Shown here one piece after another: positions 1 through 64,000 of a stretch of DNA of 64,000 nucleotides; positions within the stretch are counted from its first letter, which is position 1; every line of letters starts with the position of its first letter. The DNA comes from a virus, in the IMG/VR virus record IMGVR_UViG_3300003375_000013, positions 32,001 through 96,000 of that record. One strand, written 5' to 3'. A program made the position numbers and the translations under genes. The notes below the pieces were generated by a model, which saw only the letters and a program-made list of their open reading frames with translations, searched no databases and had not been told where the DNA came from.

Positions 1-2
1 CT

Positions 3-2498
3 AGATTCTCAACACGCAACTTAAAAGAGTTTCGCAAAGAAGTAGCTATGCATCAAGGCAAACAACTGTACGAATCAGATATTAATCCTGTATTTCGTTG
101 TCTTGAAGAAAACTACAAAAACAAAGATGCTCCCGCATTACATGCGGCATTCTTTGATATTGAGGTAGACTTTCATAAAGAAAAAGGATACTCACCCACC
201 TCAGATCCTTTCAATGCTATTACCGCTATTTCTGTTTATCTACAATGGATGGAACAGTTAGTTACATTGGTAATACCACCTAAGCACATGAGTATGGAAA
301 CAGCAATAGAAATTGCTGCTGATTTTGAAAATACTATTGTATTTGATAAAGAAGAAGAAATGCTCAAGACATTCTTAGACTTGATTGAAGATGCTGATGT
401 ATTGTCAGGATGGAACAGTGAGGGATACGATATTCCATATACGGTAAATCGTATTACCCGTGTACTGAGTAAGGATGATACTCGTAGATTTTGTCTATGG
501 GATCAACATCCAAAAGCTCGTGACTTTGAACGTTACGGTGCTACTAGCACAACATATGACTTAGTTGGTCGTATTCATATGGACTATATGCAATTGTATC
601 GCAAATATACATACGAAGAAAGACATAGCTATAGTTTAGATGCTATTGCTGAGTATGAGCTTGGTGAACACAAAACACAATATGAAGGCACATTAGATCA
701 GCTGTATAATCAAAACTTTAAAAAGTTCATTGAATATAACAGACAAGATACAATGATTCTGCATAAGATTGATACTAAGTTAAAATTAATGGACTTAGCA
801 AATGAACTTGCACACGCCAATACTGTACTAATACCTACTACTATGGGTGCTGTTGCAGTAACTGAGCAAGCTATTATCAATGAAGCACATGAACGTGGGC
901 TAGTTGTGCCTAATCGAAAAGCAAAATCAACTCAAGAGGACACAGCAGCAGCGGGTGCTTATGTAGCATTTCCAAAGAAAGGTATGCATCCTTGGATTGG
1001 AGCTGTTGATATTAACAGTCTGTATCCATCTGCCATTCGTGCGTTGAACATGGGAATGGAAACTGTTATAGGTCAATTAAGACCAATAATGACAGACAAG
1101 TACATCAACGATATCACCGATCAGGGCAAAACATCAACAGTAGCATGGGAAGGTTTATTCTCTTCTCTTGAATACACTGCTGTGATGGAACAAAATCGTG
1201 GCACAGAAATCACAATTGACTGGCAAGATGGCGATAACTCAACTCACTCTGCTGCCGAAGTTTGGAATATGATATTCAACAGTAATCAACCGTGGATGCT
1301 AACAGCAAATGGTACTATTGTTACATATGAGCGCAAGGGTGTAGTTCCAGGGTTACTAGAGCGTTGGTATTCAGAACGTAAAGAACTACAAGCAAAGAAA
1401 AAAGCAGCAACAGATCCAAAAGAAATTGCTTTCTGGGACAAACGACAGTTAGTTAAGAAAATTAACCTTAACAGTCTGTATGGTGCCATTTTAAATCCGC
1501 ATTGCCGATTCTTTGATAAACGTATTGGACAGTCAACTACTCTGTGTGGCAGAAGTATTGCTAAGCATATGGCAGGATACATCAATGAGTGTATCCTTGG
1601 TGAAAAAGATCACTTAGGTGATTCTATCATATATGGAGATACAGACTCATGCTACTTCACAGCATGGCCTGCTATCAAGGATGAAGTAGCTAAGGGCACT
1701 ATGGAGTGGAACAAAGAAATTTGTATTCAGTTGTATGACAGTATCGCTGATCAAGTTAACGAGTCATTTCCTGCATTCATGGAACAAGCGTTTCATTGCC
1801 CACGTGAGGCAGGCGAGTTAATCAAAGCAGGCCGTGAATTAGTGGCATCAAACAGTTTGTTCATTACTAAGAAACGTTATGCTGTATTAATTTATGACTT
1901 AGAAGGTAACCGATTAGACGTGGATGGCAAACCTGGCAAATTAAAAGCCATTGGCCTAGATCTAAAACGTAGTGATACTCCAAAGGTTGTTCAAGAGTTC
2001 TTGTACGAAATTCTCCAGAAGGTTCTTACTGGCACTGAAAGAGCAGAGATTATTGAACGTATACTTGAGTTTAAACTTCAATTCAAGGATCGTCCAGCAT
2101 GGGAGAAAGGCACACCTAAGCGTGTTAATAATCTAACTACCTATACCAAGAAAGAAGAAGCTGCAGGCAAAGCTAATCTGCCAGGGCATGTTCGTGCTGC
2201 GCTGAACTGGAATAATTTGCGTAAGATGAATGGCGATAATTACAGTATGCAAGTCGTCGATGGCATGAAAACTATCGTGTGTAAATTGAAAACAAATCCG
2301 TTAGGATGGAGTAGCATTGGTTATCCTACTGATGAACAACGATTGCCACAATGGTTTAAAGAATTGCCTTTTGATGATAGTTTAATGGAATCAACTATTG
2401 TTGATCAAAAAATTGATAATCTATTAAGCGTTCTAAACTGGGATTTAGCAAGTGCCACTAATACAGACAACACATTTCAATCATTATTTGAGTTTTAA
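3..2498 (+). CDS. Family B DNA polymerase (T4 gp43-like), 5' end outside the window
   Basis: ExoI FFDIEV, ExoII WNSEGYDIPY, ExoIII YNRQD; polymerase motifs DINSLYPS, KINLNSLYG, YGDTDS, KKRY. The frame is open from nt 3, upstream of the ATG at 48. Confidence 0.97.
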   Translation, partial: RFSTRNLKEFRKEVAMHQGKQLYESDINPVFRCLEENYKNKDAPALHAAFFDIEVDFHKEKGYSPTSDPFNAITAISVYLQWMEQLVTLVIPPKHMSMETAIEIAADFENTIVFDKEEEMLKTFLDLIEDADVLSGWNSEGYDIPYTVNRITRVLSKDDTRRFCLWDQHPKARDFERYGATSTTYDLVGRIHMDYMQLYRKYTYEERHSYSLDAIAEYELGEHKTQYEGTLDQLYNQNFKKFIEYNRQDTMILHKIDTKLKLMDLANELAHANTVLIPTTMGAVAVTEQAIINEAHERGLVVPNRKAKSTQEDTAAAGAYVAFPKKGMHPWIGAVDINSLYPSAIRALNMGMETVIGQLRPIMTDKYINDITDQGKTSTVAWEGLFSSLEYTAVMEQNRGTEITIDWQDGDNSTHSAAEVWNMIFNSNQPWMLTANGTIVTYERKGVVPGLLERWYSERKELQAKKKAATDPKEIAFWDKRQLVKKINLNSLYGAILNPHCRFFDKRIGQSTTLCGRSIAKHMAGYINECILGEKDHLGDSIIYGDTDSCYFTAWPAIKDEVAKGTMEWNKEICIQLYDSIADQVNESFPAFMEQAFHCPREAGELIKAGRELVASNSLFITKKRYAVLIYDLEGNRLDVDGKPGKLKAIGLDLKRSDTPKVVQEFLYEILQKVLTGTERAEIIERILEFKLQFKDRPAWEKGTPKRVNNLTTYTKKEEAAGKANLPGHVRAALNWNNLRKMNGDNYSMQVVDGMKTIVCKLKTNPLGWSSIGYPTDEQRLPQWFKELPFDDSLMESTIVDQKIDNLLSVLNWDLASATNTDNTFQSLFEF

Positions 2499-3425
2499 AT
2501 GACAGTAACCGATTTAGTATTTTTTAAAAATCAACTAGACAAATTATCAGTGGCTCCTATATACCAAGAGGCAAATGCCGCACTAGATAAATTTTTATAT
2601 TTGATTGATAATCATTCATCTGAAAATCTTAATAAGTTTGTAAATAAACATTATGGTATAAAAGAGGCATTTGATTCTTTTGATAATGAAGTGGCAACAC
2701 TTAACACAAAATTGAAACAAGATATTGAGGCGGCAGAAAAAGTACTATTTCAACAAAGTTATAGTTCATATCATGATGAAAGTATATACGATGCTTTTCA
2801 TATTCTAGGAAGAAGATGGCAGCCTAATATCAATCTTGACTTGTTCTATGCCAGAGTTAGAAGAAACGTAGATTGGCATTATCCAGCTATGATTCTAAGA
2901 CCTGGCTTTGAAAGCTTTGTTGACGAGTTGGTAGGTTATGATCCATTATATCTTGTTGATGTTAGTCATAAATTTATTGAGCCGGTATTAAGTAAATTCA
3001 ATGAACAATATCAACAGAGATTGCGTGTATATACTGTCAAAGAAGATTCAGATCAAGTGATATTAGGCAAAATTCCTAATAATCAATTTGGCATGATAGT
3101 TGGCTGTCATTTCTTTAATTTTAGACCACTTGAAGTAATTAGGCAATATCTTGAAGAAATTTACACTAAACTAAGGCCAGGTGGAGTGTTTATGATGACA
3201 TTCAACGACTGTGATCGTTGGAGTGCGGTAAAATTGGTGGAAGAGAAGAAGGATGGATCTTATACGCCAGGAAGCTTAATCTTTGAATTAGCCAAAACAT
3301 TAGGATATGAAATTGATTATTGTTGGCATGATGAAGGGCCACAAACCTGGTTAGAATTACGTAAGCCAGGTGTACTAACTTCATTACGTGGTGGACAAAC
3401 ATTGGCTAAAATAATGCCAAAATAA
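2499..3425 (+). CDS. Class I SAM-dependent methyltransferase-like protein
   Basis: C-terminal LEEIYTKLRPGGVFMMTF resembles Rossmann methyltransferase motifs; glycine-rich motif I is degenerate. Confidence 0.5.
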   Translation: MTVTDLVFFKNQLDKLSVAPIYQEANAALDKFLYLIDNHSSENLNKFVNKHYGIKEAFDSFDNEVATLNTKLKQDIEAAEKVLFQQSYSSYHDESIYDAFHILGRRWQPNINLDLFYARVRRNVDWHYPAMILRPGFESFVDELVGYDPLYLVDVSHKFIEPVLSKFNEQYQQRLRVYTVKEDSDQVILGKIPNNQFGMIVGCHFFNFRPLEVIRQYLEEIYTKLRPGGVFMMTFNDCDRWSAVKLVEEKKDGSYTPGSLIFELAKTLGYEIDYCWHDEGPQTWLELRKPGVLTSLRGGQTLAKIMPK

Positions 3426-3499
3426 TTATCATTATGCCAAAATACTTTAAACATCAAAAGTATTACGCTATAATAAACTTAATAACAAAGGAAATATAA

Positions 3500-4222
3500 A
3501 TGCATGATCAACTCTTAGATTTAGTCAGTCACACAAATGGCTTAGGATCTATTAATCAAATTCGGGTAGTAGGAACCGATACAGAAACAAATTTCAACGG
3601 TATCGCTGAAGATCGTTCAGTCGTATTAGAGGGTGGATTGATTAATCCAATGCCTGAGTTTGTTGGTACATTTGGTATGCCAAATTTAGAAAAACTTAAA
3701 ATTCTTTTGAATTTACAAGAATACAAGCAAGATGCTAAATTGTCAATTAGCCGTAAAGTAGCAGGCGAACCTGATCAAATGAACTTTGAAAACAAAGCAG
3801 GTGACTTTAAAAACAGCTATCGTTTTATGGCATCTGATCTTGCCAATGAAAAAATCAAATCACCTAAATTTAAAGGTGTTAAGTGGAATGTTGAGTTTGA
3901 ACCAACTGCATCAGCTATTGTTCGCTTAAAGATGCAAGCAACAGCAAATGCAGAACAAACAACATTTCAAGCTAAAGTCGAAGATGGACATTTAAAGTTC
4001 TTCTTTGGCGACCATAGCACACACGCTGGTAGTTTCATATTTCAACATGATATAGTTGGTGATATCAAACGACCATGGCCATGGCCAATCAAAACTGTTA
4101 TCGCTATTTTAGATTTAGCAGGCGACAAAGTTATGCGTATCAGTGATGAAGGTGCTGCTCAGATTATCGTTAACTCAGGCTTAGCTGTATACACTTATAC
4201 TATCCCAGCACAGAACAAATAA
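3500..4222 (+). CDS. Probable DNA polymerase sliding clamp / processivity factor
   Basis: 240 aa alternating beta/alpha pattern, close to the polymerase, SD AAGGA upstream; assignment is from recalled similarity only. Confidence 0.5.
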   Translation: MHDQLLDLVSHTNGLGSINQIRVVGTDTETNFNGIAEDRSVVLEGGLINPMPEFVGTFGMPNLEKLKILLNLQEYKQDAKLSISRKVAGEPDQMNFENKAGDFKNSYRFMASDLANEKIKSPKFKGVKWNVEFEPTASAIVRLKMQATANAEQTTFQAKVEDGHLKFFFGDHSTHAGSFIFQHDIVGDIKRPWPWPIKTVIAILDLAGDKVMRISDEGAAQIIVNSGLAVYTYTIPAQNK

Positions 4223-4223
4223 T

Positions 4224-4484
4224 ATGTTTAAATTTAAAGAAAGAATTCCACGTAGTTTAGCCAAGGTTATTACTTGGCGAATTTTAGTAACCATTACCAA
4301 CTTCTTAGGAGGCTGGCTTGCCAGCGGAAATCCATGGGTTGGTCTTGGGGTAGTTAGTTTTGCGTTAGTAGTAAACAGTATCATTTACTTCTTTCACGAA
4401 CGAGCATGGAATGCTAGCAATTATGGCAGGACTGTAGTAGATGCAGATTCATCTAATAACATTAACATTAACAATAGTAATTAA
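4224..4484 (+). CDS. DUF2061 family small membrane protein
   Basis: RSLAKVITWRIL...IIYFFHERAWN signature. Confidence 0.8.
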   Translation: MFKFKERIPRSLAKVITWRILVTITNFLGGWLASGNPWVGLGVVSFALVVNSIIYFFHERAWNASNYGRTVVDADSSNNININNSN

Positions 4485-4495
4485 AAGGAATTAAA

Positions 4496-4717
4496 ATGGG
4501 TAAATTGTCTTTCAAACCTAACGAACGTGCTAACCAAACTCTAGAGGATCTTAGTACATTTCTAGAATTTTGTAGGGAGTACGGTTATAGGTTTAACGAA
4601 AACGATTTGTATAACTTTAGAAGTTATGCGTGGCAACAATACAACAAATTTGTTCAAGGCAAGAATGCCAAGAATATGTGGGTTGAAGATGCTAGACGAT
4701 TTGGCAAAACAAATTAA
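4496..4717 (+). CDS. Hypothetical protein
   Basis: 73 aa ORF with SD AAGGA, followed by a terminator. Confidence 0.8.
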   Translation: MGKLSFKPNERANQTLEDLSTFLEFCREYGYRFNENDLYNFRSYAWQQYNKFVQGKNAKNMWVEDARRFGKTN

Positions 4718-4740
4718 AAGCATTGCCGCACTATAAGTAA

Positions 4741-4768
4741 AAGTGGAGATTAAGGTCTCCACTTTTTT
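4741..4768 (+). terminator. Rho-independent terminator
   Basis: AAGTGGAGAT-TAAG-GTCTCCACTT followed by a T run. Confidence 0.8.
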
Positions 4769-4786
4769 ATCAAATGATTTAATAAA

Positions 4787-5491
4787 ATGAAAATTTTAGT
4801 ATGCGGTAGTTCTGTAGTAATGCCTGATCTATCAAAGTCGTGGACACAACGAACTTGGATTCATCATCTACAGCAAAAATTAAACTGTGAGGTTGTGAAT
4901 ATATCACGCTCTGGGTGTGGCAATCAATACATGCATGATGCTGTAGTGGCAGAGATTACTGAACGAGATTATGACCTCGTATTGGTATCATGGAATATAG
5001 CTGATCGTATAGAGTTTAGAACAAAATACAATCTCAGGTTATTTGATTGGGATAGAAATGGAGGAAATCCGCACGATCAGTATATGCAAAAAGATTGGAT
5101 TTTTCCTCATACTCCTGATAATGTAATGCCATCTGAAGAAGATGCTGAATATAAAAATAAAATCTTCAAGGAATATTTTTATACTTTACCAAAGTATGAG
5201 AGAAATCATCAGATAATGTTAACTCATGCGTTATCACTTCAGTCTACTCTTAAGTCGTATGGAGTACCGTATACTTTTGTTTGGTATCGATCACTATTGC
5301 GACTTAAACAGTTTAAAAATTATTACGATAAAATTGATTGGAATTATGTACATCCTGATAGTCTTTTTAGACAAGCTAAAAATATGAAGATGTGGGATGC
5401 TAAATCTCTACATCCAACTGATGATGCATATCGTTGGTATGCTGATGAGATGTATAAGTTTCTTAGTGACAGGAATCTAATAAAGCCCTAG
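4787..5491 (+). CDS. SGNH/GDSL hydrolase-like protein
   Basis: ILVCGSS (block I), NISRSGCGN (block II), C-terminal LHPT. Confidence 0.55.
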   Translation: MKILVCGSSVVMPDLSKSWTQRTWIHHLQQKLNCEVVNISRSGCGNQYMHDAVVAEITERDYDLVLVSWNIADRIEFRTKYNLRLFDWDRNGGNPHDQYMQKDWIFPHTPDNVMPSEEDAEYKNKIFKEYFYTLPKYERNHQIMLTHALSLQSTLKSYGVPYTFVWYRSLLRLKQFKNYYDKIDWNYVHPDSLFRQAKNMKMWDAKSLHPTDDAYRWYADEMYKFLSDRNLIKP

Positions 5492-6542
5492 ATATTTTAC
5501 CAGCTGGGCTAAGTGGAATTGTATCTACTAATTTAAGCACAGCTGGTTTACAATGCTTACCTAAACTTATTAAGAAGTTCTTAATACTATCTTCATCACA
5601 TGTACCAACGTATAAACACTTAACACGATCAGTTCCAAATACAACACATTCTTTCATTCCGGAAATATTTTGTAATAGTTGTCGTTCTATACTTACCGGA
5701 TTGATTTTAGAACCCTTGACATTAATTTGATCTCTACTTCGACCTAATATACGATAATAGCCCATTTCATCTTGCTCAGCTAGGTCTCCTGTATCATACC
5801 AATCACCATGGCAAATATTAAAACCCTTGATCATTAAATGACCATTTTCAATCTTAGCTTCTATGCCATCAGGCAGTCCTACTGTGCCAACTCGTTGTGG
5901 ACCAGCAAGTGGATTAGTGAAACAGTGACTCATTGCTTCTGTCATACCAAATGCTTCTACGATAGGCACATTAAACTTTGTACTTAACTTGTGATACAAA
6001 TCGGGTGGCATAGGAGCACTAGCAGATCGTATAAATCTTAAATTGTCAAAATCTAATTCAGTGATAACCCTTAATATATCAGGAATGGCAGTTATAAAAG
6101 TTGGCTTAGTGGAGGGAAAGGTTTTAATGTCTTTCATAGTAACGTAGGTAGTTTCACATCCTGCTAACTGAGTTGCCCAGTAAAAACCCTGCCCGTGAGC
6201 ATGCCATAGACTCATGATGCTAGTATATCTATCGTTAGCTGTCAAGTTGTATGATCTAACAATAGTAGCAGCCATGTTGTTTAGCTGTGCTTGTGTGAAA
6301 CTGCAAAACTTACTATCTCCTGTCGTGCCTGACGTATACCACAATACTCGTTCGTTAGGATAATCATTGCCGTTTCTAACTTTTTCTTGATCTTTAGTAA
6401 TGTATAAACTCCAGTCAGAGTTATCTAACAGATATCTATTCCTAGCTTCAGGAGCATTAGGATTTATAATCATGATAGAATGATCTTTTAACTGAGGAAT
6501 AAAGTGTTGTGGATTATCAATACATAGCACGGCACGTTTCAT
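5463..6542 (-). CDS. AMP-forming acyl-CoA synthetase (ANL superfamily), N-terminally short
   Basis: YTSGTTGDSK P-loop, EAFGMTE, YDTGDL, GRSRDQINVKGSKINP, terminal SPAGKI. Confidence 0.92.
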   Translation of the reverse strand: MKRAVLCIDNPQHFIPQLKDHSIMIINPNAPEARNRYLLDNSDWSLYITKDQEKVRNGNDYPNERVLWYTSGTTGDSKFCSFTQAQLNNMAATIVRSYNLTANDRYTSIMSLWHAHGQGFYWATQLAGCETTYVTMKDIKTFPSTKPTFITAIPDILRVITELDFDNLRFIRSASAPMPPDLYHKLSTKFNVPIVEAFGMTEAMSHCFTNPLAGPQRVGTVGLPDGIEAKIENGHLMIKGFNICHGDWYDTGDLAEQDEMGYYRILGRSRDQINVKGSKINPVSIERQLLQNISGMKECVVFGTDRVKCLYVGTCDEDSIKNFLISLGKHCKPAVLKLVDTIPLSPAGKISRALLDSCH

Positions 6543-6600
6543 AGGAATATTTATATACCAAAATGCTTGTCACATTCTTTTTGATATAGTACAATACATT

Positions 6601-7062
6601 ATGACTAAATCCATTAACCAACTAATAGTAGTAACAGGAAACGACGATTATATGCCAACTCTACATGAAATTTTTGAACGACGTACTTCAACTCAAGAAG
6701 AATATGATAGTCTTTATAACTCTGACAATCTATACATCGCATGGGCAAAGAAAAAAGATGATTCTCAATTAAGTGATTTTGTCAATGCTATTGACTCAGA
6801 GTATTACTTATGGACTACTACTTTGACTGGTAATAGTAAAAGTACATCTAAACTTAAAAATGATTCAGTAGATGGATCAATTCAAGGTCACATCTTTAGT
6901 GTCACAGCAAAGCAGATGGATCTTTTTGAAAAAGTAGCACTCATGCCGTCTATGAAATATGGATATCGTTTTGACAAACATGATATCAATGATCTTAAAG
7001 CAAAAGAAAAACAAGCAATGATTGACACTCTTAGCCGTCCAGATGAGGATATTGATGATTGA
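6601..7062 (+). CDS. Hypothetical protein
   Basis: 153 aa ORF downstream of a sigma70-like TACAAT. Confidence 0.7.
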   Translation: MTKSINQLIVVTGNDDYMPTLHEIFERRTSTQEEYDSLYNSDNLYIAWAKKKDDSQLSDFVNAIDSEYYLWTTTLTGNSKSTSKLKNDSVDGSIQGHIFSVTAKQMDLFEKVALMPSMKYGYRFDKHDINDLKAKEKQAMIDTLSRPDEDIDD

Positions 7063-7411
7063 TCATGTTAATGTAGGAGGGCCATGGATACAAATTTCAA
7101 CTTCTGGCGGTACTATACCATATGTTCCATCCAGCCCTAATCCCATGCAAGGTGCAGTTAGAGTTATTAATGGACAACAAGAAGTTTGGAATGGCACCAC
7201 TTGGATGGCCATGTACGGGCATAGTGCAACAATTAGTTTGACTAAACGAGGAGAAGCAATAATGGAATGGGCTGATAAGAAAATGGAACAAGAACATAGG
7301 GCAGAAGAATTGGCTAAGACTAAACCCGCAGTAGCAGATGCCCTTGCTGCTGCCAAACATGCACAAGATCAACTTGATATTATATTACTATTAACAGAGG
7401 AAAATAAATGA
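7055..7411 (+). CDS. Hypothetical protein, paralog of 8093-8422
   Basis: GAVRVINGQQEVWNGTTW motif; probable start ATG 7055 overlapping the upstream stop. Confidence 0.7.
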   Translation: MIDHVNVGGPWIQISTSGGTIPYVPSSPNPMQGAVRVINGQQEVWNGTTWMAMYGHSATISLTKRGEAIMEWADKKMEQEHRAEELAKTKPAVADALAAAKHAQDQLDIILLLTEENK

Positions 7412-7791
7412 CACCAATGGTTAAGAACTTTGCCAAGTGCGGCTGTGGTCGTACTAGAGACCTAGAAGGCTACTGTGATAGCAGCCACACACTATCAGAA
7501 GAAGAATACGCAGCATTACAGGATCTTGAAGAAATTGATTGGGGCGACGATGACGATGAAGTGATCAAACCAATCAAAGTTATCTTTGAGCCAGGCTGCT
7601 TTGACGGCTTTGACGGCACACAAGAAGAACTTGAAAAACTCATGGCAGATATTCAATCAGAGTTTGCAGGTAAAACTCGAAGTGAGATTGAAGAAATGGC
7701 TAATGTTGTCAATCTGGAAGATTTGATGCAAGAAGATCCAGAATTTGCCAAACATATAATGAATCTTGATAATGAAAGGAAATTACAATGA
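7408..7791 (+). CDS. CDGSH-type iron-sulfur domain protein with acidic tail
   Basis: N-terminal CGCGRTRDLEGYCDSSH resembles C-x-C-x2-(S/T)-x3-P-x-CDG(S/A/T)H. Confidence 0.65.
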   Translation: MTPMVKNFAKCGCGRTRDLEGYCDSSHTLSEEEYAALQDLEEIDWGDDDDEVIKPIKVIFEPGCFDGFDGTQEELEKLMADIQSEFAGKTRSEIEEMANVVNLEDLMQEDPEFAKHIMNLDNERKLQ

Positions 7792-8096
7792 ACTGGGCTA
7801 AAAAATTATTACTTAAATGGGTATCAGATGCTCAGCGTGAGCAACTTAACCAGGCGCAATACGTAGAAGAAACAGACATGAAGTTGTCAATTAATGAGGT
7901 AGATGATCATGAAATTAATATGGACAAGGCTGTTAAATTTGCCATGCTGCCTGCTCGCGGTGGATGCGTCTTAGAAATTAAATCATGGGATAAAAAAGAG
8001 CGTGAATGGGATATCGTAGCTCATGTTATCCCAGAAGGAGAAGATGTTGCTCATGCGGTAGGGCAGTTAGTTTCGATGGAAATGCTGCGTAGATGA
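7788..8096 (+). CDS. Hypothetical protein
   Basis: 102 aa, ATGA-coupled within an operon. Confidence 0.75.
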   Translation: MNWAKKLLLKWVSDAQREQLNQAQYVEETDMKLSINEVDDHEINMDKAVKFAMLPARGGCVLEIKSWDKKEREWDIVAHVIPEGEDVAHAVGQLVSMEMLRR

Positions 8097-8422
8097 GTAT
8101 ATTGCCGCCTGTTACAACGTTAGTGAGTACTGGCAGCGGTTATACTAGTAATTCTTTTATTGCTACACCAATTGGTTCTTTGCGTAATAACACTACTACT
8201 GGGCAATTTGAATTATGGGATGGCAAAAATTGGAACGTAGTTACTGCTACGTATGCAGCAAAACATATAAAAGACTATATAGAAAAAGCTGAAGAAGAAG
8301 TTAGAGCTTATGTGAACTCTCATGCGGCTGATAATGTCACTATACAGGATGCGTTAGCTGAATGGTTAGCGGCTGGCGAGCGTTTCAAGGTTATAGCAAC
8401 ACTAGCAGAAAATTCTTTGTGA
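8093..8422 (+). CDS. Hypothetical protein, paralog of 7055-7411
   Basis: GSLRNN...GQFELWDGKNW and IQDALAEW motifs. Confidence 0.7.
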   Translation: MSILPPVTTLVSTGSGYTSNSFIATPIGSLRNNTTTGQFELWDGKNWNVVTATYAAKHIKDYIEKAEEEVRAYVNSHAADNVTIQDALAEWLAAGERFKVIATLAENSL

Positions 8423-8442
8423 AAATAATGAGGTATTAGTAA

Positions 8443-8640
8443 TTGAATAGTTTTGAAAAAATCTGGGCTCGTGCAACAGGACATTTAATGGGAGAAACCG
8501 ACCATGATCGTCCTGATGTTCCTGTACTTACACTTCGTGAAGCACGTATAGCATTATTCTTAAAAACATTTTGGGTAGGTATACATGTTATTACATGCTT
8601 CTTTATCATAGCAGGTATATTAAAACATTGGAATGACTAA
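8443..8640 (+). CDS. Small membrane protein
   Basis: 65 aa with a C-terminal hydrophobic helix; TTG start after GAGG. Confidence 0.65.
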   Translation: MNSFEKIWARATGHLMGETDHDRPDVPVLTLREARIALFLKTFWVGIHVITCFFIIAGILKHWND

Positions 8641-8695
8641 AAATTATTAACTACTAATATTATTCAGTAAATAATTCAACTGTAAAAGGATAGAA

Positions 8696-9523
8696 ATGAC
8701 TAGTAGCGCCAACGAATACAAAATAGCAGTACTACTACCAACTAGAGCTAGAACAACAGCATTAAAACTCAGCATTATCAGCATCTTCAATCGTGTACTT
8801 GATTTAGATTCAATACAACTATTGTTGGGTTTTGACAATGATGATGAAGTAGGACTAAAATATTTCTCTACTGATATTCAACCTTGGTTAGAAGAAAAGG
8901 GTGTAGCATATAGTGTAGTAGTATTTGATCCTATGGGCTATAATGGATTGAATCGTTACTATAACGGGCTGGCTGCTGAAGCAAATGCTGATTGGCTATT
9001 TGTATGGAATGACGATGCGCTCATGGAAACTACAGGATGGGACAAAATTGTAACTAATCATACGGGTCAATTCAAGTTACTTAAAATTCATGTACATCGT
9101 GAACATCCATATTCAATTTTTCCCATCTATCCTAAAGAATGGTATGACTTATTTGGATTTGTATCTCGTCATCAAATGACTGATGCTGAACTTAGCCAAA
9201 TTGCTTATATGCTAGACATTATGGAAATTGTAGAGATTTATGCTACACATGATAGACATGATTTAACTGGCAATAATAATGACACAACTTACCAAAAACG
9301 TGATATACTAGAAGGGAATCCTGGTAACCCTCTAGATTTTCATCACTTTTCTTATGGCAATGGCAGAATAGCAGATACTAATGTCATTGCTGCCTATCTA
9401 GAATCTAAAAATGTAGATCTTACATTTTGGAATAATGTTAAAGCAGGAAAACAAGATCCCTGGGAAAAACTCAGGGCCAATGATATCAACAAACAAATGA
9501 CACAAACCACGGTAAAACGATAA
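8696..9523 (+). CDS. GT-A fold glycosyltransferase
   Basis: IAVLLPTRAR N-terminal strand, LLLGFDNDD, DxD-like WNDDAL. Confidence 0.8.
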   Translation: MTSSANEYKIAVLLPTRARTTALKLSIISIFNRVLDLDSIQLLLGFDNDDEVGLKYFSTDIQPWLEEKGVAYSVVVFDPMGYNGLNRYYNGLAAEANADWLFVWNDDALMETTGWDKIVTNHTGQFKLLKIHVHREHPYSIFPIYPKEWYDLFGFVSRHQMTDAELSQIAYMLDIMEIVEIYATHDRHDLTGNNNDTTYQKRDILEGNPGNPLDFHHFSYGNGRIADTNVIAAYLESKNVDLTFWNNVKAGKQDPWEKLRANDINKQMTQTTVKR

Positions 9524-10752
9524 TGAGTAAAATTACAGAAAGTAAACATTTATGGCAATGTGTAATCAGCAATGCTCCCGTAACCAAGATTTTAGACTTT
9601 GGACAACACGCATATGCCGATACCTTCATTGCTGAAAATCAATTAAATTTATCTGAGCCTGTATTTCCACTCCAGTTATATTTAAATTCTGAATCAGGTG
9701 GCATTCAACTGGGTTATGCCAGTGATGCTAAGGATCGCTATAACTTATACAGCTATAGTTATACTAGTTCCAATTCTAAAACAGCAAGGGATCACTGGGA
9801 CGAATACGCCACTACTATCAAAAGCAAATTTAATCCTAAGGGATTAGTTGTAGAGATCGGCAGTAATGACGGATATTTAATCAAACAATTCCAAGAAGAT
9901 GGCGTTACAGCATTAGGCGTTGACTCATCTAAAGAAATGTGTAAGATTGCCAAGGCAGCAGGAGTTAACACAGTTAAAGGATTGTTTAACATTGAATTAG
10001 CCGATAAGCTGGAACACATTCATGGACGAGCCAGTTTGATCATGGCCAACAATGTATTCAATCATGCCAACGATCCTATAGATTTTGCAGTTGGCATTAC
10101 ACACTTACTAGACAACGAAGGGTTATTTGTCTTTGAAGTACCATACTGGGCAAGTATGGTTGAGAGTGGTCGCTTTGTAGACATGGTATACCACGAGCAT
10201 ATTTCTTACTTTACTGTTAAGAGTGTTTGGAATTTGCTGCAGCAAGTTGGAATGACAATTGCTGACTTTGATGTGGTTGATTACCACGGTGGTAGCCTTC
10301 GCGTTATTGCTAAAATTGATACAGGCAACGGAATGCCAGCTTTAATTCAAAGTGCTATTGAAAAAGAAACAGCAATGGGTTTGTTTAGTTATAAATTTTA
10401 TAACAAATTACAAACAAAATTTGAGCAACAACGCAATGAGTGGCTTCGCAAATTTTATCAAATTCTAGCTGACGAACCAGATGCTGTTATTATCGGTGTC
10501 GGTGCTGCTGCTAAGGCCAATACTTGGCTCAACTGGCACAAACTAGATAAGACTCTCTTGCATTGTATTACTGATGCTAGCGAGTTCAAACAAGGTAAGT
10601 ATACTCCTCTGTCACGTATTCCGATTAAGGGTGACGAAGAGTTTGCGTTACATGAGAAACCATATGCGTTAGTGTTAAGCTGGAACATCGGTGAACCGCT
10701 GAAGCAAGCGTTACTAAAAATTAATCCCAATACAAGGTTTATATCACAATGA
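9523..10752 (+). CDS. NDP-hexose C-methyltransferase (NovU/TylCIII-like)
   Basis: VVEIGSNDG SAM motif, ANNVFNHA, YHEHISYF, C-terminal GAAAKANTWLN domain. Confidence 0.9.
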   Translation: MSKITESKHLWQCVISNAPVTKILDFGQHAYADTFIAENQLNLSEPVFPLQLYLNSESGGIQLGYASDAKDRYNLYSYSYTSSNSKTARDHWDEYATTIKSKFNPKGLVVEIGSNDGYLIKQFQEDGVTALGVDSSKEMCKIAKAAGVNTVKGLFNIELADKLEHIHGRASLIMANNVFNHANDPIDFAVGITHLLDNEGLFVFEVPYWASMVESGRFVDMVYHEHISYFTVKSVWNLLQQVGMTIADFDVVDYHGGSLRVIAKIDTGNGMPALIQSAIEKETAMGLFSYKFYNKLQTKFEQQRNEWLRKFYQILADEPDAVIIGVGAAAKANTWLNWHKLDKTLLHCITDASEFKQGKYTPLSRIPIKGDEEFALHEKPYALVLSWNIGEPLKQALLKINPNTRFISQ

Positions 10753-11156
10753 AATTTTACAACGTTGCCATCAACACAGAACCAGGTCTAGGCGCATTCG
10801 ATGATGAGCGTGGATCTATTGTAGATATCTTTTACAAGAAGTCTATTAATCACGGCTGTATCATTAGTAATAATCCAGGTGCTGTGCGTGGTAACCATTA
10901 TCATAATCACACCATTCAATATACATATGTTCTAGCAGGTGATTTGACTTATTACTCTCAGCCGGTAGATAAATCTGAACCAGTATCAGAGTACCAAGCT
11001 GTTCCAGGAGATTTTATTATCAGTGATCCAAAAGAGATTCATGCCATGAAGTCTGGTGAGCATGGATGTGTTTTTATAGCCTTTGCCGAAGGTCCCCGTG
11101 GTGGCGAAGATTACGAAACAGATACAGTAAGAGTTGATTCTATTATCCCTGAATGA
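10749..11156 (+). CDS. Cupin (dTDP-sugar 3,5-epimerase / isomerase-like)
   Basis: VRGNHYH and EIHAM cupin motifs. Confidence 0.75.
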   Translation: MKFYNVAINTEPGLGAFDDERGSIVDIFYKKSINHGCIISNNPGAVRGNHYHNHTIQYTYVLAGDLTYYSQPVDKSEPVSEYQAVPGDFIISDPKEIHAMKSGEHGCVFIAFAEGPRGGEDYETDTVRVDSIIPE

Positions 11157-11746
11157 AAGTAGTTGTATTTGGAGGAACAGGAGGAATAGGTAAAGCCACA
11201 TGCACTGCGTTTAGTGCTGCTGGCTATACTGTATATCCTATCAGTAGTAAATTAATTAATTTTGAGATGGAGCAAAGCCAGCCTCAAGTAAATGAGTTAT
11301 TAAGAAAAATTATGCCTGACGTGGTTGTTAACTGCGTCGGGCATTTTGACTATACCAATAAAGAAACTCATTACAAAACCATGGACATCAATGTTGGCTC
11401 TAACTGGAGCATTATAAAACATTACATGGAAAATATCAGTGACAAGCCTGTTAAAATTATTATGATTGGATCTAGTGCCTATAGATCCGGTCGCAAGAGC
11501 TACATTTTATACGCTGCCAGTAAAACAGCACTATATAGTATATGGCAAGGTGCTAGCGAGTACTTTGAGGGAACAAATGTAACATTAGGTTTGTTAAATC
11601 CAGTAAGAACTCGCACACCCATGATAGATATGTCAACAAAAGATATTTGTCTAGAGCCCGAAGATGTAGCACAAGCAATTTTAAATATGACATCAACTAG
11701 TAGTAGTGAATTAGTTGATATGAAGTACCCAGAGGAAACAAAATGA
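11153..11746 (+). CDS. Short-chain dehydrogenase/reductase
   Basis: GGTGGIG, GSS, YAASK catalytic motif. Confidence 0.9.
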   Translation: MKVVVFGGTGGIGKATCTAFSAAGYTVYPISSKLINFEMEQSQPQVNELLRKIMPDVVVNCVGHFDYTNKETHYKTMDINVGSNWSIIKHYMENISDKPVKIIMIGSSAYRSGRKSYILYAASKTALYSIWQGASEYFEGTNVTLGLLNPVRTRTPMIDMSTKDICLEPEDVAQAILNMTSTSSSELVDMKYPEETK

Positions 11747-12519
11747 AAATTGGAATTATAGGCAAGGGAACAGTAGGCAAGGCAGTATATGAAGGTCTTA
11801 ATCACCTAGGACATCAAATGAGTTTCTTTGATCCAGCATATGATGGATCAACAATCAATGATATTTTAGACACAGATTGTGTGTTTATTAGTGTGCCGAC
11901 TAATCAAGCGGCAAATGGAGATTGTGATACTAGTATTGTAGAAAGTGTTGTGTCAGCACTACATGCAGCTGAATACACAGGACTTGTCAGTATCAAAAGT
12001 ACAGTAGTACCTGGCACATGTGATCGTTTATCAGCAGAATATCCTAAACTACGTATTTGCTCAGTGCCAGAATTTCTTCGCGCCAAGACAGCATTAGCCG
12101 ACTTTATGTATAACCATGATTTACTAATTATCGGCAGTACCCGTGGTGAAGATTATGTTATGATGAGAAAAATACATGGTAACTTGCCTAAGAATGTGGC
12201 ATGTGTTAAACCAGCAGAAGCAGAAGTTGTAAAATATTTTAACAATGTCAACCATGCTACTCAGATTATATTTGCTAATATTGCGTATGCTGTATGTAAG
12301 AAGCTTGGAGTAGATTACGATAACGTATACAATGCTATCATACAACGTGATAGTATCAATCCAGCTTACCTGATGTGCAATGAAAATCTTCGTGGTTTCG
12401 GTGGACATTGTTTACCAAAGGATACTAGTGCTTGGAACAATCTTGTTAAAAGTTTAGGTCTAGAGTTTTCAATGATTCAAGCTCTTATTGATGATAATGC
12501 AAAGGTTAATAATGAGTAA
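11743..12519 (+). CDS. UDP-glucose/GDP-mannose dehydrogenase family protein
   Basis: GKGTVG, IKSTVVPGT, PEFLR, GFGGHCLPKD. Confidence 0.92.
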   Translation: MKIGIIGKGTVGKAVYEGLNHLGHQMSFFDPAYDGSTINDILDTDCVFISVPTNQAANGDCDTSIVESVVSALHAAEYTGLVSIKSTVVPGTCDRLSAEYPKLRICSVPEFLRAKTALADFMYNHDLLIIGSTRGEDYVMMRKIHGNLPKNVACVKPAEAEVVKYFNNVNHATQIIFANIAYAVCKKLGVDYDNVYNAIIQRDSINPAYLMCNENLRGFGGHCLPKDTSAWNNLVKSLGLEFSMIQALIDDNAKVNNE

Positions 12520-13411
12520 AATTTTAGTTACAGGTGCTAGTGGATTACTGGGAACAGAATTCTGTCGCCAACTTAAGGCAGCAGGGCATGAAGTATGGGC
12601 TGTGGACAATCATAGTCGTAGTTCAACTATTCCTCCATGTGATGAATGGCACAAAATGGATTTATTGGTAAAAGATTCTTTTGCTGGATTTAGTACATTG
12701 CCTCATGATTTTGATTACATATATCATTATAGTGCTATTAACGGCACAACTAACTTTTACAAAATGCCTAATAAGGTATTAGAAAACAACTTTGTCAGTG
12801 ATATTAACGTGTTTAACTTTGCTAAGAAGTGTACTAATTTAAAACGTTTTGTATACGCATCCAGTTCAGAGATTGTTGCCGATGATCCAGTAAGTCCTGT
12901 TACTGAAAACTCAGATGTATTCATCAAGGATATACATAACGCACGTTGGAGCTATCGTTTAGCTAAAATTACTAGTGAAAACTTCTTAGCTAATTCTGAG
13001 TTGCCGTATGTTATGCTTCGTTACTTTAATGTGTACGGAGAAAATTCAAAAAAAGGACACTTTCTCGGTGACCAAATTGATAAGATCAAAAATGGTGTAT
13101 TCTCAGTCATTGGGGCACATGAAACACGATCATTCTGTCATGTAAGCGATGCTATCAGTGCTAGTATCTATGTTGCTGAAAATGCGAATCGTGTATTAGT
13201 AAACATTGGCAATGATCGTGAAATATCAATTGGTGATGCAGTTCGTGTTATCGCAACCGAACTAGGTCATCCTGATGCTGTATTTGAAGAGCTGCCTAGT
13301 ATGCCAGGATCTGTAGCCAATCGTCGTCCAGATCTTACTAAGCTGCGTGAAATTATGCCTACCTATAATCCTTTGAGTTTTGAAGAAGGTATTCGGCAAA
13401 TTTTAAGTTGA
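12512..13411 (+). CDS. NAD-dependent epimerase/dehydratase (extended SDR)
   Basis: TGASGLLG, YASSSE, YRLAK, RYFNVYG, TRSFCHVSD; probable start ATG 12512. Confidence 0.92.
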   Translation: MSKILVTGASGLLGTEFCRQLKAAGHEVWAVDNHSRSSTIPPCDEWHKMDLLVKDSFAGFSTLPHDFDYIYHYSAINGTTNFYKMPNKVLENNFVSDINVFNFAKKCTNLKRFVYASSSEIVADDPVSPVTENSDVFIKDIHNARWSYRLAKITSENFLANSELPYVMLRYFNVYGENSKKGHFLGDQIDKIKNGVFSVIGAHETRSFCHVSDAISASIYVAENANRVLVNIGNDREISIGDAVRVIATELGHPDAVFEELPSMPGSVANRRPDLTKLREIMPTYNPLSFEEGIRQILS

Positions 13412-13436
13412 CAAATTCCTATAGATCGTGTACAAT
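13408..13436 (+). promoter_or_regulatory. sigma70-type promoter
   Basis: TTGACA-17 nt-TACAAT. Confidence 0.8.
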
Positions 13437-13465
13437 ATGATTTTACTCAATCTATAGGATTTACA

Positions 13466-13984
13466 ATGAAAAAAGTAACTGTAACTTGGCAAGATGTTGA
13501 AGGCATGTGCCAGGATATTCTTCGACAAATTCAATTAGACAACTGGAAGCCTGACTATGTAGTTGGGCTTACGCATGGCGGGCTTGTTCCTGCTACCTTG
13601 ATTAGTCAATACTTAAATATTCCTATGGAAACTCTACAAGTTCGCTTGCAGATTAATAATAACGACACCCAATGTGAATCTAACTTATGGATGGCCGAAG
13701 ACGCATATGGCTATTTAGATTCACCAAAGCAAATTCTCATCGTTAATGATATCAATTACACAGGCGATAAATTTAATTGGATTAAACAGGATTGGGAAGA
13801 CGGCTGTTTAGGACATGATGAACGTTGGGATCATGTGTGGGGAAAGAGTACTCGCATAGCTACACTGTACGACAACGAAGTGAGCAAATCAGAGCTTGCT
13901 ATTAACTATAGTTCTGTTACAATTAACAAGTTTACAGAAGATTGCCAGGTTGAATTCCCATGGGAAAACTGGTGGAATAAATAA
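13466..13984 (+). CDS. Type I phosphoribosyltransferase (Gpt-like), degenerate PRPP loop
   Basis: VVGLTHGGLVPA, ILIVNDINYTG, VEFPWE. Confidence 0.75.
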   Translation: MKKVTVTWQDVEGMCQDILRQIQLDNWKPDYVVGLTHGGLVPATLISQYLNIPMETLQVRLQINNNDTQCESNLWMAEDAYGYLDSPKQILIVNDINYTGDKFNWIKQDWEDGCLGHDERWDHVWGKSTRIATLYDNEVSKSELAINYSSVTINKFTEDCQVEFPWENWWNK

Positions 13985-14005
13985 TTTTTACAATAGGAGA
14001 TTATT

Positions 14006-14710
14006 ATGTTTAGTACAAATCAGATAGATACAAATACAGTAGAATTAAGTTATAGGTCAGCAGAAGAAATCAATAGCGCAATGGGTCGCGTCTATGGATA
14101 TATGAGTTTAGCAGTAATCGTATCAATGTTGGTCAGTTATTTTGTTGGGACTAGTCCAGAGTTACTAAAATTCTTTTTCACTGGAATTTTAAAGTGGATT
14201 GTAATTTTTGCTCCATTAGTGGCAGTATTTGGCGTTGCGATGGTATTGGCGCGTAGCCCAGGCAAAAGTACTGCTCTATTATGTTTATATGGATTTGCCG
14301 CACTAATGGGATTGAGCTTTGCCACAATCTTTGCCATATTTACTATGGGAAGTATTGTTAGTGCTTTCATGGGGGCAGCAATCTTGTTTGGAGTAATGAG
14401 TTTTTATGGATACTTCACTAAGCAAAGTTTAGATAGTTTTGGTAAGTTTATGATCATTGGTTTAATTGCTATTATTATTGCCAGCATTGTTAATATCTTT
14501 ATTGGCAGCACTGTAATGCAAATGGTAATTAGCTCACTTGCTATCATTATCTTTCTTGGATTGACAGCATATGACACACAACAAATTCGTGAAATGGTTA
14601 GTGTTGACTCTAGTTCAGCAGTTGAAGTAACAGGTGCCTTGACATTATATCTTGACTTTATTAACATCTTCCTTAATTTGTTACAATTGTTTGGCAATAA
14701 AAACGACTGA
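14006..14710 (+). CDS. Bax inhibitor-1/YccA family membrane protein
   Basis: Multiple transmembrane helices; FLGLTAYDTQQI and GALTLYLDFINIFLNLLQLFG signature. Confidence 0.93.
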   Translation: MFSTNQIDTNTVELSYRSAEEINSAMGRVYGYMSLAVIVSMLVSYFVGTSPELLKFFFTGILKWIVIFAPLVAVFGVAMVLARSPGKSTALLCLYGFAALMGLSFATIFAIFTMGSIVSAFMGAAILFGVMSFYGYFTKQSLDSFGKFMIIGLIAIIIASIVNIFIGSTVMQMVISSLAIIIFLGLTAYDTQQIREMVSVDSSSAVEVTGALTLYLDFINIFLNLLQLFGNKND

Positions 14711-15072
14711 TGAATTTTACAATCGACGAATCAAAACCGTTTGATGTATCTATACACTCTGTGCGTAGTTATCTAGAGAATCCAGAGAATCCTACAGCAG
14801 ACGATTTGATTAAGATTTTAAAAGGTACTCACCAGTTTACCTCGATTAGGAATGACGATAGCCCTGAGTTTAAAGCATTACGAAATCAATTAGAATCAGA
14901 GGGTTATATTAAGTGTGAGCGTGGCTGGTTGAATGGAGATCGTGTATCAAAGCCATTTACTTTAAATGGAGTTAAATTTAAAGTAAATGGCAAATTCTGC
15001 TGCGGCGCGGCAATGAGAAGTCATTTACAATTTGAAAGAGAATATGAAAACAAGAGAACAAATCATTACTAG
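14710..15072 (+). CDS. Hypothetical protein
   Basis: 120 aa, coupled to the upstream stop. Confidence 0.7.
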   Translation: MNFTIDESKPFDVSIHSVRSYLENPENPTADDLIKILKGTHQFTSIRNDDSPEFKALRNQLESEGYIKCERGWLNGDRVSKPFTLNGVKFKVNGKFCCGAAMRSHLQFEREYENKRTNHY

Positions 15073-15349
15073 TATGTGTATGACATTTCGACATGACTAT
15101 GGACTTGATAAACCAGAGGGTGATGACTTTTCAAGTAAATTGTCATCAGGAACAACTCTAGCTGAGCGGGAGTTTCTATGGAAGCAAATGGCACAGATAT
15201 TTGACAATGATATTGCTCCGCATATGAAGTTTGTTCGTCCTCGTCTTACTAAAGAAGAAAGAATAGCAAAACGAGAAGATCGTCGTGAACTAAATAGGCA
15301 TCTTGGATACAGTCGCATAGGGGCAAATGCCTTTCGGCGTGGCAGGTAA
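15032..15349 (+). CDS. Hypothetical protein
   Basis: 105 aa ORF; the true start may be ATG 15044. Confidence 0.65.
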   Translation: MKENMKTREQIITSMCMTFRHDYGLDKPEGDDFSSKLSSGTTLAEREFLWKQMAQIFDNDIAPHMKFVRPRLTKEERIAKREDRRELNRHLGYSRIGANAFRRGR

Positions 15350-15366
15350 TAATAGGAATAATAGAT

Positions 15367-15738
15367 ATGTTTAAAATGATTAAAAGTTGGTTTAAAAAGA
15401 AACCTGTAGAGCAAGTCGCACCGCCGCCAGTTAAAACAGCTAAAGAGTTAGCAACCGAACGGGGTGAAGCCTATGTTAATATTATTAGCATGGATATTGA
15501 CCCAAACGGCATGGGCATGGGTTCTTTTGAATTAGATTGGAACGAAAAGTTTATTGCTGATCTAGTTAGACATGGCTACATGATGGATCAAAATGATACT
15601 GATGCTGACATTGTTGATCGTTGGTTTACCAATGTGTGTCGTAACGTTGTATTAGAAACATATGAACAATATGAAGCTATGAGCAATCGTGTTGTTAAAA
15701 CACGAGATATGGGTGATGGTCGCAGTGAGGTCAGCTAG
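15367..15738 (+). CDS. Hypothetical phage protein
   Basis: FELDWNEKFI...IVDRWF; SD AGGA. Confidence 0.75.
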   Translation: MFKMIKSWFKKKPVEQVAPPPVKTAKELATERGEAYVNIISMDIDPNGMGMGSFELDWNEKFIADLVRHGYMMDQNDTDADIVDRWFTNVCRNVVLETYEQYEAMSNRVVKTRDMGDGRSEVS

Positions 15739-16868
15739 TGTCTGAAAATAAATCACTTTGTTCGTACCCATGGCGCGGTGCTTGTATATATCCTACTGGA
15801 CTAGTAAAGCCATGTTGTTATTGGCTATCAGCAAATGGAAAGTTAAATATTACTAATAGTAATACTACTAACGATGCTAGAAATTCTGTTGAATGGAATA
15901 ACATTAGGGAAGATATGTTAGCCGGCAACCCAGTAAAGGGTTGTGAAAAGTGTTACGAAATGGAATCAGTCGGTACTCATAGCGGCAGACTTAGCAGTTT
16001 ACATTATCTTGTTCCTACTGAAAACAAATTAGCACCACTAGAAGATCTTGAAATTTCTTTTAGTAATCTATGCAATCTGGCATGCGTTGGATGTGGAGAT
16101 TTTAATTCTACTAAGTGGAGCACTGAGAATATAAAAGCTGGTCGTAAGGGATTAAAACTTATTGATAATAAGTTTGACTGGACACAGTGGGATCTGTCGA
16201 AACTAAAAACTCTTAAGATACTTGGCGGTGAGCCATTCATGGAACCAGATAGATTTTGTGAACTATTGGAATCTATTAATCTATCAGAAGTTGAATTGAT
16301 TGTTAACACTAATGGCACTATGTTGCCTAATCAAAGATTAAAAGCATTGATTGAAAAGTGCAAACATGTTAAATTTCTTGTTAGTATAGATGGGATAGGG
16401 TTAGTTAATGATTGGAATCGTTGGCCAGGCAAATTTGAAAATATTGTAGAAGCCATGCGAGTATATGAAACCTGGTGGAAATATTTTGATAACATTACGC
16501 TAGCGACACACAGCGTAGTAAATATTTTCAATATCTTTACTATGGAAGATTTCATAAATTTCATGAAGAAAGATTTTCCAAGTTGGACTGTTAGTTTCAT
16601 GTGGGTTAATACTCCAGGATGGCAATCTGTCCAAACACTACCACAAGAAGTCAAGACTAGATTAATAAATGAATTTAGTAGTAAAGACGTTGGTGACTTG
16701 AAAACTTCTAGGGAAGATTTCTATAAATTATCAATTGGTTATTTAAAAATGGATAGTACGGTCGACTGGAATGATGCCAAGCGTCGGATAGCCTCATTAG
16801 CAGCAGAACGTAATTTAGATACAGCAGTTATGATACCAGACTTACAAAAGGTAATGAATGATTTTTAA
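15738..16868 (+). CDS. Radical SAM protein with N-terminal twitch/SPASM-like Cys cluster
   Basis: CSYPW..., VKPCC, CEKCY, CNLACVGC (CxxxCxxC), LGGEPF. Confidence 0.9.
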   Translation: MSENKSLCSYPWRGACIYPTGLVKPCCYWLSANGKLNITNSNTTNDARNSVEWNNIREDMLAGNPVKGCEKCYEMESVGTHSGRLSSLHYLVPTENKLAPLEDLEISFSNLCNLACVGCGDFNSTKWSTENIKAGRKGLKLIDNKFDWTQWDLSKLKTLKILGGEPFMEPDRFCELLESINLSEVELIVNTNGTMLPNQRLKALIEKCKHVKFLVSIDGIGLVNDWNRWPGKFENIVEAMRVYETWWKYFDNITLATHSVVNIFNIFTMEDFINFMKKDFPSWTVSFMWVNTPGWQSVQTLPQEVKTRLINEFSSKDVGDLKTSREDFYKLSIGYLKMDSTVDWNDAKRRIASLAAERNLDTAVMIPDLQKVMNDF

Positions 16869-16892
16869 CCACATTAAACAACTTAAACAATC

Positions 16893-17456
16893 ATGATACT
16901 ATATGTAAATGGCAGTACACATACAATGGCAGCTGAAGCTGTCACTCCTTACGTTGTAGCTTGTGATGATCCTGATCTAGTATATCTAGGTAAATTGCCA
17001 CATCCGGCCAACTTATCTGCTAGTTGGGGTAAAATGCTAAGCATAGCTCTTAGGGCAGGATTTCAGTGTGGTGCGCTGGCAGATAATACAGTTGATAAAA
17101 TTATAGACGATACTATGATATGGGCAAAGTCACAGCATCAAGATAGTATTGTAATAATTGAATGGGCCGATATTACTTCAGACGATGAAGATAAAATATG
17201 GCAATTTCACAAAAATCTAGATATCCAGCAGATCAAGCATATATTCTTTAATAGTAACAACTCGCTAACAAATGATTCATATGATTGGAATTATGCCTAT
17301 ATTTCTCCTACCGGAGTAGATGGCACATACGAGCGTAGATTACAAATTGCCAATATTGAAACTGTTTCTCCCACATCTAAACACTTTGGGCGAGATGGTC
17401 ATGTATTTTGGAATAGATTTTTACTAAATTATGTGATTTCGCAAGATTTCGTTTGA
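16893..17456 (+). CDS. Hypothetical protein (degenerate SGNH-like)
   Basis: ILYVNGSTHT N-terminus, HFGRDGH C-terminus. Confidence 0.5.
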   Translation: MILYVNGSTHTMAAEAVTPYVVACDDPDLVYLGKLPHPANLSASWGKMLSIALRAGFQCGALADNTVDKIIDDTMIWAKSQHQDSIVIIEWADITSDDEDKIWQFHKNLDIQQIKHIFFNSNNSLTNDSYDWNYAYISPTGVDGTYERRLQIANIETVSPTSKHFGRDGHVFWNRFLLNYVISQDFV

Positions 17457-17481
17457 CCTTAACCCTTATAACTGTTATACT
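17453..17481 (+). promoter_or_regulatory. sigma70-type promoter
   Basis: TTGACC-17-TATACT, 6 nt before the rnh ATG. Confidence 0.65.
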
Positions 17482-17487
17482 CAATAC

Positions 17488-18498
17488 ATGAAATATATTA
17501 TTATAGATACCGCAAATCTGTTCTTTCGTGCCAGACACATAGCATCTCGTGCTTCTTCGGCAGAAGAAAAGGCAGCATTTTGTTTACATATTATTCTTGC
17601 TTCTGCTAATAAAGTGGCAAGAATGGTCAGTGCTGATCATGTAGTGTTTGCTCTTGAAGGGCGATCATGGCGCAAAGACTTTTACAAACCATATAAAGCC
17701 AATCGCGCAGAAGCTAAGAAAGCACTGACAGATCAACAGATAGAAGAAGACAAAATGTTCTGGGATGCCTATGAATCCTTGACTAAATACTTGTCTGAGA
17801 AAACAAACTGTAGTGTCATTCGCTGCGCTGTAGCAGAAGGTGATGATGTTATGGCTCGTTGGATCGCATTACATCCCAATGATGAACATGTTGTTGTCAG
17901 TAGTGATACCGATATCGTTCAGTTAGTAGCACCAAATGTCAAACAATATAACGGCATAACAGACGAGTTAATAACTTTAGAAGGAACATTCAATGATAAA
18001 GGAAAGGTTGTCATCGATAAGAAAACTAAAGAACCTAAGGCGCCAGTTAATCCGGCATGGCTACTCTTCGAGAAGTGTATGCGAGGCGATTCATCGGATA
18101 ACATCTTCTCGGCGTACCCCGGCGTCAGAGTCAAAGGTACTAAAACGAAGGTTGGTCTTACGGAAGCTTTTGAAGACCGAGATAAAAAAGGATACGCATG
18201 GAACAACATGATGCTACAGCGATGGACTGATCCAGACGATGTAGAACATCGGGTGTTAGATGATTATCAGCGTAATGTAAAATTAGTAGATCTAACAGCA
18301 CAGCCTGATGATATTAAGCTGGCAGTTGATACTGCTATTAAAGAACAAATTAGTCACAAAGATGTAGGCCAAGTTGGAAGTCACTTCCTTAGATTTTGTG
18401 GAAAATTTGATTTAGTCAAAGTCAGTGAGAACGCTAATTCGTTTGGTGATTGGCTTAATAAACAATACACTGGTTCGTTATCGGCTAATGACGAGTAG
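17488..18498 (+). CDS. rnh: T4-type RNase H / 5'-3' exonuclease (FEN family)
   Basis: IIDTANLFFR, EGRSWRK, YKANR, EGDDV, SSDTD, RGDSSDNI. Confidence 0.92.
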   Translation: MKYIIIDTANLFFRARHIASRASSAEEKAAFCLHIILASANKVARMVSADHVVFALEGRSWRKDFYKPYKANRAEAKKALTDQQIEEDKMFWDAYESLTKYLSEKTNCSVIRCAVAEGDDVMARWIALHPNDEHVVVSSDTDIVQLVAPNVKQYNGITDELITLEGTFNDKGKVVIDKKTKEPKAPVNPAWLLFEKCMRGDSSDNIFSAYPGVRVKGTKTKVGLTEAFEDRDKKGYAWNNMMLQRWTDPDDVEHRVLDDYQRNVKLVDLTAQPDDIKLAVDTAIKEQISHKDVGQVGSHFLRFCGKFDLVKVSENANSFGDWLNKQYTGSLSANDE

Positions 18499-19168
18499 TT
18501 GTACGATTAAAATAATTTACTGACATTTCTTTACGATCAATTAGGCGACATATTCTTACTTTTGGAATTCTCATTTTTTCAAGTGTGGATTCTTTATGTG
18601 TTTTGCCGAAATTAGGATTATTAATCCCAGAAAAATCGGCATGATTATCTTTCATTTTTTGTTTTTGTATATCTCCACGTTTAGATCCTTTATTCCTAGT
18701 GTGTCCAAATTTCTTTGCCTCTTCTTTGGAATATATTTTTCCGTAATTGGGATTGTTAATACCTTTTTTTGATTCTGCCATTGCTTTTTTAGCTGATTCA
18801 GTTTGTGTTTTACCTAACATTCCTTTAGCAGATTTATGCCCATGTGTTCCTTCGCCACCATCTGTTTTGTTATGTAGTATTCCAGCGGGGATTAGATCTG
18901 AGGAATTGCTGTAATCAACATCTTTTCTTCGATACCATCTTATGACTTTTCTTTCAATAATGAATGACCATATTTCTGTTAAATTATAGGCAACTATTAC
19001 AATCCGATCATTTGAAGGAGTATGGACTCCTGATTTTGTCTTATTGTTTCTATGCTGTACCCAAGCTCTGGAAGCAAACCCTTTGCCAACATAGTAAGGT
19101 GTACCATCTTTTCGTAGATACATATAAACATAAAATCCAGGAGGTAAATTTTTCTTATTAAATAACAT
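18485..19168 (-). CDS. GIY-YIG homing endonuclease with NUMOD3-like repeats
   Basis: FYVYMY...YYVGKG, ERK, LHNKTDGGEG, NPNYGK/NPNFGKTH repeats; convergent 14-nt overlap with rnh. Confidence 0.88.
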   Translation of the reverse strand: MLFNKKNLPPGFYVYMYLRKDGTPYYVGKGFASRAWVQHRNNKTKSGVHTPSNDRIVIVAYNLTEIWSFIIERKVIRWYRRKDVDYSNSSDLIPAGILHNKTDGGEGTHGHKSAKGMLGKTQTESAKKAMAESKKGINNPNYGKIYSKEEAKKFGHTRNKGSKRGDIQKQKMKDNHADFSGINNPNFGKTHKESTLEKMRIPKVRICRLIDRKEMSVNYFNRTTTRH

Positions 19169-19275
19169 TGCTGATAGTTCCTTATAAACTGTTAGGGTAG
19201 TTGGATCTGCCAGGATCGCGAACTACACTTATTTAGTTTACATTCACAAAATTTAATTTTTCCTTATCAAAATGT

Positions 19276-19304
19276 TTGACTTTCTTATGTTATTTCTATA
19301 TAAT
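19276..19304 (+). promoter_or_regulatory. sigma70-type promoter
   Basis: TTGACT-17-TATAAT. Confidence 0.8.
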
Positions 19305-19335
19305 CAGTTAATTGTAACTTATAGTGGAGTATTAG

Positions 19336-19527
19336 ATGCTTAAGTTTTTGTTTAGTATAGGGACATTTATTATAGCGTTATTTGTAATATCGTTAACTTT
19401 TATACTAGCAAAACAAGATAAAGATCGTGTTACGGTAAAATATGATTGCCGTATGCTAATAGGAAACTGGCATCCAGATTTTCCATTAGCAGTAATAGAA
19501 GAATGTAAAAAGAGGATTAAAGAATGA
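19336..19527 (+). CDS. Small membrane-anchored protein
   Basis: N-terminal hydrophobic helix, SD GGAG. Confidence 0.7.
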   Translation: MLKFLFSIGTFIIALFVISLTFILAKQDKDRVTVKYDCRMLIGNWHPDFPLAVIEECKKRIKE

Positions 19528-19970
19528 CATTAATAGCTAAACCCGTAATAGACAAACAGTTTTGGATCTTACAACAAGATAACAACAAAGTTGGTAACAT
19601 TGAAGCATGTGATGGCGGATATCAGGTTAAAATTAACAACCAAGTAGTAGCACAATACAAAACTATTAAATTGGTTGAACGCAATATCAATGTTACTTTT
19701 GAAACTATCCCAAAGCCAGAGAAGAAAACTTCAAATATTGTACATGGTTATCAAGCAGCGGGTCGTGTATACAATCCTGTATGGGATGTTCCGCAAAAGT
19801 TACCTGTCTATACTAAAACTAAAAAGAGTAAATCTTGGTACGCTGCTGGATGGTACACCGTTAAAAAAGGTCGCCATTGGACAGCAGAACAAGATCCTAA
19901 ACTAATCGTTCTCAAACGATACCCTTATCAGGGACCATACCATACTAAAAAAGAGGCACTACCTAAATGA
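19524..19970 (+). CDS. Hypothetical phage protein
   Basis: 148 aa, ATGA-coupled. Confidence 0.8.
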   Translation: MTLIAKPVIDKQFWILQQDNNKVGNIEACDGGYQVKINNQVVAQYKTIKLVERNINVTFETIPKPEKKTSNIVHGYQAAGRVYNPVWDVPQKLPVYTKTKKSKSWYAAGWYTVKKGRHWTAEQDPKLIVLKRYPYQGPYHTKKEALPK

Positions 19971-20116
19971 CGCCATATGAAATTAAAAACATAATCACCG
20001 AAACATTGTCTGAACAGAATGCTTTCCGTGATTTGTCGCCGAGAGCAATAGTTTCTATGACTGTAGATATGGTAGTCGCAATTTTAGAAAAGTCACAACA
20101 AAAAATAAATGACTAA
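19967..20116 (+). CDS. Small hypothetical protein (49 aa)
   Basis: MTPYEIKNII...; ATGA overlap with the upstream stop; absent from the ORF track. Confidence 0.55.
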   Translation: MTPYEIKNIITETLSEQNAFRDLSPRAIVSMTVDMVVAILEKSQQKIND

Positions 20117-20125
20117 CCCATTACG

Positions 20126-20707
20126 ATGACTAAGTACAGTATGATTTACTTGTACATTAAAACTCATCGTAAAACTGGATTAAAATATTTAGGCAAGACA
20201 TCCCGTGACCCATATACCTATCAAGGTTCAGGGACACGCTGGTTAAATCATATCAAGAAACACGGGTACGAAGTAGATACAGAAATACTAAAAGAATGTA
20301 AAGACAATGATGAACTTAGTCAGTGGGGATTGTATTATAGTAACCTATTAAATGTTGTAGAAAGTAACAAATGGGCTAATCTTAAACCGGAACTAGGCGA
20401 AGGCGGATCTGTCAAAGGTAGGCCTGGTAATACAAAAGGTAAGAAGTATGAAGAGATTCAAGATCCGATCAAAGCATTAGAAAGAAAAAAGAAACATAGA
20501 GAATGGATGAAGGAAAATAATCCGTTCAAGGATAAGGAACATACAGAAGATACAAAAGCCGTAATGCAAGAAAAAGCATTACATCATAGGAGTTCTCTTA
20601 CAGAAGAAGAGAGAAAGAAAATATACGGATCACAGCATAAAGGTAAGCCGTGGTCCGAAGCAAGACGTAACGCCCAACTAAAGAAAAAGGAGAATCAAAA
20701 TTACTAA
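20126..20707 (+). CDS. GIY-YIG (Seg-like) homing endonuclease
   Basis: IYLYIKTHRKTGLKYLGKT, YQGSG, WANLKPELGEGG; alternative start ATG 20141. Confidence 0.88.
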   Translation: MTKYSMIYLYIKTHRKTGLKYLGKTSRDPYTYQGSGTRWLNHIKKHGYEVDTEILKECKDNDELSQWGLYYSNLLNVVESNKWANLKPELGEGGSVKGRPGNTKGKKYEEIQDPIKALERKKKHREWMKENNPFKDKEHTEDTKAVMQEKALHHRSSLTEEERKKIYGSQHKGKPWSEARRNAQLKKKENQNY

Positions 20708-21074
20708 TCCCTTCAGAGACCAAGATAAATTTATGACTGCCTGTGAGCAAACAATCACCGGCATGAACGACGATCAGTTTAGAATGTATTCTACATTGAT
20801 TACAGAAGAATATACAGAATTGCAAGAAGCTATTACCGCAGGTGATAAAGTTGAAACACTTGACGCACTAATAGACATTATGGTTGTTGTAGCCGGTGCT
20901 ATCAATAGCATGGGGGCAGACGGTGAAGGAGCATGGCGTGAAGTGATGGCCACTAACTTTGCCAAGATTGATCGCCAGTTGGGTAAGGTTCGACGCAGAG
21001 AAGATGGAAAAATTCTCAAGCCAGACGGCTGGACACCACCTAATTTAGCAAAATTTTTAAAGAGAGAACATTGA
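20700..21074 (+). CDS. MazG-like nucleotide pyrophosphohydrolase (all-alpha NTP-PPase), probable ATT start
   Basis: LITEEYTELQEA, ETLDALID, NFAK...RREDGKILKP; SD AAGGAG lies 7 nt before the in-frame ATT at 20700 (ITNPFRDQ). Confidence 0.85.
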   Translation: MTNPFRDQDKFMTACEQTITGMNDDQFRMYSTLITEEYTELQEAITAGDKVETLDALIDIMVVVAGAINSMGADGEGAWREVMATNFAKIDRQLGKVRRREDGKILKPDGWTPPNLAKFLKREH

Positions 21075-21280
21075 GCATACATCTACAAAAGTTCATTGAA
21101 CGGGTGCGTGGTAATGACATGCGGGGTGGTAAAGATTTTATCATGCCCATGAAAGATGCCAAGGGAATGGCTGCTGATCTAACTGAATTATTGTTAGAAC
21201 TTAGGGCTCTTAAGGAAGCAGCCCTACAGCCACCAAAAGAAGAGGTTATTGAGATTAAACTGTCAGGCGGTAAATTTTAA
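21071..21280 (+). CDS. Hypothetical protein
   Basis: 69 aa, TTG start overlapping the upstream stop. Confidence 0.65.
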   Translation: MSIHLQKFIERVRGNDMRGGKDFIMPMKDAKGMAADLTELLLELRALKEAALQPPKEEVIEIKLSGGKF

Positions 21281-21310
21281 TCTCTGTATATTACTGCTAA
21301 ATAATATACT

Positions 21311-21598
21311 ATGCCTAGACCTAAGCCACAAATACTTGCTGAACTTACCAATAAGCAGACATACAAGACCGAGCAGATTTTAGCCTCAGTTGGTGTATGG
21401 GCTGTTTATTACGAGAACAATCCTATTAATATTAAGACTTCTAATATACTAGTACAATACCCAGGTCCAAAGTATAAAAAAGTAAGTTTTAGCAATCCGG
21501 GACATGCCATAAACCTTGCTAAGAAACTTAACGCTCAATTTAAGACCGATAAGTTTTCAGTAATGCTATTGAAAGATGGCGATAAAGTATATCCGTAG
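21311..21598 (+). CDS. Hypothetical phage protein
   Basis: MPRPKP..., YKKVSFSNPGHA; TAAATA late promoter 7 nt upstream. Confidence 0.8.
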   Translation: MPRPKPQILAELTNKQTYKTEQILASVGVWAVYYENNPINIKTSNILVQYPGPKYKKVSFSNPGHAINLAKKLNAQFKTDKFSVMLLKDGDKVYP

Positions 21599-21606
21599 AC
21601 ATATTA

Positions 21607-21969
21607 ATGTCTACCAAACTTTCTCTCACTACAGAATTAGCAAAAATATTATCTTTTGATAAAGATTTAAACATAGATGAGTTATATAGTGATATATGGC
21701 GAAACCTTAGACATGACGGTGGATTTCGGCTAACCAAAAAGGGTTATGAATTATTCAGTGAATATCTAGAATTAGAGCATTATACTGTTGATTTAAACGT
21801 GCCTTCTGTAAGTATAAAGACGTTGCTAGATTTAGATCATAAATTGAAACATCCGTATTATCTACACATATATAAACACAATGTTGATTTAATACTGTTT
21901 GATAGTAAAGAAGCTATGTTAGCCAATTTGTACGGTGATTTGACGAAATTTCTTGACAATTATAGTTAA
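21607..21969 (+). CDS. Hypothetical protein
   Basis: 120 aa ORF. Confidence 0.75.
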   Translation: MSTKLSLTTELAKILSFDKDLNIDELYSDIWRNLRHDGGFRLTKKGYELFSEYLELEHYTVDLNVPSVSIKTLLDLDHKLKHPYYLHIYKHNVDLILFDSKEAMLANLYGDLTKFLDNYS

Positions 21970-21999
21970 TGTAGCTTAGTGGGTAAAAGCAATAAACTC
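21965..21999 (+). pseudogene. 5' half of a disrupted tRNA, ending at C34
   Basis: GTTAATG-TA-GCTT AGTGGGTAA AAGC-A-ATAAA-CTC: 5' acceptor strand, full D-arm and 5' anticodon strand, then the structure is lost. Confidence 0.6.
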
Positions 22000-22037
22000 T
22001 ATTTTTCTTATAAATAACTGTAAGGAGAATCTAATAT

Positions 22038-22835
22038 ATGAGTTACCGAAATTATTGTAGTTGCTTAAGTTGCCAAGATAGTGTATCAACAAACAATCTA
22101 AACAAGCATTATGAAAGATGTATTATTAAAGGCGGTAAATTTATAGGCAGAAAATATCAAGTACCAGTAACATTACATTGTCAATATTGTGATTCATTAA
22201 GGAAAAATGAAAATTCATTACGGCAACATGAAATTAGATGTCAATCTAACTTAGACGCAAGTAAGATTGCCCCATCTTACGGAATGTTAGGAAAAAAGGG
22301 TACAAATCAATTTGTTAAGGCAAAAACACTTGGATTACCTAAACCGATAGTGTCTCAGGAATCTATTGATAAAAGGTTAGAAACACAAAAAAAGAACGGT
22401 ACGTTATTACGAACTGAAGAAGCTAAGAAGAATACATCAATAGCTATGAAAAAAGCTGTTAAGTTATACCCAGAATCTTATACATCATCAAATCGTGGCA
22501 GAGTCAAGCAGATTATCATAGATGGCATAAAACTTCTTGGGCAATGGGAAGTAGATTTTTATTTGTGGGCTAAAGCTAAAGGATTAGATCCAAAGAGACC
22601 AATTATTGGATTTAAATATACTTGGAACGGAGAAAGGACATATTTTCCAGATTTTTATTTACCAAGTCTAAATGGATATGTAGAGGTAAAAGGCTACGAA
22701 ACAGATAGAGATCAGGCAAAATGGAAATATTTTAGTGAAGCATTGTATATAGTAAAAGAAAAAGAGATAAAGAATATAAGAAAAGGTAAATTTGAGGTTG
22801 ACAACTTAAAAGATGTAAAGTATAATAATGATTAG
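22038..22835 (+). CDS. Putative homing endonuclease: C2H2 zinc finger plus PD-(D/E)XK nuclease
   Basis: CQYC..NSLRQHEIRC; YFPDFYLP...YVEVKGY. Confidence 0.8.
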   Translation: MSYRNYCSCLSCQDSVSTNNLNKHYERCIIKGGKFIGRKYQVPVTLHCQYCDSLRKNENSLRQHEIRCQSNLDASKIAPSYGMLGKKGTNQFVKAKTLGLPKPIVSQESIDKRLETQKKNGTLLRTEEAKKNTSIAMKKAVKLYPESYTSSNRGRVKQIIIDGIKLLGQWEVDFYLWAKAKGLDPKRPIIGFKYTWNGERTYFPDFYLPSLNGYVEVKGYETDRDQAKWKYFSEALYIVKEKEIKNIRKGKFEVDNLKDVKYNND

Positions 22836-22843
22836 TAACAAAT

Positions 22844-22920
22844 AGGCCTTTAGTTTAGCGGTGAAAACACCCCACTCATAATGGGCGAGATCCTGAGTTC
22901 AAATCTCAGAGGGCCTACCA
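22844..22920 (+). tRNA. tRNA with CAT anticodon, probably Ile2 (lysidine) rather than Met
   Basis: Acceptor AGGCCTT/AGGGCCT, loop CTCATAA, A73, CCA; the ends resemble bacterial tRNA-Ile. Confidence 0.85.
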
Positions 22921-23027
22921 TAGATTAATAAATAGTATTAAAGAATTGTTGTAAAACCTGAGTAATCAGGACAGAAGTAAAGTAAAAAGTGTTCCGGACG
23001 GGGGTTCGAATCCAGACGGGAGCACCA
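22920..23027 (+). repeat. Degenerate duplicate of the tmRNA acceptor piece
   Basis: Shares ATAGATTAATA, GTATTAAAGAATTGTTGTA and GAAGTAAAGTAAAAAGTGTTCCGGACG with 23305-23362; the T-arm and 3' acceptor strand have diverged; ends ACCA. Confidence 0.8.
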
Positions 23028-23067
23028 AATTTAACTAAATAACTGTTTAACTACAGGAGTTTATAAA

Positions 23068-23313
23068 ATGAGCACATACGTAACAGTTGTACAATGGACT
23101 AGAGCAATGAGCGAGTCTGAGAATCAAGATATGATGAATTATATTGCTACTCAAACTGGTGAAAACGGTAAACCTACCACATACGAAGGCGAATATGCTA
23201 GATCGTGGGATGATGAAGCCGCTGCTAATGCGTTTTGTGTGTTTGCTAGATCTTTGCAAGCCGACCAAACAGAAACTGCTCCGACAAGAGCAAGAGTAAT
23301 TAGAATAGATTAA
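23068..23313 (+). CDS. Hypothetical protein (81 aa) between the two tmRNA acceptor copies
   Basis: Strong SD CAGGAG; the stop codon lies in the repeat. Confidence 0.75.
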   Translation: MSTYVTVVQWTRAMSESENQDMMNYIATQTGENGKPTTYEGEYARSWDDEAAANAFCVFARSLQADQTETAPTRARVIRID

Positions 23314-23389
23314 TAGTATTAAAGAATTGTTGTATGAAGTAAAGTAAAAAGTGTTCCGGACGCGGGTTCGACTCCCGCCAGGTCCACCA
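23312..23389 (+). ncRNA. ssrA: Two-piece tmRNA, acceptor piece (5' boundary approximate)
   Basis: T-arm GCGGG-TTCGACT-CCCGC, then CAGGTCC-A-CCA, which pairs with GGGCCTG at 23473 giving G3-U70. Confidence 0.9.
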
Positions 23390-23472
23390 TAAACATATTA
23401 CTAAATCGGCGACCGGTAAAACGTTGATTACCCGGAGCGGGAAGTCTGGATACCTTGTAGTATGTTTTTGAT

Positions 23473-23697
23473 GGGCCTGTCCAGGTTTCGACGGGGCAAC
23501 AAGTAACTGCATGGACAACTCGTCACCAGATAGACGTTAAAAGTGAAAAAACCTAGACGCAAACGCATCTAAAGGCGAAGTAACTGTATCAGCTGGCAAA
23601 GGAATTCGTTTCTCTGCTCGTTCTTCAGTGAAAGCCGAAACTTTCGCAGTTTAATCACTGGCGTAGCGGAGTTATCCGTAGTAACAGAAAATAGCAA
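23473..23697 (+). ncRNA. ssrA: Two-piece tmRNA, coding piece (3' boundary approximate)
   Basis: 5' GGGCCTGTCCAGGTTTCGACGGG; resume context AAAAAACCTAGAC-GCA; tag frame 23559-23654. Confidence 0.9.
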
Positions 23698-23720
23698 TAG
23701 GGACTTCGGTCCCTATTTTT
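23698..23720 (+). terminator. Rho-independent terminator after the tmRNA
   Basis: TAGGGAC-TTCG-GTCCCTA followed by a T run. Confidence 0.85.
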
Positions 23721-23732
23721 ATGCCAAAATCA

Positions 23733-23761
23733 TTGACACAATTCCCTGTATAGATTATAAT
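23733..23761 (+). promoter_or_regulatory. sigma70-type promoter
   Basis: TTGACA-17-TATAAT. Confidence 0.85.
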
Positions 23762-23789
23762 AACTATACTTAAACTCACAAAGAAAATC

Positions 23790-24845
23790 ATGGCACACTT
23801 TTTAAAATCAGGCAATACATACAAAGTCGCTTCAGAAGAAGCATTGGATATTCATGCTACATTGCCAGCTGGCAACTATGTAATCAAGGTTGACATGTTT
23901 GAAAACTTATACCTTGAACACATTGATAGCTTTAATGTATCAGGTAAGATTTATGGTGATACACTTAAAAATACAGATCGTATCATCAACACATTCTGGG
24001 AACGTCCTAGTTCTACTGGCGTTATGCTAACAGGCGAAAAAGGGTCGGGAAAGACATTACTAAGCAAAAAGATCAGCATTGAGCTGGCTAAGCAAGCGGT
24101 ACCAACCATCGTTATTAACGATGCATTCACAGGCGAGAAGTTCAATACACTCTTACAAACTATCAGTCAACCTTGTGTTATCTTGTTTGACGAGTTTGAA
24201 AAAGTCTATGACAAAGATGAGCAAGAAGCTATTCTTACCTTGCTTGATGGAGTTTACTCAGGCAAGAAACTGTTCATTCTAACTTGCAATGACAAATGGC
24301 GTGTTGACCAGCATATGCGTAATCGGCCCGGTCGTATTTTCTACATGATTGACTTTACTGGCTTGTCACAAGAATTTATTGTTGAATACTGTGAAGATAA
24401 TCTTAAACACAAAGAACACATTGAACGTATTTGTTCACTGACTAACTTGTTTGCCGAGTTTAACTTTGATATGCTTAAAGCACTTGTTGAAGAAATGAAT
24501 CGTTACAACGAAACTCCACAGGACGCGATGAAAATTCTAAACACCAAGCCTGAGTTTGATTCAGGGTGTAACTATGATATTTCATTGATTGTTGGGGGCA
24601 AAGAACTTGCCGTTACAACCCACCCTGAGGTATTTGAAGGCAATCCACTTGCTAAGACTGTGCAAATTTCCTATGATTCAGATAAAGATGAAGATGGTGA
24701 CACACAATGGATTACCAATCGGTTTAGTCCACATGATTTAGTTAAGGTGGATAACAACGGTGCCAGATTTATTTTTGAGAACAAAGGCATTCGTTTGATG
24801 TTAACTCGGATTAAGGCAAAAACTTACAATCCTTATGCGTTTTAA
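23790..24845 (+). CDS. AAA+ ATPase
   Basis: Walker A GEKGSGKT, Walker B ILFDEFEK, sensor TCN, Arg finger NRPGRI. Confidence 0.92.
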   Translation: MAHFLKSGNTYKVASEEALDIHATLPAGNYVIKVDMFENLYLEHIDSFNVSGKIYGDTLKNTDRIINTFWERPSSTGVMLTGEKGSGKTLLSKKISIELAKQAVPTIVINDAFTGEKFNTLLQTISQPCVILFDEFEKVYDKDEQEAILTLLDGVYSGKKLFILTCNDKWRVDQHMRNRPGRIFYMIDFTGLSQEFIVEYCEDNLKHKEHIERICSLTNLFAEFNFDMLKALVEEMNRYNETPQDAMKILNTKPEFDSGCNYDISLIVGGKELAVTTHPEVFEGNPLAKTVQISYDSDKDEDGDTQWITNRFSPHDLVKVDNNGARFIFENKGIRLMLTRIKAKTYNPYAF

Positions 24846-24883
24846 TAAAGTGCGGCACAGCGTTAGTCATTTACGCATAGTAA

Positions 24884-24905
24884 ATAAGCCCCTCGGGGCT
24901 TATTT
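24884..24905 (+). terminator. Rho-independent terminator
   Basis: AATAAGCCC-CTCG-GGGCTTATT. Confidence 0.7.
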
Positions 24906-24980
24906 CTTATCAATATTATCAAAATAATTGATTAAGATACTCTTATGTTTTATAATTACATATAACATAGGAAAAATAAA

Positions 24981-25253
24981 ATGTCTAACGAACCAGATGA
25001 TTTAGAATCGTCACCCTTTGAATGGGAACCTTCAGTGCATGAAGCCCATTGGCAAAATATGCCAGAATTCAAACAGCCAGACAATGGTCCATATCGTCAG
25101 ATTATCATAAGTTTTGAATCTGCAGAAGATGTTGAAGAATTCGCTAACTTATTGAAACGATCAATTACTAATAAAACTAAAAGTTTGTGGTTTCCAGATC
25201 GTCCACGCGGCGTGTTTAAAGACTTATTCTGGGCAGAAGGAGAGGATGAGTGA
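24981..25253 (+). CDS. Small partner protein of phage TAGT-type DNA-modification loci
   Basis: WQNMPEFKQ...IIISFES..DVEEF...ITNKTKSLWFP; directly upstream of two glycosyltransferases. Confidence 0.65.
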   Translation: MSNEPDDLESSPFEWEPSVHEAHWQNMPEFKQPDNGPYRQIIISFESAEDVEEFANLLKRSITNKTKSLWFPDRPRGVFKDLFWAEGEDE

Positions 25254-26125
25254 ATCCTCAGTTTCCAATCTATATCGTAAGTAAGGGTCGTGCGGATAGT
25301 AGATTAACTAGTAGAGCACTTGAAGCAATGAAAGTGCCGTACTATATCGTAATTGAACAATCTGACTATGAAGCATATTCTGCGGTAATCGATCCTACTA
25401 AGATTCTTATTCTTGATCAAGAATACAAACGTCAGTATGATACATTTGATGATCTTGGATTAACCAAATCAACCGGACCAGGCCCGGCTCGTAACTTTGC
25501 ATGGGATCATAGCATTGAAAATGGTTTTGAGTGGCATTGGGTTATGGATGATAACATCAATGAATTCTTACGATTAACCGACAATAAAAAAATACGTTTC
25601 GGTGACGGAACTTGTTTTGCTATAATGGAAGATTTCTGCCTACGATATAGTAATGTGGGCATGGCTGGTCCTAACTACAGAGCATTTGCTCCTCAAAATG
25701 CAGCAATACCACCGTTTGTACTTAACACTAGAATTTACAGCTGTAATCTAATCAGAAATAACACTCCATACCGCTGGCGTGGTCGTTATAATGAAGATAC
25801 TGATATTAGTCTACGTATGTTGAAAGATGGACTTGTAACTGTACAATTCAATGCTTTTCTTCAAGATAAGCTAAGAACACAAGTATTAGGCGGTGGAAAT
25901 ACAGCAGAATTTTACGCCAAAGAAGGAACAGAGGCGAAATCAAAGATGCAAGTAGCTATGCATCCAGATGTTTCTAGACTTACCTGGAAATTCGGCAGAA
26001 TTCACCATGAAGTAAATTATCATCCATTCAAAGATATTCCTCTAAAATTCAAAGATGACTATGTTCCAGTAGAAGGCGTAAACAACTACGGACTTAAATT
26101 ATCTACCGGTTGGACACCTCACTAA
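25250..26125 (+). CDS. TET-associated / GREB1-like glycosyltransferase
   Basis: IYIVSKGRA, GPGPARNFAWDHS, WVMDDNI, YSCNLIRN, RYNEDTD, GGNT. Confidence 0.8.
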   Translation: MNPQFPIYIVSKGRADSRLTSRALEAMKVPYYIVIEQSDYEAYSAVIDPTKILILDQEYKRQYDTFDDLGLTKSTGPGPARNFAWDHSIENGFEWHWVMDDNINEFLRLTDNKKIRFGDGTCFAIMEDFCLRYSNVGMAGPNYRAFAPQNAAIPPFVLNTRIYSCNLIRNNTPYRWRGRYNEDTDISLRMLKDGLVTVQFNAFLQDKLRTQVLGGGNTAEFYAKEGTEAKSKMQVAMHPDVSRLTWKFGRIHHEVNYHPFKDIPLKFKDDYVPVEGVNNYGLKLSTGWTPH

Positions 26126-26135
26126 ATATCTCATT

Positions 26136-26936
26136 ATGATAGATAACATCTTTATTCCCACTCTTGGAAGATCTGATAACCAGATAACATACAATAATTT
26201 GTGTGATAAATGGAAGAGTAAAACTATTCTTGTCGTCCAAGAGCACGAAGCGCATCTATACAAAGATTACAACATTCAAGTTCTTCCATCTCATATAAAA
26301 AGCATAGCTCCTACAAGAGAATGGATAGCACAGCAGAATATTGGTAAAATTTACGGTGTATTAGATGATGATCTAAAGTTTTACCGCACCCGAATGAAAG
26401 GCGAGACTTTTGATAAATCAAAAAGAAAGATGACAGACGAAGATTTTGATGAGTTAGAGAACACTATATGTTCGTGGCTGAATGATGATATCGCAGTATG
26501 TGGATTATCAAATGCTGTTAGACCACCAAATATCGTAGACGAATATGAAGATATCAAGTCTGTGAGTCAATTATTCTTTTTTGACGGTAGAAAGATACCA
26601 GTGTATGATATAAGCTGGAATGATTGTATCGTTACTGAAGACACTCATGTGTTATTGCAGTTGACAAAGAAAGGTTTTAAAAGTAGAATATCAAATAGAT
26701 TCAGATATGAGTCAGCACCTCCAGCGATGGCAGGTGGATGTTCAACATTCAGAACTATAGAATTACAGAACGAAGCTAACTTAACCTTGTTTAAATTACA
26801 TCCTGGTTTAGTTAGATTAGTGGAAAAAGAAGTAACAAGAGGTGGGTTCGCAGGTAAAACTGCGATCCATGCGGTCATACAGTGGAAAAAGGCATACCAA
26901 ACAAGTATGCTAAATAATCTTTATGATTCTGTATAA
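26136..26936 (+). CDS. Second TAGT/GREB1-like glycosyltransferase
   Basis: IFIPTLGRS, IAPTREWI, VLDDDLKF, TEDTHVLLQL, GGCS. Confidence 0.7.
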   Translation: MIDNIFIPTLGRSDNQITYNNLCDKWKSKTILVVQEHEAHLYKDYNIQVLPSHIKSIAPTREWIAQQNIGKIYGVLDDDLKFYRTRMKGETFDKSKRKMTDEDFDELENTICSWLNDDIAVCGLSNAVRPPNIVDEYEDIKSVSQLFFFDGRKIPVYDISWNDCIVTEDTHVLLQLTKKGFKSRISNRFRYESAPPAMAGGCSTFRTIELQNEANLTLFKLHPGLVRLVEKEVTRGGFAGKTAIHAVIQWKKAYQTSMLNNLYDSV

Positions 26937-27040
26937 ATTTGTTTTATTACAACAATTTTTACCAAAATGATTGATTATATACGCTTATTTGTGTATAATT
27001 TTTATATTGACTAAATAACTTTATAACTTCTAAAAAGAAG

Positions 27041-27069
27041 TTGACAATTTAATTTTTAAGCAGTACAAT
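27041..27069 (+). promoter_or_regulatory. sigma70-type promoter of the leader peptide / tRNA-array head
   Basis: TTGACA-17-TACAAT, 8 nt before ATG 27078. Confidence 0.8.
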
Positions 27070-27077
27070 TACATATA

Positions 27078-27236
27078 ATGAAAAACATAAAACTTTCCAT
27101 ATCGTATCAGTTGCCTCAGACATCAGCGTCATGCTGGAGTCCGGTAGCAGCCTTACGCTCAGAAAGTCATAATGGATTTAATATGATTGAAACAGGCAAA
27201 GATTATAGTAGGGTTCGACGAGGATGGGATGTTTAA
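27078..27236 (+). CDS. Putative leader peptide (52 aa, all 20 amino acids)
   Basis: MKNIKLSISYQLPQTSASCWSPVAALRSESHNGFNMIETGKDYSRVRRGWDV; lies between a promoter and a terminator. Confidence 0.55.
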   Translation: MKNIKLSISYQLPQTSASCWSPVAALRSESHNGFNMIETGKDYSRVRRGWDV

Positions 27237-27263
27237 GCAGTAGCTAGCATCGTAAACTTTGAG

Positions 27264-27295
27264 AACCCTGAACTAGAACTTCAGGGTTTTTTTTA
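27264..27295 (+). terminator. Intrinsic terminator, candidate attenuator
   Basis: AACCCTGAA-CTAGAAC-TTCAGGGTT followed by a long T run; the 5' arm can alternatively pair with 27206-27216. Confidence 0.85.
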
Positions 27296-27401
27296 TTTGG
27301 CAGTAGTGTAGTAGGAAACGAGATCCTAGCCCGCACTTAAAACATGGGCAAATGGGCGGACTAGATGATGGATTTCCTCTTGTGGGATGAAAAACTCTAG
27401 C

Positions 27402-27470
27402 GTATTAAAGCATATTGGGATCGGCTCTAACGAGACTTCATAAGATGAGGAACTAAGTATGCTTTAATAC
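27402..27470 (+). ncRNA. Conserved-helix RNA cassette F
   Basis: GTATTAAAGCATATT/AGTATGCTTTAATAC helix enclosing two hairpins. Confidence 0.6.
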
Positions 27471-27494
27471 CGACATTCGCAAGAGTGTCGTAAT

Positions 27495-27578
27495 CGCGAG
27501 GTGGCAGAGTGGTTGAATGCGGGGGACTGCAAATCCCTTTCGAAAGACACGTAGGTTCGAATCCTATCCTCGCGTCCA
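27495..27578 (+). tRNA. tRNA-Cys(GCA) with expanded variable region
   Basis: CGCGAGG/CCTCGCG, U73, CCA, loop CTGCAAA. Confidence 0.92.
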
Positions 27579-27594
27579 TATTTTTAAATAGTAG

Positions 27595-27623
27595 TTGACA
27601 ATTAAAACAATCTCATCTATAAT
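27595..27623 (+). promoter_or_regulatory. sigma70-type promoter
   Basis: TTGACA-17-TATAAT. Confidence 0.85.
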
Positions 27624-27710
27624 ATCTGTATAGTAAGTAATTCAGTTGAAAGCAACTTACATCACTGTAGGATTACTACAGTATAAGTACTGTCGTTAAA
27701 AGGATGCAGT

Positions 27711-27833
27711 ATGAAAAATTATGTTGTAGAATATCAAACAGAACAAGAAGCGGTTAAAGAATTTCACCGTACATCAATTAAGTTCTTATGTGATTTAATT
27801 GCGTTAGGTTTTATAATTTATTTGTTTCATTAG
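27711..27833 (+). CDS. Small peptide (40 aa) with hydrophobic C-terminus
   Basis: MKNYVVEYQT...LIALGFIIYLFH; SD AAGGA within a hairpin. Confidence 0.45.
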   Translation: MKNYVVEYQTEQEAVKEFHRTSIKFLCDLIALGFIIYLFH

Positions 27834-28038
27834 AATCCCGGCGTCCCCAGTCGTTATTAATAGGGCGTGAATTAACTCCACGATAAAGTTAAGGGTGCTT
27901 ACGATCTACCTTAGAGTCCCTCTGTCGGGAGCCTGAAAAAATCGTAGGGTGTTGCTGAACATGCCCATACTCATAGAGAATAATCAGACGGACAGGGTAG
28001 ACAACTCATGTAGGGGCTAGAGGGATTTAGTAGCCTAC

Positions 28039-28152
28039 ACCATATTGAAGTACATTCAAAGGCGAAGCGCAAGCCGAGTGGTGGACATAGCGTTGCTCCT
28101 AGAAGAGCAATGTTGACAGGTTCGAATCCTGTGGAGTGTATTTCAATATGGT
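28039..28152 (+). ncRNA. Conserved-helix RNA cassette A (head contains a tRNA-like T-arm)
   Basis: 19-bp ACCATATTGAAGTACATTC/GAGTGTATTTCAATATGGT with two G-U pairs; head has ACAGG-TTCGAAT-CCTGT. Confidence 0.7.
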
Positions 28153-28354
28153 TTGTGTGCTACCGCAAGTAGACCCGCCCAGAATAATACGGATCGCTAT
28201 TCGGTGTTGTTCATGAGAAAGCAAGGTAAGGCTGTCCCAAGAGTAAAGAGAGCGTGAGGGGATAGACACAAATCATAAAATCGGCCCATGTTCCCACCGT
28301 GCGGCAACCGAGGTTAAATAAAGCCAGGACGAATGCTGTCGTTAACGGTGGGGT

Positions 28355-28430
28355 TCATATTGAAGTACATTAAGGGTGGCATAAGTTTGATAAGCCAAGA
28401 AATAATCCTTCATAGTGTATTTCAATATGG
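28355..28430 (+). ncRNA. Conserved-helix RNA cassette B
   Basis: 18-bp TCATATTGAAGTACATTA/TAGTGTATTTCAATATGG; 40-nt head. Confidence 0.7.
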
Positions 28431-28539
28431 TTAGTACACAGTGAAAAACGCCGACCCTGCCCGACTAGTCATCGGGAAAGTCGGGGTCTAGTAGCTACGA
28501 ATCCCGACAATAGGCTTTTGACCGAGCCGACGATAGGGA

Positions 28540-28616
28540 ACCATATTGAAACACATTAACCTCGCCGCGAGTGCGAGTTAGGAAATGATTGCCTGTTTAG
28601 TGTGTTTCAATATGGT
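28540..28616 (+). ncRNA. Conserved-helix RNA cassette C
   Basis: 20-bp ACCATATTGAAACACATTAA/TTAGTGTGTTTCAATATGGT; two-hairpin head. Confidence 0.7.
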
Positions 28617-28663
28617 AGCCCTGTTCAAGTGAAATGGTCACACGCCCTTTCTTGAATGGACTG

Positions 28664-28772
28664 TTACCATATTGAAGTGTATTAAACGCCAACAAGAAGA
28701 AGGCGGTCCAGCGTCAACTGGGCGAAGTTGCGTTTGACGGTGCAAAGGATTTAATATATTTCAATATGGTAA
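28664..28772 (+). ncRNA. Conserved-helix RNA cassette D
   Basis: 23-bp TTACCATATTGAAGTGTATTAAA/TTTAATATATTTCAATATGGTAA; 63-nt head. Confidence 0.7.
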
Positions 28773-28782
28773 TAAAGAATTA

Positions 28783-28860
28783 GGCCAATGGGACTGCATG
28801 GTGTGGTCGCCCGCCTGTCACGCGGGATATCGATGGGATCGTTACCCATATTGGTCGCCA
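28783..28860 (+). tRNA. tRNA-Asp(GTC)
   Basis: GGCCAAT/ATTGGTC, G73, CCCGC-CTGTCAC-GCGGG; T-loop ATCGTTA. Confidence 0.9.
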
Positions 28861-28867
28861 AAGTTAT

Positions 28868-28945
28868 CCTCGTTGAGATCCAGTGTTATGGTCGGGTGTT
28901 TTACTACACTTTAAGCTGTGGTTAGAATCCACAGGACGAGGGCCA
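28868..28945 (+). tRNA. Atypical tRNA-like gene, anticodon unassignable (6- or 8-nt loop)
   Basis: CCTCGTT/GACGAGG, G73, CCA, T-arm CTGTGG-TTAGAAT-CCACAG; anticodon arm GGTGT-TTTACT-ACACT. Confidence 0.6.
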
Positions 28946-28948
28946 AGT

Positions 28949-29120
28949 TTTGTAAGTGTTAGCAAAAGAGAAAGCCGCAGAGATGCAAACTTGCGGTAAG
29001 TTGGGCCTAATTAGCCTAGTAGCAAACAAGTATCTTCCAAGTAACGTACCCTCGACAGTCAGGTACCCTAGTTTTATGACTCGAATGGTTTCAATAGTGA
29101 GCGGTGAAACTACTTACAAA
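28949..29120 (+). ncRNA. Unassigned multi-hairpin structured RNA
   Basis: Closing helix TTTGTAAGT/ACTTACAAA enclosing CCGCA/TGCGG, GTACC/GGTAC and GTTTCA/TGAAAC hairpins. Confidence 0.5.
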
Positions 29121-29168
29121 TTCATTTTTATTCTTGCTACACCCTAATCTTTATAGTAAATAATAACA

Positions 29169-30641
29169 ATGTATCATGGAATAATCTTATGCGGTAGTAG
29201 GAATGACAGCGCAGGCAGAAATATCGCAGGCTATCGTCTACGCACATCTGCAGAGAAATTCAATTATGATAACTTAGTTATTGATTGCGCTACAGCAATG
29301 ACCCAAGCTGAGTTAGAACTATTACTAGATAATGTCATTACTACTAAGACATTATTTTTAGGTGTCAGTACAGTTTGGTTAGATCGTCCACACAATGCCC
29401 ATGGTGATATTGAATGGATTAACAAAGATTTTTTTGATAGAATTCGTGCTAAGTACCCACAGATAAAAATTGTCGCAGGCGGCAATGGTGTACTAAGAAT
29501 GCCTGGTGCTCGTGATATATATAACTCAGCAGACTGGCACATTAGTGGATTTAGTGATGATAGTTTTCCTAGATTTCTAATGTTATTAGAAGGCAAGTCA
29601 GGACATCAGTTAAAGTATTTTATTGACAGCAATGGTAAAAAAACTGTAGATAGTAATAAGTTTCACACTATCGGAAATCCTGATGACATTGAAACTGTAC
29701 TAAAAGCAGATGATGATTTTTATAGTCATCAACCAATACCATTAGAAGTCAGCAGAGGTTGTATTTTTAGATGTGCGTTTTGTAATCATCCCTTTCAAGG
29801 TGCTAAAGATTACGATTCATACATGAGAACACCTACTAGTCTAAGTAACGAACTTCGCCGTAATTATGAATTGTTTGGCACTACTAGATATTCGTTGATG
29901 GATGATACATTCAATGATAGTATAGAGAAGTTAAACAGACTTGAACAAGCGATAGAATTAGCAAAGATACCAAATTTTGAATTTCAATGCTACATTAAAC
30001 CAGAGTTATTAGTAACTAAGCCCGAGATGATTCCGCAGTTGTTGCGAATGGGGCTTACTGGTGGTTTCGTTGGTATAGAAAGTCTTAGCAATCAAGCTAG
30101 ACGAGCAATGAATAAGGGAATGAATATTGATAAGGTATTACATTCTCTTACAGAGCTAACTAGCACTGGCCAAGTTAAATTAAATGCTGGATTTATAGTA
30201 GGATTGCCAGGTGATACAATAGATGATATGTATAAGACATTTGATTTTTGTAAAGCTAATCCTAAATTATTTAGATCGTGGAATTTCAGTAGCCTTGGAA
30301 TTTATAGTTATAATGATGTTGAAAAAGAATCAACATTAATAAGTCCATTAGAGCGAGATCCAGAAAAATATGGATATACAATTATTAAAAAGCCAGGCGA
30401 AAATAGTTTTTGGAAAAATGAATTTATGACATCCGTTGAATCACTTAATACAGCAGGCAAATTACTAAAACAATCGTCTGAAATTATAAAATGCGGTGGA
30501 TGGGCAATTAGTTCAGCATGGCATAATAATGTATCAGATTATGATATTGATAATAAAACAAGATTAGAATTAAATTTAGAATTAAGTGGTAGACAACTTG
30601 TTCGTGATCGTGCTATAATTACGCTTAAGAAGTTTACTTAG
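29169..30641 (+). CDS. Radical SAM protein with N-terminal B12-binding-like domain
   Basis: EVSRGCIFRCAFC, MDDTFND, VGIES, GFIVGLPGD; late promoter 6 nt upstream. Confidence 0.88.
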   Translation: MYHGIILCGSRNDSAGRNIAGYRLRTSAEKFNYDNLVIDCATAMTQAELELLLDNVITTKTLFLGVSTVWLDRPHNAHGDIEWINKDFFDRIRAKYPQIKIVAGGNGVLRMPGARDIYNSADWHISGFSDDSFPRFLMLLEGKSGHQLKYFIDSNGKKTVDSNKFHTIGNPDDIETVLKADDDFYSHQPIPLEVSRGCIFRCAFCNHPFQGAKDYDSYMRTPTSLSNELRRNYELFGTTRYSLMDDTFNDSIEKLNRLEQAIELAKIPNFEFQCYIKPELLVTKPEMIPQLLRMGLTGGFVGIESLSNQARRAMNKGMNIDKVLHSLTELTSTGQVKLNAGFIVGLPGDTIDDMYKTFDFCKANPKLFRSWNFSSLGIYSYNDVEKESTLISPLERDPEKYGYTIIKKPGENSFWKNEFMTSVESLNTAGKLLKQSSEIIKCGGWAISSAWHNNVSDYDIDNKTRLELNLELSGRQLVRDRAIITLKKFT

Positions 30642-30652
30642 AAACAAATAAC

Positions 30653-30692
30653 GGAGTAGAAGCATCAATGGTGATGCAGCTGACTGTAAATC
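30653..30692 (+). pseudogene. 5' half of a disrupted tRNA-Tyr(GTA)
   Basis: GGAGTAG..GCATC-AATGGT-GATGC-A-GCTGA-CTGTAAA-TC, then abrupt loss of structure. Confidence 0.8.
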
Positions 30693-30725
30693 TACAACTG
30701 TAAACGATAATACATAAATAAAGTT

Positions 30726-31463
30726 ATGGATTATTATTTACACTACGAAAAGTTAATACAGCGAGCAAAATCTAGAATATTAGATGATAAGAAGGAAACA
30801 CATCATGTTATTCCAAGATGTATGGGCGGCACTGATGATAAATCTAATCTAGTAGAGTTAACTCCAGAAGAGCATTATACCGCACATCTTCTATTAACTA
30901 GGATTTATCCCACTAATAGAAAATTAATCAATGCTGCGGCAATGATGATTCCTGGTAGACAGTCTAATAAATTATACGGATGGCTTCGCAGAAGATTTCA
31001 AGATAGACAAAGCGAACTACAAACAGGAGACGGGAATTCTCAGTTTGGAACCATGTGGATATTTAATTTAGAGTTAGAAGAATGTAAAAAAGTACCAAAG
31101 TCTAATCATACACCAAATGGCTGGCAAAAAGGTAGAGTAGTAAATTTTGTATCCTATAAAAATGAACTAATAAAGAAAGAACAGAAAAATATTCTGTACT
31201 CCCAAAGAAAAGAATTTTTGTTAGAATATCAGCAACAAGATAAGTTTAAAAAACAACAAGAACGAGAAATAACAAAAAGAGAATATAAAGAATATATTTT
31301 AGGATTATATGAGGAATTTAAGGCAGGCAACTATTATTCTATTAGTGAATTTCATAAATTAGCCAATGTTTCAGTTTCAAGAATGACCTTGAGTAACTAT
31401 TGGAGAAAATGGGTGCCAGAATATAAAGAAAATTCCAAAGAAGCTAAAAGATACAGGATGTGA
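30726..31463 (+). CDS. HNH homing endonuclease
   Basis: ETHHVIPRCMGGTDDKSNLVELTPEEHYTAH; GNSQFGTMWI-type repeat. Confidence 0.9.
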   Translation: MDYYLHYEKLIQRAKSRILDDKKETHHVIPRCMGGTDDKSNLVELTPEEHYTAHLLLTRIYPTNRKLINAAAMMIPGRQSNKLYGWLRRRFQDRQSELQTGDGNSQFGTMWIFNLELEECKKVPKSNHTPNGWQKGRVVNFVSYKNELIKKEQKNILYSQRKEFLLEYQQQDKFKKQQEREITKREYKEYILGLYEEFKAGNYYSISEFHKLANVSVSRMTLSNYWRKWVPEYKENSKEAKRYRM

Positions 31464-31469
31464 AGATTT

Positions 31470-31556
31470 GGATTGGTATACCTCTAAGGACGGGGCCGTG
31501 ACTGTAAATCACGTGGTTTTATACCTGGCAAGGATCGTTACCTTGACAATCCACCA
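31470..31556 (+). tRNA. tRNA-Tyr(GTA)
   Basis: CGTGA-CTGTAAA-TCACG, long variable arm, A73, CCA; T-loop ATCGTTA. Confidence 0.88.
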
Positions 31557-31562
31557 AGTAAT

Positions 31563-31637
31563 GCAGCTATCGTCTATCGGTTAGGACTCAGGGTTTTCAT
31601 CCCTGCAAGAGGAGTTCGATTCTCCTTAGCTGTACCA
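31563..31637 (+). tRNA. tRNA-Glu(TTC)
   Basis: CAGGG-TTTTCAT-CCCTG; GCAGCTA/TAGCTGT; CCA. Confidence 0.9.
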
Positions 31638-31645
31638 GTTTTAAT

Positions 31646-31738
31646 GGGTAGTAATGCAGCGGGGTTGGTCCTGCGACTGGCCTTGAAAACCAGGTTCTCT
31701 GTAATGGGGATGGGGTTCGACTCCTCTGCTGCCCGCCA
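31646..31738 (+). tRNA. tRNA-Ser(TGA)
   Basis: Loop CTTGAAA, long variable arm, G73, CCA. Confidence 0.9.
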
Positions 31739-31886
31739 AGTAACTACTGTTGAGAGACAGTGGCTAGCCGATAAGTTAACTGACAAGATTGCCTAATTAA
31801 CAATCTTAGTTAATTTATTAACTCTCTTAGTGGAGGATTTCCTGTGCCACTTAAAATAAGACGCAGGAGCCAAATTTTAAGTTTAC

Positions 31887-31978
31887 GGAACGGTGGCCGA
31901 GTGGCCTAAGGCAGCAGGTTGCTAACCTGTCGTATACAGCAATGTGTACCGTGAGTTCGAATCTCACCTGTTCCGCCA
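31887..31978 (+). tRNA. tRNA-Ser(GCT)
   Basis: GCAGG-TTGCTAA-CCTGT, long variable arm, G73, CCA. Confidence 0.93.
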
Positions 31979-31980
31979 AT

Positions 31981-32075
31981 GGTAGATAGCACTGGAGTGC
32001 GGCGGGCCCTTATAAAGCCCGGAGACTGGTCAGATGGGCTGGAACGGCAGGGATCGTAACCCTGATCTACTACCA
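31981..32075 (+). tRNA. tRNA-Ile(TAT), atypical (short D-loop, long variable region)
   Basis: GGTAGAT/ATCTACT, A73, CCA; loop CTTATAA; T-loop ATCGTAA. Confidence 0.7.
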
Positions 32076-32081
32076 AATATT

Positions 32082-32158
32082 GCGTCCGTAGCTCAACTGG
32101 ATAGAGTTCTGGTCTTCGAAACCAGCTGTTGGGAGTTCGAATCTCTCCGGACGCACCA
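32082..32158 (+). tRNA. tRNA-Arg(TCG)
   Basis: CTGGT-CTTCGAA-ACCAG; GCGTCCG/CGGACGC; CCA. Confidence 0.93.
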
Positions 32159-32165
32159 CAGTAAT

Positions 32166-32242
32166 ACCTGTTTAGCTCAGCTGGTTAGAGCACCATCTTG
32201 ATAAGGTGGGGGTCTCTGGTTCGATTCCAGAAACAGGTACCA
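32166..32242 (+). tRNA. tRNA-Ile(GAT)
   Basis: CCATC-TTGATAA-GGTGG; ACCTGTT/AACAGGT; CCA. Confidence 0.93.
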
Positions 32243-32256
32243 GTATAAATACTATT

Positions 32257-32763
32257 ATGAAAATCATAGAACTATTAACAGAATCTACAAGCCAGTTTGA
32301 TCCATTATTAATTGAATTTTGGAAATCTAGTAGCCCAGCAGATTTGAAATATTTCTTTGTTCAAAACAACTGCTATGGGGCATCGCAGTCTTTTATGGAA
32401 TTTCTTGAAAATAAAGGAATTCACACAGCAGAAATTGTACCAATTGGCCGTGTACGCAATGGTAAAAAAACTGAAGGATGGTTTCATGCAGATGTTCCAG
32501 ATACAACATTAGATGCATTTACTAAGGAAGATATAGCTGCATGTAAAAGTCAAGGTTTAGATCCTCGTAAAAAAGCAGATCGAATTGCATATATTACCAA
32601 CAACAATCTTGAAGACGAGTTCAAATGGATTCCCCATAGTTGGGTAGAAGTTCGTGGACAAATTTTAGATCCCAGCGGATTTTACATTGACGGTAAGAGC
32701 GGTCAGTTCGACCATTTAGTACACAACAAATCAAATTTATCACAACGATATCAATATTTTTAA
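32257..32763 (+). CDS. Hypothetical protein with a transglutaminase-like Cys-His-Asp arrangement
   Basis: MKIIELLTES start 5 nt after TATAAATA; NNCYGAS...PHSWVEV....LDPS. The ORF-track start lies inside a tRNA. Confidence 0.6.
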   Translation: MKIIELLTESTSQFDPLLIEFWKSSSPADLKYFFVQNNCYGASQSFMEFLENKGIHTAEIVPIGRVRNGKKTEGWFHADVPDTTLDAFTKEDIAACKSQGLDPRKKADRIAYITNNNLEDEFKWIPHSWVEVRGQILDPSGFYIDGKSGQFDHLVHNKSNLSQRYQYF

Positions 32764-32766
32764 AAT

Positions 32767-32841
32767 GGGTGCTTCATCTAATTGGCAAGATTGTGGATTC
32801 CAAATCCATTCATCTAGGTTCGAGTCCTAGGGTGCCCGCCA
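32767..32841 (+). tRNA. tRNA-Trp(CCA)
   Basis: GTGGA-TTCCAAA-TCCAT; G73; CCA. Confidence 0.9.
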
Positions 32842-32861
32842 AATTAACCTGAGAGGTCGTA

Positions 32862-33332
32862 ATGAAGTTCAACATACCACAAATCAAAGAGTTCATAGAT
32901 AGACAAGGTCCCAACACTAAAATTTATATTGGTGTTGACTCGGAGCGAATTAAAAAAGGTACACAATGGTACGCTGACTATACGGCAGCTATCGTTGTTC
33001 ACTTAGATGGAAAACATGGTTGTAAGCTGTTTGGTGAGGTAACTCGTGAAAGAGATTACGACCGAGTTGACAAACCTAACACTAGGCTTATGACCGAAGT
33101 TTTTAAAGTTTCGGAACTGTATCTTAAACTAGCAGAAGTTCTGGAAAATCGTGAGGTTTCGGTACATTTAGATATTAATCCGAATGATCAACATGCCAGC
33201 TCTAATGTAGTGGCACAAGCTATTGGATATATTCGCGGTACTTGTAATGTAGAGCCACAAGTTAAGCCACATGCATGGGCTGCTTCGTATGCTGCGGATA
33301 GGTTTAAAGGTTTAAAAGTTGCTAATTCTTAA
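32862..33332 (+). CDS. RNase H-like YkuK (DUF458) family protein
   Basis: IYIGVDS, RLMTEV, VHLDINPN, KPHAWAASYAAD. Confidence 0.82.
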   Translation: MKFNIPQIKEFIDRQGPNTKIYIGVDSERIKKGTQWYADYTAAIVVHLDGKHGCKLFGEVTRERDYDRVDKPNTRLMTEVFKVSELYLKLAEVLENREVSVHLDINPNDQHASSNVVAQAIGYIRGTCNVEPQVKPHAWAASYAADRFKGLKVANS

Positions 33333-34004
33333 AAATGAAGGATCACGGCCTTTATGAAATCCTTCCGGAATTGGATCACAAACAGGATGCTTACGACTTA
33401 AAGTTCCGTTTGTGATCCAGCAAAATTTTCCAATAGATTTTTTACGGCCTTTATCCATAGCATCTAATACAGATTGTGGTCTCTTTTTTCCGGCCATTGG
33501 ATTAGGTTTTCCTGCGCTAACTTGTTCTTGTCGTATTTTACTTAAGTGTTCGGAGCGAATCTGTTTTAATTCTTTTGCTTTTTCATTTCCGTAAATTTCT
33601 TCATAAGTTTTGCCTTTAAGAATTCCTTTTCTGCCTTTGGAAATATTAGTGCGAGATTCAGGAGAAGTTGAACTAAAACGATTATGACCAAGTGTTTTAT
33701 CAAAATAATGTTTGTTTAAACATAATGGATTTTTAATATTTTCTTTAATTAAATCTTGTTCAAACCAATAAGCATCATCACTAGCTGTTTCAGTGTAAAA
33801 TTCAGCAACAACCGACCATATAAAGTCATTAAAGTTGTCTTTTACTAGCTGTGCAGATGAACATGTGTTATAATGAAATCCTAAATCTAAATGAGATTGA
33901 ATTTTATTTTTTTCACGATATCCGATATAAAATTGACCGGTAACTTTATGAATGCCAATATAGACATAAGGATAATTTTTATTTTTATATAAATGATTTT
34001 TCAT
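33312..34004 (-). CDS. GIY-YIG-type homing endonuclease
   Basis: YPYVYIGIHKVTGQFYIGYR, FEQDLI, LNKH, NPMAGK; start probably ATG 34004, 5 nt after TAAATA. Confidence 0.82.
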   Translation of the reverse strand: MKNHLYKNKNYPYVYIGIHKVTGQFYIGYREKNKIQSHLDLGFHYNTCSSAQLVKDNFNDFIWSVVAEFYTETASDDAYWFEQDLIKENIKNPLCLNKHYFDKTLGHNRFSSTSPESRTNISKGRKGILKGKTYEEIYGNEKAKELKQIRSEHLSKIRQEQVSAGKPNPMAGKKRPQSVLDAMDKGRKKSIGKFCWITNGTLSRKHPVCDPIPEGFHKGRDPSFLRISNF

Positions 34005-34075
34005 ATAAGTATTTATACATCTAGACATTAATCAGAGAGAAAAATGAGAGTAACAACTAAAAAGGATGTAAAATT

Positions 34076-34321
34076 ATGCCATTAGATAATAGCATGTATC
34101 CCACCATGCAGGAAGATGTGTGGATGCCACGATTATCAGTTTATGATAAGTGTTTTGCTTGGTTACCACATCGGTGTACTCAAAGTAACTGTGTAATATG
34201 GTTACGGTGGGGTCGTAGATATCAGCGGTGGGTTGGATATGGGGATGGTCGTTACTTGAAATACATATGGTTAACTGAAAAGGAATACCTAATGTATTGT
34301 TTAAAGGCAGGCAATGAGTAA
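34076..34321 (+). CDS. Hypothetical Trp/Arg-rich small protein
   Basis: FAWLPHRC...IWLRWG; SD AGGA. Confidence 0.6.
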   Translation: MPLDNSMYPTMQEDVWMPRLSVYDKCFAWLPHRCTQSNCVIWLRWGRRYQRWVGYGDGRYLKYIWLTEKEYLMYCLKAGNE

Positions 34322-34775
34322 CATCACAAAAGGTCGTAAGAGTTATGACAGTACTATGGGTAACACCATAGTACCGTTCTTTAATCGCAATGTAACACCT
34401 TATCCCACTGAAGCTGGTGGTCCTAAGTTTGATCTAGTTCCAGTTACACAACAAAAAGACATTATGATTAATAATGCCCGCTTGTATGCTCAGCAGGAAT
34501 ATGATAGAATAATGGAATTAGTAGCAGTATTAGAAAGACAAGCAGGAGATATTAAGCGTCGATTAGACATGACTGACTTAGTACACAGTTGTAAATATGA
34601 TTTTCAGCTGAGTATGGGTCATGTGTATTGGGTAGTTAAAGATACACGCAAGAATATAACGATACTAACTGGCATGTCGCCAACTGATTGGACTAGTGGT
34701 GTTCCAGTTGATTATGAATATTTAATACAAGTAAGATATCTAGGAGATCACTCCTGGATGGAAGTAACTGAGTAA
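34314..34775 (+). CDS. DUF2452-like protein
   Basis: TPYPTEAGGPKFD, AQQEYDRIMELVAVL..QA, YDFQLSMG. Confidence 0.65.
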   Translation: MSNITKGRKSYDSTMGNTIVPFFNRNVTPYPTEAGGPKFDLVPVTQQKDIMINNARLYAQQEYDRIMELVAVLERQAGDIKRRLDMTDLVHSCKYDFQLSMGHVYWVVKDTRKNITILTGMSPTDWTSGVPVDYEYLIQVRYLGDHSWMEVTE

Positions 34776-34780
34776 GTAAT

Positions 34781-34863
34781 GCCCCGGTGGTGGAACGGTC
34801 TACACAGCGGTCTTAGAAGCCGTCCTTAATTGGGTGCGAGTTCGAATCTCGCCTGGGGCACCA
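34781..34863 (+). tRNA. tRNA-Leu(TAG)
   Basis: GCGGT-CTTAGAA-GCCGT, variable arm, A73, CCA. Confidence 0.93.
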
Positions 34864-34868
34864 TATAT

Positions 34869-34953
34869 GCGAAAGTGGAGAAATTGGTATATTCACTAGA
34901 TTCAAAATCTTGCGCTGCAAGGCATGCGGGTTCGAGTCCCGCCTTTCGCACCA
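34869..34953 (+). tRNA. tRNA-Leu(CAA)
   Basis: Loop TTCAAAA, variable arm, A73, CCA. Confidence 0.92.
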
Positions 34954-34959
34954 TAATAT

Positions 34960-34988
34960 TTGACAGTAATAGTAAAGCACTATATAAT
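34960..34988 (+). promoter_or_regulatory. sigma70-type promoter inside the tRNA array
   Basis: TTGACA-17-TATAAT. Confidence 0.8.
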
Positions 34989-34998
34989 AGTAACATGC

Positions 34999-35084
34999 GG
35001 GGATGTGGCGAAATTTGGTATATGCAAGGCGCTTAAAACGCCTCGCCGTAAGGCATGCCGGTTCGAGTCCGGCCATCCCCACCA
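34999..35084 (+). tRNA. tRNA-Leu(TAA)
   Basis: AGGCG-CTTAAAA-CGCCT, variable arm, CCA. Confidence 0.93.
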
Positions 35085-35103
35085 AAGATAGTTGAAGTAC
35101 AAT

Positions 35104-35174
35104 GCGGGATTAGTTTAATGGTAAAACTACAGATTTCCAATCTGTTGTTATCAGTTCGATTCTGATATTCCGCT
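35104..35174 (+). tRNA. tRNA-Gly(TCC), CCA not encoded
   Basis: ACAGA-TTTCCAA-TCTGT; GCGGGAT/ATTCCGC; U73. Confidence 0.9.
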
Positions 35175-35194
35175 CATTTTACTTAGATTTGTGA

Positions 35195-35266
35195 GCAGGA
35201 TTAATTCAGCGGTAGAATGTCTCGTTGCCAACGAGAATGCCATCGGTTCGATCCCGATATCCTGCT
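35195..35266 (+). tRNA. tRNA-Gly(GCC), CCA not encoded, acceptor extended by flanking pairing
   Basis: CTCG-TTGCCAA-CGAG; GCAGGAT/ATCCTGC; U73. Confidence 0.9.
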
Positions 35267-35354
35267 CACAAATCTAAACAGAGTACTCCTTATATGACAG
35301 TTGAACAAGGTCATATAAGGGAAGGACAGTGTTCAACCTGTCCGAGAGTTTTTA

Positions 35355-35432
35355 GGGGGATGGGTCTGCTCGGAGTGGACACCTGCTTTGCAAGCAGGAA
35401 TCAGAACGGTTCGAATCCGTTATTCTCCACCA
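35355..35432 (+). tRNA. tRNA-Ala(TGC)
   Basis: CCTGC-TTTGCAA-GCAGG; G3-U70; CCA. Confidence 0.93.
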
Positions 35433-35437
35433 ATTAG

Positions 35438-35466
35438 TTGACATTAAATACAATATCATGTATAAT
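35438..35466 (+). promoter_or_regulatory. sigma70-type promoter
   Basis: TTGACA-17-TATAAT. Confidence 0.82.
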
Positions 35467-35485
35467 GTTTACATAGTAAGTCTGT

Positions 35486-35564
35486 TGCGGAGTAGGGGAG
35501 TCTGGTCGTCCCCGCTAGTCTCATAAGCTAGAGATCGTTGGTTCAAATCCTTCCTCCGCTACCA
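35486..35564 (+). tRNA. tRNA-Met(CAT), initiator-like (U1/U72 mismatch)
   Basis: CTAGT-CTCATAA-GCTAG; lacks the three G-C anticodon pairs; weak T-stem. Confidence 0.75.
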
Positions 35565-35584
35565 TTTTATAACAAGGAGTTAAC

Positions 35585-35803
35585 ATGAAAGCAGTTTTAG
35601 CAATCGTTGTAGCATCACTAGCACTTACTGGATGTGTTGTTGCTGATCCATATTATGTTCAGCCTCGTCCTGTATATGTTCAACCTGCACCAGTTTATGT
35701 GCAACCTAGGCCTGTATATGTAGCTCCTCCTGTTCGCTGTACGTATGTACAACAATGGAATGGTTACACAAGACAGTATCAAAATGTTCGTGTTTGTAGA
35801 TAA
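35585..35803 (+). CDS. Small lipoprotein with PXPV-like repeats
   Basis: Signal peptide with lipobox LTGC; repeated VYVQP(R/A)P. Confidence 0.8.
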   Translation: MKAVLAIVVASLALTGCVVADPYYVQPRPVYVQPAPVYVQPRPVYVAPPVRCTYVQQWNGYTRQYQNVRVCR

Positions 35804-35811
35804 GGAATAAA

Positions 35812-36039
35812 ATGTTTATCAAAGTATCTAATGCAGCAAAAGATTTTCTTCATAATCCCTTGTACATCAAGGCTGATGTAATTCTAACAGTATACGAAGG
35901 TACTAGTGTTAGAAATGAAGGAACCCCTGATGAATATCAGGAACATGTGACTTTTATCTTTAGTCCTACTCATGGTACTTGGGAAGTTCTAGATAGAGCC
36001 GAGGATGTATACAAGCAATTAGTACAATTAGGTTTATAG
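35812..36039 (+). CDS. Hypothetical protein
   Basis: 75 aa, SD AAGGA. Confidence 0.75.
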   Translation: MFIKVSNAAKDFLHNPLYIKADVILTVYEGTSVRNEGTPDEYQEHVTFIFSPTHGTWEVLDRAEDVYKQLVQLGL

Positions 36040-36053
36040 TAAAGCAGTTTATT

Positions 36054-36132
36054 CTCCGGTTCGCCTAATCTGGTTATGGCACTTGCTTTGGGAGCAAGAA
36101 TAATGTGAGTTCAAATCCCACACTGGAGACCA
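36054..36132 (+). tRNA. tRNA-Pro(TGG)
   Basis: CTTGC-TTTGGGA-GCAAG; C1-G72; CCA. Confidence 0.93.
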
Positions 36133-36159
36133 TTAATGTAGTTAAAATTTAGGAAATAT

Positions 36160-36414
36160 ATGTCAATTAAAACAGCAGCTAGCCTTATCGATATCAATGT
36201 TTGCGTTAATCAAACAGGCAATAAAAGATATGATTTAGTATTAATCGCAGCAGCGAGAATGCGTGAACTGAAGTTTCATAGGATGGGAACAGATAAGATT
36301 ACACGATGGTCAGAAGTATTACTTGAAATTCAGGAAGGTCGCATTGATCCAACTGAATATTTGAGAAAAATTGAAGCAGTACGCCCTAAAAAACAAAGTA
36401 GGAAGTACAAATAG
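36160..36414 (+). CDS. rpoZ: RNA polymerase omega subunit-like protein
   Basis: GNKRYDLVLIAAARMREL aligns by eye with the RpoZ motif GNRFDLVLVAARRARQ; C-terminal VLLEIQEGRI. Confidence 0.7.
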   Translation: MSIKTAASLIDINVCVNQTGNKRYDLVLIAAARMRELKFHRMGTDKITRWSEVLLEIQEGRIDPTEYLRKIEAVRPKKQSRKYK

Positions 36415-36420
36415 TTTAGT

Positions 36421-36496
36421 TGGAGATTAGCCAAGCTGGTAAGGCAACGGATTTTGATTCCGTCATACACAGGTTCGAACCCTGTATCTCCTGCCA
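36421..36496 (+). tRNA. tRNA-Gln(TTG)
   Basis: ACGGA-TTTTGAT-TCCGT; weak 1-72 pair; G73; CCA. Confidence 0.92.
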
Positions 36497-36533
36497 AGAA
36501 ATCAATAAATATATGTACTATTAGGAATATTCC

Positions 36534-37154
36534 ATGAAATTTAAAGAGCTATTTGAAATGCCAACTTATAACCCAAAAGAGTTACCTACAACAGATTTTA
36601 AGGTTCATTTAGTGAGCGTAGATACACTTGATCGTGATTATACCTTACTGGAAGCCATACAAGTAGGAGATAAAAAAATTATTGCGGGCTTAAAAAAGGA
36701 TAGATCAATTGCCATAATTGGACCGGCTGTTGTTCGCAATGATGGGAAAACTTCGGTAGAAGTCATGGCTCAAATTGAATTTCACGAAGGCACAGTTAGT
36801 GGCGAAGCTGGCGGTAAAGCGACACTTCAAATTTCTTTAGTAGAAGCTGCCGATAAAGTGCGAGGTTTCGGATACGGATATCAATTATATAAGATGATAT
36901 TAAATCGTGGATTCACAATCGTAAGTGATAATGTACAATATGTAGGTGGCAAAGAACTGTGGTTAAAGATTATTCGCAAAAGTGCTGCTGATAAGCATAA
37001 TGTGTTTATTATGCAACAAGGCAAATACATGCGTGATGAAGCTGGAAATCCAATAGTATTTGATGGTGTTAATATTTCACCAGAAGATATCTGGAGTACA
37101 GATAAGAAAAGTGAAAAGCATTTTTACACTTTACTAGTAGCAAAAAATATCTAA
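36534..37154 (+). CDS. Hypothetical protein with a GNAT-like motif
   Basis: MKFKELFEM start; ISLVEAADKVRGFGYGYQLY resembles acetyl-CoA binding motif A. Confidence 0.55.
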   Translation: MKFKELFEMPTYNPKELPTTDFKVHLVSVDTLDRDYTLLEAIQVGDKKIIAGLKKDRSIAIIGPAVVRNDGKTSVEVMAQIEFHEGTVSGEAGGKATLQISLVEAADKVRGFGYGYQLYKMILNRGFTIVSDNVQYVGGKELWLKIIRKSAADKHNVFIMQQGKYMRDEAGNPIVFDGVNISPEDIWSTDKKSEKHFYTLLVAKNI

Positions 37155-37160
37155 TTTCAC

Positions 37161-37236
37161 GGATCGTTAGCTCAGCGGTAGCAGCGGCGCCCTTACAAGG
37201 CGTAGGTCGTAGGTTCAATCCCTACACGATCCACCA
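37161..37236 (+). tRNA. tRNA-Val(TAC)
   Basis: GCGCC-CTTACAA-GGCGT; CCA. Confidence 0.93.
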
Positions 37237-37242
37237 ATCAAT

Positions 37243-37318
37243 GTCAACTTAGCTGATGTGGTCATAGCAGTAGCTTGAAGAGCTTCGGAAAGTGGTTCGA
37301 TTCCACTAGTTGACACCA
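37243..37318 (+). tRNA. tRNA-Phe(GAA)
   Basis: Loop TTGAAGA; GTCAACT/AGTTGAC; CCA. Confidence 0.88.
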
Positions 37319-37342
37319 ATCAATGGTGACTGTGATAATAGG

Positions 37343-37418
37343 GGTGACCATAGTGTAAAATAGGCACCTAACTCTGTGAAAGTTATAGTCTGAGTGAGAC
37401 TTCTCAGTGGTCACCCCT
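37343..37418 (+). tRNA. tRNA-His(GTG) with G-1, 8-nt T-loop, ending CC(T)
   Basis: TAACT-CTGTGAA-AGTTA; GTGACCA/TGGTCAC; C73. Confidence 0.8.
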
Positions 37419-38243
37419 ATTGTCATAGTCATCAACTTCACGAACAAGTTGTTCGTAGGTTATTGAAGATTTACTGTGTTTTCTTGAGTTTTTATTCTGT
37501 GGCATCAGATCGCAATTTACTGGATGACGAATGTAGTATTCATCGTAGTTATTGAGCATAGCTTCACTGACTGATACACGATGATCACGAGACAATCCGT
37601 TCATATTTATACCGCGTTTATTATTACCACCGGCATTATAGAACCCAACCCGTGTTAGTTCATTTAAATCGAATAGGTCAGGATAGTGAAACACATTGAA
37701 CTTGAAGTAATATCTGGCCCGGTTTAGTGATTTATGTAAATGTATGTGTTCTTTACAGTAACCTATTTTATATCTGTTCACGAACTTAATTTTACAATGA
37801 CGACAAGTGTTTAGAATGAGTTTAGAGTGAGGTGCGAGTTCTTGTTTAGGCACTCGTCTATCTGCCCAAGTCTTCTTGACTTTTTCGTATAAGGCGTAGT
37901 CTCTTTCGTTGTTGTTATGAGTTGCGCTGCAACTTTGAGAACAGAATGTCAAGTGTCGTTTTTCGTATGATAGTTCCACTGAACATGCTTTGCACTGCTT
38001 AGGAGTTGTTAGATAAACCGTCCTAGAGTATTCTCTTTTACGCTTATGAGCATCAATAGCGCCTTGGTTACCACCACCTTTTTTGCCGCCATTTTTAGCA
38101 TCAAGAATAAGTTGAGGGTCACGAGCTGGACCATATTTTAGTTCATAGTCACGAGTATTAGTGCCATGATTTTTTAAATGAATTCCTGATATTTGGCCGT
38201 TGAAATCACGATGGCATATAGCACAGTTTATTATTTTATACAT
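37404..38243 (-). CDS. Zinc-finger / HNH-type homing endonuclease
   Basis: CAIC...HLKNH, CKAC...FCSQSC, LSRDHRVSV...HPVNCDLM; the last codons overlap the tRNA-His acceptor antisense. Confidence 0.75.
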   Translation of the reverse strand: MYKIINCAICHRDFNGQISGIHLKNHGTNTRDYELKYGPARDPQLILDAKNGGKKGGGNQGAIDAHKRKREYSRTVYLTTPKQCKACSVELSYEKRHLTFCSQSCSATHNNNERDYALYEKVKKTWADRRVPKQELAPHSKLILNTCRHCKIKFVNRYKIGYCKEHIHLHKSLNRARYYFKFNVFHYPDLFDLNELTRVGFYNAGGNNKRGINMNGLSRDHRVSVSEAMLNNYDEYYIRHPVNCDLMPQNKNSRKHSKSSITYEQLVREVDDYDNRGDH

Positions 38244-38292
38244 ATACTTATTTAGTCTAACTTGTAAGTTCAGTAAGTATTTGTCACCCCAG

Positions 38293-38321
38293 TTGACATT
38301 TAATTGAAAGTCAACTATAAT
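38293..38321 (+). promoter_or_regulatory. sigma70 promoter overlapped by an inverted repeat
   Basis: TTGACA-17-TATAAT; AGTTGAC..GTCAACT palindrome at 38291-38316. Confidence 0.8.
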
Positions 38322-38348
38322 AAGTACTTGTTAAACAAAGGAGCAGTT

Positions 38349-38477
38349 ATGAAAGCGTTCGGATCTAAGCGTTGCTACCACGACTGCCGTGTTGTTCAGG
38401 CAGGTAACGGTAAGAAAATTAAGTTTACCGTTGGCGTGAAGTCACGCAAAAGCGGTCGTAAAATTGAAAAGGAGTAG
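38349..38477 (+). CDS. Small basic peptide (42 aa)
   Basis: MKAFGSKRCYHDCRVV...; SD AAGGAG. Confidence 0.6.
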   Translation: MKAFGSKRCYHDCRVVQAGNGKKIKFTVGVKSRKSGRKIEKE

Positions 38478-38479
38478 TT

Positions 38480-38632
38480 ATGAAGTCTAAGATGATCGTG
38501 CCAACACTAAATCCACGAAACCCGTTCGTGATGCTGGCACATAAAAGAAGTGCGGGAAGTCATGCTAAGCCACACAAGGCTCAGCGTAAGTTAGAAAAAC
38601 AAAGGCATTGGGAGAGTAGCTCAATTTGGTAG
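38480..38632 (+). CDS. Small basic peptide (50 aa) overlapping the tRNA-Lys 5' end
   Basis: MKSKMIVPTLNPRNPFVMLAHKRSAGSHAK...; SD AAGGAG. Confidence 0.55.
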   Translation: MKSKMIVPTLNPRNPFVMLAHKRSAGSHAKPHKAQRKLEKQRHWESSSIW

Positions 38633-38686
38633 AGCAAGAAACTTTTAATTTCGAGGCTGTGGGATCATGCCCCATCTCTCCTACCA
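38610..38686 (+). tRNA. tRNA-Lys(TTT)
   Basis: Loop CTTTTAA; GGGAGAG/CTCTCCT; CCA; T-loop ATCATGC. Confidence 0.88.
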
Positions 38687-38769
38687 TTATTATATTGAAG
38701 CACATTTAAGTAGGCATGCCAACGCTAGGTCTTATCGGACATAGCCAGAGTGTGTTTCAATATAATAAT
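38686..38769 (+). ncRNA. Conserved-helix RNA cassette E, filling the tRNA-Lys/tRNA-Arg spacer
   Basis: 22-bp ATTATTATATTGAAGCACATTT/GAGTGTGTTTCAATATAATAAT; 40-nt head. Confidence 0.7.
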
Positions 38770-38844
38770 CCGGCCATAGTTAAATGGATATAACTAGGGA
38801 TTTCTACTCCCTTATTGTGGGTTCGATTCCTGCTGGCCGGACCA
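38770..38844 (+). tRNA. tRNA-Arg(TCT)
   Basis: AGGGA-TTTCTAC-TCCCT; CCGGCCA/TGGCCGG; CCA. Confidence 0.88.
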
Positions 38845-38845
38845 T

Positions 38846-38922
38846 GGCGATGTAGCTCAGTTGGTTAGAGCAGGTGACTCATATTCACAAGGTCGGTGGT
38901 TCGAATCCACTCTTCGCTACCA
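38846..38922 (+). tRNA. tRNA-Met(CAT), elongator-like
   Basis: GTGA-CTCATAT-TCAC; CCA. Confidence 0.85.
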
Positions 38923-38947
38923 AATAACATCGTACATAAATAAAGTA

Positions 38948-39916
38948 ATGCGATTATATGAAATACAACAAAATATTGAAGAATCTATCAACTTAACTAG
39001 ATATCTGCCCGAGGTTGAAGATGCCATTAAAAAAGGTATTTTAGCTTCCATGGATTCGCTTATAAATGTAAAAATAACACCTAATGTACAAGCTAACATT
39101 GATGAAACTGGAAAATTTGGAGCAGTTAGATCACGAGTTAAATTAGTATCTAAAATGAAAAAACATTGTTCTGCTAATCTGCAAAACGTTGCCAGTAGTA
39201 TTATGAACATGCCAAACATTATTGTTTATTTTGATAAAATGAAGAAAAATAATGGAGAATGGTATAGCGACAATTCTTCTATAGCGATAAACATCAAATA
39301 TCTTAATGATATTAAAAATAGAATATGGGCCAATTGGTCAGCACAAATAATTAAATATAATGAAGGCGACACACTTGATTATTTAGAAACTGCCGAATCA
39401 ATTATAGATGAATTTAAAAGATATACTTTTACTCCCGCGGTAAGCGCAGTTGTGACTAATATTGCCGGTGTGTTTATTCATGAAATGGTACATGCCATGC
39501 AAGACAAAGCTGCTGCTGCAAAAGGAATGAATACAGATAAGGCATATCGTAGTTACCTAACAAATAAAGAAACGTTTGATAAATCAATAGAAGATTACAA
39601 AAAAGCTGGGTTTACGGAGAAAGAAGCATATAGATTTTATAGAGGTAGTCCTCAAGAAATTGCAGCGTTTGCTAATCAAGAAGCAGCAAAATTTATTAAA
39701 TCTAAAAAATTAGATCAACCAGGTGTTCAAGCAACACCACAAAGGTTGTCTGAATTACAGACTCAGTTGAAATATTTGAATGATATTTTTAAAGATACCA
39801 ACAATACAACAGAAATCAAAATTATACGACGATACACAACATTAATGTATAAAGCAGTCATGGATTATGTTGAAAGAAAAAATGAGTTAGCACAAGCAAA
39901 GCAAAACACACGATAA
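38948..39916 (+). CDS. Hypothetical protein with an HExxH metallopeptidase motif
   Basis: MRLYEIQ start 5 nt after TAAATA; FIHEMVHAMQ, EIAAFA. The ORF-track start lies inside a tRNA. Confidence 0.65.
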   Translation: MRLYEIQQNIEESINLTRYLPEVEDAIKKGILASMDSLINVKITPNVQANIDETGKFGAVRSRVKLVSKMKKHCSANLQNVASSIMNMPNIIVYFDKMKKNNGEWYSDNSSIAINIKYLNDIKNRIWANWSAQIIKYNEGDTLDYLETAESIIDEFKRYTFTPAVSAVVTNIAGVFIHEMVHAMQDKAAAAKGMNTDKAYRSYLTNKETFDKSIEDYKKAGFTEKEAYRFYRGSPQEIAAFANQEAAKFIKSKKLDQPGVQATPQRLSELQTQLKYLNDIFKDTNNTTEIKIIRRYTTLMYKAVMDYVERKNELAQAKQNTR

Positions 39917-40011
39917 TACATAAGTCAATACTATAAGCAACCAAAAGTAATATTTTGGTTGCTTTTTTATTTGGCTTATGTTATAATATATTTTTATATA
40001 AAGGAGAATAA

Positions 40012-40618
40012 TATGCCATCAGTATTTCTGGTAAGTGATACACATTTTGGACACAAAGGTGTCTGCCATTTTATGCGTAAAGATGGTGAGACCAAGCTTC
40101 GTCCATGGGATACTGCCGAGGAAATGGATGAAGAAATGGTTAAGCGGTGGAACGATACTGTTCGGCCAAATGACAAAGTGTATCATCTTGGTGATGTGGT
40201 TATTAACCGCAAGGCGCTTGGTATTATGCAACGTCTTAATGGAGACAAAGTTTTAATTCGTGGTAATCATGATATCTTCCGTGACGACGAATATCGAGAG
40301 CATTTTCGTGAGCTTCGTGCGTATCATGTCATGAACGGAATGATTCTTAGTCATATTCCCCTTCACTCTGCCAGTATGGGACGATTCGGAGTTAATATTC
40401 ACGGACATCTTCATTCTGATCGTGTTATGAAACCTTCTGGGGTTAATAATAAGACTGGTGAGATTGTATACAGTGAAACAGAGATTGATAATAGATATCA
40501 TTGTGTTTGCGTAGAACAAACTGACTTTGCACCAATATTGTTTGAAGATGTAATCAAACGGATTGAGGAAGAAGGCGGCGCTGTTGGTTTCAAAAACGGC
40601 AACGGCCCCTCGATGTAG
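40012..40618 (+). CDS. Calcineurin-like metallophosphoesterase
   Basis: SDTHFGH, HLGDV, RGNHD, SHIP, HGHLH; start ATG 40012 after AAGGAG. Confidence 0.93.
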
Positions 40619-40632
40619 TCATAAATAAAATT

Positions 40633-41253
40633 ATGATTATAACGTGCGGGCCCGTTAGTAACCAACGTACCCTTAAATTAAAACTTCCCGAAGAACGAAC
40701 TAAAATAGCAGTCCTTATCAGTGGTGGCATAGATAGTGCTATACTGTATTACTTAATGTTGCTGGAAAATAAAAACACAGGATATAGGCATGACATAAGA
40801 CCTATATCTATAATGCGACAAGAAGGATCTGAATACTTTAGTAAGTTGGTAGTGGCAAACATGAATGAGAAGTTTAATCTAATCAAACAGGATGCTATTA
40901 TAGTTGGAAATCCTTCTTTGCCAGAAGATCAGCAGGTTAAGTCAGGTGTAAATCATGCTTATAACTTGGGGTTTGATCTAACATACTGTGGCGTGATTGA
41001 ACAACAGCCTGAACACATGATAGGTTGGGTTCAACCCGAAGCTAAAGAAACTAAACGATTCAAAACACCGCTAAAAGATCTAAACAAAATACATATAATA
41101 GATCTTGTTATACAATGTAAACAAGAGGACTTGTTTTACATTACCCATACTTGCAACAAATTTAAAGTAGGTCGTTGCCACAAATGTAATGGGTGTAACG
41201 AACGAGCATGGGGATTTTCACAACTAGGATTACCAGATCCTGGTACTATATAA
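40633..41253 (+). CDS. QueC-like PP-loop ATPase (adenine nucleotide alpha-hydrolase)
   Basis: SGGIDS; C-terminal HTC...CHKCNGCNER zinc site. Confidence 0.7.
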   Translation: MIITCGPVSNQRTLKLKLPEERTKIAVLISGGIDSAILYYLMLLENKNTGYRHDIRPISIMRQEGSEYFSKLVVANMNEKFNLIKQDAIIVGNPSLPEDQQVKSGVNHAYNLGFDLTYCGVIEQQPEHMIGWVQPEAKETKRFKTPLKDLNKIHIIDLVIQCKQEDLFYITHTCNKFKVGRCHKCNGCNERAWGFSQLGLPDPGTI

Positions 41254-41791
41254 ACAAGTGTTGGAATTTGGCAATAGCATCTTCCCATGTTATTTTACCA
41301 TATCTACAACGCAAGCTAAAAGCATATCTACCATTAAATCCTGATGGACGATGAGGTATTTCCGCATTAGTTAAATACGCCCCCGGTAAAGTCGTATAGA
41401 TTTTAACGGGATTTTTTTTAGCTATACAAAGTATACGACTACTACCTATGGTATCACCCTCTTCAACCTGTTCATCTACGTCATCTGGAAGCCAGTATTC
41501 CATAGTTCCATATCCATTATAAATCCAGTTAATACCCCATACTCTGCGACCGTCAACGTGTATAACACCTGTGTGATTATTTTTGTAAAAAAAATTAATA
41601 AAATCCCATTCAATGCCAGCCCAATTCAACCATTCAGGTTTAAGTACTTCTTTTGGATGATATTGTTTATACATTGATATTTGCTCACCAACTAATATCT
41701 CAGCTTTTCCCTCATCAGTCAGTATTTCATCTAACGATGGCAAATCTAGTTTATACATATATTCTGGACTTATTGCCATGGCATTTTCCAT
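41246..41791 (-). CDS. Putative 2OG-Fe(II) / double-stranded beta-helix oxygenase
   Basis: IHVDG...IPHRP (HxD...H). Confidence 0.55.
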   Translation of the reverse strand: MENAMAISPEYMYKLDLPSLDEILTDEGKAEILVGEQISMYKQYHPKEVLKPEWLNWAGIEWDFINFFYKNNHTGVIHVDGRRVWGINWIYNGYGTMEYWLPDDVDEQVEEGDTIGSSRILCIAKKNPVKIYTTLPGAYLTNAEIPHRPSGFNGRYAFSLRCRYGKITWEDAIAKFQHLFI

Positions 41792-42546
41792 TTAGTGGGA
41801 GGAACAGCAGGGGTAAACTCAACCGGGGTGAAATCCCATTCTTCTATGTTACTAAGATAATTTATAACTTCATACTTTGACTCTATGATTATTTTAGAAA
41901 TGCCCTCAGCTAACTTTATATTATTATGTTCACTAAAGTGATTACTTCTCATATCTGGACCAAAATGGCCTTGGGATGGATCACCAGTGTGTGGCATCAA
42001 TTCTTTTTGCGATGCCTTAAACAGTGATGTTAGTTCTGATGAAATTTGTAAGATACATGAATTATGTGTAGGAACATGATCATAATCATCAAAACAATTT
42101 ATATGGATTAATTTATAAAAATTATCTGACATGAGATTTAGCTCATTGATCCAGGATGCTTTAGCCCATTTGTAAAATTCAGGTACATACAAGTCAGATT
42201 GATAAAAATCTTTTACTAATGCGTGTAATTTGCCGCTTGGATCAAGATGTTTTATATCTGATTTGTCTGAATTAACTTCTGCTCTTATTAAACCCGGGTT
42301 AATAGGAAAATCTAACATGGAAGGCAATCTACTAAAATTCGTGTGACACACAATAACTAAAGTTTGTTTATCAAGAATAGAATTATTTTCAAGTAACCAT
42401 CTTCGTGTAGTCCACCAGGGTCTGCCACCATAACCTACGCCAAACAATGGCATCTCTAATTTATTTGCCAAATATAAAGGCCAATCAGTGGGTTTATATC
42501 TCTCTGAACAAAAACTATCTCCAACTATGACTAATTTATTAAACAT
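41770..42546 (-). CDS. SGNH-like hypothetical protein
   Basis: VIVGDSFC, GYGG, terminal NHFSEHNN. Confidence 0.5.
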   Translation of the reverse strand: MFNKLVIVGDSFCSERYKPTDWPLYLANKLEMPLFGVGYGGRPWWTTRRWLLENNSILDKQTLVIVCHTNFSRLPSMLDFPINPGLIRAEVNSDKSDIKHLDPSGKLHALVKDFYQSDLYVPEFYKWAKASWINELNLMSDNFYKLIHINCFDDYDHVPTHNSCILQISSELTSLFKASQKELMPHTGDPSQGHFGPDMRSNHFSEHNNIKLAEGISKIIIESKYEVINYLSNIEEWDFTPVEFTPAVPPTKWKMPWQ

Positions 42547-42549
42547 GTT

Positions 42550-43119
42550 TTATTGCTTAATGTAATTTTTAAAAATTTCATATACATTGTCAAAAGTTGG
42601 TCGACCAAGTTGATCTGTATATCCAAAAATTATACTAACACAAAATCGCTCAGTAAGATTGTTGTTATTAATACTGTGAGGTATTCCCACCTGCACTAAA
42701 GTAGGTTGTCCTACTTTTTGACTATGCAATAATGTAACGTCATCTGATGAATAATGTATAGCATAAGTTGAAATAGAAGTTTTATGAGAAGAGCCCAAGC
42801 AATTCTCTTTTATGGCGTACCAACACATAGTACTGCCTTCACCTCCAAATACCCAATTTAGTTTAACGTAATCACCTGGCTTTTGGGTGTCTATGTGTAT
42901 ATAACTGTTTACTCCAACTGGCCTGTAAAAAACTTCAACAAATTTAATATCTAATCCATTACTTGTAAAGAAATTAACAATATCATCATTTAATAGTTCA
43001 TTATTAATTATAAAATGTCTTGCCGAAGTCGGGTTGTTTATTTTTAAAAATTCAATAATATCGATTGTAGATTTAAACAATGGAATTGGTAATTCAAGAT
43101 CAGCGCAATATTTTGTCAT
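42550..43119 (-). CDS. Putative 2OG-Fe(II) oxygenase
   Basis: IHIDT...VGIPHSI...R. Confidence 0.55.
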   Translation of the reverse strand: MTKYCADLELPIPLFKSTIDIIEFLKINNPTSARHFIINNELLNDDIVNFFTSNGLDIKFVEVFYRPVGVNSYIHIDTQKPGDYVKLNWVFGGEGSTMCWYAIKENCLGSSHKTSISTYAIHYSSDDVTLLHSQKVGQPTLVQVGIPHSINNNNLTERFCVSIIFGYTDQLGRPTFDNVYEIFKNYIKQ

Positions 43120-43120
43120 A

Positions 43121-43690
43121 TTATTTAAAAGTAATAGGAAAAGGAATCACACTAGATGAAAAATCTTCCCAACTCCAGGGTGATATTCTAATACTAAGGG
43201 CAATCTGTGCTGTATCACTTTCATTCCTAAGAGCATGCCAAGTGCCAATATCAGTTATCATAGTTCTATCTGCGGTAACTGTTTCTATTTCTCTGGCAGC
43301 ACTGTATGGCAACATAGGAATAGTTTGCCACATATCTTTTTCACCGTAATAAAATATTTTTGAAGAATCTGTGCATTCAAACCATGACCAATGTAACTTA
43401 TCACAGCTAGACAATGGCAAAAATACTGCTTGTCCTAGTTTTCCAAGATCCTTGGTTTCTTTTGGCTTGTCTGAATGTATCCACAATTTTTTATTTGGTG
43501 GTATATATACTAGCATTATCTTATACCCAGAATCTTGGCTTAGTTCAATATTTAACAATTTAATTATCATTTCTTGAGTAGATTTATCTAATGCCTGCAC
43601 TTTTTCAAGATTAGGATCAGATATCGTAATAATATCCAAAATTTGTGACACAGGAATAGTTGGCCAGAATATCGGCATGTAATTACTCAT
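43121..43690 (-). CDS. Putative 2OG-Fe(II) oxygenase
   Basis: IHSDK...GTWHAL; late promoter 4 nt upstream. Confidence 0.55.
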   Translation of the reverse strand: MSNYMPIFWPTIPVSQILDIITISDPNLEKVQALDKSTQEMIIKLLNIELSQDSGYKIMLVYIPPNKKLWIHSDKPKETKDLGKLGQAVFLPLSSCDKLHWSWFECTDSSKIFYYGEKDMWQTIPMLPYSAAREIETVTADRTMITDIGTWHALRNESDTAQIALSIRISPWSWEDFSSSVIPFPITFK

Positions 43691-43747
43691 GTGGTATTTA
43701 TTATACGTAAAAATTACAAGTATAAATATTTTATCAAGGTGAAATCA

Positions 43748-44359
43748 ATGGATAACATAATGTTTGCCGAAGTAAATTTTCCTTTACTAGACAAATCCAC
43801 CGCAGCAAAAGAAATCTTAGCTATTCCTGAAAAATTTAGTTTTTGGGACGAATATCGCAATACACTAATGATACCTTTAATGAGTAAAGGCGGAATGATG
43901 GCATCCAATAGCATTCCGGGTGAGTTTAAATGGAATGACCATGCTCCTAAAATTATCGTCGATTGGTTTGATGAATATATATTTCCGTGGATGGGTACAA
44001 AAGCTAGAGTCATGGCGTTGATTACACAACCAAATTTTTCAAACTATGAACATATAGACTGTGATCCACATGAGCTAAACACTAGACAACATAAATTTAG
44101 AATTGTACTGCAAGGCAAAACTGACACACTTTACTTTATAACCGACAAAGGAAATATCTTTGCTCCTACAGTAGACGGGGCATTTATCATGGATGGAGGC
44201 TGGCCGCATGGCATGGTCAATACTACCAATGAGGTTAAAGTTACATTAGCTTTAGGTGCTCCTTGGACTGGAAATGATAGCTACGATAATATCAATTTAC
44301 TACTGGATCGTTCCATTCATACTATGCCAGATGATCTTAGCAGCTATTGGAAAAAATGA
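43748..44359 (+). CDS. Aspartyl/asparaginyl beta-hydroxylase-like oxygenase
   Basis: ARVMALIT...EHIDC...WPHGMVN; start ATG 43748. Confidence 0.6.
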   Translation: MDNIMFAEVNFPLLDKSTAAKEILAIPEKFSFWDEYRNTLMIPLMSKGGMMASNSIPGEFKWNDHAPKIIVDWFDEYIFPWMGTKARVMALITQPNFSNYEHIDCDPHELNTRQHKFRIVLQGKTDTLYFITDKGNIFAPTVDGAFIMDGGWPHGMVNTTNEVKVTLALGAPWTGNDSYDNINLLLDRSIHTMPDDLSSYWKK

Positions 44360-44988
44360 GTAACTTTTATCACAAAACAGAATTTAAGTTTAGTAACGCA
44401 GCAATAACTTGGATATTACATAGATATCAGCACAGGTACAACGACATCTTTTTTCATGATCTAGACATCACCCAAAGTGATCCTAAAAGTCAAGCAGAGT
44501 GGCATTCAAATTTGCCAGGTAGAGAATTAAAATCATTTTTATCAGGATATAATTGTGATACTAGCTACTACGGCGTAAATGTATTTCTTAGTAATACAAA
44601 AGAGTTAGTTAGAGGTAATCCGCATATTGATGCTAAATTTAGCAACGGTGATATTTTTAAAATTAAATCTAGATTCAATGTAATGGTGTTGGGTAATCCC
44701 GAAGATAACATGGTATGGTGGGATACAATGCGATGGGGTGATGAAAAATTAATTGATCATCCATTTACTACTATCACTGGAAAGTCCTATGTTAGTAAAG
44801 CTATTCCAGGCACTACACCTGATGAACGATGGAAATTCCTAGGTAAACCAACCAAAGAAGTTACCAATCTATTAACACCAAGTGCTTTTGTACGCACTGA
44901 TTGCGCTCATACAATTTACACAAGTGGGCAGCCTAGATTAATAGTTACAGTGGCATTAGATAAAACATTAGAGGAAATATTAGCATGA
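44356..44988 (+). CDS. Putative 2OG-Fe(II) oxygenase
   Basis: PHIDA...CAHTI...PRL. Confidence 0.5.
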   Translation: MSNFYHKTEFKFSNAAITWILHRYQHRYNDIFFHDLDITQSDPKSQAEWHSNLPGRELKSFLSGYNCDTSYYGVNVFLSNTKELVRGNPHIDAKFSNGDIFKIKSRFNVMVLGNPEDNMVWWDTMRWGDEKLIDHPFTTITGKSYVSKAIPGTTPDERWKFLGKPTKEVTNLLTPSAFVRTDCAHTIYTSGQPRLIVTVALDKTLEEILA

Positions 44989-46112
44989 TCACAACCAAAT
45001 ACGGTTACTGGGTTGTAAACGGATTACCATTCGACAAAAAAATAGAAGCGGTGCGATATGCTTCGCAACATAATGCCTATATACATTTTTATTACCATGA
45101 TAAAGCATGGAATGCGTATTTTGCCACGATGGATCGTACATCATTGGGTAAAAGAAGTTTGGCTCAGCTATATAAGGAACGGGCAGAACAATTAAGAGAC
45201 AAATATGATTATTTGGTCTTATACTACAGCGGCGGCACAGATAGCCACAATATACTTCGCACATTCATTGACAATGATATTAAATTAGATGAGGTCAACA
45301 TAAAATGGCCAAAGGCATTAAGGGACGGTAAGTTATATACACCAGATCCGCATGACACAAGTGCTTTCAATTTTGTAAGTGAATGGGATTATGCTATTAA
45401 GCCTATGTTAGAGTATCTTAAGCAGCATCACCCTGAGGTAAAAATTACATTTTCCGATTATACAGAGCAACTAGATAACAAAGCTATGGAAAATATAATA
45501 GAAGAATCTAATCACTATCGCAACGGAGCAATTTTATACAGCTATTGCTATAGTGATATTTGTCTTACAAAACCCAGCGTTGGTCATATCTATGGAATTG
45601 ATAAGCCACTATTGATACGAGTTGATAAAACAATTAGAATGATATTCACAGATATGCCTACTACATTGTTTACGCCGCCTAATCATGATCCAGATTCATT
45701 AGAATTTTTCTATTGGTCACCTGATATGCCAGCATTGACTGTTGAAATGGCATATCAGATGTCTAATTATTTTATAGAGAATCCTGATACCATTAAATAC
45801 CTATGGGCAAATGACAATATTGAACATTACGACTTAATCCGTGATTTTCAACACAATATTGCCATAAAAACTTGCTATACTACATGGAACTATAGATTTC
45901 AAGTAGTGAGACCTAATCTAGCAGTAAATGGAAATGACAAATGGAAATGGTTTGCTGAACACAAAGAATTTTCATCGGTATTAGATTGTCTTTCCGAAAA
46001 TCGTAAATCTATGTTTGCCGGAGTCTCGGATCAATATCTGCTAAGAGGAGGCAAGCATGGAGACGGAATGAAAACTTGCTATTCAACTGGATATTATCTT
46101 AGGGACATATGA
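44985..46112 (+). CDS. PP-loop (adenine nucleotide alpha-hydrolase) family protein
   Basis: YYSGGTDSHN; GIDKP; EFFYWSPD. Confidence 0.7.
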   Translation: MITTKYGYWVVNGLPFDKKIEAVRYASQHNAYIHFYYHDKAWNAYFATMDRTSLGKRSLAQLYKERAEQLRDKYDYLVLYYSGGTDSHNILRTFIDNDIKLDEVNIKWPKALRDGKLYTPDPHDTSAFNFVSEWDYAIKPMLEYLKQHHPEVKITFSDYTEQLDNKAMENIIEESNHYRNGAILYSYCYSDICLTKPSVGHIYGIDKPLLIRVDKTIRMIFTDMPTTLFTPPNHDPDSLEFFYWSPDMPALTVEMAYQMSNYFIENPDTIKYLWANDNIEHYDLIRDFQHNIAIKTCYTTWNYRFQVVRPNLAVNGNDKWKWFAEHKEFSSVLDCLSENRKSMFAGVSDQYLLRGGKHGDGMKTCYSTGYYLRDI

Positions 46113-46996
46113 AATTTATTAAAACTTTTTTACTTACATTACTATTGTTTTGTAACACTGCATTTGCAGAACGAGCTACCTTGATGATAATGTATCCACC
46201 AGGCGGTCCTATGGACATTGCATCTAGACATTTTCAGAAATACATTAAAGATAAACATGACATTGATTTAACATTTGTATATAAGCCAGGAGCATTAACT
46301 CTAATAGGCTCACAAGAACTTGCTAAATCACCAAAGAATGGGTCTGTGCTAGGAGCTGTGAATATCTCTGATCAAGCGTATGTCATAACAAAAAACTTAT
46401 CATTTGAATATGTGGGTCCTATGAAAAAAGCACCTGGTGTATTAGTGATTAGATCAGATTTAGGCATAGATAGCTACGACAAATTTGTCAGCGAATTAAA
46501 CAAAGGTACTGTATTTAAAATAGGAACTCATACACATAACGTAAACATTCATATGCATGAGATATTTGAAAAAACAAATCCTAAATCTAAACAGACCATG
46601 GTACCATACAATGGAACACCATCTATGTTGAAAGATTTATTAGGTGGGCATATTGATATAATACTAATACCCATGGTAATAGTTCAAGAATATGTTAAGC
46701 TAGGCAAGCTAACTGTATTGGCATCTACATCTAAAATAGATCGATTACCAACAATTATAAATTTATCAGAACGATATGATTTCGTAGATGTATCTGGCTT
46801 CAGTTTGTCATTGCCACCAGGAACTCCAGCTGACATAGTAAATAAATGGAAAGCTCTACTTAAAGAATACGTCAATGACAAAGAAGTACAGAAAGAATTT
46901 ATTAATGACTATGCAAATGCAATGCTGGAAGGTCCTGAATACATAATAAAGGTCATGAACTACATCAATAATTTAAATTTACCAATGAATGAATAA
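46109..46996 (+). CDS. Tripartite tricarboxylate transporter substrate-binding protein (TctC/Bug family)
   Basis: Signal peptide; YPPGGPMD..SR, YKPGA, VPYNG, DLLGGHID. Confidence 0.85.
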   Translation: MKFIKTFLLTLLLFCNTAFAERATLMIMYPPGGPMDIASRHFQKYIKDKHDIDLTFVYKPGALTLIGSQELAKSPKNGSVLGAVNISDQAYVITKNLSFEYVGPMKKAPGVLVIRSDLGIDSYDKFVSELNKGTVFKIGTHTHNVNIHMHEIFEKTNPKSKQTMVPYNGTPSMLKDLLGGHIDIILIPMVIVQEYVKLGKLTVLASTSKIDRLPTIINLSERYDFVDVSGFSLSLPPGTPADIVNKWKALLKEYVNDKEVQKEFINDYANAMLEGPEYIIKVMNYINNLNLPMNE

Positions 46997-47046
46997 ATTT
47001 TTACATACGATATGTGTGCAATAAGTAATTACAACAAGGAAATAAA

Positions 47047-47259
47047 ATGGCAGCAGTAGGCAATCAACGTAATCAAATAGCAGATCCAATGAAAACTAAA
47101 ACCGGCAAGGCTCGGTTAGGTCCATTGGGCATACGTCAGTTAGAAGAATTATTAAGTAAGTCTAGTCGTCCCAAAGACAAAGCTAAAATTAAAAATCGTA
47201 TTCGTATCGTTAAATCTCGTAAAGAGTTCGTCGAAGCAGTACCTGTAGTTTCCTCGTAA
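47047..47259 (+). CDS. Small basic hypothetical protein
   Basis: KTKTGKARLGPL; SD AAGGA. Confidence 0.75.
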   Translation: MAAVGNQRNQIADPMKTKTGKARLGPLGIRQLEELLSKSSRPKDKAKIKNRIRIVKSRKEFVEAVPVVSS

Positions 47260-47274
47260 GAGGTGGTGGAGCCG

Positions 47275-47320
47275 GCAGAGTCAATTAATAGTTGACTCTG
47301 CTTTTATTTTGTAGTATAAT
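47275..47320 (+). promoter_or_regulatory. Terminator-like hairpin overlapping the -35 box of a tRNA promoter
   Basis: GCAGAGTCAA-TTAATAG-TTGACTCTGC plus T tract; TTGACT(47292)-17-TATAAT(47315). Confidence 0.7.
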
Positions 47321-47336
47321 AGTACAAGTAGTAAAC

Positions 47337-47410
47337 GCCCCTTTAGTTAAATGGCATAACACTGGTTTTGTAATCCGGGGTCGGCAGTTCGATTCTGTCA
47401 AGGGGCACCA
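47337..47410 (+). tRNA. tRNA-Thr(TGT)
   Basis: Loop TTTGTAA; GCCCCTT/AAGGGGC; CCA. Confidence 0.92.
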
Positions 47411-47465
47411 TAATCATAAGTATTTTGTAGGTAGAGCTAAATAGATTTATTAGGAGTTCTACTTT

Positions 47466-47879
47466 ATGAAATATTTTAAATGCTTACACTGTAGTAAAGA
47501 TTGTCTATGGTCACACCGTAAAACAAACAAATACTGTGATACACAATGTCAAGTAGACTATCAAAGGGATTTTCGTATCAAAGAATGGTTAGAAGAAGGT
47601 AAAGATTTTATAGGACAACAAATACCAAAGTGGGTTAGATATGCTCTTACGTCTCGGTATGGTGATAATTGTAGTGTTTGTAAAATTACAGAATATAATA
47701 ATATGCCAATTACTCTTGAAGTAGATCATGTTGATGGTGATCATAAAAATAATAAAATTGAAAATTTAAGATTTATATGCCCAAATTGTCACAGTCAAAC
47801 TTCAACGTATAAGTATAAAAATGCAGGAAATGGAAGGCATAGTAGAAGACAAAGATACGCAGAAGGAAAGAGTTTTTAG
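47466..47879 (+). CDS. HNH homing endonuclease
   Basis: CSVC...LEVDHVDGDHKNNKIENLRFICPNCHSQT. Confidence 0.92.
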   Translation: MKYFKCLHCSKDCLWSHRKTNKYCDTQCQVDYQRDFRIKEWLEEGKDFIGQQIPKWVRYALTSRYGDNCSVCKITEYNNMPITLEVDHVDGDHKNNKIENLRFICPNCHSQTSTYKYKNAGNGRHSRRQRYAEGKSF

Positions 47880-47888
47880 TAGTACAAT

Positions 47889-47964
47889 TGGCCAGTAGCT
47901 CAGTCGGTAGAGCAAATGTCTGTTAAACATTAGGTCGGTGGATCGTGCCCACCCTGGCCAGCCA
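47889..47964 (+). tRNA. tRNA-Asn(GTT)
   Basis: AATGT-CTGTTAA-ACATT; TGGCCAG/CTGGCCA; G73; T-loop ATCGTGC. Confidence 0.9.
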
Positions 47965-47981
47965 AGAACAAAGGATAGTAT

Positions 47982-48095
47982 ATGAGAAAACTTATCAATT
48001 GGGTGTTAACACCCTACTTCAGATACAAAGAAAAACAAGCATTTAAGAAACGACTTAAAGAATTACGCGAAAAAGACCCGTTCATTTACAAATGA
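47982..48095 (+). CDS. Small protein (37 aa) ending RDPFIY-like, coupled to the carbamoyltransferase
   Basis: MRKLINW...ELREKDPFIYK; ATGA overlap. Confidence 0.6.
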   Translation: MRKLINWVLTPYFRYKEKQAFKKRLKELREKDPFIYK

Positions 48096-48997
48096 AATAC
48101 TGGGGAATCAACGCTCTTAATCATGGCAGTAGCATTGCTGTTTTTAACGACAACATATATACACAATACACATACAACAGTGATACGCTAAGTATTGGAG
48201 AAATACATGATCTGTTTCGTAAACACGGAGAACCAGATCATATTTTTTGGTATGAACGGCCTTGGCTTAAGAAAGCTAGACAACTGTATGCAGGACAATA
48301 TAAAACTGCATTTGATACATCAACAATTCCAAGACTTCAACTTGCTAAGTGGGATCTAGGACATATTCCTGTTACATACACTTCGCACCACGCTAGTCAT
48401 GCTGCCGCTGGATACTATACAAGTCCCTATGATGAATGCGCTGTGATAGTATTAGATGCTATAGGCGAGTTTGAATCAGCAACAATCTGGCATGGTAGTA
48501 ACAATCAACTAAAGAAAGTATGGAGTCGTAGTTATCCAAATAGCCTAGGGTTATTCTATAGTGCTTTCACCCACTTATGCGGACTCACCCCCGTCCAAGA
48601 CGAAGGCAAATTAGAAAAGTTAAGCGCCGAAGGTAACCCTACAAAATACTATGACACAGTGAAAGATTACATAGGAAGCGATCTTATACTTACCAGAAAT
48701 CTACACCGTGGTGTCAGAGATTGGCCATATGAAATCAAAGACGAACAAGATATCAAAGATATAGCGGCAGCGGTACAGCTTGTATTTGAGGAAGAGATAA
48801 GTGGGATAGTTGGTCTAGCCCGATGGTTTATCAATTCTGATAACTTGGTATTCATGGGAGGATGTGCCATGAATCGTGGCGCTAGAAAAATGATTGACTA
48901 CGCAAAAGTGTGGACACTACCTAATCCAGGAGATCCAAGTAGTAGCATTGGAGCAGTGGCATATTATACAAAACAAAAAGTAAAGGAACTAAAATGA
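48092..48997 (+). CDS. Carbamoyltransferase (NodU/CmcH family), N-terminal Kae1-like domain only
   Basis: HHASHAAAGYY.SP, VLDAIGE, SLGLFYSAFT, MGGCAMN, PGDPSSSIGA. Confidence 0.85.
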   Translation: MKYWGINALNHGSSIAVFNDNIYTQYTYNSDTLSIGEIHDLFRKHGEPDHIFWYERPWLKKARQLYAGQYKTAFDTSTIPRLQLAKWDLGHIPVTYTSHHASHAAAGYYTSPYDECAVIVLDAIGEFESATIWHGSNNQLKKVWSRSYPNSLGLFYSAFTHLCGLTPVQDEGKLEKLSAEGNPTKYYDTVKDYIGSDLILTRNLHRGVRDWPYEIKDEQDIKDIAAAVQLVFEEEISGIVGLARWFINSDNLVFMGGCAMNRGARKMIDYAKVWTLPNPGDPSSSIGAVAYYTKQKVKELK

Positions 48998-49158
48998 GCA
49001 AAACATCAGACTTACTTAAACAAGCATTAGACAAGAAACGAGGCATCCATCATATTGAACCAGATGGAACTCCTGTAGTAGACAAGAAATCTAAGAAAGC
49101 ACCTACAATGACTCCGGGCAAGAAGCCTCCGACACGCCCAGCAGGACGCGGTAGATAA
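48994..49158 (+). CDS. Small basic protein (54 aa)
   Basis: MSKTSDLLKQALDKKRG...GRGR; SD AAGGA. Confidence 0.6.
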   Translation: MSKTSDLLKQALDKKRGIHHIEPDGTPVVDKKSKKAPTMTPGKKPPTRPAGRGR

Positions 49159-49172
49159 TATTAAATTTTGCG

Positions 49173-49293
49173 TTGACAATTAATTCATACTCAGCTACAA
49201 TAGCTTTGTTAGTTTAGTTGTCACCGAAATTTTGTAGAGCAAACAACACAGCGACAAATATTGGTTGACAGTTAATTAAAATAGTACTATAAT
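49173..49293 (+). promoter_or_regulatory. Tandem sigma70 promoters
   Basis: TTGACA-17-TACAAT (49173) and TTGACA-17-TATAAT (49265). Confidence 0.8.
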
Positions 49294-49350
49294 ATTAGTT
49301 CAGTACAAATAAAAACTTTTTAATTTTAATCTTTTAAGGAAACACAGCCC

Positions 49351-50436
49351 ATGTCGGACACTCGTGAAGTAAATACAGTACAAGCCCGTCGCTCATTGTT
49401 AGCGGCATTCAAACATCAACGCCCAATTTTCTTGTGGGGCCCTCCAGGTATTGGTAAGTCAGAATTGGTAGAAGATATTACCAATGAACTTGGCGGCCAA
49501 ATGATTGACATTCGTTTAGGTCAAATGGAACCCACAGATATTCGTGGTATCCCGTTTTATAATCGTGACATTGGTAAAATGGATTGGGCTCCACCAATCG
49601 ACTTGCCTGATGAAGAAGAATCTAGCAAACATCCAATTGTTGTTCTGTTTCTTGACGAGATGAACAGTGCCGCGCCTAGCGTACAAGCCGCTGCGTATCA
49701 ATTGATCCTTAACCGTCGTATTGGCAAATATAAACTGCCAAAGAACGTTGTTATGGTAGCAGCTGGTAACCGCGAAAGTGACAAAGGTGTTACTTATCGT
49801 ATGCCTACTCCACTAGCAAATCGTTTCATTCATCAAGAATTGAAAGTAGATTTTGCTTCATGGCAAGATTGGGCTGTGTTGCATAAACAGCATAAAGACG
49901 TTATCGGTTATCTTGGTTCTAACAAACAAGATTTGGCAGAGCGTAACAACAAATCAGCTAGCCGTGCTTTTCCAACTCCACGTTCATGGAGCTTTGTGAG
50001 CCAACTGTTGTCAGATGATACAACTGACGAAGAAACGCTTACTAACCTGATTTCAGGTACAATTGGCGAAGGACTTGCTATCAAGTTTAACGCTCACCGT
50101 AAAATTTCTGGTCGTATGCCTAAGCCTGAAGATATTTTGTCAGGTAAAGTTACAACCCTTGATGTTAAAGAAATTTCAGCTATGTACTCATTGGTTATTT
50201 CAATGTGCTACGAGTTGAAAGATGCTGTAGAGAAGAAAATTGATGACAAAAAGTTTCACACTATGTCTGACTTCTTCTTTGCTTACATGATGAAGAACTT
50301 CGAGACAGAATTGGTAGTTATGGGAGCAAGGATCGCCTTGACCGTGTATAATCTCCCATTTCAACCAACAAAGTTGAAAAACTTTGATGAGTTTCACAAG
50401 AAATTTGGTAAGTATATTCTTAACGCTTCGGCTTAA
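49351..50436 (+). CDS. MoxR-like AAA+ ATPase
   Basis: GPPGIGKS, LFLDEMN, AAGNR, PLANRF, FPTPRSW. Confidence 0.92.
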   Translation: MSDTREVNTVQARRSLLAAFKHQRPIFLWGPPGIGKSELVEDITNELGGQMIDIRLGQMEPTDIRGIPFYNRDIGKMDWAPPIDLPDEEESSKHPIVVLFLDEMNSAAPSVQAAAYQLILNRRIGKYKLPKNVVMVAAGNRESDKGVTYRMPTPLANRFIHQELKVDFASWQDWAVLHKQHKDVIGYLGSNKQDLAERNNKSASRAFPTPRSWSFVSQLLSDDTTDEETLTNLISGTIGEGLAIKFNAHRKISGRMPKPEDILSGKVTTLDVKEISAMYSLVISMCYELKDAVEKKIDDKKFHTMSDFFFAYMMKNFETELVVMGARIALTVYNLPFQPTKLKNFDEFHKKFGKYILNASA

Positions 50437-50486
50437 TCAACCGGGGTAGTGAGTTACTGGGCTGTGTTCGCACTGCCCTAGTTGGC

Positions 50487-50513
50487 GAAAGGAGCTTAGG
50501 CTCCTTTTGTTTT
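50487..50513 (+). terminator. Rho-independent terminator
   Basis: AAAGGAGC-TTAG-GCTCCTTT followed by a T-rich tract. Confidence 0.75.
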
Positions 50514-51104
50514 TGCCAATCTAGCAGCAATCTTATTAGCGATATGTTCCGGTGATTGTTTTCTTCCTTTCAATTTCTCAGATATTTTAGCATTAGTCTT
50601 ACCTTTGGCGGGTGAAACTTTACCTTTGTTATTTGATGGCTTGCCTTTTCTAGCAGCAGACAATTTTGCTTTTTGCTCTTCGCTCATAGCAATACCCTTA
50701 TTATGAGCCTGCTTGCCTTTTTTGCTATCTGATATCTGTGGTGCTTTTTTGCCACTATTCCAGCTTGGCGTACCCCTCGGGTTCTTTATTCCCTTATTCC
50801 AAGCTATTTTACCTGTAGTGCTAAATTTACCATCTGCGTTATCTTGGTTGTAACTCATGGGATCATCTTTCGCGCCAATCGCATTTAAACGAATTTCTTC
50901 TAATTCTCTTATATACAATGGTTCGCCTATAACCAAAATTTGCCTAGACCAATCTTCACAATTTTCTGCTATCATGGGCTTTACTTTTTTACTAGAGCAA
51001 ATATATCCATCATCGGGATGACATCCTTTCGCAGTACGAGATCCTTCGTACCACATTCCGGTAGATTTTTGAGTCCAACGATATAAGTAAGCAATTGTTG
51101 ACAT
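50496..51104 (-). CDS. GIY-YIG-type (Seg-like) homing endonuclease with NUMOD repeats
   Basis: AYLYRWTQKSTGMWYEGSR, ELEE, SYNQDN, AWNKG/SWNSG/AHNKG repeats; probable start ATG 51104. Confidence 0.82.
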   Translation of the reverse strand: MSTIAYLYRWTQKSTGMWYEGSRTAKGCHPDDGYICSSKKVKPMIAENCEDWSRQILVIGEPLYIRELEEIRLNAIGAKDDPMSYNQDNADGKFSTTGKIAWNKGIKNPRGTPSWNSGKKAPQISDSKKGKQAHNKGIAMSEEQKAKLSAARKGKPSNNKGKVSPAKGKTNAKISEKLKGRKQSPEHIANKIAARLAKTKGA

Positions 51105-51126
51105 AGTATTATATTTATAGTATAAT
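51098..51126 (+). promoter_or_regulatory. sigma70-type promoter
   Basis: TTGACA-17-TATAAT. Confidence 0.75.
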
Positions 51127-51160
51127 GTGTATATAATTAACAAATAATACAGGAAATAAA

Positions 51161-51916
51161 ATGAATGTGATTCCAACTAAAGTAGTTAATTCTACATACG
51201 GCCCTATGATTATTAATGCCAATGACCAGTATATTGGCCGCAGTATTGAGCAGTATGGTTTTTGGGGGCAAGAAGAAATTGACTTAATTAAGTCAATTGT
51301 AGATGTACTACTGTTGGAAAAGCCCTGTATTAAATTTTATGACATTGGCGCAAATATCGGTACGCATACTGTGTCAATGTCAAAACTTTTCGGAGATAAG
51401 ATCTCCATTAGATCATTTGAAGCACAACGACAAGTTTATTATATGTTGTGTGGCAATGTAGCTATCAATGGACTTACTAATGTCGAATGCGAACATGTTG
51501 CTGTTGGCAACGGCGATGAAACTGCTATCAAAATTGATTTACCAGACTATCATCTGCCCAATAACTTTGGTGGATTGGAGTTGATAGCACCCCGTATCTC
51601 AGACAATCAATACATGACCAAAACTGGAAGTGAAGTAGTTGATTGTGTTACAATTGACCAATATGACGAGCCTGTTGACTTTATCAAAATGGATATTGAA
51701 GGCATGGAGCACATGGCGTTAGTTGGTGGAATTGAAACGCTAACAAAATATCGTCCCATTTGCTTTTTAGAAATGTATAAGACTGATATTGATAGAGTAA
51801 AACAGATCTTTAAGAACATGAAATACGTAGCATACACGCATACACATGATAACTGGATATTTCTTCCATCAGAAACTAATGTAAGTATTAATAACGCTAA
51901 CAAAATTGAGTTATGA
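51161..51916 (+). CDS. FkbM family methyltransferase
   Basis: YDIGANIGTH, SFEAQ, FIKMDIEGME. Confidence 0.92.
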   Translation: MNVIPTKVVNSTYGPMIINANDQYIGRSIEQYGFWGQEEIDLIKSIVDVLLLEKPCIKFYDIGANIGTHTVSMSKLFGDKISIRSFEAQRQVYYMLCGNVAINGLTNVECEHVAVGNGDETAIKIDLPDYHLPNNFGGLELIAPRISDNQYMTKTGSEVVDCVTIDQYDEPVDFIKMDIEGMEHMALVGGIETLTKYRPICFLEMYKTDIDRVKQIFKNMKYVAYTHTHDNWIFLPSETNVSINNANKIEL

Positions 51917-52155
51917 GAATGGTAACTCAAAAAGCTAATCTAGGCCAAAAGAAATTTCAATTAATACCACGACTCACAGATGGCAGTTTATGCCTAATGA
52001 TTATAGATGTAATGTGGTGGATTGATAACGAGCGTGAAGTATTGAACTGGATGACAGAAATTTTACCACAAGGTATTGACCATCTAGAGGGAATGGTGTT
52101 AAAATTTGATAACGACTATGATCGTGTAAATTTTTTAATGAGATGGGGACCGTAA
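51913..52155 (+). CDS. Small hypothetical protein, F-x-L-(R/K)-W family
   Basis: Ends FDNDYDRVNFLMRWG. Confidence 0.7.
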   Translation: MRMVTQKANLGQKKFQLIPRLTDGSLCLMIIDVMWWIDNEREVLNWMTEILPQGIDHLEGMVLKFDNDYDRVNFLMRWGP

Positions 52156-52529
52156 TGGATCGTGATTTAGAAGAAGATATAAAAAATGATGCAATTATAA
52201 TGGCTAAATTACAAAATGAAAGATACGCACAGAATGTATACGCAGCCATGTGTAACATGCGCTGGCAACCATATGAAGTATGGCCAGTACTCAAAGATGA
52301 GTACTGGAGTACTAGTTGGCGCGGCGCTGGTGGAATTATTGCTGATCTACGTGGGCATGGAGAAAATTACATGGACTACTACTGCTCTGGTATCATTGGT
52401 GATGATTTAGATGAAACCGATGTAAGGTACGGATTCATGCCAGAGGGTGAAGTCACAGACGAGGTTCTTGCTGATTTTGTTCGATTAGGCTGGAGACCAT
52501 TTCCGTGGCCGAAAGATGACAAAATATGA
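52155..52529 (+). CDS. Hypothetical phage protein
   Basis: YAQNVYAAMCN, SWRGAGGIIADL, YMDYYCSG; probable start ATG 52155. Confidence 0.75.
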   Translation: MDRDLEEDIKNDAIIMAKLQNERYAQNVYAAMCNMRWQPYEVWPVLKDEYWSTSWRGAGGIIADLRGHGENYMDYYCSGIIGDDLDETDVRYGFMPEGEVTDEVLADFVRLGWRPFPWPKDDKI

Positions 52530-52765
52530 ATTTAGATATTATTCGTGTGCCAAAGAAATGGTATAATCATGATACCAAAGAATGGGTTGACGCTTCTGTA
52601 TATCGGATTCGCTACAGCCAAGACGTTCATGATTGGTTAATAGAAAGTTACGGAGGACCCGAAGCTAATTTGGTATCAGGTAAAGGTTGGAACATATTAA
52701 TGGATAAAATTTTTATGGACGAGACTGCTTACATGATGTATTCACTAAAATTTGGAATAATGTGA
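52526..52765 (+). CDS. Small hypothetical protein, F-x-L-(R/K) family
   Basis: Ends YMMYSLKFG. Confidence 0.7.
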   Translation: MNLDIIRVPKKWYNHDTKEWVDASVYRIRYSQDVHDWLIESYGGPEANLVSGKGWNILMDKIFMDETAYMMYSLKFGIM

Positions 52766-53040
52766 ACGACGATTTATATAACTCCGCAGAAGCAAGATTA
52801 GATACTGTAGCCGGTAGAAATGCGTATTGGATACGATTAACATCTGCTAAAAAAGAATACGATATTCTGCGAGCTAGTTCGGGTGGACTAGAATTGCCTA
52901 ACTTCAGAAACTACATACGCGATGTGTATGGTGTTGAAATGGGCGCAGATGAAGACGGCTTTACTCTACCAACATACACTATCATAGACGAACAAAAACA
53001 TCTTATATTTTTATTAAAACATAGCAAACATGAAAACTAA
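52762..53040 (+). CDS. Small hypothetical protein, F-x-L-(R/K) family
   Basis: Ends EQKHLIFLLKHS; GTG start. Confidence 0.7.
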   Translation: MNDDLYNSAEARLDTVAGRNAYWIRLTSAKKEYDILRASSGGLELPNFRNYIRDVYGVEMGADEDGFTLPTYTIIDEQKHLIFLLKHSKHEN

Positions 53041-53290
53041 AATTAAACATAATCTAGTTATTTTTGAACGAGAATCAGATTGGGAAATTGTGCGAGAGAA
53101 AATCAAAAAGGATTTTGGAGCAACTATATGTGCTATTTCTTGGCGACTTAAACGAGAACTTGGATTTACTATTAGATATCACCGAGCAGAAATAGAAGGA
53201 GTCACATATTCTCATGAGTCAGTTCATCTTGATTTTTTCAACGAGTCAGCACATTCGTGGTTTGTTCTCAAATACTTAAACCTTGAATAG
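53030..53290 (+). CDS. Small hypothetical protein, F-x-L-(R/K) family
   Basis: Ends NESAHSWFVLKYL. Confidence 0.7.
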   Translation: MKTKIKHNLVIFERESDWEIVREKIKKDFGATICAISWRLKRELGFTIRYHRAEIEGVTYSHESVHLDFFNESAHSWFVLKYLNLE

Positions 53291-53297
53291 AAAATAA

Positions 53298-53585
53298 ATG
53301 GATTTTAGAATAACAAAACTTGATAAACGACATAACGGTCACTTATTTTACAAATATTCAGTGGCTCCTATATGGCATGCAGCATATACATATAATGACG
53401 CTATATATGATCAAAAGTTTGTCAATGCACGTAACTGGTGCTGGGAAACATGGGGACCATCAACTGAGTTTACTATACTATCTCGTAACGAATATTGGGC
53501 GTGGGATAGTGAATTTAAACATAGACGAATATATCTAAAAAACGACGAATCATTAATATTTTTTAAACTGAAATTCAATACTTGA
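53298..53585 (+). CDS. Small hypothetical protein, F-x-L-(R/K) family
   Basis: ARNWCWETWGPS; ends NDESLIFFKLKF. Confidence 0.72.
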   Translation: MDFRITKLDKRHNGHLFYKYSVAPIWHAAYTYNDAIYDQKFVNARNWCWETWGPSTEFTILSRNEYWAWDSEFKHRRIYLKNDESLIFFKLKFNT

Positions 53586-53610
53586 CAATTAAATCATGTG
53601 CTACTATAAT
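53582..53610 (+). promoter_or_regulatory. sigma70-type promoter
   Basis: TTGACA-17-TATAAT. Confidence 0.82.
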
Positions 53611-53640
53611 AGTTACACATTAACAACTAAGGATTACACC

Positions 53641-54912
53641 ATGGCTACTGCCGGTACTAGTGCAAACAAAAAACAAGGCGAAAGCCTTAAAGACATTTTA
53701 GGTCCGATGGATCCTAAAATTGATGCTATCGTTCGTGAAAAACTTATCACAGCTCGTGTAGGTTTATTGCTACGTGCCAGCTTTTTCGGCAACTTAGCTA
53801 CTCGACTTAAATTAGTAAATGCTGACGAGTGGCTGTCCACTGCTGCTACTGATGGTCGTCACTTTTATTACAATAGTCGCTTTATTAACATGCTACGTCC
53901 AAAAGAAATTGAATTCCTATTTGGCCACGAAGTACTGCATTGCGTATACGATCATATGGGTCGTGCTGGTAGCCGTGATAAACAATTATTCAACGTTGCC
54001 GCTGACTATTGCGTAAATGCTGACTTAGTTAAACATCGTGTTGGTGAAAAAATCACCACAGTTGGCTGTTTACATGATTCCAAATATGATGGCATGAGTG
54101 CTGAACAAGTTTATGATTTGTTACAACAAAATGCTGACAAAATCAGTATGCAAGATCTTATTGATCAATTGCTTGATGACCACTTAGATGGTGATGACGA
54201 TGGTGATGGTGGTGATGATGAAAATGATGATAGCAAAGGTCCACGTAGATTAACACAAGCCGAAAAAGACGCTATCCGTGATGAAATCAAAGAAGCGGTA
54301 TTAGCCGCAGCTGCCGCATCAGATCAGGCTGGTAATTTGCCAGCTGGCGTTAAGCGTATGATTGAGGATATGACAGAGCCAAAAATGAACTGGCGTGAAC
54401 TGTTACGTATGCAACTTGAGTCTACTATCAAGTCAGACTTTACTTGGATGCGTACTGGTCGCAAAGGTTGGGATATGGATGCTGTTATGCCAGGCATGAA
54501 ATTAGAACCTATGATTGATATTGGTATTGCTATTGATGCATCTGGTTCTATCAGTAGCAAAATGCTTAAAGAATTCTTGTCTGAAGTACAAGGCATTATG
54601 GATTCGTTTCCTGCTTATAAGATTCATATTATTACTTGGGATACAGACACCTATAATCCACAACAGTATAACAGCGATAATCTTGATACTATCTGCGATT
54701 ATGAAGTCAAAGGTGGTGGCGGTACCGATGTAGATTGCGTATTCAAATATTTCAGAGACAATGAAATTGAGCCTAAACGTCTAGTTATTTTCACAGACGG
54801 ATATTTCAGTGGATTCGGTGACGAGAATTATTGTGATACAGTCTGGATTGTTCATAGTAACCCTTCATTTGATCCTACCCATGGTGAATGGGCAGAGTAC
54901 GAACTAGACTAA
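53641..54912 (+). CDS. DUF2201-type metallopeptidase plus vWA domain protein
   Basis: TAATDG, GHEVLHC (HExxH), IDASGSIS MIDAS, GGGGTD, IFTDG; start ATG 53641. Confidence 0.9.
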   Translation: MATAGTSANKKQGESLKDILGPMDPKIDAIVREKLITARVGLLLRASFFGNLATRLKLVNADEWLSTAATDGRHFYYNSRFINMLRPKEIEFLFGHEVLHCVYDHMGRAGSRDKQLFNVAADYCVNADLVKHRVGEKITTVGCLHDSKYDGMSAEQVYDLLQQNADKISMQDLIDQLLDDHLDGDDDGDGGDDENDDSKGPRRLTQAEKDAIRDEIKEAVLAAAAASDQAGNLPAGVKRMIEDMTEPKMNWRELLRMQLESTIKSDFTWMRTGRKGWDMDAVMPGMKLEPMIDIGIAIDASGSISSKMLKEFLSEVQGIMDSFPAYKIHIITWDTDTYNPQQYNSDNLDTICDYEVKGGGGTDVDCVFKYFRDNEIEPKRLVIFTDGYFSGFGDENYCDTVWIVHSNPSFDPTHGEWAEYELD

Positions 54913-54930
54913 ACTGCTGGCAATATTGCC

Positions 54931-54962
54931 AAAATGCCCCTTAACAGGGGCATTTTTATTTT
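54931..54962 (+). terminator. Rho-independent terminator
   Basis: AAAATGCCCC-TTAACA-GGGGCATTTT plus T tract. Confidence 0.8.
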
Positions 54963-54993
54963 CAGCATGATATAATGTGTATTAAATAGTTGT

Positions 54994-55212
54994 ATGGAAA
55001 ACACAACACAACCTATACAACCAATTACTGTAGCAGACCTAGATGCTCTCCGTAGCATTATTGATCTTGCAGCTACCCGCGGAGCATTCCAGGGGGCAGA
55101 ATTATCTCAAGTTGGAGCTGTCTTTGACAAGCTGACAATTTTTCTTAATTCAGTAGTAAAACAGGCGCAAGCCTCAGCTGAGCCACTCAGCGATAATACA
55201 CAAGGAGTATAA
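54994..55212 (+). CDS. Small hypothetical phage protein
   Basis: ITVADL..IIDLAATRGAF; TAAATA 5 nt upstream. Confidence 0.78.
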   Translation: MENTTQPIQPITVADLDALRSIIDLAATRGAFQGAELSQVGAVFDKLTIFLNSVVKQAQASAEPLSDNTQGV

Positions 55213-55213
55213 A

Positions 55214-55972
55214 ATGGCACAAATGATTAAGCATGTAGGGAAACACGGAGACCGTAAGGTTCTCGTATTGTACAGAGAAGTACCAAACGAAGATCATATG
55301 TGTTTGGTAGTCTATCCTGAGGTATTAAATGCCACATGGCAAGATGCTATTCAGCGAGTAGTAGAAAGTCCAGTCGGACAGAATGAAAATTGTTTAGCAG
55401 ATGCTTTGCATCGTTCATTACTTCCAGATGGTCGTCCGATTCTAGAAACATTACACAATGAACGAATGATTAAGAAAATTCGTTGCTCAGATGTTCTTAT
55501 GACCCCAGGCGGAAATGCTAAAATGCGCTTAGACGAAATGAACAAGATGGTCAATGAAATGAATAAAGGCGAAGAAGCTCGCAAGAAGATGGAAGAAAAC
55601 GAAGCTTCTCGTGGAATGGTTGATCCTTCTGTTAAACGTGCCGCAGAAGCTCGTTATAAAGATGAACAACTTGCCAAGCAAACAGAAGCGCAAAATCGTT
55701 ACATTGAACCAACAGAAAATCTTATTGCGCCAGTTGATGGTGTGTTAAGTGACCGTGCTATCGCTGCTAACATGTTGACTCAGGCTAAACGCATGGAAAT
55801 TGAAGCAACAAACATGATTGCTGAAGCTGCTCGTATGAAAAAAGATGCTGAACGCATGGTGCCTGGTGTTAATCCAGCAGAAGCCACATGGACACCTCCT
55901 GTTCCAGAAGCACCTAAGCGCCGTGGTCGTCCACCTAAAGCAGAAGCTACGGTGAGTGATGCAGCCAACTGA
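55214..55972 (+). CDS. Hypothetical phage protein with coiled-coil and AT-hook-like tail
   Basis: IKHVGK...; C-terminal KRRGRPPK. Confidence 0.78.
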   Translation: MAQMIKHVGKHGDRKVLVLYREVPNEDHMCLVVYPEVLNATWQDAIQRVVESPVGQNENCLADALHRSLLPDGRPILETLHNERMIKKIRCSDVLMTPGGNAKMRLDEMNKMVNEMNKGEEARKKMEENEASRGMVDPSVKRAAEARYKDEQLAKQTEAQNRYIEPTENLIAPVDGVLSDRAIAANMLTQAKRMEIEATNMIAEAARMKKDAERMVPGVNPAEATWTPPVPEAPKRRGRPPKAEATVSDAAN

Positions 55973-56261
55973 TGATTTGCTGAGTCAGTGGGAAATCATT
56001 GTTGAAGAAGTTAACAAAACTGATGTCCCACTTGAGTGTATTAAAAAGATTGTGTTTAAGTTAACTAATGGTAGACAACGAACAATTAACATACATACAC
56101 TCACTAAACAAGGGCTAAACATGGACGATCTTGAACAGCTAGTTGCTAGAACATTTAGTGAGCTAGACACAGAGATCAAAGATGTTGAATTTATAGTAGA
56201 CATTAAAAGTGTAGCGGCGTTGGTACAACCCGAGACAGATAAATTATTAGGAAAACTTTGA
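55956..56261 (+). CDS. Hypothetical protein
   Basis: 101 aa, operon-coupled. Confidence 0.72.
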   Translation: MMQPTDDLLSQWEIIVEEVNKTDVPLECIKKIVFKLTNGRQRTINIHTLTKQGLNMDDLEQLVARTFSELDTEIKDVEFIVDIKSVAALVQPETDKLLGKL

Positions 56262-56935
56262 AAGTAACATTAGTATCATCAAGTCAGCCCAGCAAGGAAC
56301 TAGTAGAACAGGGCATAGTAAATGCCCAAGAACTAGTTGCTTACTGTGCCAGAGTTAGCAATCCTGCTAACCAAAATAACACAGACACAAGCGAAAAATT
56401 AATACGCTATCTGATTAAGCATAATCACTGGTCACCTCTTGAGATGGTAAGCGTGTGTCTTTCTATTGAGACAACAAGAGATATCGCACGACAAATTCTA
56501 CGGCATCGTAGTTTTAGTTTTCAAGAGTTTAGTCAACGATACGCAGTCGCTGATTTAGGTTGGGAATTAAAACAACCAAGATTGCAAGATACAAAGAATC
56601 GACAGAACAGTATTGAGATTACTGGAGATAACTTAACTGAACAAAATTTAATAGAACAATGGCGTTGGAAACAAGAATCAGTTATCGCTTCTGCTCAAAG
56701 TTCATATGAATGGGCTATTAAACAAGGCATCGCTAAAGAACAAGCTCGTGCTGTACTACCAGAAGGACTTACCCTTAGTAGATTATACATGCAAGGCACA
56801 TTGCGTTCATGGTTACATTACATAGAACTACGCAGTGGACCAGAAACACAAAAAGAACATAGGGAAGTGGCAGTATCTTGTGCTAAAGCACTTGAATCAA
56901 TATTTCCCATGGTGAACGAATTTCTAGTGGCATAA
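56258..56935 (+). CDS. thyX: Flavin-dependent thymidylate synthase
   Basis: HWSPLE, RQILRHRSFSFQEFSQRYA, ARAVLP, RSWLHYIELR. Confidence 0.96.
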   Translation: MKVTLVSSSQPSKELVEQGIVNAQELVAYCARVSNPANQNNTDTSEKLIRYLIKHNHWSPLEMVSVCLSIETTRDIARQILRHRSFSFQEFSQRYAVADLGWELKQPRLQDTKNRQNSIEITGDNLTEQNLIEQWRWKQESVIASAQSSYEWAIKQGIAKEQARAVLPEGLTLSRLYMQGTLRSWLHYIELRSGPETQKEHREVAVSCAKALESIFPMVNEFLVA

Positions 56936-57171
56936 TAGTACACACATTTGTAATAGGCGATGTAGAAGACCCTGATATATACGCTGCCAATCCTCTTTGG
57001 GAATGGCAAGAAAGTGAAATGGGAAAATGGGTCATGGAACACGCAATAGAACCTCCTGAATGGCATCGTATGACCGATTCATTGAGTTATGGATACCGAT
57101 ATAACGTTATTGCCAAACTCACTGAGCAAGATCAAACTTTTTGGACACTAAAGTGGAAAGATATTAAATGA
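56932..57171 (+). CDS. Small hypothetical protein (79 aa) with no ATG/GTG/TTG; probable ATA start
   Basis: IIVHTFVIGDVEDPDIYAANPLWEW...FWTLKW; fills the thyX-epimerase gap exactly. Confidence 0.55.
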   Translation: MIVHTFVIGDVEDPDIYAANPLWEWQESEMGKWVMEHAIEPPEWHRMTDSLSYGYRYNVIAKLTEQDQTFWTLKWKDIK

Positions 57172-58112
57172 ATATACTAATTACAGGTGGCATGGGATTC
57201 ATAGGACATAATGTAGTTATTGTTTTAGAAAAATTGAAACATAATGTTTCTATGGTGGACAATATAACTGATTATGGCATTATACCAAGGCGTGAATTAG
57301 ATTTCCTAATGTTTAAGAGAATATGTAGAATTAAATCTCCTAATATCACTATTGCTGATATCACAGAACCGTTAGACGATAAACTGTTTGAGGGTATTGA
57401 TGTTGTTATACATTTAGCCAGTTTTCCTAGACAAAAAGTTGTTAACAAAAATCCCGCCGCTGGAAGTAAAGTTATGAGTGAAGGATTATTGAACTTACTT
57501 GAACTATCCGTTAAACATGGTATTAAAAGATTTGTGTATGCTAGTTCAAGTATGGTGTATGGTAATTTTGATCATAACAGCACTAACGAAAATGCCGTAT
57601 GTGCGCCTATTGGCCAATATGGCATAATGAAACTGGCAGGTGAATGGTTAGTTCGAGATTATACTAGACAATACGGGTTAAATCATACCATTGTTCGTCC
57701 TAGTGCCGTATACGGACCATATGATGTAGAAGATAGGGTTATTAGTAAGTTTTTTGCCGCTGCTATGCGTGATGATAAACTGATAGTTAATGGAGCCGAT
57801 GAAATGCTGGACTTTACGTTTGTCGGTGATACTGCATTCGGTATAGCACTAGCTGCCACTAGCCCCGGTTCATTAAATAAAACGTATAATATATCCCGCG
57901 GCAAAGCGCATACTTTATTAGAAGCTGCTACATTAATAACTAAAATAGTCGGCAAAGGAACTGTTGTAGTTAGAGAACGAGATTCAGCGTTTCCTGTAAG
58001 GGGAGAACTAAATATACAACAAGCGAAAACAGATTTTGGATATCACCCTGATGTTAATCTAGCACAAGGATTATTTGAATACTACGAATGGCTTAAACAA
58101 GTAAAATTATAA
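57168..58112 (+). CDS. NAD-dependent epimerase/dehydratase
   Basis: TGGMGFIG, YASSSMVYG, YGIMK, RPSAVYGP, DFTFVGD. Confidence 0.93.
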   Translation: MNILITGGMGFIGHNVVIVLEKLKHNVSMVDNITDYGIIPRRELDFLMFKRICRIKSPNITIADITEPLDDKLFEGIDVVIHLASFPRQKVVNKNPAAGSKVMSEGLLNLLELSVKHGIKRFVYASSSMVYGNFDHNSTNENAVCAPIGQYGIMKLAGEWLVRDYTRQYGLNHTIVRPSAVYGPYDVEDRVISKFFAAAMRDDKLIVNGADEMLDFTFVGDTAFGIALAATSPGSLNKTYNISRGKAHTLLEAATLITKIVGKGTVVVRERDSAFPVRGELNIQQAKTDFGYHPDVNLAQGLFEYYEWLKQVKL

Positions 58113-58682
58113 TATATATTGCGACATATTGTTATACCAAAGCTCAGGCCCACTATTAGTTAAATGATGTAACATAACCCATTGCTGACAACTTTCAGGA
58201 ATGGGATCTTTAGAACCACATACATTATACTTTGAAGATTCCATTGTAAACTCAATAGAACAATTTGTTTTAATTAATTCTAAATATTTTGAGAAGGCAA
58301 GTAGATTATGCTCACGACTAATAAATAAACAGTCAAGATTGTTTAGTTTAGCTACATTAAATTGTATGGGTAAACAGTAAGTTGTATTAAGAAACTTATC
58401 GCCACCACCAAACTTAGATAGTCCATGCCTATAATCTGGATGTATCCACATTCTAGTACTACATCTTCCAATACCTTTTGCCCAACGTTCATCACTAATT
58501 TGTAACGCACTAAAACATACAATTTTATCATTTATAATAACAACCGGAAATGATAAAAAATCCCTAGGATCTAATCCTATATAATTTTCTTTAAGATCAT
58601 CGGTTGTGTTAATGAGATATTCTTGATATTCTTCCCAAAGTGTTGTGTCAAAACTTGTAGCGAAATCAACTATTTTCTTCAT
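58107..58682 (-). CDS. Putative GNAT-fold protein
   Basis: KIVCFSALQ...GRCSTRMWIHPDYR pattern. Confidence 0.45.
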   Translation of the reverse strand: MKKIVDFATSFDTTLWEEYQEYLINTTDDLKENYIGLDPRDFLSFPVVIINDKIVCFSALQISDERWAKGIGRCSTRMWIHPDYRHGLSKFGGGDKFLNTTYCLPIQFNVAKLNNLDCLFISREHNLLAFSKYLELIKTNCSIEFTMESSKYNVCGSKDPIPESCQQWVMLHHLTNSGPELWYNNMSQYIL

Positions 58683-58689
58683 CGTACTC

Positions 58690-58703
58690 TATTTAATTAA
58701 ATA
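58690..58703. promoter_or_regulatory. Palindromic back-to-back late promoters
   Basis: TATTTAATTAAATA is self-complementary; TAAATA lies 4 nt and 7 nt from the two divergent ATGs. Confidence 0.6.
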
Positions 58704-58707
58704 CCAT

Positions 58708-59541
58708 ATGCCTAAAATAAATTCATTCTTGTACTACATACTCTATCCAGTACATGCCATAGCATGGATAGGTACAATATTATTCTTTATATTTTTTGAC
58801 TTTACATGGACTAACTTTTGGCAATTGCTAATTGGCTGGATCATAATAGAAGGACTTGGCGTTGCTGTAGTACTACATAGGCATGTTAGTCACAAAGCTG
58901 TTGGACTACGACCTTGGTTAAAACCAATTTTACTATGGATTAGTTGTTTATCACTGCAAGGCAGTCCGCTTGGCTGGGCAGCAGTACACAGAGGTAGTCA
59001 TCACCGATACAGCGATACAGAAAAAGATGCCCACACACCCACCAAAGGCTGGTGGTACGCATGGCACATGTGGTTACATGATTGGGACAAATACTTTAAT
59101 CCTAAGTACGCAATAGATTTAGTCAGAGATCCTATGCATGTGTGGATTGCTAAGCATTATAACTATATTATTCTCGTAACTTATGTTATAGTAGGGTTGA
59201 TTAGCTGGAAACTGTTGCTATTTGGGTTTATTATACCAGCAGCACTAAGCTTATATATGGAAAGTAACATTAATGTATTTTGTCATACTAAAAATATGGG
59301 TTATAGGAATTTTGAAACTAAGGATAATAGCCAGAATGTTTCATTACTAGCTTGGATAACATGGGGCCAAGGTTGGCACAATAACCATCATGAGAAAGCA
59401 AGTAGCTATGATTTTGGATCTAGTGTAAGTGGCAAGTCAAGTGAGTGGGATTTTAGTTTAATCTTCTTGCCACTGATTGCCACTAAAGAAAGTAGACAAA
59501 AAATTTGGCGGGAGCGCAATGACAAACTTCACTCACAATAA
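58708..59541 (+). CDS. Membrane fatty-acid (delta-9 acyl-CoA/lipid) desaturase
   Basis: His boxes HRHVSH, HRGSHHRY, GWHNNHH; transmembrane helices; start ATG 58708. Confidence 0.92.
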   Translation: MPKINSFLYYILYPVHAIAWIGTILFFIFFDFTWTNFWQLLIGWIIIEGLGVAVVLHRHVSHKAVGLRPWLKPILLWISCLSLQGSPLGWAAVHRGSHHRYSDTEKDAHTPTKGWWYAWHMWLHDWDKYFNPKYAIDLVRDPMHVWIAKHYNYIILVTYVIVGLISWKLLLFGFIIPAALSLYMESNINVFCHTKNMGYRNFETKDNSQNVSLLAWITWGQGWHNNHHEKASSYDFGSSVSGKSSEWDFSLIFLPLIATKESRQKIWRERNDKLHSQ

Positions 59542-60436
59542 TCATCTTGTATACAGCATAGGTGGACGTGATTATGATTATAGAACAAATTCAATAGAAA
59601 AATATTCAGTAAGAGTTGGCGCAATAGACCCAGAACGATATGCTGCTAGCTCATATGTAGACGAATTACATCGTACTGCTCAGTTAGTAAGAAGTGATTT
59701 TGGCAAGGATCTTGTATTATTTTTATCAGGTGGCACTGACAGTGAAATAGTACTAAGAAATTTTGTAGCAACAGGATTCAAGCCACGCTGCGTTACTCTT
59801 AGATTTAAAAATGACTACAATGCCAGTGATTTAGTTGAAGCGCAAGCAATAGCGGATGAGTTGAGAGTTAAACTAGATATCATTGATATAGATATTGAGG
59901 ATTTTTACTATTCAGGCGAAGCTAAAGAGTTTGGCGAGCAAATACAATGTACTCAGATAACTTATATTATGGTTTACAGAAGCGTATTGAAACTAGGTGC
60001 TCCAGCAGTAATGGGCGGAGAAGCATTACTTACTAGACAAGTAAATCTTAATGATAGTTATTGGTATTATACACTTAGAGAAAATGAAGATGCCAGTGCC
60101 ATGCGTTTCTCTGATAAATTTGGAGTGCCATTAGTAAATGAATGGTTTAGTTATACACCTGAATTGCTATTGCATTGGTTAGAAAATCCTTTAGTAAAAG
60201 AACTCGTGTCCAATCGATACAACTACAAGCTAAACTCTGCCAGCAGCAAGAACTCAATTTTATCCACACTATACAAAACTAGACCTAAATCAAAAACACA
60301 TGGATTTGAAAAGTTACTAGACTTTAATCAAGAAGTATACAAAGAATTAGGAAGAACACAAATCAAAAGGCTAGAAGCCAGTATTGATGGCGTACCTTAT
60401 GATACCGTAATACAGCAATTGAAAGGACTGCTATGA
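59519..60436 (+). CDS. PP-loop (adenine nucleotide alpha-hydrolase) family protein
   Basis: FLSGGTDSEIV; start ATG 59519. Confidence 0.7.
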   Translation: MTNFTHNNHLVYSIGGRDYDYRTNSIEKYSVRVGAIDPERYAASSYVDELHRTAQLVRSDFGKDLVLFLSGGTDSEIVLRNFVATGFKPRCVTLRFKNDYNASDLVEAQAIADELRVKLDIIDIDIEDFYYSGEAKEFGEQIQCTQITYIMVYRSVLKLGAPAVMGGEALLTRQVNLNDSYWYYTLRENEDASAMRFSDKFGVPLVNEWFSYTPELLLHWLENPLVKELVSNRYNYKLNSASSKNSILSTLYKTRPKSKTHGFEKLLDFNQEVYKELGRTQIKRLEASIDGVPYDTVIQQLKGLL

Positions 60437-60951
60437 AAATTGTAGAATTAAATCTATTATATAGAGAACTTGTTAAACCATTATTCACAGTAGATGCGTT
60501 ATATGAAAGATTTGTAGACACTTATCTATCAGGGTTAACCAGTTACAAAGCACTAGCTATAGAACAAGAAGATGGCAGTATAACATCTTTTATATCATTT
60601 TATATAAGCCGTGATGACGCATGTTGGTACATCACTGATATAAAATCAAATGACGCAAAAGATGAACTTCGCACATTAATAGGTGCGGCAATAGCTCATA
60701 ATGAGGGAATGGGTAGGTTGAAATTTTACTCACTTATTGATGCTGATGATATTGGATTGGTGGATATTGTGTTTAATTTAAGATACAAATATGTTGATGA
60801 ATGTATAGTTCCAGCAAAAACAAGGTGTTTATACAATAATTATTGGCAAATACTGTATAATCGTATGTTACCAGAAAGAGATACTATAGTACGTTGTTCA
60901 TTTCTAAAACAAAAACACAGACGATTGCTACCAATCGGTGGTAATATATGA
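60433..60951 (+). CDS. Hypothetical protein (possible GNAT fold)
   Basis: 172 aa, operon-coupled; weak beta-strand pattern. Confidence 0.5.
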   Translation: MKIVELNLLYRELVKPLFTVDALYERFVDTYLSGLTSYKALAIEQEDGSITSFISFYISRDDACWYITDIKSNDAKDELRTLIGAAIAHNEGMGRLKFYSLIDADDIGLVDIVFNLRYKYVDECIVPAKTRCLYNNYWQILYNRMLPERDTIVRCSFLKQKHRRLLPIGGNI

Positions 60952-61556
60952 ATAGCTTAGTTAGTCCATTCAAAATATTTGATAGTGACTTGAACTATGT
61001 TAAAATAGGCTCAAATGAAGAATTGGGTAACGAACTAAGAGCTTATCTAGCTGATTCCGCTAATCATCATTTATGGAAACTTAGTACCCACAGACAAACT
61101 ACGACACATGCACTTCGTTTCACAGAATCTATACATTTAAGGTTCTTAAAAGATCTTCCAACAGGGGTATCTACTATAGAATCTAATCAATGGATGGAAA
61201 TTGGCGAAAAGCCCGTTTCAAATGAAGATATTTTTAAAAAAGCTACATCTTGGTTTGAAAAAATGTTATTAAATACAGGCGCGGACCAAGTTGAATTTGG
61301 CAGAATTTTTATTAGCAAATTATCAGCTAACTCTGTTATTGATTCGCATGTTGATAGTGGAAAATATTTTAGTTACTATGATAGATTTCATTTTACTGTT
61401 ACTGCTGCTGAAGAAAACATCTTTGTAATTAGAAATGAAGAATGTACATTGGAAAACGATTCATTATTCTGGGTTAATAATCATGTTCCCCATTGGTTAG
61501 AAAATCGTAGCAACCAGGACAGAATAAACTTTATCATAGACGCAAGATTATCATGA
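60948..61556 (+). CDS. Aspartyl/asparaginyl beta-hydroxylase-like oxygenase
   Basis: FGRIFISKL...SHVDSG...RFHFTV...NNHVPHW..N...DRINFIID. Confidence 0.8.
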   Translation: MNSLVSPFKIFDSDLNYVKIGSNEELGNELRAYLADSANHHLWKLSTHRQTTTHALRFTESIHLRFLKDLPTGVSTIESNQWMEIGEKPVSNEDIFKKATSWFEKMLLNTGADQVEFGRIFISKLSANSVIDSHVDSGKYFSYYDRFHFTVTAAEENIFVIRNEECTLENDSLFWVNNHVPHWLENRSNQDRINFIIDARLS

Positions 61557-62428
61557 AAATAACTGACATACATAGTAGTTGGGGTTCAATTATACAGTTA
61601 GAATCTCCGGCTGAGTTCTTTCTATACAGTACTAATTACTGGCGTGATTTAATATACAAAAGAAAAGTAATATTCTTTAAACAAGTTAAATTTACTAATG
61701 CGGAATATGCAGAGTTTAGCTTACACTTTGGATCACCATGGCAACCAGATGATTACACTTATTCAAGAGAAAATGTAGAAACTGTTGATACTGAACACGG
61801 TGAGATGACATTAAGTCCTATAACTAATACAGCAAAACGATTGGGCATGAGTGAAATGCCATGGCATTCTGACATACCAAATAGATCATATAAGCCATTT
61901 CCATTTAGAAGCTTATGGATTGTGGCAAATCCCAATCCAACAGAGTCAGGCAAGACATCTTGGCTAAATCTTGAACATGCCATAGATTATCTTACTCCAG
62001 AAATGAAAAGTCTATTGCCTCGTGTGAAAATTATACAACAAAGTTGGTATAACCCAGGCACAGATGTTAAAGAATTTGATTTGATAAAAACTCATCCTAT
62101 CACTGGAAAACAATCGTTAAGATTAAACTATTATAACTGGGAAAAGAATACAGAAGCTTGGATATGCGGCGTAAAAATTGATAATGTATTACAACCAGAT
62201 TGCTCACTAGTAAGAGAATGGTTGTTTTACTTAGAAAAGATACCTGAGTTGACATATACTCATATTTGGGACACATATGACATATCAATTTACGATAATT
62301 GGCCGTTTGTACATAATAGATCTGAGTTGAAATTCAATAGTGATAATGAAATAAGGAAGTTTTATAGAATCAACATAGATCATCTTAACACTCATGAATG
62401 GCAGCAACATACCGCAAAATATTTTTAG
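61553..62428 (+). CDS. TauD/TfdA family 2OG-Fe(II) dioxygenase
   Basis: PWHSDIP, TSWLN, THPITGK.SL, HIW...DISIYDNWPFVHNR. Confidence 0.85.
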   Translation: MKITDIHSSWGSIIQLESPAEFFLYSTNYWRDLIYKRKVIFFKQVKFTNAEYAEFSLHFGSPWQPDDYTYSRENVETVDTEHGEMTLSPITNTAKRLGMSEMPWHSDIPNRSYKPFPFRSLWIVANPNPTESGKTSWLNLEHAIDYLTPEMKSLLPRVKIIQQSWYNPGTDVKEFDLIKTHPITGKQSLRLNYYNWEKNTEAWICGVKIDNVLQPDCSLVREWLFYLEKIPELTYTHIWDTYDISIYDNWPFVHNRSELKFNSDNEIRKFYRINIDHLNTHEWQQHTAKYF

Positions 62429-62457
62429 ACTATTATATATGAGTTAAATACTATCCT

Positions 62458-64000
62458 ATGTTAAACATCTATCAAGTACCAACTAATGAAGTTACTAAAA
62501 TTGAATGGGAAGATGATTTCCTTGATTATGATAGTAAACTATCTCAACTAGGCAATGGACACGAAGAATTCTTAGTAATAAATCCAGAATTTGAAGGATC
62601 TGGATTACATAAAACTATAGAAAGAATACCCCCTACACCAGGAATTAAATGTGTGGTGTGGAAATTTCACGGCAATTGGATAGCAAAATATTTTAATAAA
62701 GCATGGACTCCGGACATGGGCTATTGGCCAGTAAAACTATTCAATACGGAATCTACTTTAGTATGGAAAAGAAATCCAGATATACCCGAAGAGTTACCTT
62801 TTTTAAACGATCCGTCTAAGTTAAATGCAGCACAAGAAGCAGAGATGCCATGGATTTCAGTATGGTACTTAGATCCAATGTTTAATCCTACTTCAGAAAA
62901 AATATGGGTAATGCGATGTTACAATTTATCAAATTCATCAATTAGTGGCGAAACAGATATGGGATATATTAGTCCCAAAGTCAGAATAAAATATAATCCT
63001 GATATTCCTAAAATAGATTTTGATATTAACTTTTTGATTCCATGGTATGATTTAAAATATGAACATGTATGGCATTTAGACGAACGATTTAATCCCACAG
63101 AGGATAAAATTTGGGCAATCAAAATAAAATTAATGAATGGTATGCCTAAACAAACAAAAGATATGGGATATGTTAGTCCAAAGATAATTTATAATCCAGA
63201 GCTACCAGTACTTGATTATACTATAGATGATCATATTCCTTATTATGATTTAGCATATGAACATGTATGGACAGTTGACGAGAGATTAGTCAACAGCTAT
63301 GAAGAAGTATGGGCAGCAAAAATTGTACCACACGAGTCCGAGGGTGTTAAGGTGGTCGGAAATATTAAATGCAATTTGCCTGAACAATTAGATGTGGTGT
63401 TTATTAGTTACAATGAACCTAATGCCGAAGCTAATTGGCAAAAAGTATTAGCAAAAGCTCCTAATGCTAAACGAGTTAATGGTGTGAAGGGTATTGTGGC
63501 TGCTCACAAACAAGCAGCGGCTATAGTAACCACTGACATGTTTTATGTAGTCGATGGTGATGCTGACTTAGCTGACTATTGGGATTTTAAATTTCAACCA
63601 AACTTGTTTGATAGAGATTGTGTTCATGTTTGGCGTAGTATTAATCCTGTGAATGAGTTAAAGTATGGATATGGCGGAGTTAAATTATTTCCAACTAAGT
63701 TAGTTATATCGGCAAATCCTAACAACACAGATATGACCACTAGTTTAAGTGATAAATTTAAACTAATGCCTAAGATTAGTAACACTACTGCTTTCAATAG
63801 TGATAAATTTAGTACTTGGCGCAGCGCATTTAGAGAATGTGCTAAATTGTCTGGCAAAGTACTAAAACGACAAATGGTTCGTGAAACAGAAAAACGCCTA
63901 GACATTTGGTGTACACTAGGTGCAGATAAACCCTTTGGAAAATATGCGATAGCAGGAGCAATTGCGGGCAGAAAATTCGGAGAAGAAAATCAAGGCAATG
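62458..64000 (+). CDS. Repeat-containing protein with C-terminal GT-A glycosyltransferase-like domain (runs off the window)
   Basis: Hand translation from ATG 62458 is open to the end; about 60-aa repeats, then DVVFISYNEP, VVDGDA, YGYGGVKLF, WRSAFREC. Confidence 0.8.
   Translation, partial: MLNIYQVPTNEVTKIEWEDDFLDYDSKLSQLGNGHEEFLVINPEFEGSGLHKTIERIPPTPGIKCVVWKFHGNWIAKYFNKAWTPDMGYWPVKLFNTESTLVWKRNPDIPEELPFLNDPSKLNAAQEAEMPWISVWYLDPMFNPTSEKIWVMRCYNLSNSSISGETDMGYISPKVRIKYNPDIPKIDFDINFLIPWYDLKYEHVWHLDERFNPTEDKIWAIKIKLMNGMPKQTKDMGYVSPKIIYNPELPVLDYTIDDHIPYYDLAYEHVWTVDERLVNSYEEVWAAKIVPHESEGVKVVGNIKCNLPEQLDVVFISYNEPNAEANWQKVLAKAPNAKRVNGVKGIVAAHKQAAAIVTTDMFYVVDGDADLADYWDFKFQPNLFDRDCVHVWRSINPVNELKYGYGGVKLFPTKLVISANPNNTDMTTSLSDKFKLMPKISNTTAFNSDKFSTWRSAFRECAKLSGKVLKRQMVRETEKRLDIWCTLGADKPFGKYAIAGAIAGRKFGEENQGN

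Follow-up and report, generated by a model that had tools for sequence, protein, structure and literature searches.

What controls transcription into the block of stable RNA genes that a large uncultured phage carries? Large phages carry many tRNA genes, and little is understood of how they time the expression of these genes or adjust it to demand. The locus studied here lies at the head of such a block, within a stretch of 64,000 nucleotides of a viral record that we refer to throughout as the window. An earlier note on this DNA had described a promoter, a short open reading frame (ORF) containing every amino acid and an intrinsic terminator, and had proposed that together they form an attenuator that senses the whole tRNA pool. 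We compared the locus with its relatives and asked which parts of this proposal hold.

The phage, its leader module and the relatives

The source of the window is a 177-kb IMG/VR virus record with an estimated completeness of about half. It derives from an uncultured T4-like lake phage, whose placement among the T4-like viruses rests on a predicted T4-type major capsid protein, Gp23, encoded outside the window (G000:C1:159278-160288; Pfam Gp23, E 3.6e-98). The window has a GC content of 37% and holds 24 tRNA genes and a permuted tmRNA, as detected by ARAGORN and Rfam scans; at the gathering thresholds of Rfam 15, tRNAs and the tmRNA were the only matches. At 28783-28860 ARAGORN called a tRNA-Asp for which the Rfam tRNA model was silent at the gathering threshold and at E values up to 10. 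Cultured phage genomes gave no DNA match beyond tRNA, none being close, and tblastn searches of cultured phages with the leader peptide and the neighboring radical SAM protein returned no match. No paralogue of the leader ORF was found in its own 177-kb record, itself about half complete.

Relatives were collected by protein searches, contig look-ups and pattern scans. The module was found in 56 loci from related uncultured phages, which represent 25 distinct modules and 18 distinct peptides (lowest identity to the window peptide 43%), and all relatives found are phage or metagenome contigs bearing the same module. Homologues from the protein searches are all 52 to 54 residues long. The comparison of orthologous loci that the earlier note had suggested thus yields a constant ORF length (52 to 54 codons in the 18 peptides), and the distance from the stop codon to the terminator arm is 25 to 27 nt in the 25 distinct modules. 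The genes on either side differ among loci, while the module itself is constant.

Several observations concern these flanks. A second TAGT glycosyltransferase gene (window 26136-26936) is absent from two relatives, L010 and L011, and in other relatives an AAA NTPase gene or a 216-residue ORF lies upstream of the module. On the other side, a minus-strand pair of HNH and Methyltransf_21 genes lies 3' of tRNA-Cys in L012, L016, L018 and L019. By gene content, the site looks like a hot spot of gene gain and loss. Directly upstream of the module in distant relatives (L025 1564-2385; a 135-kb contig) are genes matching the TctC, Porin_4 and OmpA families, which represent either unusual phage cargo or a sign that these contigs are not purely viral. 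On the 778-nt contig L026, positions 368-727 encode a 119-residue protein of which the first 36 residues are the leader peptide and the rest is unrelated; this fusion is either a rearrangement or an assembly chimera.

Table 1. Features of the leader module and its surroundings; positions are those of the window unless a relative is named
Feature	Position	Strand	Remarks
Upstream promoter-like site P1, TTGATT-17-TATAAT	26971..26999	+	10/12 match; presumed function
Promoter P2, TTGACA-17-TACAAT	27041..27069	+	11/12 sigma70-type match; ATG 8 nt further 3'
Leader ORF, 52 codons	27078..27236	+	No Shine-Dalgarno sequence; 20 different amino acids, 34 different codons
Segment 2, putative antiterminator 5' strand	27206..27216	+	Inside codons 43-47
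Nested helices within the putative antiterminator	27220..27259	+	Include a hairpin over the stop codon, 27228-27251
Intrinsic terminator	27261..27294	+	12-pair stem 27261-27291; 3' arm overlaps eight-T run 27287-27294
Segment 3, terminator 5' arm and start of loop	27263..27275	+	Alternative partner of segment 2
Structured non-coding RNA region	27296..27494	+	No sigma70-like promoter of its own; conserved in all relatives
tRNA-Cys (GCA)	27495..27578	+	First tRNA past the putative switch
Next perfect promoter	27595..27623	+	12/12; would end the stretch dependent on read-through alone
ATAAATA-N5-ATG sites	30714-30728, 32245-32259, 38936-38950, 40621-40635	+	Long ORFs without Shine-Dalgarno sequence
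ATAAATA-N5-ATG sites	6540-6554, 34002-34016	-	Motif match
ORF2, 54-61 codons, directly past the terminator	L038 1740-1907; L023 424-588; L024 ~877-1047; L025 2735-2917

Promoters and coding signature of the leader ORF

The earlier note had called the sequence at 27041-27069 a consensus sigma70 promoter. Its position holds, but with 11 of 12 bases matching, P2 is near-consensus rather than full consensus. The ORF does start 8 nt past the promoter, as had been described, with the ATG at 27078 lying 8 nt after the -10 element. A TTGACA-17-TAnAAT promoter followed by a gap of 7 to 9 nt to the ATG is present in 25 of the 25 distinct modules. A search of the window for exactly this layout gives a single occurrence, and 100 shuffles give none. 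No Shine-Dalgarno sequence precedes the leader ORF, although many other genes in the window have one. As the ATG always lies 7 to 9 nt past the -10 element and is not preceded by a Shine-Dalgarno sequence, the leader mRNA is probably leaderless, with a predicted transcription start at or within 1 to 3 nt of the AUG at 27078.

Such starts look usual in this phage, judging from its gene starts. The T4-late-promoter-like motif ATAAATA-N5-ATG occurs six times in the window against 0.76 expected occurrences, and the four plus-strand sites include the start of an HNH gene at 30726. This suggests that the sites mark a class of leaderless late mRNAs in a T4-like phage.

The upstream promoter-like site P1 is kept in the alignment of relatives, scoring 11/12 in L038, and is followed, up to P2, by an A/T-rich block that is nearly invariant among them (P1 and block together, window 26971-27040). 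P1 and P2 with this block recall stable-RNA operons, in which promoters stand in tandem and have UP elements. If transcription began at P1, the RNA would carry the leader ORF behind a 70-nt leader without a Shine-Dalgarno sequence.

We confirmed that the 52-codon ORF contains every amino acid (20 of 20), encoded by 34 distinct codons. Its codon and amino-acid make-up, which had been singled out as unusual, is so only mildly when each feature is taken singly (3 to 12%). Random stretches of 52 codons were either generated from the codon usage of the genome or excised from its genes; 3 to 6% of them have all 20 amino acids, 7 to 12% have 34 or more distinct codons, and about 6% have a codon usage as poor as that of the leader ORF.

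Evidence for translation came from a permutation test in which the window sequence was held fixed and the variable alignment columns were permuted among positions with the same base. The leader frame shows 28 amino-acid changes where the permutations average 39 (P=0.0003), while the same test gave P values of about 0.8 in frames +1 and +2. No stop codon arises in the leader frame in any version (P=0.03), and pairwise dN/dS ranges from 0.15 to 0.9. As substitutions avoid amino-acid change only in the leader frame, the ORF is probably translated. A non-coding small RNA as the sole reading of the locus, for which the missing Shine-Dalgarno sequence might speak, was rejected on this frame-specific signature.

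Constraint is distributed unevenly along the ORF. Codons 12-28 show 15 synonymous against 10 amino-acid states, with Leu26 encoded by four synonymous codons among relatives and Val23, Ala24 and Pro13 by three each. In codons 43-52 there are nine amino-acid against three synonymous states, yet the partners of the terminator arm stay the same or change in a compensatory way. From these patterns, the middle of the ORF appears to be constrained as a peptide and its end as RNA. The conserved peptide at codons 12-28 is more than a pure ribosome track would need, and the leader product may therefore act as a small protein. Searches of Pfam, PHROGs and the ESM Atlas with the leader peptide gave no match. 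AlphaFold, run on a nine-sequence alignment, returned a pLDDT of 58 and a pTM of 0.17, values that are uninformative and are not evidence of disorder.

Terminator, competing folds and the genes beyond

An intrinsic terminator does follow the ORF, as the earlier note had said in placing it at 27264-27295 and 27 nt past the stop. The stem, however, starts at 27261 and thus 24 nt past the stop codon, the figure of 27 being counted from 27264. Alone, the hairpin folds at -14.2 kcal/mol; a scan of 38 kb gave just one other convincing terminator on the plus strand. Its stem shows compensatory substitutions between lineages and exists in at least five versions, while the loop motif ACUA, which pairs with codons 43-44, is kept in most relatives despite the stem changes. 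On this comparative evidence, we take the terminator to be real.

The claimed complementarity between codons 43-47 and the terminator 5' arm was also confirmed, with 27206-27216 pairing with 27263-27269 and 27272-27275. At -13.4 kcal/mol, this duplex of segments 2 and 3 gives the terminator arm its best partner in the whole transcript; it was equaled in 4 of 300 dinucleotide shuffles of the upstream RNA. Loss of the pairing in relatives had been named as a possible refutation of the proposal, and we found it to be conserved, with compensatory change: across 24 distinct 3' regions, the pairs of the antiterminator core are canonical in 164 of 168 cells. One core pair occurs as U-A (11), U-G (6) or C-G (7) and never as C-A; on the ORF side, the variable base is a silent one, at the third position of the Val46 codon. 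L016 has Ile instead of Ser at codon 44 as well as an altered terminator loop, and with both changes the helix is again uninterrupted. In the stop-codon hairpin of L014, TAA has become TGA with its partner base changed too (pair 160-170). The covariation of the antiterminator rests on the one covarying pair and the L016 changes. Tested on eight sequences, it did not exceed column shuffles (194/500), because sequence variation is low.

Folding models give a similar picture. The fold of the transcript just before the terminator 3' arm is the antiterminator in all 25 versions; at full length, the antiterminator is the minimum in 15 of them and lies within 4.6 kcal/mol of it in the others. When the last codons and the stop region were forced unpaired to mimic a ribosome, the terminator formed in each of the eight versions tested. 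In these models, the antiterminator excludes the terminator, and its formation would depend on the position of the ribosome. A control terminator at 39935 also has a 5' arm that pairs upstream in its prefix fold, so that prefix folds alone are weak evidence. The energy gained on forming the terminator is 12 kcal/mol at this control, compared with about 2 to 6 kcal/mol at the leader.

We decided against a trp-like 1:2 helix. A candidate (27096-27108 with 27212-27224) does appear in the consensus fold of close relatives, but every pair of it is invariant in those relatives, and the helix is apparently not kept in L023. No conserved anti-antiterminator helix was found across the relatives compared.

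What lies beyond the terminator would depend on read-through. No sigma70-like promoter matching at 9/12 or better was found in the structured RNA region, and none was present between the terminator and tRNA-Cys in the window or in L014. Since no sigma70-like promoter precedes 27595, the structured RNA and tRNA-Cys would be made only by read-through of the terminator, barring an unrecognized promoter type. The perfect promoter at 27595 keeps this exclusively gated stretch short (27296-27594), which agrees with the caveat in the earlier note that further promoters prevent the leader from being the sole route to tRNA expression. In L024 and L038, the structured RNA has a promoter of its own; in L038 tRNA genes then follow. 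In the 13 loci scanned with ARAGORN whose DNA extends far enough, tRNA-Cys is found 3' of the module in every one.

In four distant relatives, a small gene without a promoter of its own, ORF2, begins about 15 to 20 nt past the terminator. It has a Shine-Dalgarno sequence in L023, L025 and L038, with none clear in L024, and its product starts with MTIDYS in three of the four loci and with MTIDYT in L024. ORF2 has no Pfam, PHROG or ESM Atlas match and is absent from the record of the window.

Some further features of this region were recorded. A structured RNA starting near GGAAACGAG (window 27300-27420) is conserved 3' of the module even in the most distant relatives. Rfam gave no match to the whiB7 leader within 26900-29200 and no credible match over 27036-27494 at E values up to 10. 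The tRNA-Cys has a long variable region and a length of 84 nt in both the window and L013, compared with 77 to 78 nt in the other relatives; its BLAST matches (81 to 89% identity) are mostly tRNA-Tyr genes of cultured phages, and the base preceding CCA is T, which fits Cys identity. A T4 MotA-box-like TGCTTTA at 27460-27466 was discarded as a promoter, as it has no -10 element at the right distance and lies in an RNA helix. We likewise set aside the idea that the invariant Cys19 codon is linked to the tRNA-Cys gene that follows, as statistics have no hold on one codon.

Taken together, these data incline us, if modestly, toward a ribosome-mediated transcription attenuator before the structured RNA and tRNA-Cys. 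This part of the earlier proposal is supported by the coding signature, the covarying terminator, the conserved competing antiterminator and the lack of an intervening promoter; its classical wiring did not hold up. We infer the following course of events. P2 would start a leaderless mRNA at or very near the AUG, and ribosomes would translate its 52 codons. The last ten codons would supply the 5' strand of a three-tier hairpin (27206-27275) whose base helix takes up the terminator 5' arm. If no ribosome is at the end of the ORF while RNA polymerase transcribes 27263-27294, the antiterminator would form first and block the terminator, and read-through would proceed into 27296-27578 or, in distant relatives, into the small Shine-Dalgarno-led gene. 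A leading ribosome in step with the polymerase would instead cover segment 2 and the stop region, leaving the terminator arm free, so that transcription ends at about 27294. Output would rise whenever initiation or decoding is slow.

The spacing can be compared with measurements on other terminators: the ribosome does not block those situated at least 25 to 30 nt beyond a stop codon, and termination is maximal beyond 30 bp (PMC4824070). By analogy, across the gap of about 25 nt a ribosome at the stop codon would largely no longer block the hairpin and would still separate segments 2 and 3. A translated leader that gates a tRNA and structured-RNA module by ribosome progress would constitute a simple feedback loop. 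The open-access literature searched yielded no account of phage tRNA genes controlled by a leader peptide. Being short, self-contained and equipped with a sigma70-type promoter, the element is directly testable without culturing the host.

Readings of the leader and comparison with known systems

If the leader is an attenuator, does its composition matter? All 20 amino acids are present in 17 of the 18 peptides, the exception being L025, which has no Gln. Cys19, Trp20, Met36 and Tyr43 are invariant, and His is always present, at position 5, 6, 10, 31 or 48 depending on the lineage. We simulated the history of the 17 close variants by drawing random one-step replacements while keeping the observed variable sites and lineages; all 20 amino acids were retained in all of them in 7% of runs (P=0.07). 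The feature was noticed post hoc, having first been picked after the whole window was read. Selection for all 20 amino acids is thus only suggestive, and the claim of a general tRNA-pool sensor stands as far as retention in 17 of 18 peptides goes but not as regards selection, given a P value of about 0.07 and the missing Gln of L025. It is conceivable, though we doubt it, that with such a composition the switch responds to whichever tRNA is in short supply or cleaved. Slightly more doubtful still is the fuller idea that selection keeps the leader as a pan-amino-acid test message, by which shortage, uncharging or cleavage of any tRNA would turn on the phage's own RNA and tRNA module. If true, the virus would encode its own feedback sensor for translation capacity, triggered for example by a host anticodon nuclease during infection, and the role of the conserved peptide core would be to set the speed of the ribosome or to act in trans.

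The main alternative, which we judge unlikely but still deserving of weight, is that the locus is simply a small early protein gene whose terminator leaks. Here the 52-residue product would be the point, for example as a host-takeover factor, and the 3' hairpin would stabilize or process the mRNA, the downstream RNAs coming from a constant partial read-through independent of translation. This reading draws chiefly on the conserved peptide core: the peptide is under purifying selection, most strongly in codons 12-28, the ORF is constant in length, and strong tandem promoters lie upstream. Partial internal terminators are, moreover, common in operons. Against it, the amino acids of codons 43-52 vary freely while the bases pairing with the terminator arm are preserved or compensated, and the loop motif that pairs with codons 43-44 is conserved while the stem changes; the near-equal energy of the two folds in 25 versions is also left unexplained, and the peptide has neither a confident predicted fold nor a family match. 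An accidental meeting of promoter, open frame and terminator, with coincidental complementarity, would fit the modest probability of each composition feature alone (3 to 12%) and the choice of the element after the whole window had been read. It is very unlikely on the comparative data, as none of the elements is lost in any of the 25 distinct versions, even where peptide identity falls to 43%, and both covariation and a coding signature are present.

Two other readings, both improbable, shift the emphasis to the RNA. The terminated transcript of about 215 nt could be a trans-acting or dual-function small RNA, a role compatible with attenuation and for which rnTrpL of Sinorhizobium, an attenuator RNA with such functions, provides a precedent (PMC6614838). 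The RNA is structured (z = -2.9) with conserved hairpins, and a promoter and a terminator flank the transcript in an RNA-rich region, but RNA structure cannot produce the frame-specific coding signature, no target or seed region is known, and there is no Rfam match. A shade less probable is a switch set by something other than the ribosome, such as a phage or host RNA-binding protein, a small molecule or temperature, with the ORF incidental. Two nearly isoenergetic, mutually exclusive folds are indeed conserved, and many structured RNAs, which might serve as binding sites for factors, lie past the terminator. The antiterminator strand, however, always lies within the last ten codons, the fixed stop-to-terminator spacing of 25 to 27 nt fits the ribosome as effector, and no riboswitch or protein-binding family was matched.

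How does the attenuator that we favor compare with known ones? Like the trpL, hisL, leuL, thrL, pheL and ilv leaders (PMC1183508), it combines a probably translated leader and a terminator with an antiterminator that uses the terminator 5' arm, and in both cases a ribosome near the stop codon prevents the antiterminator, although on the phage side this is a prediction. In contrast to the classical leaders, the phage ORF has no run of any codon, most of its amino acids occurring one to three times, and it is longer (52 codons compared with 14 to 32). In trp-type leaders, untranslated RNA terminates via the 1:2 helix, whereas the phage leader has no conserved 1:2 helix and is predicted to read through. 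Classical attenuators regulate amino-acid operons; the genes that the phage element would regulate are RNAs.

Leaderless attenuator ORFs have precedents in trpL/rnTrpL of Sinorhizobium meliloti (PMC6614838) and in mycobacterial polycysteine leaderless sORFs, which are reported to act as attenuators of operonic gene expression (bioRxiv 10.1101/834739). Both resemble the probable arrangement of the phage leader, in that the transcript opens directly with the sensing ORF, has no Shine-Dalgarno sequence and controls downstream genes. They are chromosomal, however, and respond to one amino acid (Trp or Cys) through codon runs that the phage ORF does not have. The leaders of vmlR in Bacillus subtilis (PMC9226507) and of streptococcal msrD (bioRxiv 10.1101/2021.11.29.470318) are likewise related in logic: a ribosome stalled on a short leader ORF reportedly shifts the RNA from terminator to antiterminator. 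General translation stress would be reported through a leader ORF in all three, as we propose for the phage; unlike the phage leader, the vmlR and msrD leaders, as described there, are short, are stalled by drugs at particular sites and control ABCF proteins.

By analogy, the closest known system is the whiB7 (wblC) uORF attenuator of mycobacteria and other actinobacteria, a likeness that is functional only, as no sequence relationship to the actinobacterial whiB7 leader was found in Rfam or in the searches for relatives. Efficient translation of the whiB7 uORF leads to termination, and loss of its start codon to read-through and higher expression (PMC10274678). The Mycobacterium smegmatis uORF encodes 19 of the 20 amino acids; the amino acids sensed are those encoded, and a uORF stripped of its Trp or its His codons no longer responds to starvation for the amino acid concerned (PMC10274678). 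Both elements have a fairly long uORF of broad amino-acid composition with an intrinsic terminator 3' of it, and the predicted read-through of an untranslated phage leader would follow the same logic. They differ in that whiB7 is bacterial and controls a transcription factor (drug resistance, alanine supply) in a positive feedback loop. The whiB7 uORF is also Ala-rich and widely variable in sequence, while the phage peptide is conserved and its ORF probably leaderless, and only the phage element precedes a structured RNA and a tRNA gene or, in distant relatives, a small ORF. With an attenuator of this kind in a phage, whiB7-type logic would reach beyond the stress genes of bacteria to stable-RNA genes of viruses.

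Follow-up and report, generated by a model that had tools for sequence, protein, structure and literature searches.

The tRNA array analysed here, from a large uncultured phage, carries a family of clamp-stem cassettes, in which one near-invariant helix, the handle, encloses exchangeable small inserts; no counterpart was found in Rfam or in the literature searched. The helix sits where a spacer has to be removed, between the CCA end of one tRNA and base 1 of the next, and also within the spacer of a two-piece tmRNA. At roughly even odds (a probability of about 0.5), we suggest that the cassettes are excised spacer units with an RNase III-type processing and stabilising stalk, which would release small RNAs. 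Numbering refers to the window, the whole 64-kb stretch of DNA that was analysed, and the cassettes are lettered A to F by position.

All six elements of the preliminary description fold into long hairpins with the shared helix at their base; their z-scores, computed against dinucleotide shuffles, are -3.7 to -7.3. A covariance model, R1, was built from an alignment (A2) of 32 diverse family members. R1 matched cassettes B to F at E 1e-12 to 5e-7, each with a + strand score 9-26 bits above its - strand score, and gave no further match below E 1 in the rest of the 64-kb window, outside these five, the divergent cassette A and the tmRNA spacer. A loose search with a single arm was not enriched (14 matches, 8.8 expected by chance); the family signal resides in the paired arms.

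Every cassette is on the + strand. Cassette A (27402..27470; R1 bounds 27403-27469; z -3.7) lies upstream of tRNA-Cys, has no CCA, and is divergent, with an R1 score of 22.3 bits (E 0.012, + strand above - strand) and three compensated pairs in its stem relative to the consensus. Cassette B (28039..28152; R1 bounds 28040-28151, E 5e-7; z -7.3) consists of the handle and a 77-nt head that belongs to a family common to contigs L003, L027 and L066. This head is tRNA-like only: a perfect T-arm, which had been assigned to cassette A in the preliminary description, is stacked on the handle and accompanied by a long variable hairpin. A cloverleaf with an anticodon arm was called there by neither ARAGORN nor the Rfam tRNA model. 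Cassette C (28354..28431; R1 bounds 28353-28432, E 3e-11; z -5.3) starts with UCA in place of CCA, and is missing from L003 together with its upstream spacer. In cassette D (28540..28617; R1 bounds 28539-28617, E 1e-12; z -7.1), ACCA forms the start of the handle and the head is common to L003 and L027. Cassette E (28666..28771; R1 bounds 28665-28771, E 7e-8; z -6.5) lies directly 3' of the ACCAUA that ends a 50-nt spacer RNA; B, D and E all begin with ACCA.

Cassette F (38687..38769; R1 bounds 38688-38767, E 9e-11; z -6.3) has a stem base that is AU-rich, not CCA/UGG, and a head family common to L074, L036 and L084. It adjoins the CCA end of tRNA-Lys(UUU) (38610..38686, + strand) and occupies the entire gap between the final A of that CCA, at 38686, and base 1 of tRNA-Arg(UCU), at 38770. 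The preliminary description was right in this exact fit; its further claims that the six elements share one helix and that their heads differ also hold, with A as the divergent copy and the heads mutually unrelated, each falling in a separate cluster.

The same description had counted the intervening sequence of the permuted tmRNA (23386..23472, + strand; ARAGORN; Rfam tmRNA_permuted, RF04321, 108.9 bits) as a seventh member. This spacer separates the acceptor piece, which ends in CCA, from base 1 of the coding piece; the helix that closes it corresponds to the inner 10-11 bp of the handle and retains the U.G wobble. Its match to R1 (bounds 23385-23476) reaches 17.7 bits at E 0.13, which is not significant by the model alone. 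In a second phage (L087), an insert found in three canonical cassettes recurs in the tmRNA spacer, and membership is accepted on this ground together with the inner stem.

Across the family the helix is most often 19 bp and usually 19-21 bp long. The stem sequence is near-invariant over about 17-19 bp; its conservation does not extend into the insert, ending at position 15, after which comes one covarying pair. In A2, 98.5% of cells are paired and 8 of the 19 pairs have changed on both sides, a level reached by none of 500 shuffles, while slid controls pair in 29-50%. The U.G wobble is kept in 73% of copies, although C-G would be more stable. The compensatory changes and retained wobble reported earlier are seen in the window and across the family alike. 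Of 187 decidable cases, the tRNA strand pairs better in 181 and the other strand in 6; mismatches between the arms appear as G.U when read on the tRNA strand, but as A.C on its complement. This asymmetry shows that the handle helix is under selection as RNA, on the tRNA strand, and not as a DNA palindrome, as had been proposed. The helix itself is asymmetric, and its lack of two-fold symmetry counts against the processing-stalk reading.

A covariance model and a search of related phages had been suggested as a check; the search yielded more than 200 further copies with covarying helices in 119 uncultured-phage contigs, nearly all within tRNA arrays. The phages concerned are very different, with genomes of 98-400 kb, and only 8 protein families are shared (blastp) among the five complete handle-bearing genomes compared. 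Two features go beyond the preliminary description, namely this very wide distribution and the usual start of the stem on the (A)CCA 3' end of an upstream tRNA or other RNA. Searches of cultured phages with the cassette region and with cassette D found nothing similar, even at E 10. Among the bacterial and archaeal matches listed, the arm pattern occurs at about chance level, and a true handle is found in at least three short metagenome-bin contigs, which are probably phage DNA. The absence of a named RNA family, also noted earlier, was borne out: Rfam searches of the whole window at gathering scores, of 27200-29200 to E 10, and of 14 cassette-rich loci returned only tRNA, permuted tmRNA and one group I intron, and no cassette. 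Literature searches with the arm sequences found unrelated primer matches only, and this layout is not described in the main text of a catalogue listing about 10,000 candidate viral RNAs.

The inserts are very diverse, with 158 types in 211 copies, 131 of them singletons; the proposed layout of a constant handle with a variable payload is upheld. They have a GC content of 49%, compared with 37% for the genome, and are modestly structured (mean z -0.51, p 2e-8); a T-loop motif is present in 13 of the 158 types. Several insert families are conserved in distant contigs with covariation in their stems, whereas the largest is too conserved for covariation to show. Cassette sets are mosaic and differ among close relatives, the differences in presence and absence being delimited by the repeated arms. 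For cassette E, an empty site at the ACCAUA end is present in the relatives L003 and L027 (alignment A1), with no target-site duplication. Whole cassettes thus come and go and are exchanged, with the arms serving as short homologies for recombination.

About one third of copies (73 of 228) overlap the CCA of a tRNA, and 155 of 211 begin with CCA; the downstream tRNA follows the cassette at normal array spacing. The clamped upstream tRNAs are mostly Lys, Glu, Gln or Leu, and Lys(UUU) is the most frequent (13 of 49 family-wide). Lys(UUU), Glu(UUC) and Gln(UUG) together account for 31 of the 62 distinct tRNA/insert pairs, compared with 12.7% expected (p 1e-12), while none of 485 Met, Asp, Ser, Cys, Ala, Trp and His tRNAs is clamped; these statistics are inflated by relatedness among contigs. 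Leu(UAG), Arg(ACG) and Ile tRNAs are clamped as well. The CCA does not keep one register relative to the conserved core: in cassette F it lies 5 nt upstream, and in the tmRNA spacer 4 nt further in. A cut in the stem therefore cannot directly make the CCA end in every case.

Under the processing-stalk reading, the polycistronic tRNA transcript would hold units in which a 19-21 bp helix surrounds an exchangeable small structured RNA, and this helix would serve as a stalk for double-strand processing and for stabilisation. The cut within the helix would be made by an endonuclease, most likely RNase III of the host; the upstream tRNA would then be trimmed to its CCA by exonucleases, the downstream tRNA would be freed by RNase P, and the insert, still closed by a partial stem, would persist as a small stable RNA. 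The preliminary description had offered tRNA decoys or RNase III-type signals as possible functions. The latter appear to fit best given the defined 19-21 bp helix enclosing the insert, since a continuous helix of about 20 bp or longer around the RNA to be released is what marks an RNase III stalk, and the mode here is 19 bp. Two facts make plausible the earlier proposal that discrete RNAs are released: excision of the tmRNA spacer is obligatory, and stable RNAs of like layout are annotated in phage T5. Leader-trailer helices must also be resolvable in this system, because the window contains a real, CCA-less tRNA-Gly(GCC) inside an 18-bp helix of this kind (35184..35278, + strand; z -7.4), which differs from the handle in sequence. 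RNase III usually needs little sequence, and a near-invariant 17 bp across very different phages exceeds what this enzyme explains; something more is required, either a partner that recognises the sequence or recombination that homogenises it. No phage-encoded RNase III was found in the window's own record or in 18 handle-bearing records. Rules for RNase III in vivo are outlined in PMC6212723.

Among the known systems closest in form are RNase III stalks such as the leader-trailer helices of 16S and 23S rRNA and the early-RNA sites of phage T7, where a helix of about two turns flanks a stable RNA in a polycistronic precursor. There, the enclosed RNA is freed by cuts in the helix, whereas cleavage of the cassettes is a prediction; known stalks also vary from site to site, whereas the handle is one sequence with hundreds of inserts in many phages, and it starts on a tRNA CCA end. 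RNAIII and RNAIV of phage T5, to which rnaC and rnaD of phage T4 are comparable, are RNAs of about 100 nt that adjoin tRNA genes within a tRNA cluster, with a predicted terminal stem of 8-12 bp around two or three hairpins. They differ in that their stalk sequences are unlike each other and unlike the handle, and in having no CCA capture; their record (AY543070) annotates them as 'stable RNA with unknown functions'. The permuted tmRNA intervening sequence resembles the cassettes in its CCA-to-base-1 position and its need for excision, and here is itself a family member, differing in that only the inner 10-11 bp of the stem are retained. We know of no handle that the spacers of bacterial two-piece tmRNAs have in common with other RNAs. 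Swappable units bounded by short conserved repeats, with content that differs between relatives, are also familiar from the promoter-early stem-loop repeats of T4-like phages and from integron cassettes, but those units are protein genes and their repeats act as DNA, whereas the cassettes are small RNAs with selection on an RNA helix. Y RNAs of the YrlA type, which phages also have, combine a long terminal stem with a variable module capable of tRNA mimicry (PMC4201824), and the cassettes share this layout and possibly the mimicry. Identity with Y RNAs was rejected: Ro/TROVE (PF05731) is absent from the window's own record and from 10 further records with the handle, eight of which are at least 90% complete, the Ro-binding motif, GGUCCGA-like and on the 5' strand of the Y RNA stem (PMC4201824), has no match in the handle, and there is no Rfam match even at E 10.

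A second, rather doubtful explanation, which was the main idea of the preliminary description, is that a single dedicated protein of phage or host recognises the stem by its sequence and would bind, cut or load every cassette, with the inserts as payloads of a ribonucleoprotein. The near-invariance over 17 bp of the sequence itself, beyond pairing, points this way, as do the asymmetry of the helix and the retained wobble, although the latter could be favoured by AT-biased mutation. The sole candidate factor seen in these arrays is PF04308 (DUF458/YkuK), a putative nuclease of the RNase H1 clade, uncharacterised beyond a fold assignment in the literature and with no solved relative found by sequence. 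In each of the six genomes examined, its gene is found at a distance of 0.4-6.6 kb from the cassettes. The family is also among the only 8 common to the five complete handle-bearing genomes, and is present in 7 of 8 near-complete ones, compared with 77 of 50,697 cultured phage records. However, the arms of cassette D, the sole cassette searched, matched no cultured phage; Stenotrophomonas phage DLP6, which is without handle-like repeats, also has PF04308 in its tRNA array; and one complete handle-bearing genome (400 kb) lacks the gene. On the last two grounds the gene follows large tRNA arrays in general rather than the handle, and it was rejected as the partner. Only tentatively can this reading be widened to a universal adaptor stem read by a dedicated factor, with the inserts and the clamped Lys, Glu and Gln tRNAs forming an exchanged anti-defence RNA toolkit.

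It is unlikely that anti-defence is the main role, with cassettes or clamped fusions protecting or mimicking tRNAs hit by anticodon or CCA-end nucleases, through decoy inserts or shielding of the 3' end. Lys, Glu and Gln tRNAs are classic anticodon-nuclease targets, and their strong over-representation among clamped tRNAs, the T-loop motif in some inserts and the variation of cassette sets among close relatives, as in accessory counter-defence loci, would all be in keeping with such a role. Yet most inserts have no tRNA features, anticodon-loop mimicry was not found in them, and neither a defence gene nor a phenotype is linked to the cassettes. The tRNA preference, besides its inflation by contig relatedness and its extension to Leu(UAG), Arg(ACG) and Ile, could be accounted for by array order or acceptor-end sequence.

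We also think it improbable that the cassettes are selfish recombination modules, spread by identical arms of 17-19 nt, in which the helix merely spares tRNA processing and the inserts have no function. Arm-bounded differences, the clean empty site at the ACCAUA end, mosaic sets and the many singleton inserts would be expected of such modules, but the inserts are GC-rich and structured within AT-rich genomes, several families are kept across distant contigs with stem covariation, one insert is used in a tmRNA spacer as well, and the strand asymmetry reflects selection on the transcript. A DNA-level element, whether a miniature transposon with terminal inverted repeats or a palindromic site for protein binding or cruciform formation, would account for inverted repeats around variable DNA that is gained and lost, but is very improbable given the strand bias of arm mismatches (181 of 187), the empty site without target-site duplication, interiors that are unrelated, unlike copies of a MITE family, and the lack of a linked transposase.

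Should the cassettes prove to be released as stable RNAs, large phages would possess a big, rapidly changing and uncharacterised repertoire of small structured RNAs, and the common stem could serve as a handle to find and purify them. The family also offers a testable model for the punctuation of long phage tRNA precursors, for removal of the two-piece tmRNA spacer, and for special treatment of Lys, Glu, Gln and Leu tRNAs, which bears on the arms race with tRNA-cleaving defences. The constant stem could in addition be a portable scaffold for small-RNA expression.

The spacers between the cassettes were tested as structured RNAs, and their folds are not significant (z about -1). One GC-rich, non-coding spacer (27834..28038, + strand) has no ORF, is conserved in L003 and L027, and ends in ACCA, its CCA lying inside cassette B; it is possibly a separate RNA. 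The spacers at 28153-28353, 28432-28539 and 28618-28665 resemble it.

The source record is an IMG/VR virus of 177 kb with a GC content of 37% and an estimated completeness of 51%. The tRNA array in the window comprises 24 tRNA genes on the + strand plus a permuted tmRNA. All six elements listed in the preliminary description are present, each as a long hairpin on the + strand with a common closing helix (z -3.7 to -7.3): cassettes A (27402-27470), B (28039-28152), C (28354-28431), D (28540-28617), E (28666-28771) and F (38687-38769). The shared stem is here called the handle and the variable RNA that it encloses the insert. A perfect T-arm had been attributed to cassette A; it actually lies in the second element, B. 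Genes flanking the start of the array (25250-26936, 29169-30641) encode two TET-associated glycosyltransferases and a radical-SAM protein, which suggests DNA base hypermodification.

The compensatory helix changes that had been claimed were confirmed when 32 diverse family members were aligned and the pairs counted: 98.5% of cells are paired and both sides have changed in 8 of 19 pairs, a pairing matched by 0 of 500 shuffles, while slid controls were paired in just 29-50%. In a search with a covariance model built from this alignment, E values ran from 1e-12 to 5e-7 for five window copies and were 0.012 for cassette A (27403-27469) and 0.13 for the intervening sequence (spacer) of the two-piece tmRNA (23386-23472), with no further match below E 1 over the 64-kb window; every window copy scored higher on the + strand than on the -. 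The proposal that the tmRNA spacer is a seventh member gains support from its retention of stem positions 7-16, wobble included, and from the tmRNA spacer of another phage locus (L087), which has the same inner stem and a 42-nt insert shared with three canonical cassettes in loci L068 and L033. The family thus has a member at a site where the RNA must be excised.

A pattern scan of IMG/VR with the outer arms only yielded at least 119 contigs, and the inner arms, which lay outside the scan pattern, are present in nearly all of them. Using ARAGORN-called tRNAs alongside, at least 228 hairpins were collected, at least 211 of them non-identical, and tRNAs are present in 100 of the 120 sources (these 119 loci and the window). 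Among the matches listed, the hairpin pairs better (G.U rather than A.C) on the tRNA strand in 181 cases and on the opposite one in 6, so that selection acts on the transcript and not on a DNA palindrome, as had been proposed. The helix usually measures 19-21 bp, and 73% of copies have a U.G wobble at position 14 (both among the matches listed). Position 9 varies between G.U, A-U and G-C, covariation is seen at positions 10, 12 and 16, and sequence preference stops sharply past position 15. Conservation at positions 0-8 is partly built in, as these were set by the search pattern; compensated changes there are still found in additional copies from the same loci.

Among the matches listed, 73 of 228 copies have a stem whose first C-C-A coincides with the CCA end of a tRNA called by ARAGORN, and 155 of 211 copies start on CCA, 83 of these without a recognisable upstream tRNA. 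The downstream tRNA lies at the usual 5-13 nt from the cassette. Of the window copies, B, D and E have stems that begin with ACCA, and F takes up the space from the CCA of tRNA-Lys (38610-38686) to the last base before tRNA-Arg. The tRNAs whose CCA starts a stem (clamped tRNAs) are a non-random sample (p about 1e-12, with relatedness among the contigs as a caveat). Among the matches listed, the clamped fraction is 13/49 for Lys(UUU), 12/71 for Glu(UUC), 10/49 for Gln(UUG), 9/54 for Leu(UAG) and 5/26 for Arg(ACG), and 0/485 for Met, Asp, Ser, Cys, Ala, Trp and His tRNAs together. This bias persists across differing inserts and neighbours.

Related layouts occur elsewhere in the array. A CCA-less tRNA-Gly(GCC) lies inside a perfect 18-bp leader-trailer helix (35184-35278, z -7.4); as this is a real tRNA, clamped layouts evidently serve functional RNAs here. 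In the neighbouring tRNA-Gly(UCC) (35089-35189), 10 nt of the leader also occur in the left arm of the handle, and leader and trailer pair with each other. The tRNA-Asp at 28783-28860 is an ARAGORN call only, with an aberrant T-arm and no Rfam tRNA model match even at E 10; a normal tRNA-Asp occupies the same site in L003 and L027, two related phage loci. Both also keep a cloverleaf-like element (28867-28945) that neither ARAGORN nor Rfam called; it has a T-arm, ends in GCCA and its acceptor stem is 8 bp long.

Among the matches listed, the inserts of 211 copies fall into 158 sequence clusters, 131 of them singletons, and 13 clusters contain a T-loop motif. Inserts have a GC content of 49% and modest yet significant structure. 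Cassette B represents a tRNA-like family in which the T-arm is conserved and a hairpin varies between relatives, and in the insert family of cassette F a hairpin is maintained despite stem changes. Relative to L003 and L027, with which it is about 92% identical, the window has gained or lost whole modules between repeated right arms. Cassette E sits after an ACCAUA end that is directly followed by the normal tRNA-Asp in L003 and L027. Twenty contigs selected by a PF04308 protein 50-97% identical (19 of 20 at 72% or more) differ in cassette content, with various combinations of B, C, D, E, F and novel cassettes, or with no cassette at all.

We suggest, with a probability of about one half, that the cassette is excised and that its stem serves as a double-strand processing site and stabilising stalk. 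The CCA is found at different registers with respect to the conserved core, an argument that the stem would be cut inside the helix and then trimmed. RNase III is a possible, rather tentative choice for the cutting enzyme. No phage RNase III gene is present in the source record or in 18 handle-bearing records, and RNase III alone leaves the near-invariant stem sequence unaccounted for; this could result from recombination between arms or from a specific partner.

A candidate for such a partner, and a candidate RNA nuclease of tRNA arrays, is the product of a PF04308 (DUF458/YkuK) gene inside the window array (32862-33332, +), an uncharacterised protein placed in the RNase H1 clade by a published fold assignment. 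PF04308 lies 0.4-6.6 kb from cassettes in six genomes, is one of just eight families common to five complete handle-bearing genomes, and is present in 7 of 8 near-complete ones. Only 77 of 50,697 cultured phage records contain it; among the matches listed these are phages of 147-484 kb (KVP40-like, DLP6, Ruegeria and Cronobacter phages). It is found also in handle-free arrays, and in Stenotrophomonas phage DLP6 it likewise lies inside the tRNA array. A small calcineurin-like phosphoesterase gene (40013-40618, +) has counterparts near cassettes in 30 of the 120 sources, and a metallophosphoesterase is also near the DLP6 array; this might reflect RNA-end healing or may be mere synteny.

Rfam returned no match for the cassettes, in keeping with the earlier statement that no named RNA family has this layout. 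Cultured phages showed no similarity to the cassette region or to cassette D, and in bacterial genomes the handle was found, among the matches listed, only in three short metagenome-bin contigs. The closest experimental analogues come from phage T5, whose stable RNAs RNAIII and RNAIV lie beside tRNAs and have a predicted fold of several hairpins closed by a stalk. Identity with Y RNA was rejected: the source record and 10 handle-bearing records lack a Ro/TROVE gene, and the handle contains no Ro site. The tRNA array of a related phage contains a group I intron match (L021, 13185-13378, -, 53 bits). In DLP6, T-arm-like repeats at 7400-7460 and 12822-12899 lie in array stretches without annotated tRNA, and thus unannotated tRNA-like RNAs are probably present in a cultured phage too.

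Follow-up and report, generated by a model that had tools for sequence, protein, structure and literature searches.

What links half a tRNA gene, a nuclease gene and a complete tRNA gene with the same anticodon, when the three directly follow each other in the genome of a phage? This question is raised by a locus in a stretch of 64,000 nucleotides, which was analyzed as a whole and is called the window. It belongs to the 177-kb record of an uncultured lake phage, the CheckV completeness of which is 51%. The features of the locus and its neighborhood are as follows:

30653-30692, plus strand: 5' remnant of an A-type tRNA-Tyr, positions 1-40, from alignment to intact A-type copies
30684-30690, plus strand: anticodon loop of the remnant, with the anticodon GTA at 30686-30688
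30693-30725, plus strand: leader of the putative cassette, nearly identical in the metagenome contig L133
30696-30705, plus strand: second copy of the tRNA-Tyr anticodon-loop sequence, inside the leader
30699-30742, plus strand: predicted RNA hairpin (ViennaRNA fold)
30713-30720, plus strand: T4-type late-promoter-like motif CATAAATA, ending 5 nt upstream of the ATG of the HNH gene
30726-31463, plus strand: predicted gene for a Mob-like HNH homing endonuclease of 245 aa (phrog_655, open reading frame)
31470-31556, plus strand: B-type tRNA-Tyr(GTA), the candidate replacement copy (relaxed ARAGORN, cloverleaf fold)
31563-31637, plus strand: intact tRNA-Glu(TTC), the right-hand neighbor of the cassette (ARAGORN and Rfam, 54.3 bits)

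The answer that we consider likely is a free-standing (intronless) homing cassette, built from the leader, the Mob-like HNH gene and a divergent tRNA-Tyr linked to them, which took the place of the 3' half of the resident tRNA-Tyr gene.

The layout was confirmed as it had been given in a preliminary description of this DNA: the tRNA-Tyr 5' half ends 2 nt past GTA, the HNH gene is an open reading frame for 245 aa, and after a gap of 6 nt a complete tRNA-Tyr follows that folds as a cloverleaf with the anticodon GTA. The remnant contains the 5' strand of the acceptor stem, the D arm, the 5' strand of the anticodon stem, and the loop with GTA and two further bases. It is 95-100% identical to positions 1-40 of intact tRNA-Tyr genes (BLAST: 95% to the tRNA-Tyr of L024). 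A 3' half matching the remnant was not found in the window, and the 7-nt complement of its acceptor strand occurs only at 38804 and 49805 and is hence absent nearby. The fragment cannot pair with the downstream tRNA either, because the B-type tRNA has its own matching acceptor strands. An assembly artefact was ruled out by an independent contig from run X2, which spans 30663-31564 with six differences, and by the same layout in L133. A group I intron and a split tRNA were rejected: the Rfam scan of 30300-32000 at E-values up to 10 revealed no intron family, and ARAGORN with intron search revealed no interrupted tRNA-Tyr.

It had been predicted that relatives without the HNH gene carry an intact tRNA-Tyr. 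As expected, the A-type tRNA-Tyr was full length in all 48 IMG/VR contigs, including L003, that contain its 5' end. The anticodon was GTA in 47 of them, and the lone contig with a different anticodon loop was L048. The B-type tRNA was present in none of the 48. The A-type family has eight covarying pairs, a number that was reached in 0 of 500 shuffles. When the remnant was aligned to the 20 distinct sequences of intact A-type tRNA-Tyr, the homology stopped at position 39/40. The closest relative, L003, has an intact A-type tRNA-Tyr at this locus, likewise preceded by the radical-SAM gene, and 1.5 kb of the left flank is 92.6% identical to the window. Its homology stops at window position 30693 (tRNA position 40/41) and resumes at 31607, and both the HNH gene and the B-type tRNA are absent throughout its 21.6-kb contig. 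Neither L003 nor any of the 48 contigs has the combination of fragment and downstream tRNA without the HNH gene, an arrangement that would have spoken against homing. As judged from these alignments, the resident gene was shown to be the conserved A-type tRNA-Tyr, and the break to lie at position 39-41, where the anticodon loop passes into the 3' strand of its stem. The intact A-type state is the older one, because deletion cannot rebuild an intact tRNA from the arrangement in the window.

The two boundaries of the insertion have to be read with care. Free-standing endonucleases can cut far from their insertion point, and, thus, the end of the remnant is the insertion boundary, but not necessarily the cut site. 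The right-hand boundary cannot be read from L003, because this contig has its own replacement, from tRNA-Tyr to the middle of tRNA-Glu. Of the tRNA-Glu in L003 positions 45-75 alone are kept, downstream of a different ORF and a divergent tRNA-Glu; by this layout, it is replaced by another nuclease cassette. A comparison of window and L003 shows that the tRNA region as a whole is a mosaic, in which a number of tRNAs and ORFs have a different counterpart or none, and the two tRNA-Ser(GCT) alleles are only about 71% alike.

The minimum-energy fold of the B-type tRNA-Tyr is a type II cloverleaf with a GTA anticodon, a long variable arm, A73 and CCA. Its T loop is inverted, with A at position 54 and T at position 58 instead of T54/A58. 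The gene was called by ARAGORN at a relaxed threshold, but not at the default, which also missed the A-type tRNA-Tyr of L003. The Rfam tRNA model (RF00005) gave no match up to E = 10, likely due to the A54/T58 T loop and an atypical D arm. The B-type tRNAs of the window and L133 are 96% identical, compared to 88.6% for the HNH gene. That the B-type gene functions as a tRNA is suggested by the cloverleaf fold, by one compensatory pair, 3:70, between these two B-type sequences, and by its status as the sole tRNA-Tyr in the 177-kb record, which is 51% complete. The two types had been described as unrelated except around the anticodon, and the identity of 12 nt at this site is real. Outside of the anticodon they are barely more alike than shuffled sequences (55-57 of 94 columns identical, compared to 49.7 +/- 2.5 in the shuffles), and all stems, the variable arm and the T loop differ. 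If the anticodon loop were the recognition core, immunity would have to rest on the flanking differences between A and B.

The protein encoded between the two tRNAs matched phrog_655, annotated as "homing endonuclease", with E = 3.5e-48, while the Pfam HNH model scored 18.1 bits, which is under its cut-off of 21.4. For the HNH (beta-beta-alpha-metal) motif, the residues H26, H27, N41, H50 and H54 are invariant across 34 homologs, and all of them are present in the protein of the window. Its HNH motif also aligned with that of proteins of known structure, although the E-values were weak (0.02-0.03). The enzyme is therefore an HNH nuclease and not a GIY-YIG nuclease of the SegB type. On the nucleotide level the gene is about 67% similar to mobB-like genes of T-even phages; apart from this similarity and tRNA-sized matches, no close relative of the region was found in GenBank phages. 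Among the closest protein homologs is P0002 with 87%, and a scan with the single HNH protein found L052 alone. The HNH genes of the window and L133 encode proteins with 85% identity, and the dN/dS of 0.17 shows, for this pair of sequences, that the gene is under purifying selection; a decaying fossil gene is unlikely given this value.

An AF2 model of the protein (pLDDT 88.7) consists of the HNH part (residues 1-60), a beta region (109-135), a long helix (141-200) and a three-helix end (206-237). The C-terminal helical domain is predicted to be probably DNA-binding. Many homologs match the first 57-75% of the protein only. Foldseek and VIA-align with the AF2 model gave no convincing match (best Z = 5.7), and the matches of residues 172-245 to winged-helix-like structures were weak. 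A match resembling I-HmuI was not among the results of these two programs, which is uninformative either way.

The same combination was found elsewhere. The contig L133 repeats the whole series from the remnant to the B-type tRNA, leader and HNH gene included, but within a different tRNA array, with other neighbors on either side; remnant and leader are 92% identical to the window. Cassette contigs with identities of 99.3-99.8% were present in three other lake metagenome runs, and the cassette-bearing samples span different studies and years. In the runs X2 and X3 loose ends run on into an intact A-type 3' half, and, therefore, both alleles co-occur in these samples. The flank contigs that were found in the same three runs are 89-94% identical, in contrast to more than 99% for the cassette; contigs show presence, not absence, and this difference is a weak hint of over-inheritance.

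The genomic contexts of homologous nucleases were gathered by an alignment-based metagenome scan. The about 22 closest IMG/VR homologs lie in tRNA arrays. Among 37 dereplicated loci there are 23 in which the anticodon-loop sequence of the next tRNA downstream recurs no more than 120 nt upstream of the HNH start, compared to a control rate of 11.6% (P = 3e-13). The homolog loci contain remnants of Gln, Lys, Arg, Gly, Ala and Val tRNAs, which end at positions 22-43 or in the T loop. At L056 the HNH gene follows position 42 of a tRNA-Gln, the first 42 nt of which are identical to the intact tRNA-Gln of the window. This layout of a broken tRNA gene and its replacement recurs for at least ten tRNA identities, and cultured Vibrio, Rhizobium and Synechococcus phages contain it as well, without annotation. 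On the basis of these alignments, sister nucleases were shown to occupy the same structural position in other tRNA genes and to adjoin a tRNA of the same anticodon. The rule of equal isotypes is broken at L054 (Lys remnant, Arg downstream) and at L058 and L059 (Asn motif, Thr downstream). The C-terminal similarity was 0.19 for pairs of nucleases beside the same isoacceptor, but 0.04 for other pairs, while the N-terminal similarity was equal (0.52 and 0.48, respectively). By this measure, the C-terminal domain tracks the tRNA identity and the catalytic domain does not. Nucleases with the same target may have common C-termini simply by descent.

These results bear on a different explanation, namely that the HNH gene is a passenger of the ordinary recombination by which tRNA arrays exchange at brief conserved sequences, e.g., in the anticodon and T loops. 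The fragment, the nuclease gene and the second tRNA-Tyr would then have been joined by illegitimate exchange between two arrays, and the tRNA-Tyr would never have been targeted. The mosaic tRNA region of window and L003 fits to such a course of events, microhomology-mediated joining would leave a second copy of the loop sequence at the junction as it is observed, and at some loci the downstream tRNA belongs to another isotype. However, mere passengers would not be expected to occupy a fixed structural position in tRNA genes of ten or more identities, behind a matching upstream loop (P = 3e-13), nor with a C-terminal domain that follows the tRNA identity while the catalytic domain does not. In addition, the gene is under purifying selection, and the cassette is more than 99% identical across samples from different studies and years. 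The explanation by a passenger is regarded as improbable.

Cultured Vibrio phages revealed three allelic states of one locus. The phage SRILMA contains a 5' part of tRNA-Thr X, followed by TATAAATA, an HNH gene and tRNA-Thr Y. At the same locus pv27 has an intact tRNA-Thr X, and phiKT1024 has tRNA-Thr Y only; the Y allele is also found alone in Va1 and phiTY18. Presence and absence of an endonuclease gene at the same locus can thus be compared for SRILMA with pv27 and phiKT1024, for the window with L003, and, at tRNA-Gln, for L056 with the window. In this Vibrio group the Y allele could have been resident earlier than the nuclease, and this favors a reading with exchanged roles, in which the fragment is cargo: the B-type tRNA-Tyr would be the resident, and the HNH gene would have arrived upstream of it together with a 5' tRNA half from an earlier home. 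Yet L003 has the intact A type at exactly the locus in question, and the intact X of pv27 makes the X fragment of SRILMA equally a local remnant. A B-type tRNA without HNH gene was found neither in IMG/VR, where exact scans for two stretches of the B-type tRNA gave no match, nor at the 48 A-type loci, and in L133 the B type is again accompanied by HNH gene and remnant. The exchanged roles are very improbable. The Vibrio phages also refine the earlier notion of a carried, recoded copy. That a replacement is carried was corroborated, but the Y allele exists also without the nuclease; the replacement may therefore be a pre-existing resistant allele beside the nuclease gene, and not a purpose-made copy. 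With a putatively sensitive allele, a cassette and a nuclease-free, putatively resistant allele at one locus of cultured phages, the system is directly testable.

The late promoter that had been proposed in front of the HNH gene was found to be a motif of the T4 type, conserved among the members of the HNH family: [AT]TAAATA is present within 70 nt upstream of 49 of 60 array-borne HNH homologs, compared to a background of 3.4%. In the predicted hairpin the loop copy of the leader and the promoter region pair with the beginning of the HNH gene, from the start codon to codon 6 (ViennaRNA fold of 30651-30756: -22.1 kcal/mol, z = -2.9). Much stronger hairpins are predicted for the homolog loci; there the 5' arm is the anticodon loop of the target and the 3' arm abuts the ATG. 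T4 endonucleases are controlled by a hairpin together with a late promoter, and by operator sites that resemble the homing site (PMC2988022).

The intact A type in relatives, the recurrence of the cassette and the sister loci all supported intronless homing with a carried replacement, as it had been proposed in the preliminary description. We propose the following mechanism. In relatives without the nuclease the enzyme would, during co-infection, nick or cut the A-type gene close to its anticodon region, and its variable C-terminal domain would read the A-type tRNA gene. Repair by recombination from the cassette genome would copy the leader, the HNH gene and the B-type tRNA, and the 3' half of the target would be deleted. 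The B-type gene, distinct from the A type in all of its stems as well as in variable arm and T loop, would escape recognition and would keep the phage supplied with tRNA-Tyr. The HNH gene would probably be expressed only late in infection, as a result of the late promoter and of the hairpin, which would hide the start site in read-through transcripts of the tRNA array. In place of the hairpin, the loop-like site beside the late promoter might act together with it, by autorepression. MobA and MobE of T4 nick their targets and are over-inherited in mixed infections (PMC2988022).

The B-type tRNA could also be the selected payload, which would escape host tRNA-cutting defences, with the nuclease mainly as its vehicle. 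This overlaps with the explanation by a homing cassette, but shielding the tRNA supply from the insertion of the cassette itself would come second. Host defences are known to cut tRNA-Tyr and to be countered by phage tRNA-Tyr; Septu cuts the variable loop, and SegB amplifies tRNA-Tyr (PMC13096335). The T loops point in the same direction: A54/T58 was found in 7 of 38 tRNAs directly behind HNH genes and in 18 of 357 other tRNAs of the same loci (P = 0.006), i.e., it is about four times commoner behind HNH genes, an enrichment that is modest and stems from loci that are not phylogenetically independent. Many replacement tRNAs have ordinary T loops, and the layout is explained without any benefit against the host. 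We consider the payload rather unlikely as the main role.

In the literature on phage tRNA genes that was covered, which largely excluded subscription journals, an arrangement of remnant and replacement was not found described. The closest concepts are homing by T4 SegB and the Mob enzymes, and the mobile ORFs of fungal mitochondria. SegB is also encoded by a free-standing gene inside a phage tRNA array and is also controlled by a late promoter and a hairpin; in relatives without SegB the enzyme cuts inside tRNA genes, and neighboring tRNA genes are inherited along with it, to the exclusion of those of the recipient (PMC2330249; PMC13096335). The specificity of SegB is relaxed, and the motif that it recognizes, a conserved T-stem-loop, is common to the 3' ends of many tRNA genes (PMC2330249; PMC13096335). 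However, it is a GIY-YIG enzyme, so the HNH nuclease of the cassette may work like SegB, but is no member of its family. In addition, SegB lies between intact tRNA genes, and a broken remnant with an attached replacement of matching isotype is not described for it.

The T4 Mob enzymes (MobA-E; homing of MobE at nrdB, PMC2790892; PMC2988022) belong to the same protein family as the nuclease of the cassette. Both are free-standing, with an N-terminal HNH part, a distinct C-terminal region for DNA binding (probable in the case of the cassette) and T4-type late promoter motifs. The known Mob genes are found in protein-coding regions, either inside a gene or in an interval (nrd genes, gene 39, the 45.2/46 interval), and none is reported inside a tRNA gene or with a replacement of its target. 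The mobile ORFs of fungal mitochondria (Allomyces atp6; Glomus atp6, atp9, cox2 and nad3; PMC3630166) are, like the cassette, intronless ORFs inside a gene, with a foreign divergent copy of the displaced part and an unexpressed native remnant. In contrast to the cassette, they reside in a eukaryotic organelle, encode LAGLIDADG or GIY-YIG enzymes and target protein genes, and they replace the 3' end only, in frame and upstream of the ORF (PMC3630166). The cassette supplies a whole RNA gene downstream of the ORF and leaves the 5' part behind. Group I introns with homing endonucleases occupy the same region of tRNA genes, the anticodon loop, in bacteria (PMC3984707), but they restore the tRNA by splicing, whereas the cassette would do so by a second complete gene. 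Also mobE of the Aeromonas phage Aeh1 is a Mob-type HNH gene inside a phage gene, nrdA, which it splits in two, and it is under hairpin and late promoter control; the two NrdA pieces reassemble as a protein and no replacement is carried (PMC2988022). A tRNA is not rescuable in that way.

On a larger scale, nuclease attack on tRNA genes might be a main driver of tRNA turnover in phages, and even of tRNA shape, a tentative idea that we consider possible but doubtful. Whole clades of Mob-like HNH genes, which enter tRNA genes at the anticodon loop or at the T loop, would spread, as would other nucleases, as drives that cut the target and carry a spare. Odd features of the spares, e.g., A54/U58 for U54/A58, would be immunity alleles, selected on the level of DNA against nucleases that read the T loop, like SegB, with protection against host defences that cut tRNAs as a possible second effect.

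The usual view is that homing endonucleases persist in essential genes only via self-splicing introns or inteins, or else between genes. In the cassette a free-standing nuclease gene lies within an RNA gene for which neither splicing nor reassembly is a way out, and the linked complete spare would meet the cost. It would be a natural counterpart of the engineered gene drives known as "cleave and rescue", with putative cleavage in this case. Taken together, the cassette offers a concrete mechanism for the fast turnover and the mosaic make-up of phage tRNA arrays, for the tRNA fragments that litter them, and for atypical tRNAs that are missed by standard tRNA finders.

The source record, 177 kb from a freshwater metagenome, is 51% complete according to CheckV. 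The tRNA array in the window spans about 25 kb, and ARAGORN counted 24 tRNAs at default settings and 27 with a relaxed threshold. The features around the split tRNA-Tyr gene are the following:

29169-30641: radical-SAM gene (Pfam PF04055), directly 5' of the tRNA-Tyr remnant
30653-30692: 5' half of a tRNA-Tyr, 40 bases, next after the radical-SAM gene
30726-31463: HNH open reading frame, 245 codons, frame open
31470-31556: complete, divergent tRNA-Tyr (B type), 87 nt, starting six bases past the HNH stop

The remnant comprises the 5' acceptor strand, a D stem of 4 bp with an 8-nt loop, the 5' strand of the anticodon stem, and a loop consisting of the anticodon GTA and two further bases; a spacer of 33 nt separates it from the HNH frame. 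The preliminary description had reported a tRNA-Tyr half ending two bases past GTA, an HNH gene, and a complete tRNA-Tyr 6 nt past its stop, and all three were borne out, the first by the features just listed, the second by the open 245-codon frame and a match to phrog_655, and the third by a cloverleaf with GTA. The proposed interpretation, intronless homing with a carried replacement tRNA, is also supported.

The first 26 nt of the remnant were present in 48 IMG/VR contigs, and in 48 of 48 a complete tRNA of 83-87 nt begins there (A type). The anticodon is GTA in 47 of them. The loop differs in L048 (13-95, minus strand), where the A-type body carries another 7-nt anticodon loop sequence without GTA; this may represent a switch of anticodon or a copy in decay. 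The A-type family is a real tRNA, because the cloverleaf is kept across 20 distinct sequences and both partners have changed in 8 of its pairs (0 of 500 shuffles were as high). Both the window and L133, a metagenome contig with a second cassette, can be aligned to the A type up to position 39/40 and diverge completely beyond it. In the closest relative, the 21.6-kb contig L003, the radical-SAM protein is 95% identical and the flank has 92.6% nucleotide identity over 1.5 kb. As had been predicted for relatives lacking the HNH gene, L003 retains an intact A-type gene at the same locus; homology to the window ends at 30693 and restarts at 31607, and this contig lacks both the HNH gene and the B-type tRNA. 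The intact A type is thus the ancestral state and the window has an insertion-replacement, because a deletion cannot rebuild an intact tRNA from the arrangement in the window.

L133 contains a 39-nt remnant and a near-identical leader, followed by the HNH gene and the B-type tRNA. The genes around this copy are unlike those of the window: downstream a tRNA-Cys replaces the tRNA-Glu, and upstream the radical-SAM gene is missing. Leader, HNH gene and B-type tRNA therefore seem to move together as one unit. The cassette was also covered with 0-6 differences by contigs of three more lake metagenome runs from two other studies, whereas the only contigs found for the left flank in these runs were 89-94% identical. 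This contrast may be taken only as a hint because contigs show presence, not absence. In two of the runs, loose ends at 30692 run on into an intact A-type 3' half, and therefore carrier and potential recipient alleles co-occur.

At minimum energy the B type folds into a cloverleaf of four arms, with GTA as anticodon, a long variable arm, A73 and CCA. ARAGORN called it tRNA-Tyr only once the threshold was lowered, and it had no match to the Rfam tRNA model. The T54/A58 pair of the T loop is near-universal in tRNAs; in the B type it is reversed, with A at 54 and T at 58. The B type is the sole tRNA-Tyr of the entire record. The copies in the window and in L133 differ at pair 3:70, where the change is compensatory, and by one indel in a loop.

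The product of the HNH frame is a homing endonuclease of the Mob-like HNH kind (phrog_655, E = 3.5e-48), with a Pfam HNH score under the family cut-off, and its nucleotide sequence resembles T-even genes whose annotation reads "similar to mobB". Every residue that is invariant in 34 homologs is kept, and the gene is maintained, because dN/dS is 0.17 against the 85%-identical L133 copy. In the AlphaFold model (pLDDT 88.7) the HNH unit is N-terminal and is followed by a small beta region and a 60-residue helix, with three helices at the C-terminal end; searches by structure were uninformative. Three more distant paralogs lie at other sites of the record.

Homologs were found at 80 loci in IMG/VR. 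The closest, about 22, are inside tRNA arrays, most with a tRNA start at -25 to +72 nt from the HNH stop, and a metagenome scan added further array-borne loci. Among 37 dereplicated loci, the anticodon loop of the downstream tRNA also occurred in the 120 nt that precede the HNH start in 23 (at most one mismatch, anticodon exact), compared with 11.6% of mismatched control pairs (P = 3e-13). Clear 5' remnants were seen for Gln, Lys, Arg(ACG), Gly(TCC), Ala, Val and Tyr. At L056, 42 nt identical to the intact tRNA-Gln of the window (36421-36496) precede an HNH homolog, which has a divergent tRNA-Gln after it; this is the reciprocal presence/absence case. In a second junction class the remnant ends within the T loop, past position 57. 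At these loci (L071, L166, L168, L171, L156, L064 and L154) it lies upstream of the HNH start, spans the anticodon arm and has the promoter motif after it. For part of the HNH family the point of entry is therefore the T loop instead of the anticodon loop.

All six loci with an HNH protein at least 46% identical to that of the window over the full length are at tRNA-Tyr (6/6). C-terminal similarity tracks tRNA identity (0.19 versus 0.04), N-terminal similarity does not (0.52 versus 0.48). Such a pattern is what a target-reading C-terminal domain would give, with the caveat that shared descent could also yield it.

T loops of the A54/T58 type occur in 7 of 38 tRNAs directly behind HNH genes and in 18 of 357 other tRNAs of the same loci, an enrichment of about 4-fold (Fisher P = 0.006) among loci (L052-L212) that are not phylogenetically independent. 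They might be nuclease-resistant alleles, because SegB is reported to read a conserved T-loop motif. At L052 (3311-3343), past the replacement tRNA-Tyr, a short hairpin terminates in a sequence exactly complementary to the A-type 5' acceptor strand plus CCA-like bases; it could be what is left of the 3' end of the broken tRNA.

The arrangement is also present in cultured phages. Vibrio phage VB_VaC_SRILMA carries the initial ~38-40 nt of a tRNA-Thr "X", followed by TATAAATA, then a Shine-Dalgarno sequence and an HNH homolog, and last a tRNA-Thr "Y", which is unlike X, has an atypical T loop and overlaps the HNH stop. At the equivalent locus X is intact in pv27, and Y is alone in phiKT1024, Va1 and phiTY18. 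Such sensitive, invaded and nuclease-free resistant states would be expected from a homing cycle. An Asn version was found in Rhizobium phage LG08 and Synechococcus phage S-CBWM1. The SRILMA, LG08, S-CBWM1 and pv27 records annotate only the nuclease gene and tRNAs and leave the remnant unmarked.

Of 60 array-borne homologs, 49 have the T4 late-promoter core [AT]TAAATA in the 70 nt upstream (background 3.4%), at 4-5 nt (5 nt in the window) or 15-33 nt from the ATG. At about 18 array-borne loci including the window (30713-30728) the promoter-like motif is just 4-5 nt from the ATG, and this suggests that late transcripts of such nuclease genes are leaderless or almost so. At many loci a strong hairpin is predicted, with the target anticodon-loop sequence as 5' arm, the promoter motif in the loop and a 3' arm reaching to the ATG; the arms co-vary with tRNA identity (Asn, Gln, Lys, Arg, Met, Asp, Thr, Tyr). 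The window leader has a second copy of the loop sequence at 30696-30705, which in a weaker predicted hairpin (30699-30742) pairs with codons 2-6. Control of just this kind is known for T4 I-TevI, I-TevII, I-TevIII and segB and for Aeh1 mobE: the start is hidden in read-through transcripts, and late transcripts begin within the hairpin, leaving it exposed; I-TevI also binds a sequence resembling its homing site and thereby represses its own promoter (PMC2988022). By analogy, either a hairpin hiding the start or I-TevI-like autorepression would fit the HNH leader.

Several further elements were observed. L003 has its own break-and-replace at the adjacent tRNA-Glu (7624-8415): a 224-aa frame (PD-(D/E)XK-like motif by eye, only weak PHROG 'endonuclease' matches), a divergent tRNA-Glu whose T loop is of the A54/T58 type, and then only positions 45-75 of the window-type tRNA-Glu. 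Here the nuclease family is another one, and the remnant is on the opposite side compared with the window cassette. In the window at 47466-47964, an unrelated small HNH gene (137 aa, phrog_10822) ends 10 nt before a tRNA-Asn (47889-47964) whose T loop is likewise of the A54/T58 type; no clear tRNA remnant was seen upstream of it. A tRNA-like element with an oversized anticodon loop (31647-31736), between tRNA-Glu and tRNA-Ser, was uncalled by default ARAGORN and scored 32 bits with Rfam tRNA-Sec (cut-off 47); it is conserved to 100% in L003 and 86-93% in seven more contigs. A permuted tmRNA (23278-23620; Rfam RF04321, 108.9 bits; beta_tmRNA, 91.7 bits) is also conserved in L003, where the tag peptide has one change. 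A 185-aa frame (32206-32763) separates tRNA-Ile and tRNA-Trp, which in L003 lie 25 nt apart without it, and a GIY-YIG-like homing endonuclease gene (phrog_314) is on the opposite strand (33312-34028); these two therefore add further nuclease-linked mosaicism.

Most likely, the HNH enzyme would nick or cut the A-type gene of a relative during mixed infection; MobA and MobE are nicking enzymes (PMC2988022). The carrier genome would serve as repair template, with the upstream flank and tRNA 5' half on the left and the downstream array on the right, and repair would copy leader, HNH gene and B-type tRNA and delete the A-type 3' half. The B type would maintain tRNA-Tyr function and escape as a non-substrate. 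The nearest phage case is T4 SegB, a free-standing nuclease inside a tRNA cluster, which cuts tRNA genes at a T-stem-loop motif and carries neighbouring tRNA genes along (PMC2330249; PMC13096335). In contrast to the cassette, SegB is a GIY-YIG enzyme and sits between intact genes, and no remnant-plus-spare layout has been described for it. The nearest concept is a fungal mitochondrial mobile ORF, which introduces a gene end of foreign origin, with the native one left over (PMC3630166). The literature searched contained no description of a phage tRNA remnant-nuclease-replacement arrangement. Taken together, the cassette appears to be a new variant of free-standing homing, with a putative enzyme specificity, a putatively immune spare and a putative tRNA function of that spare.
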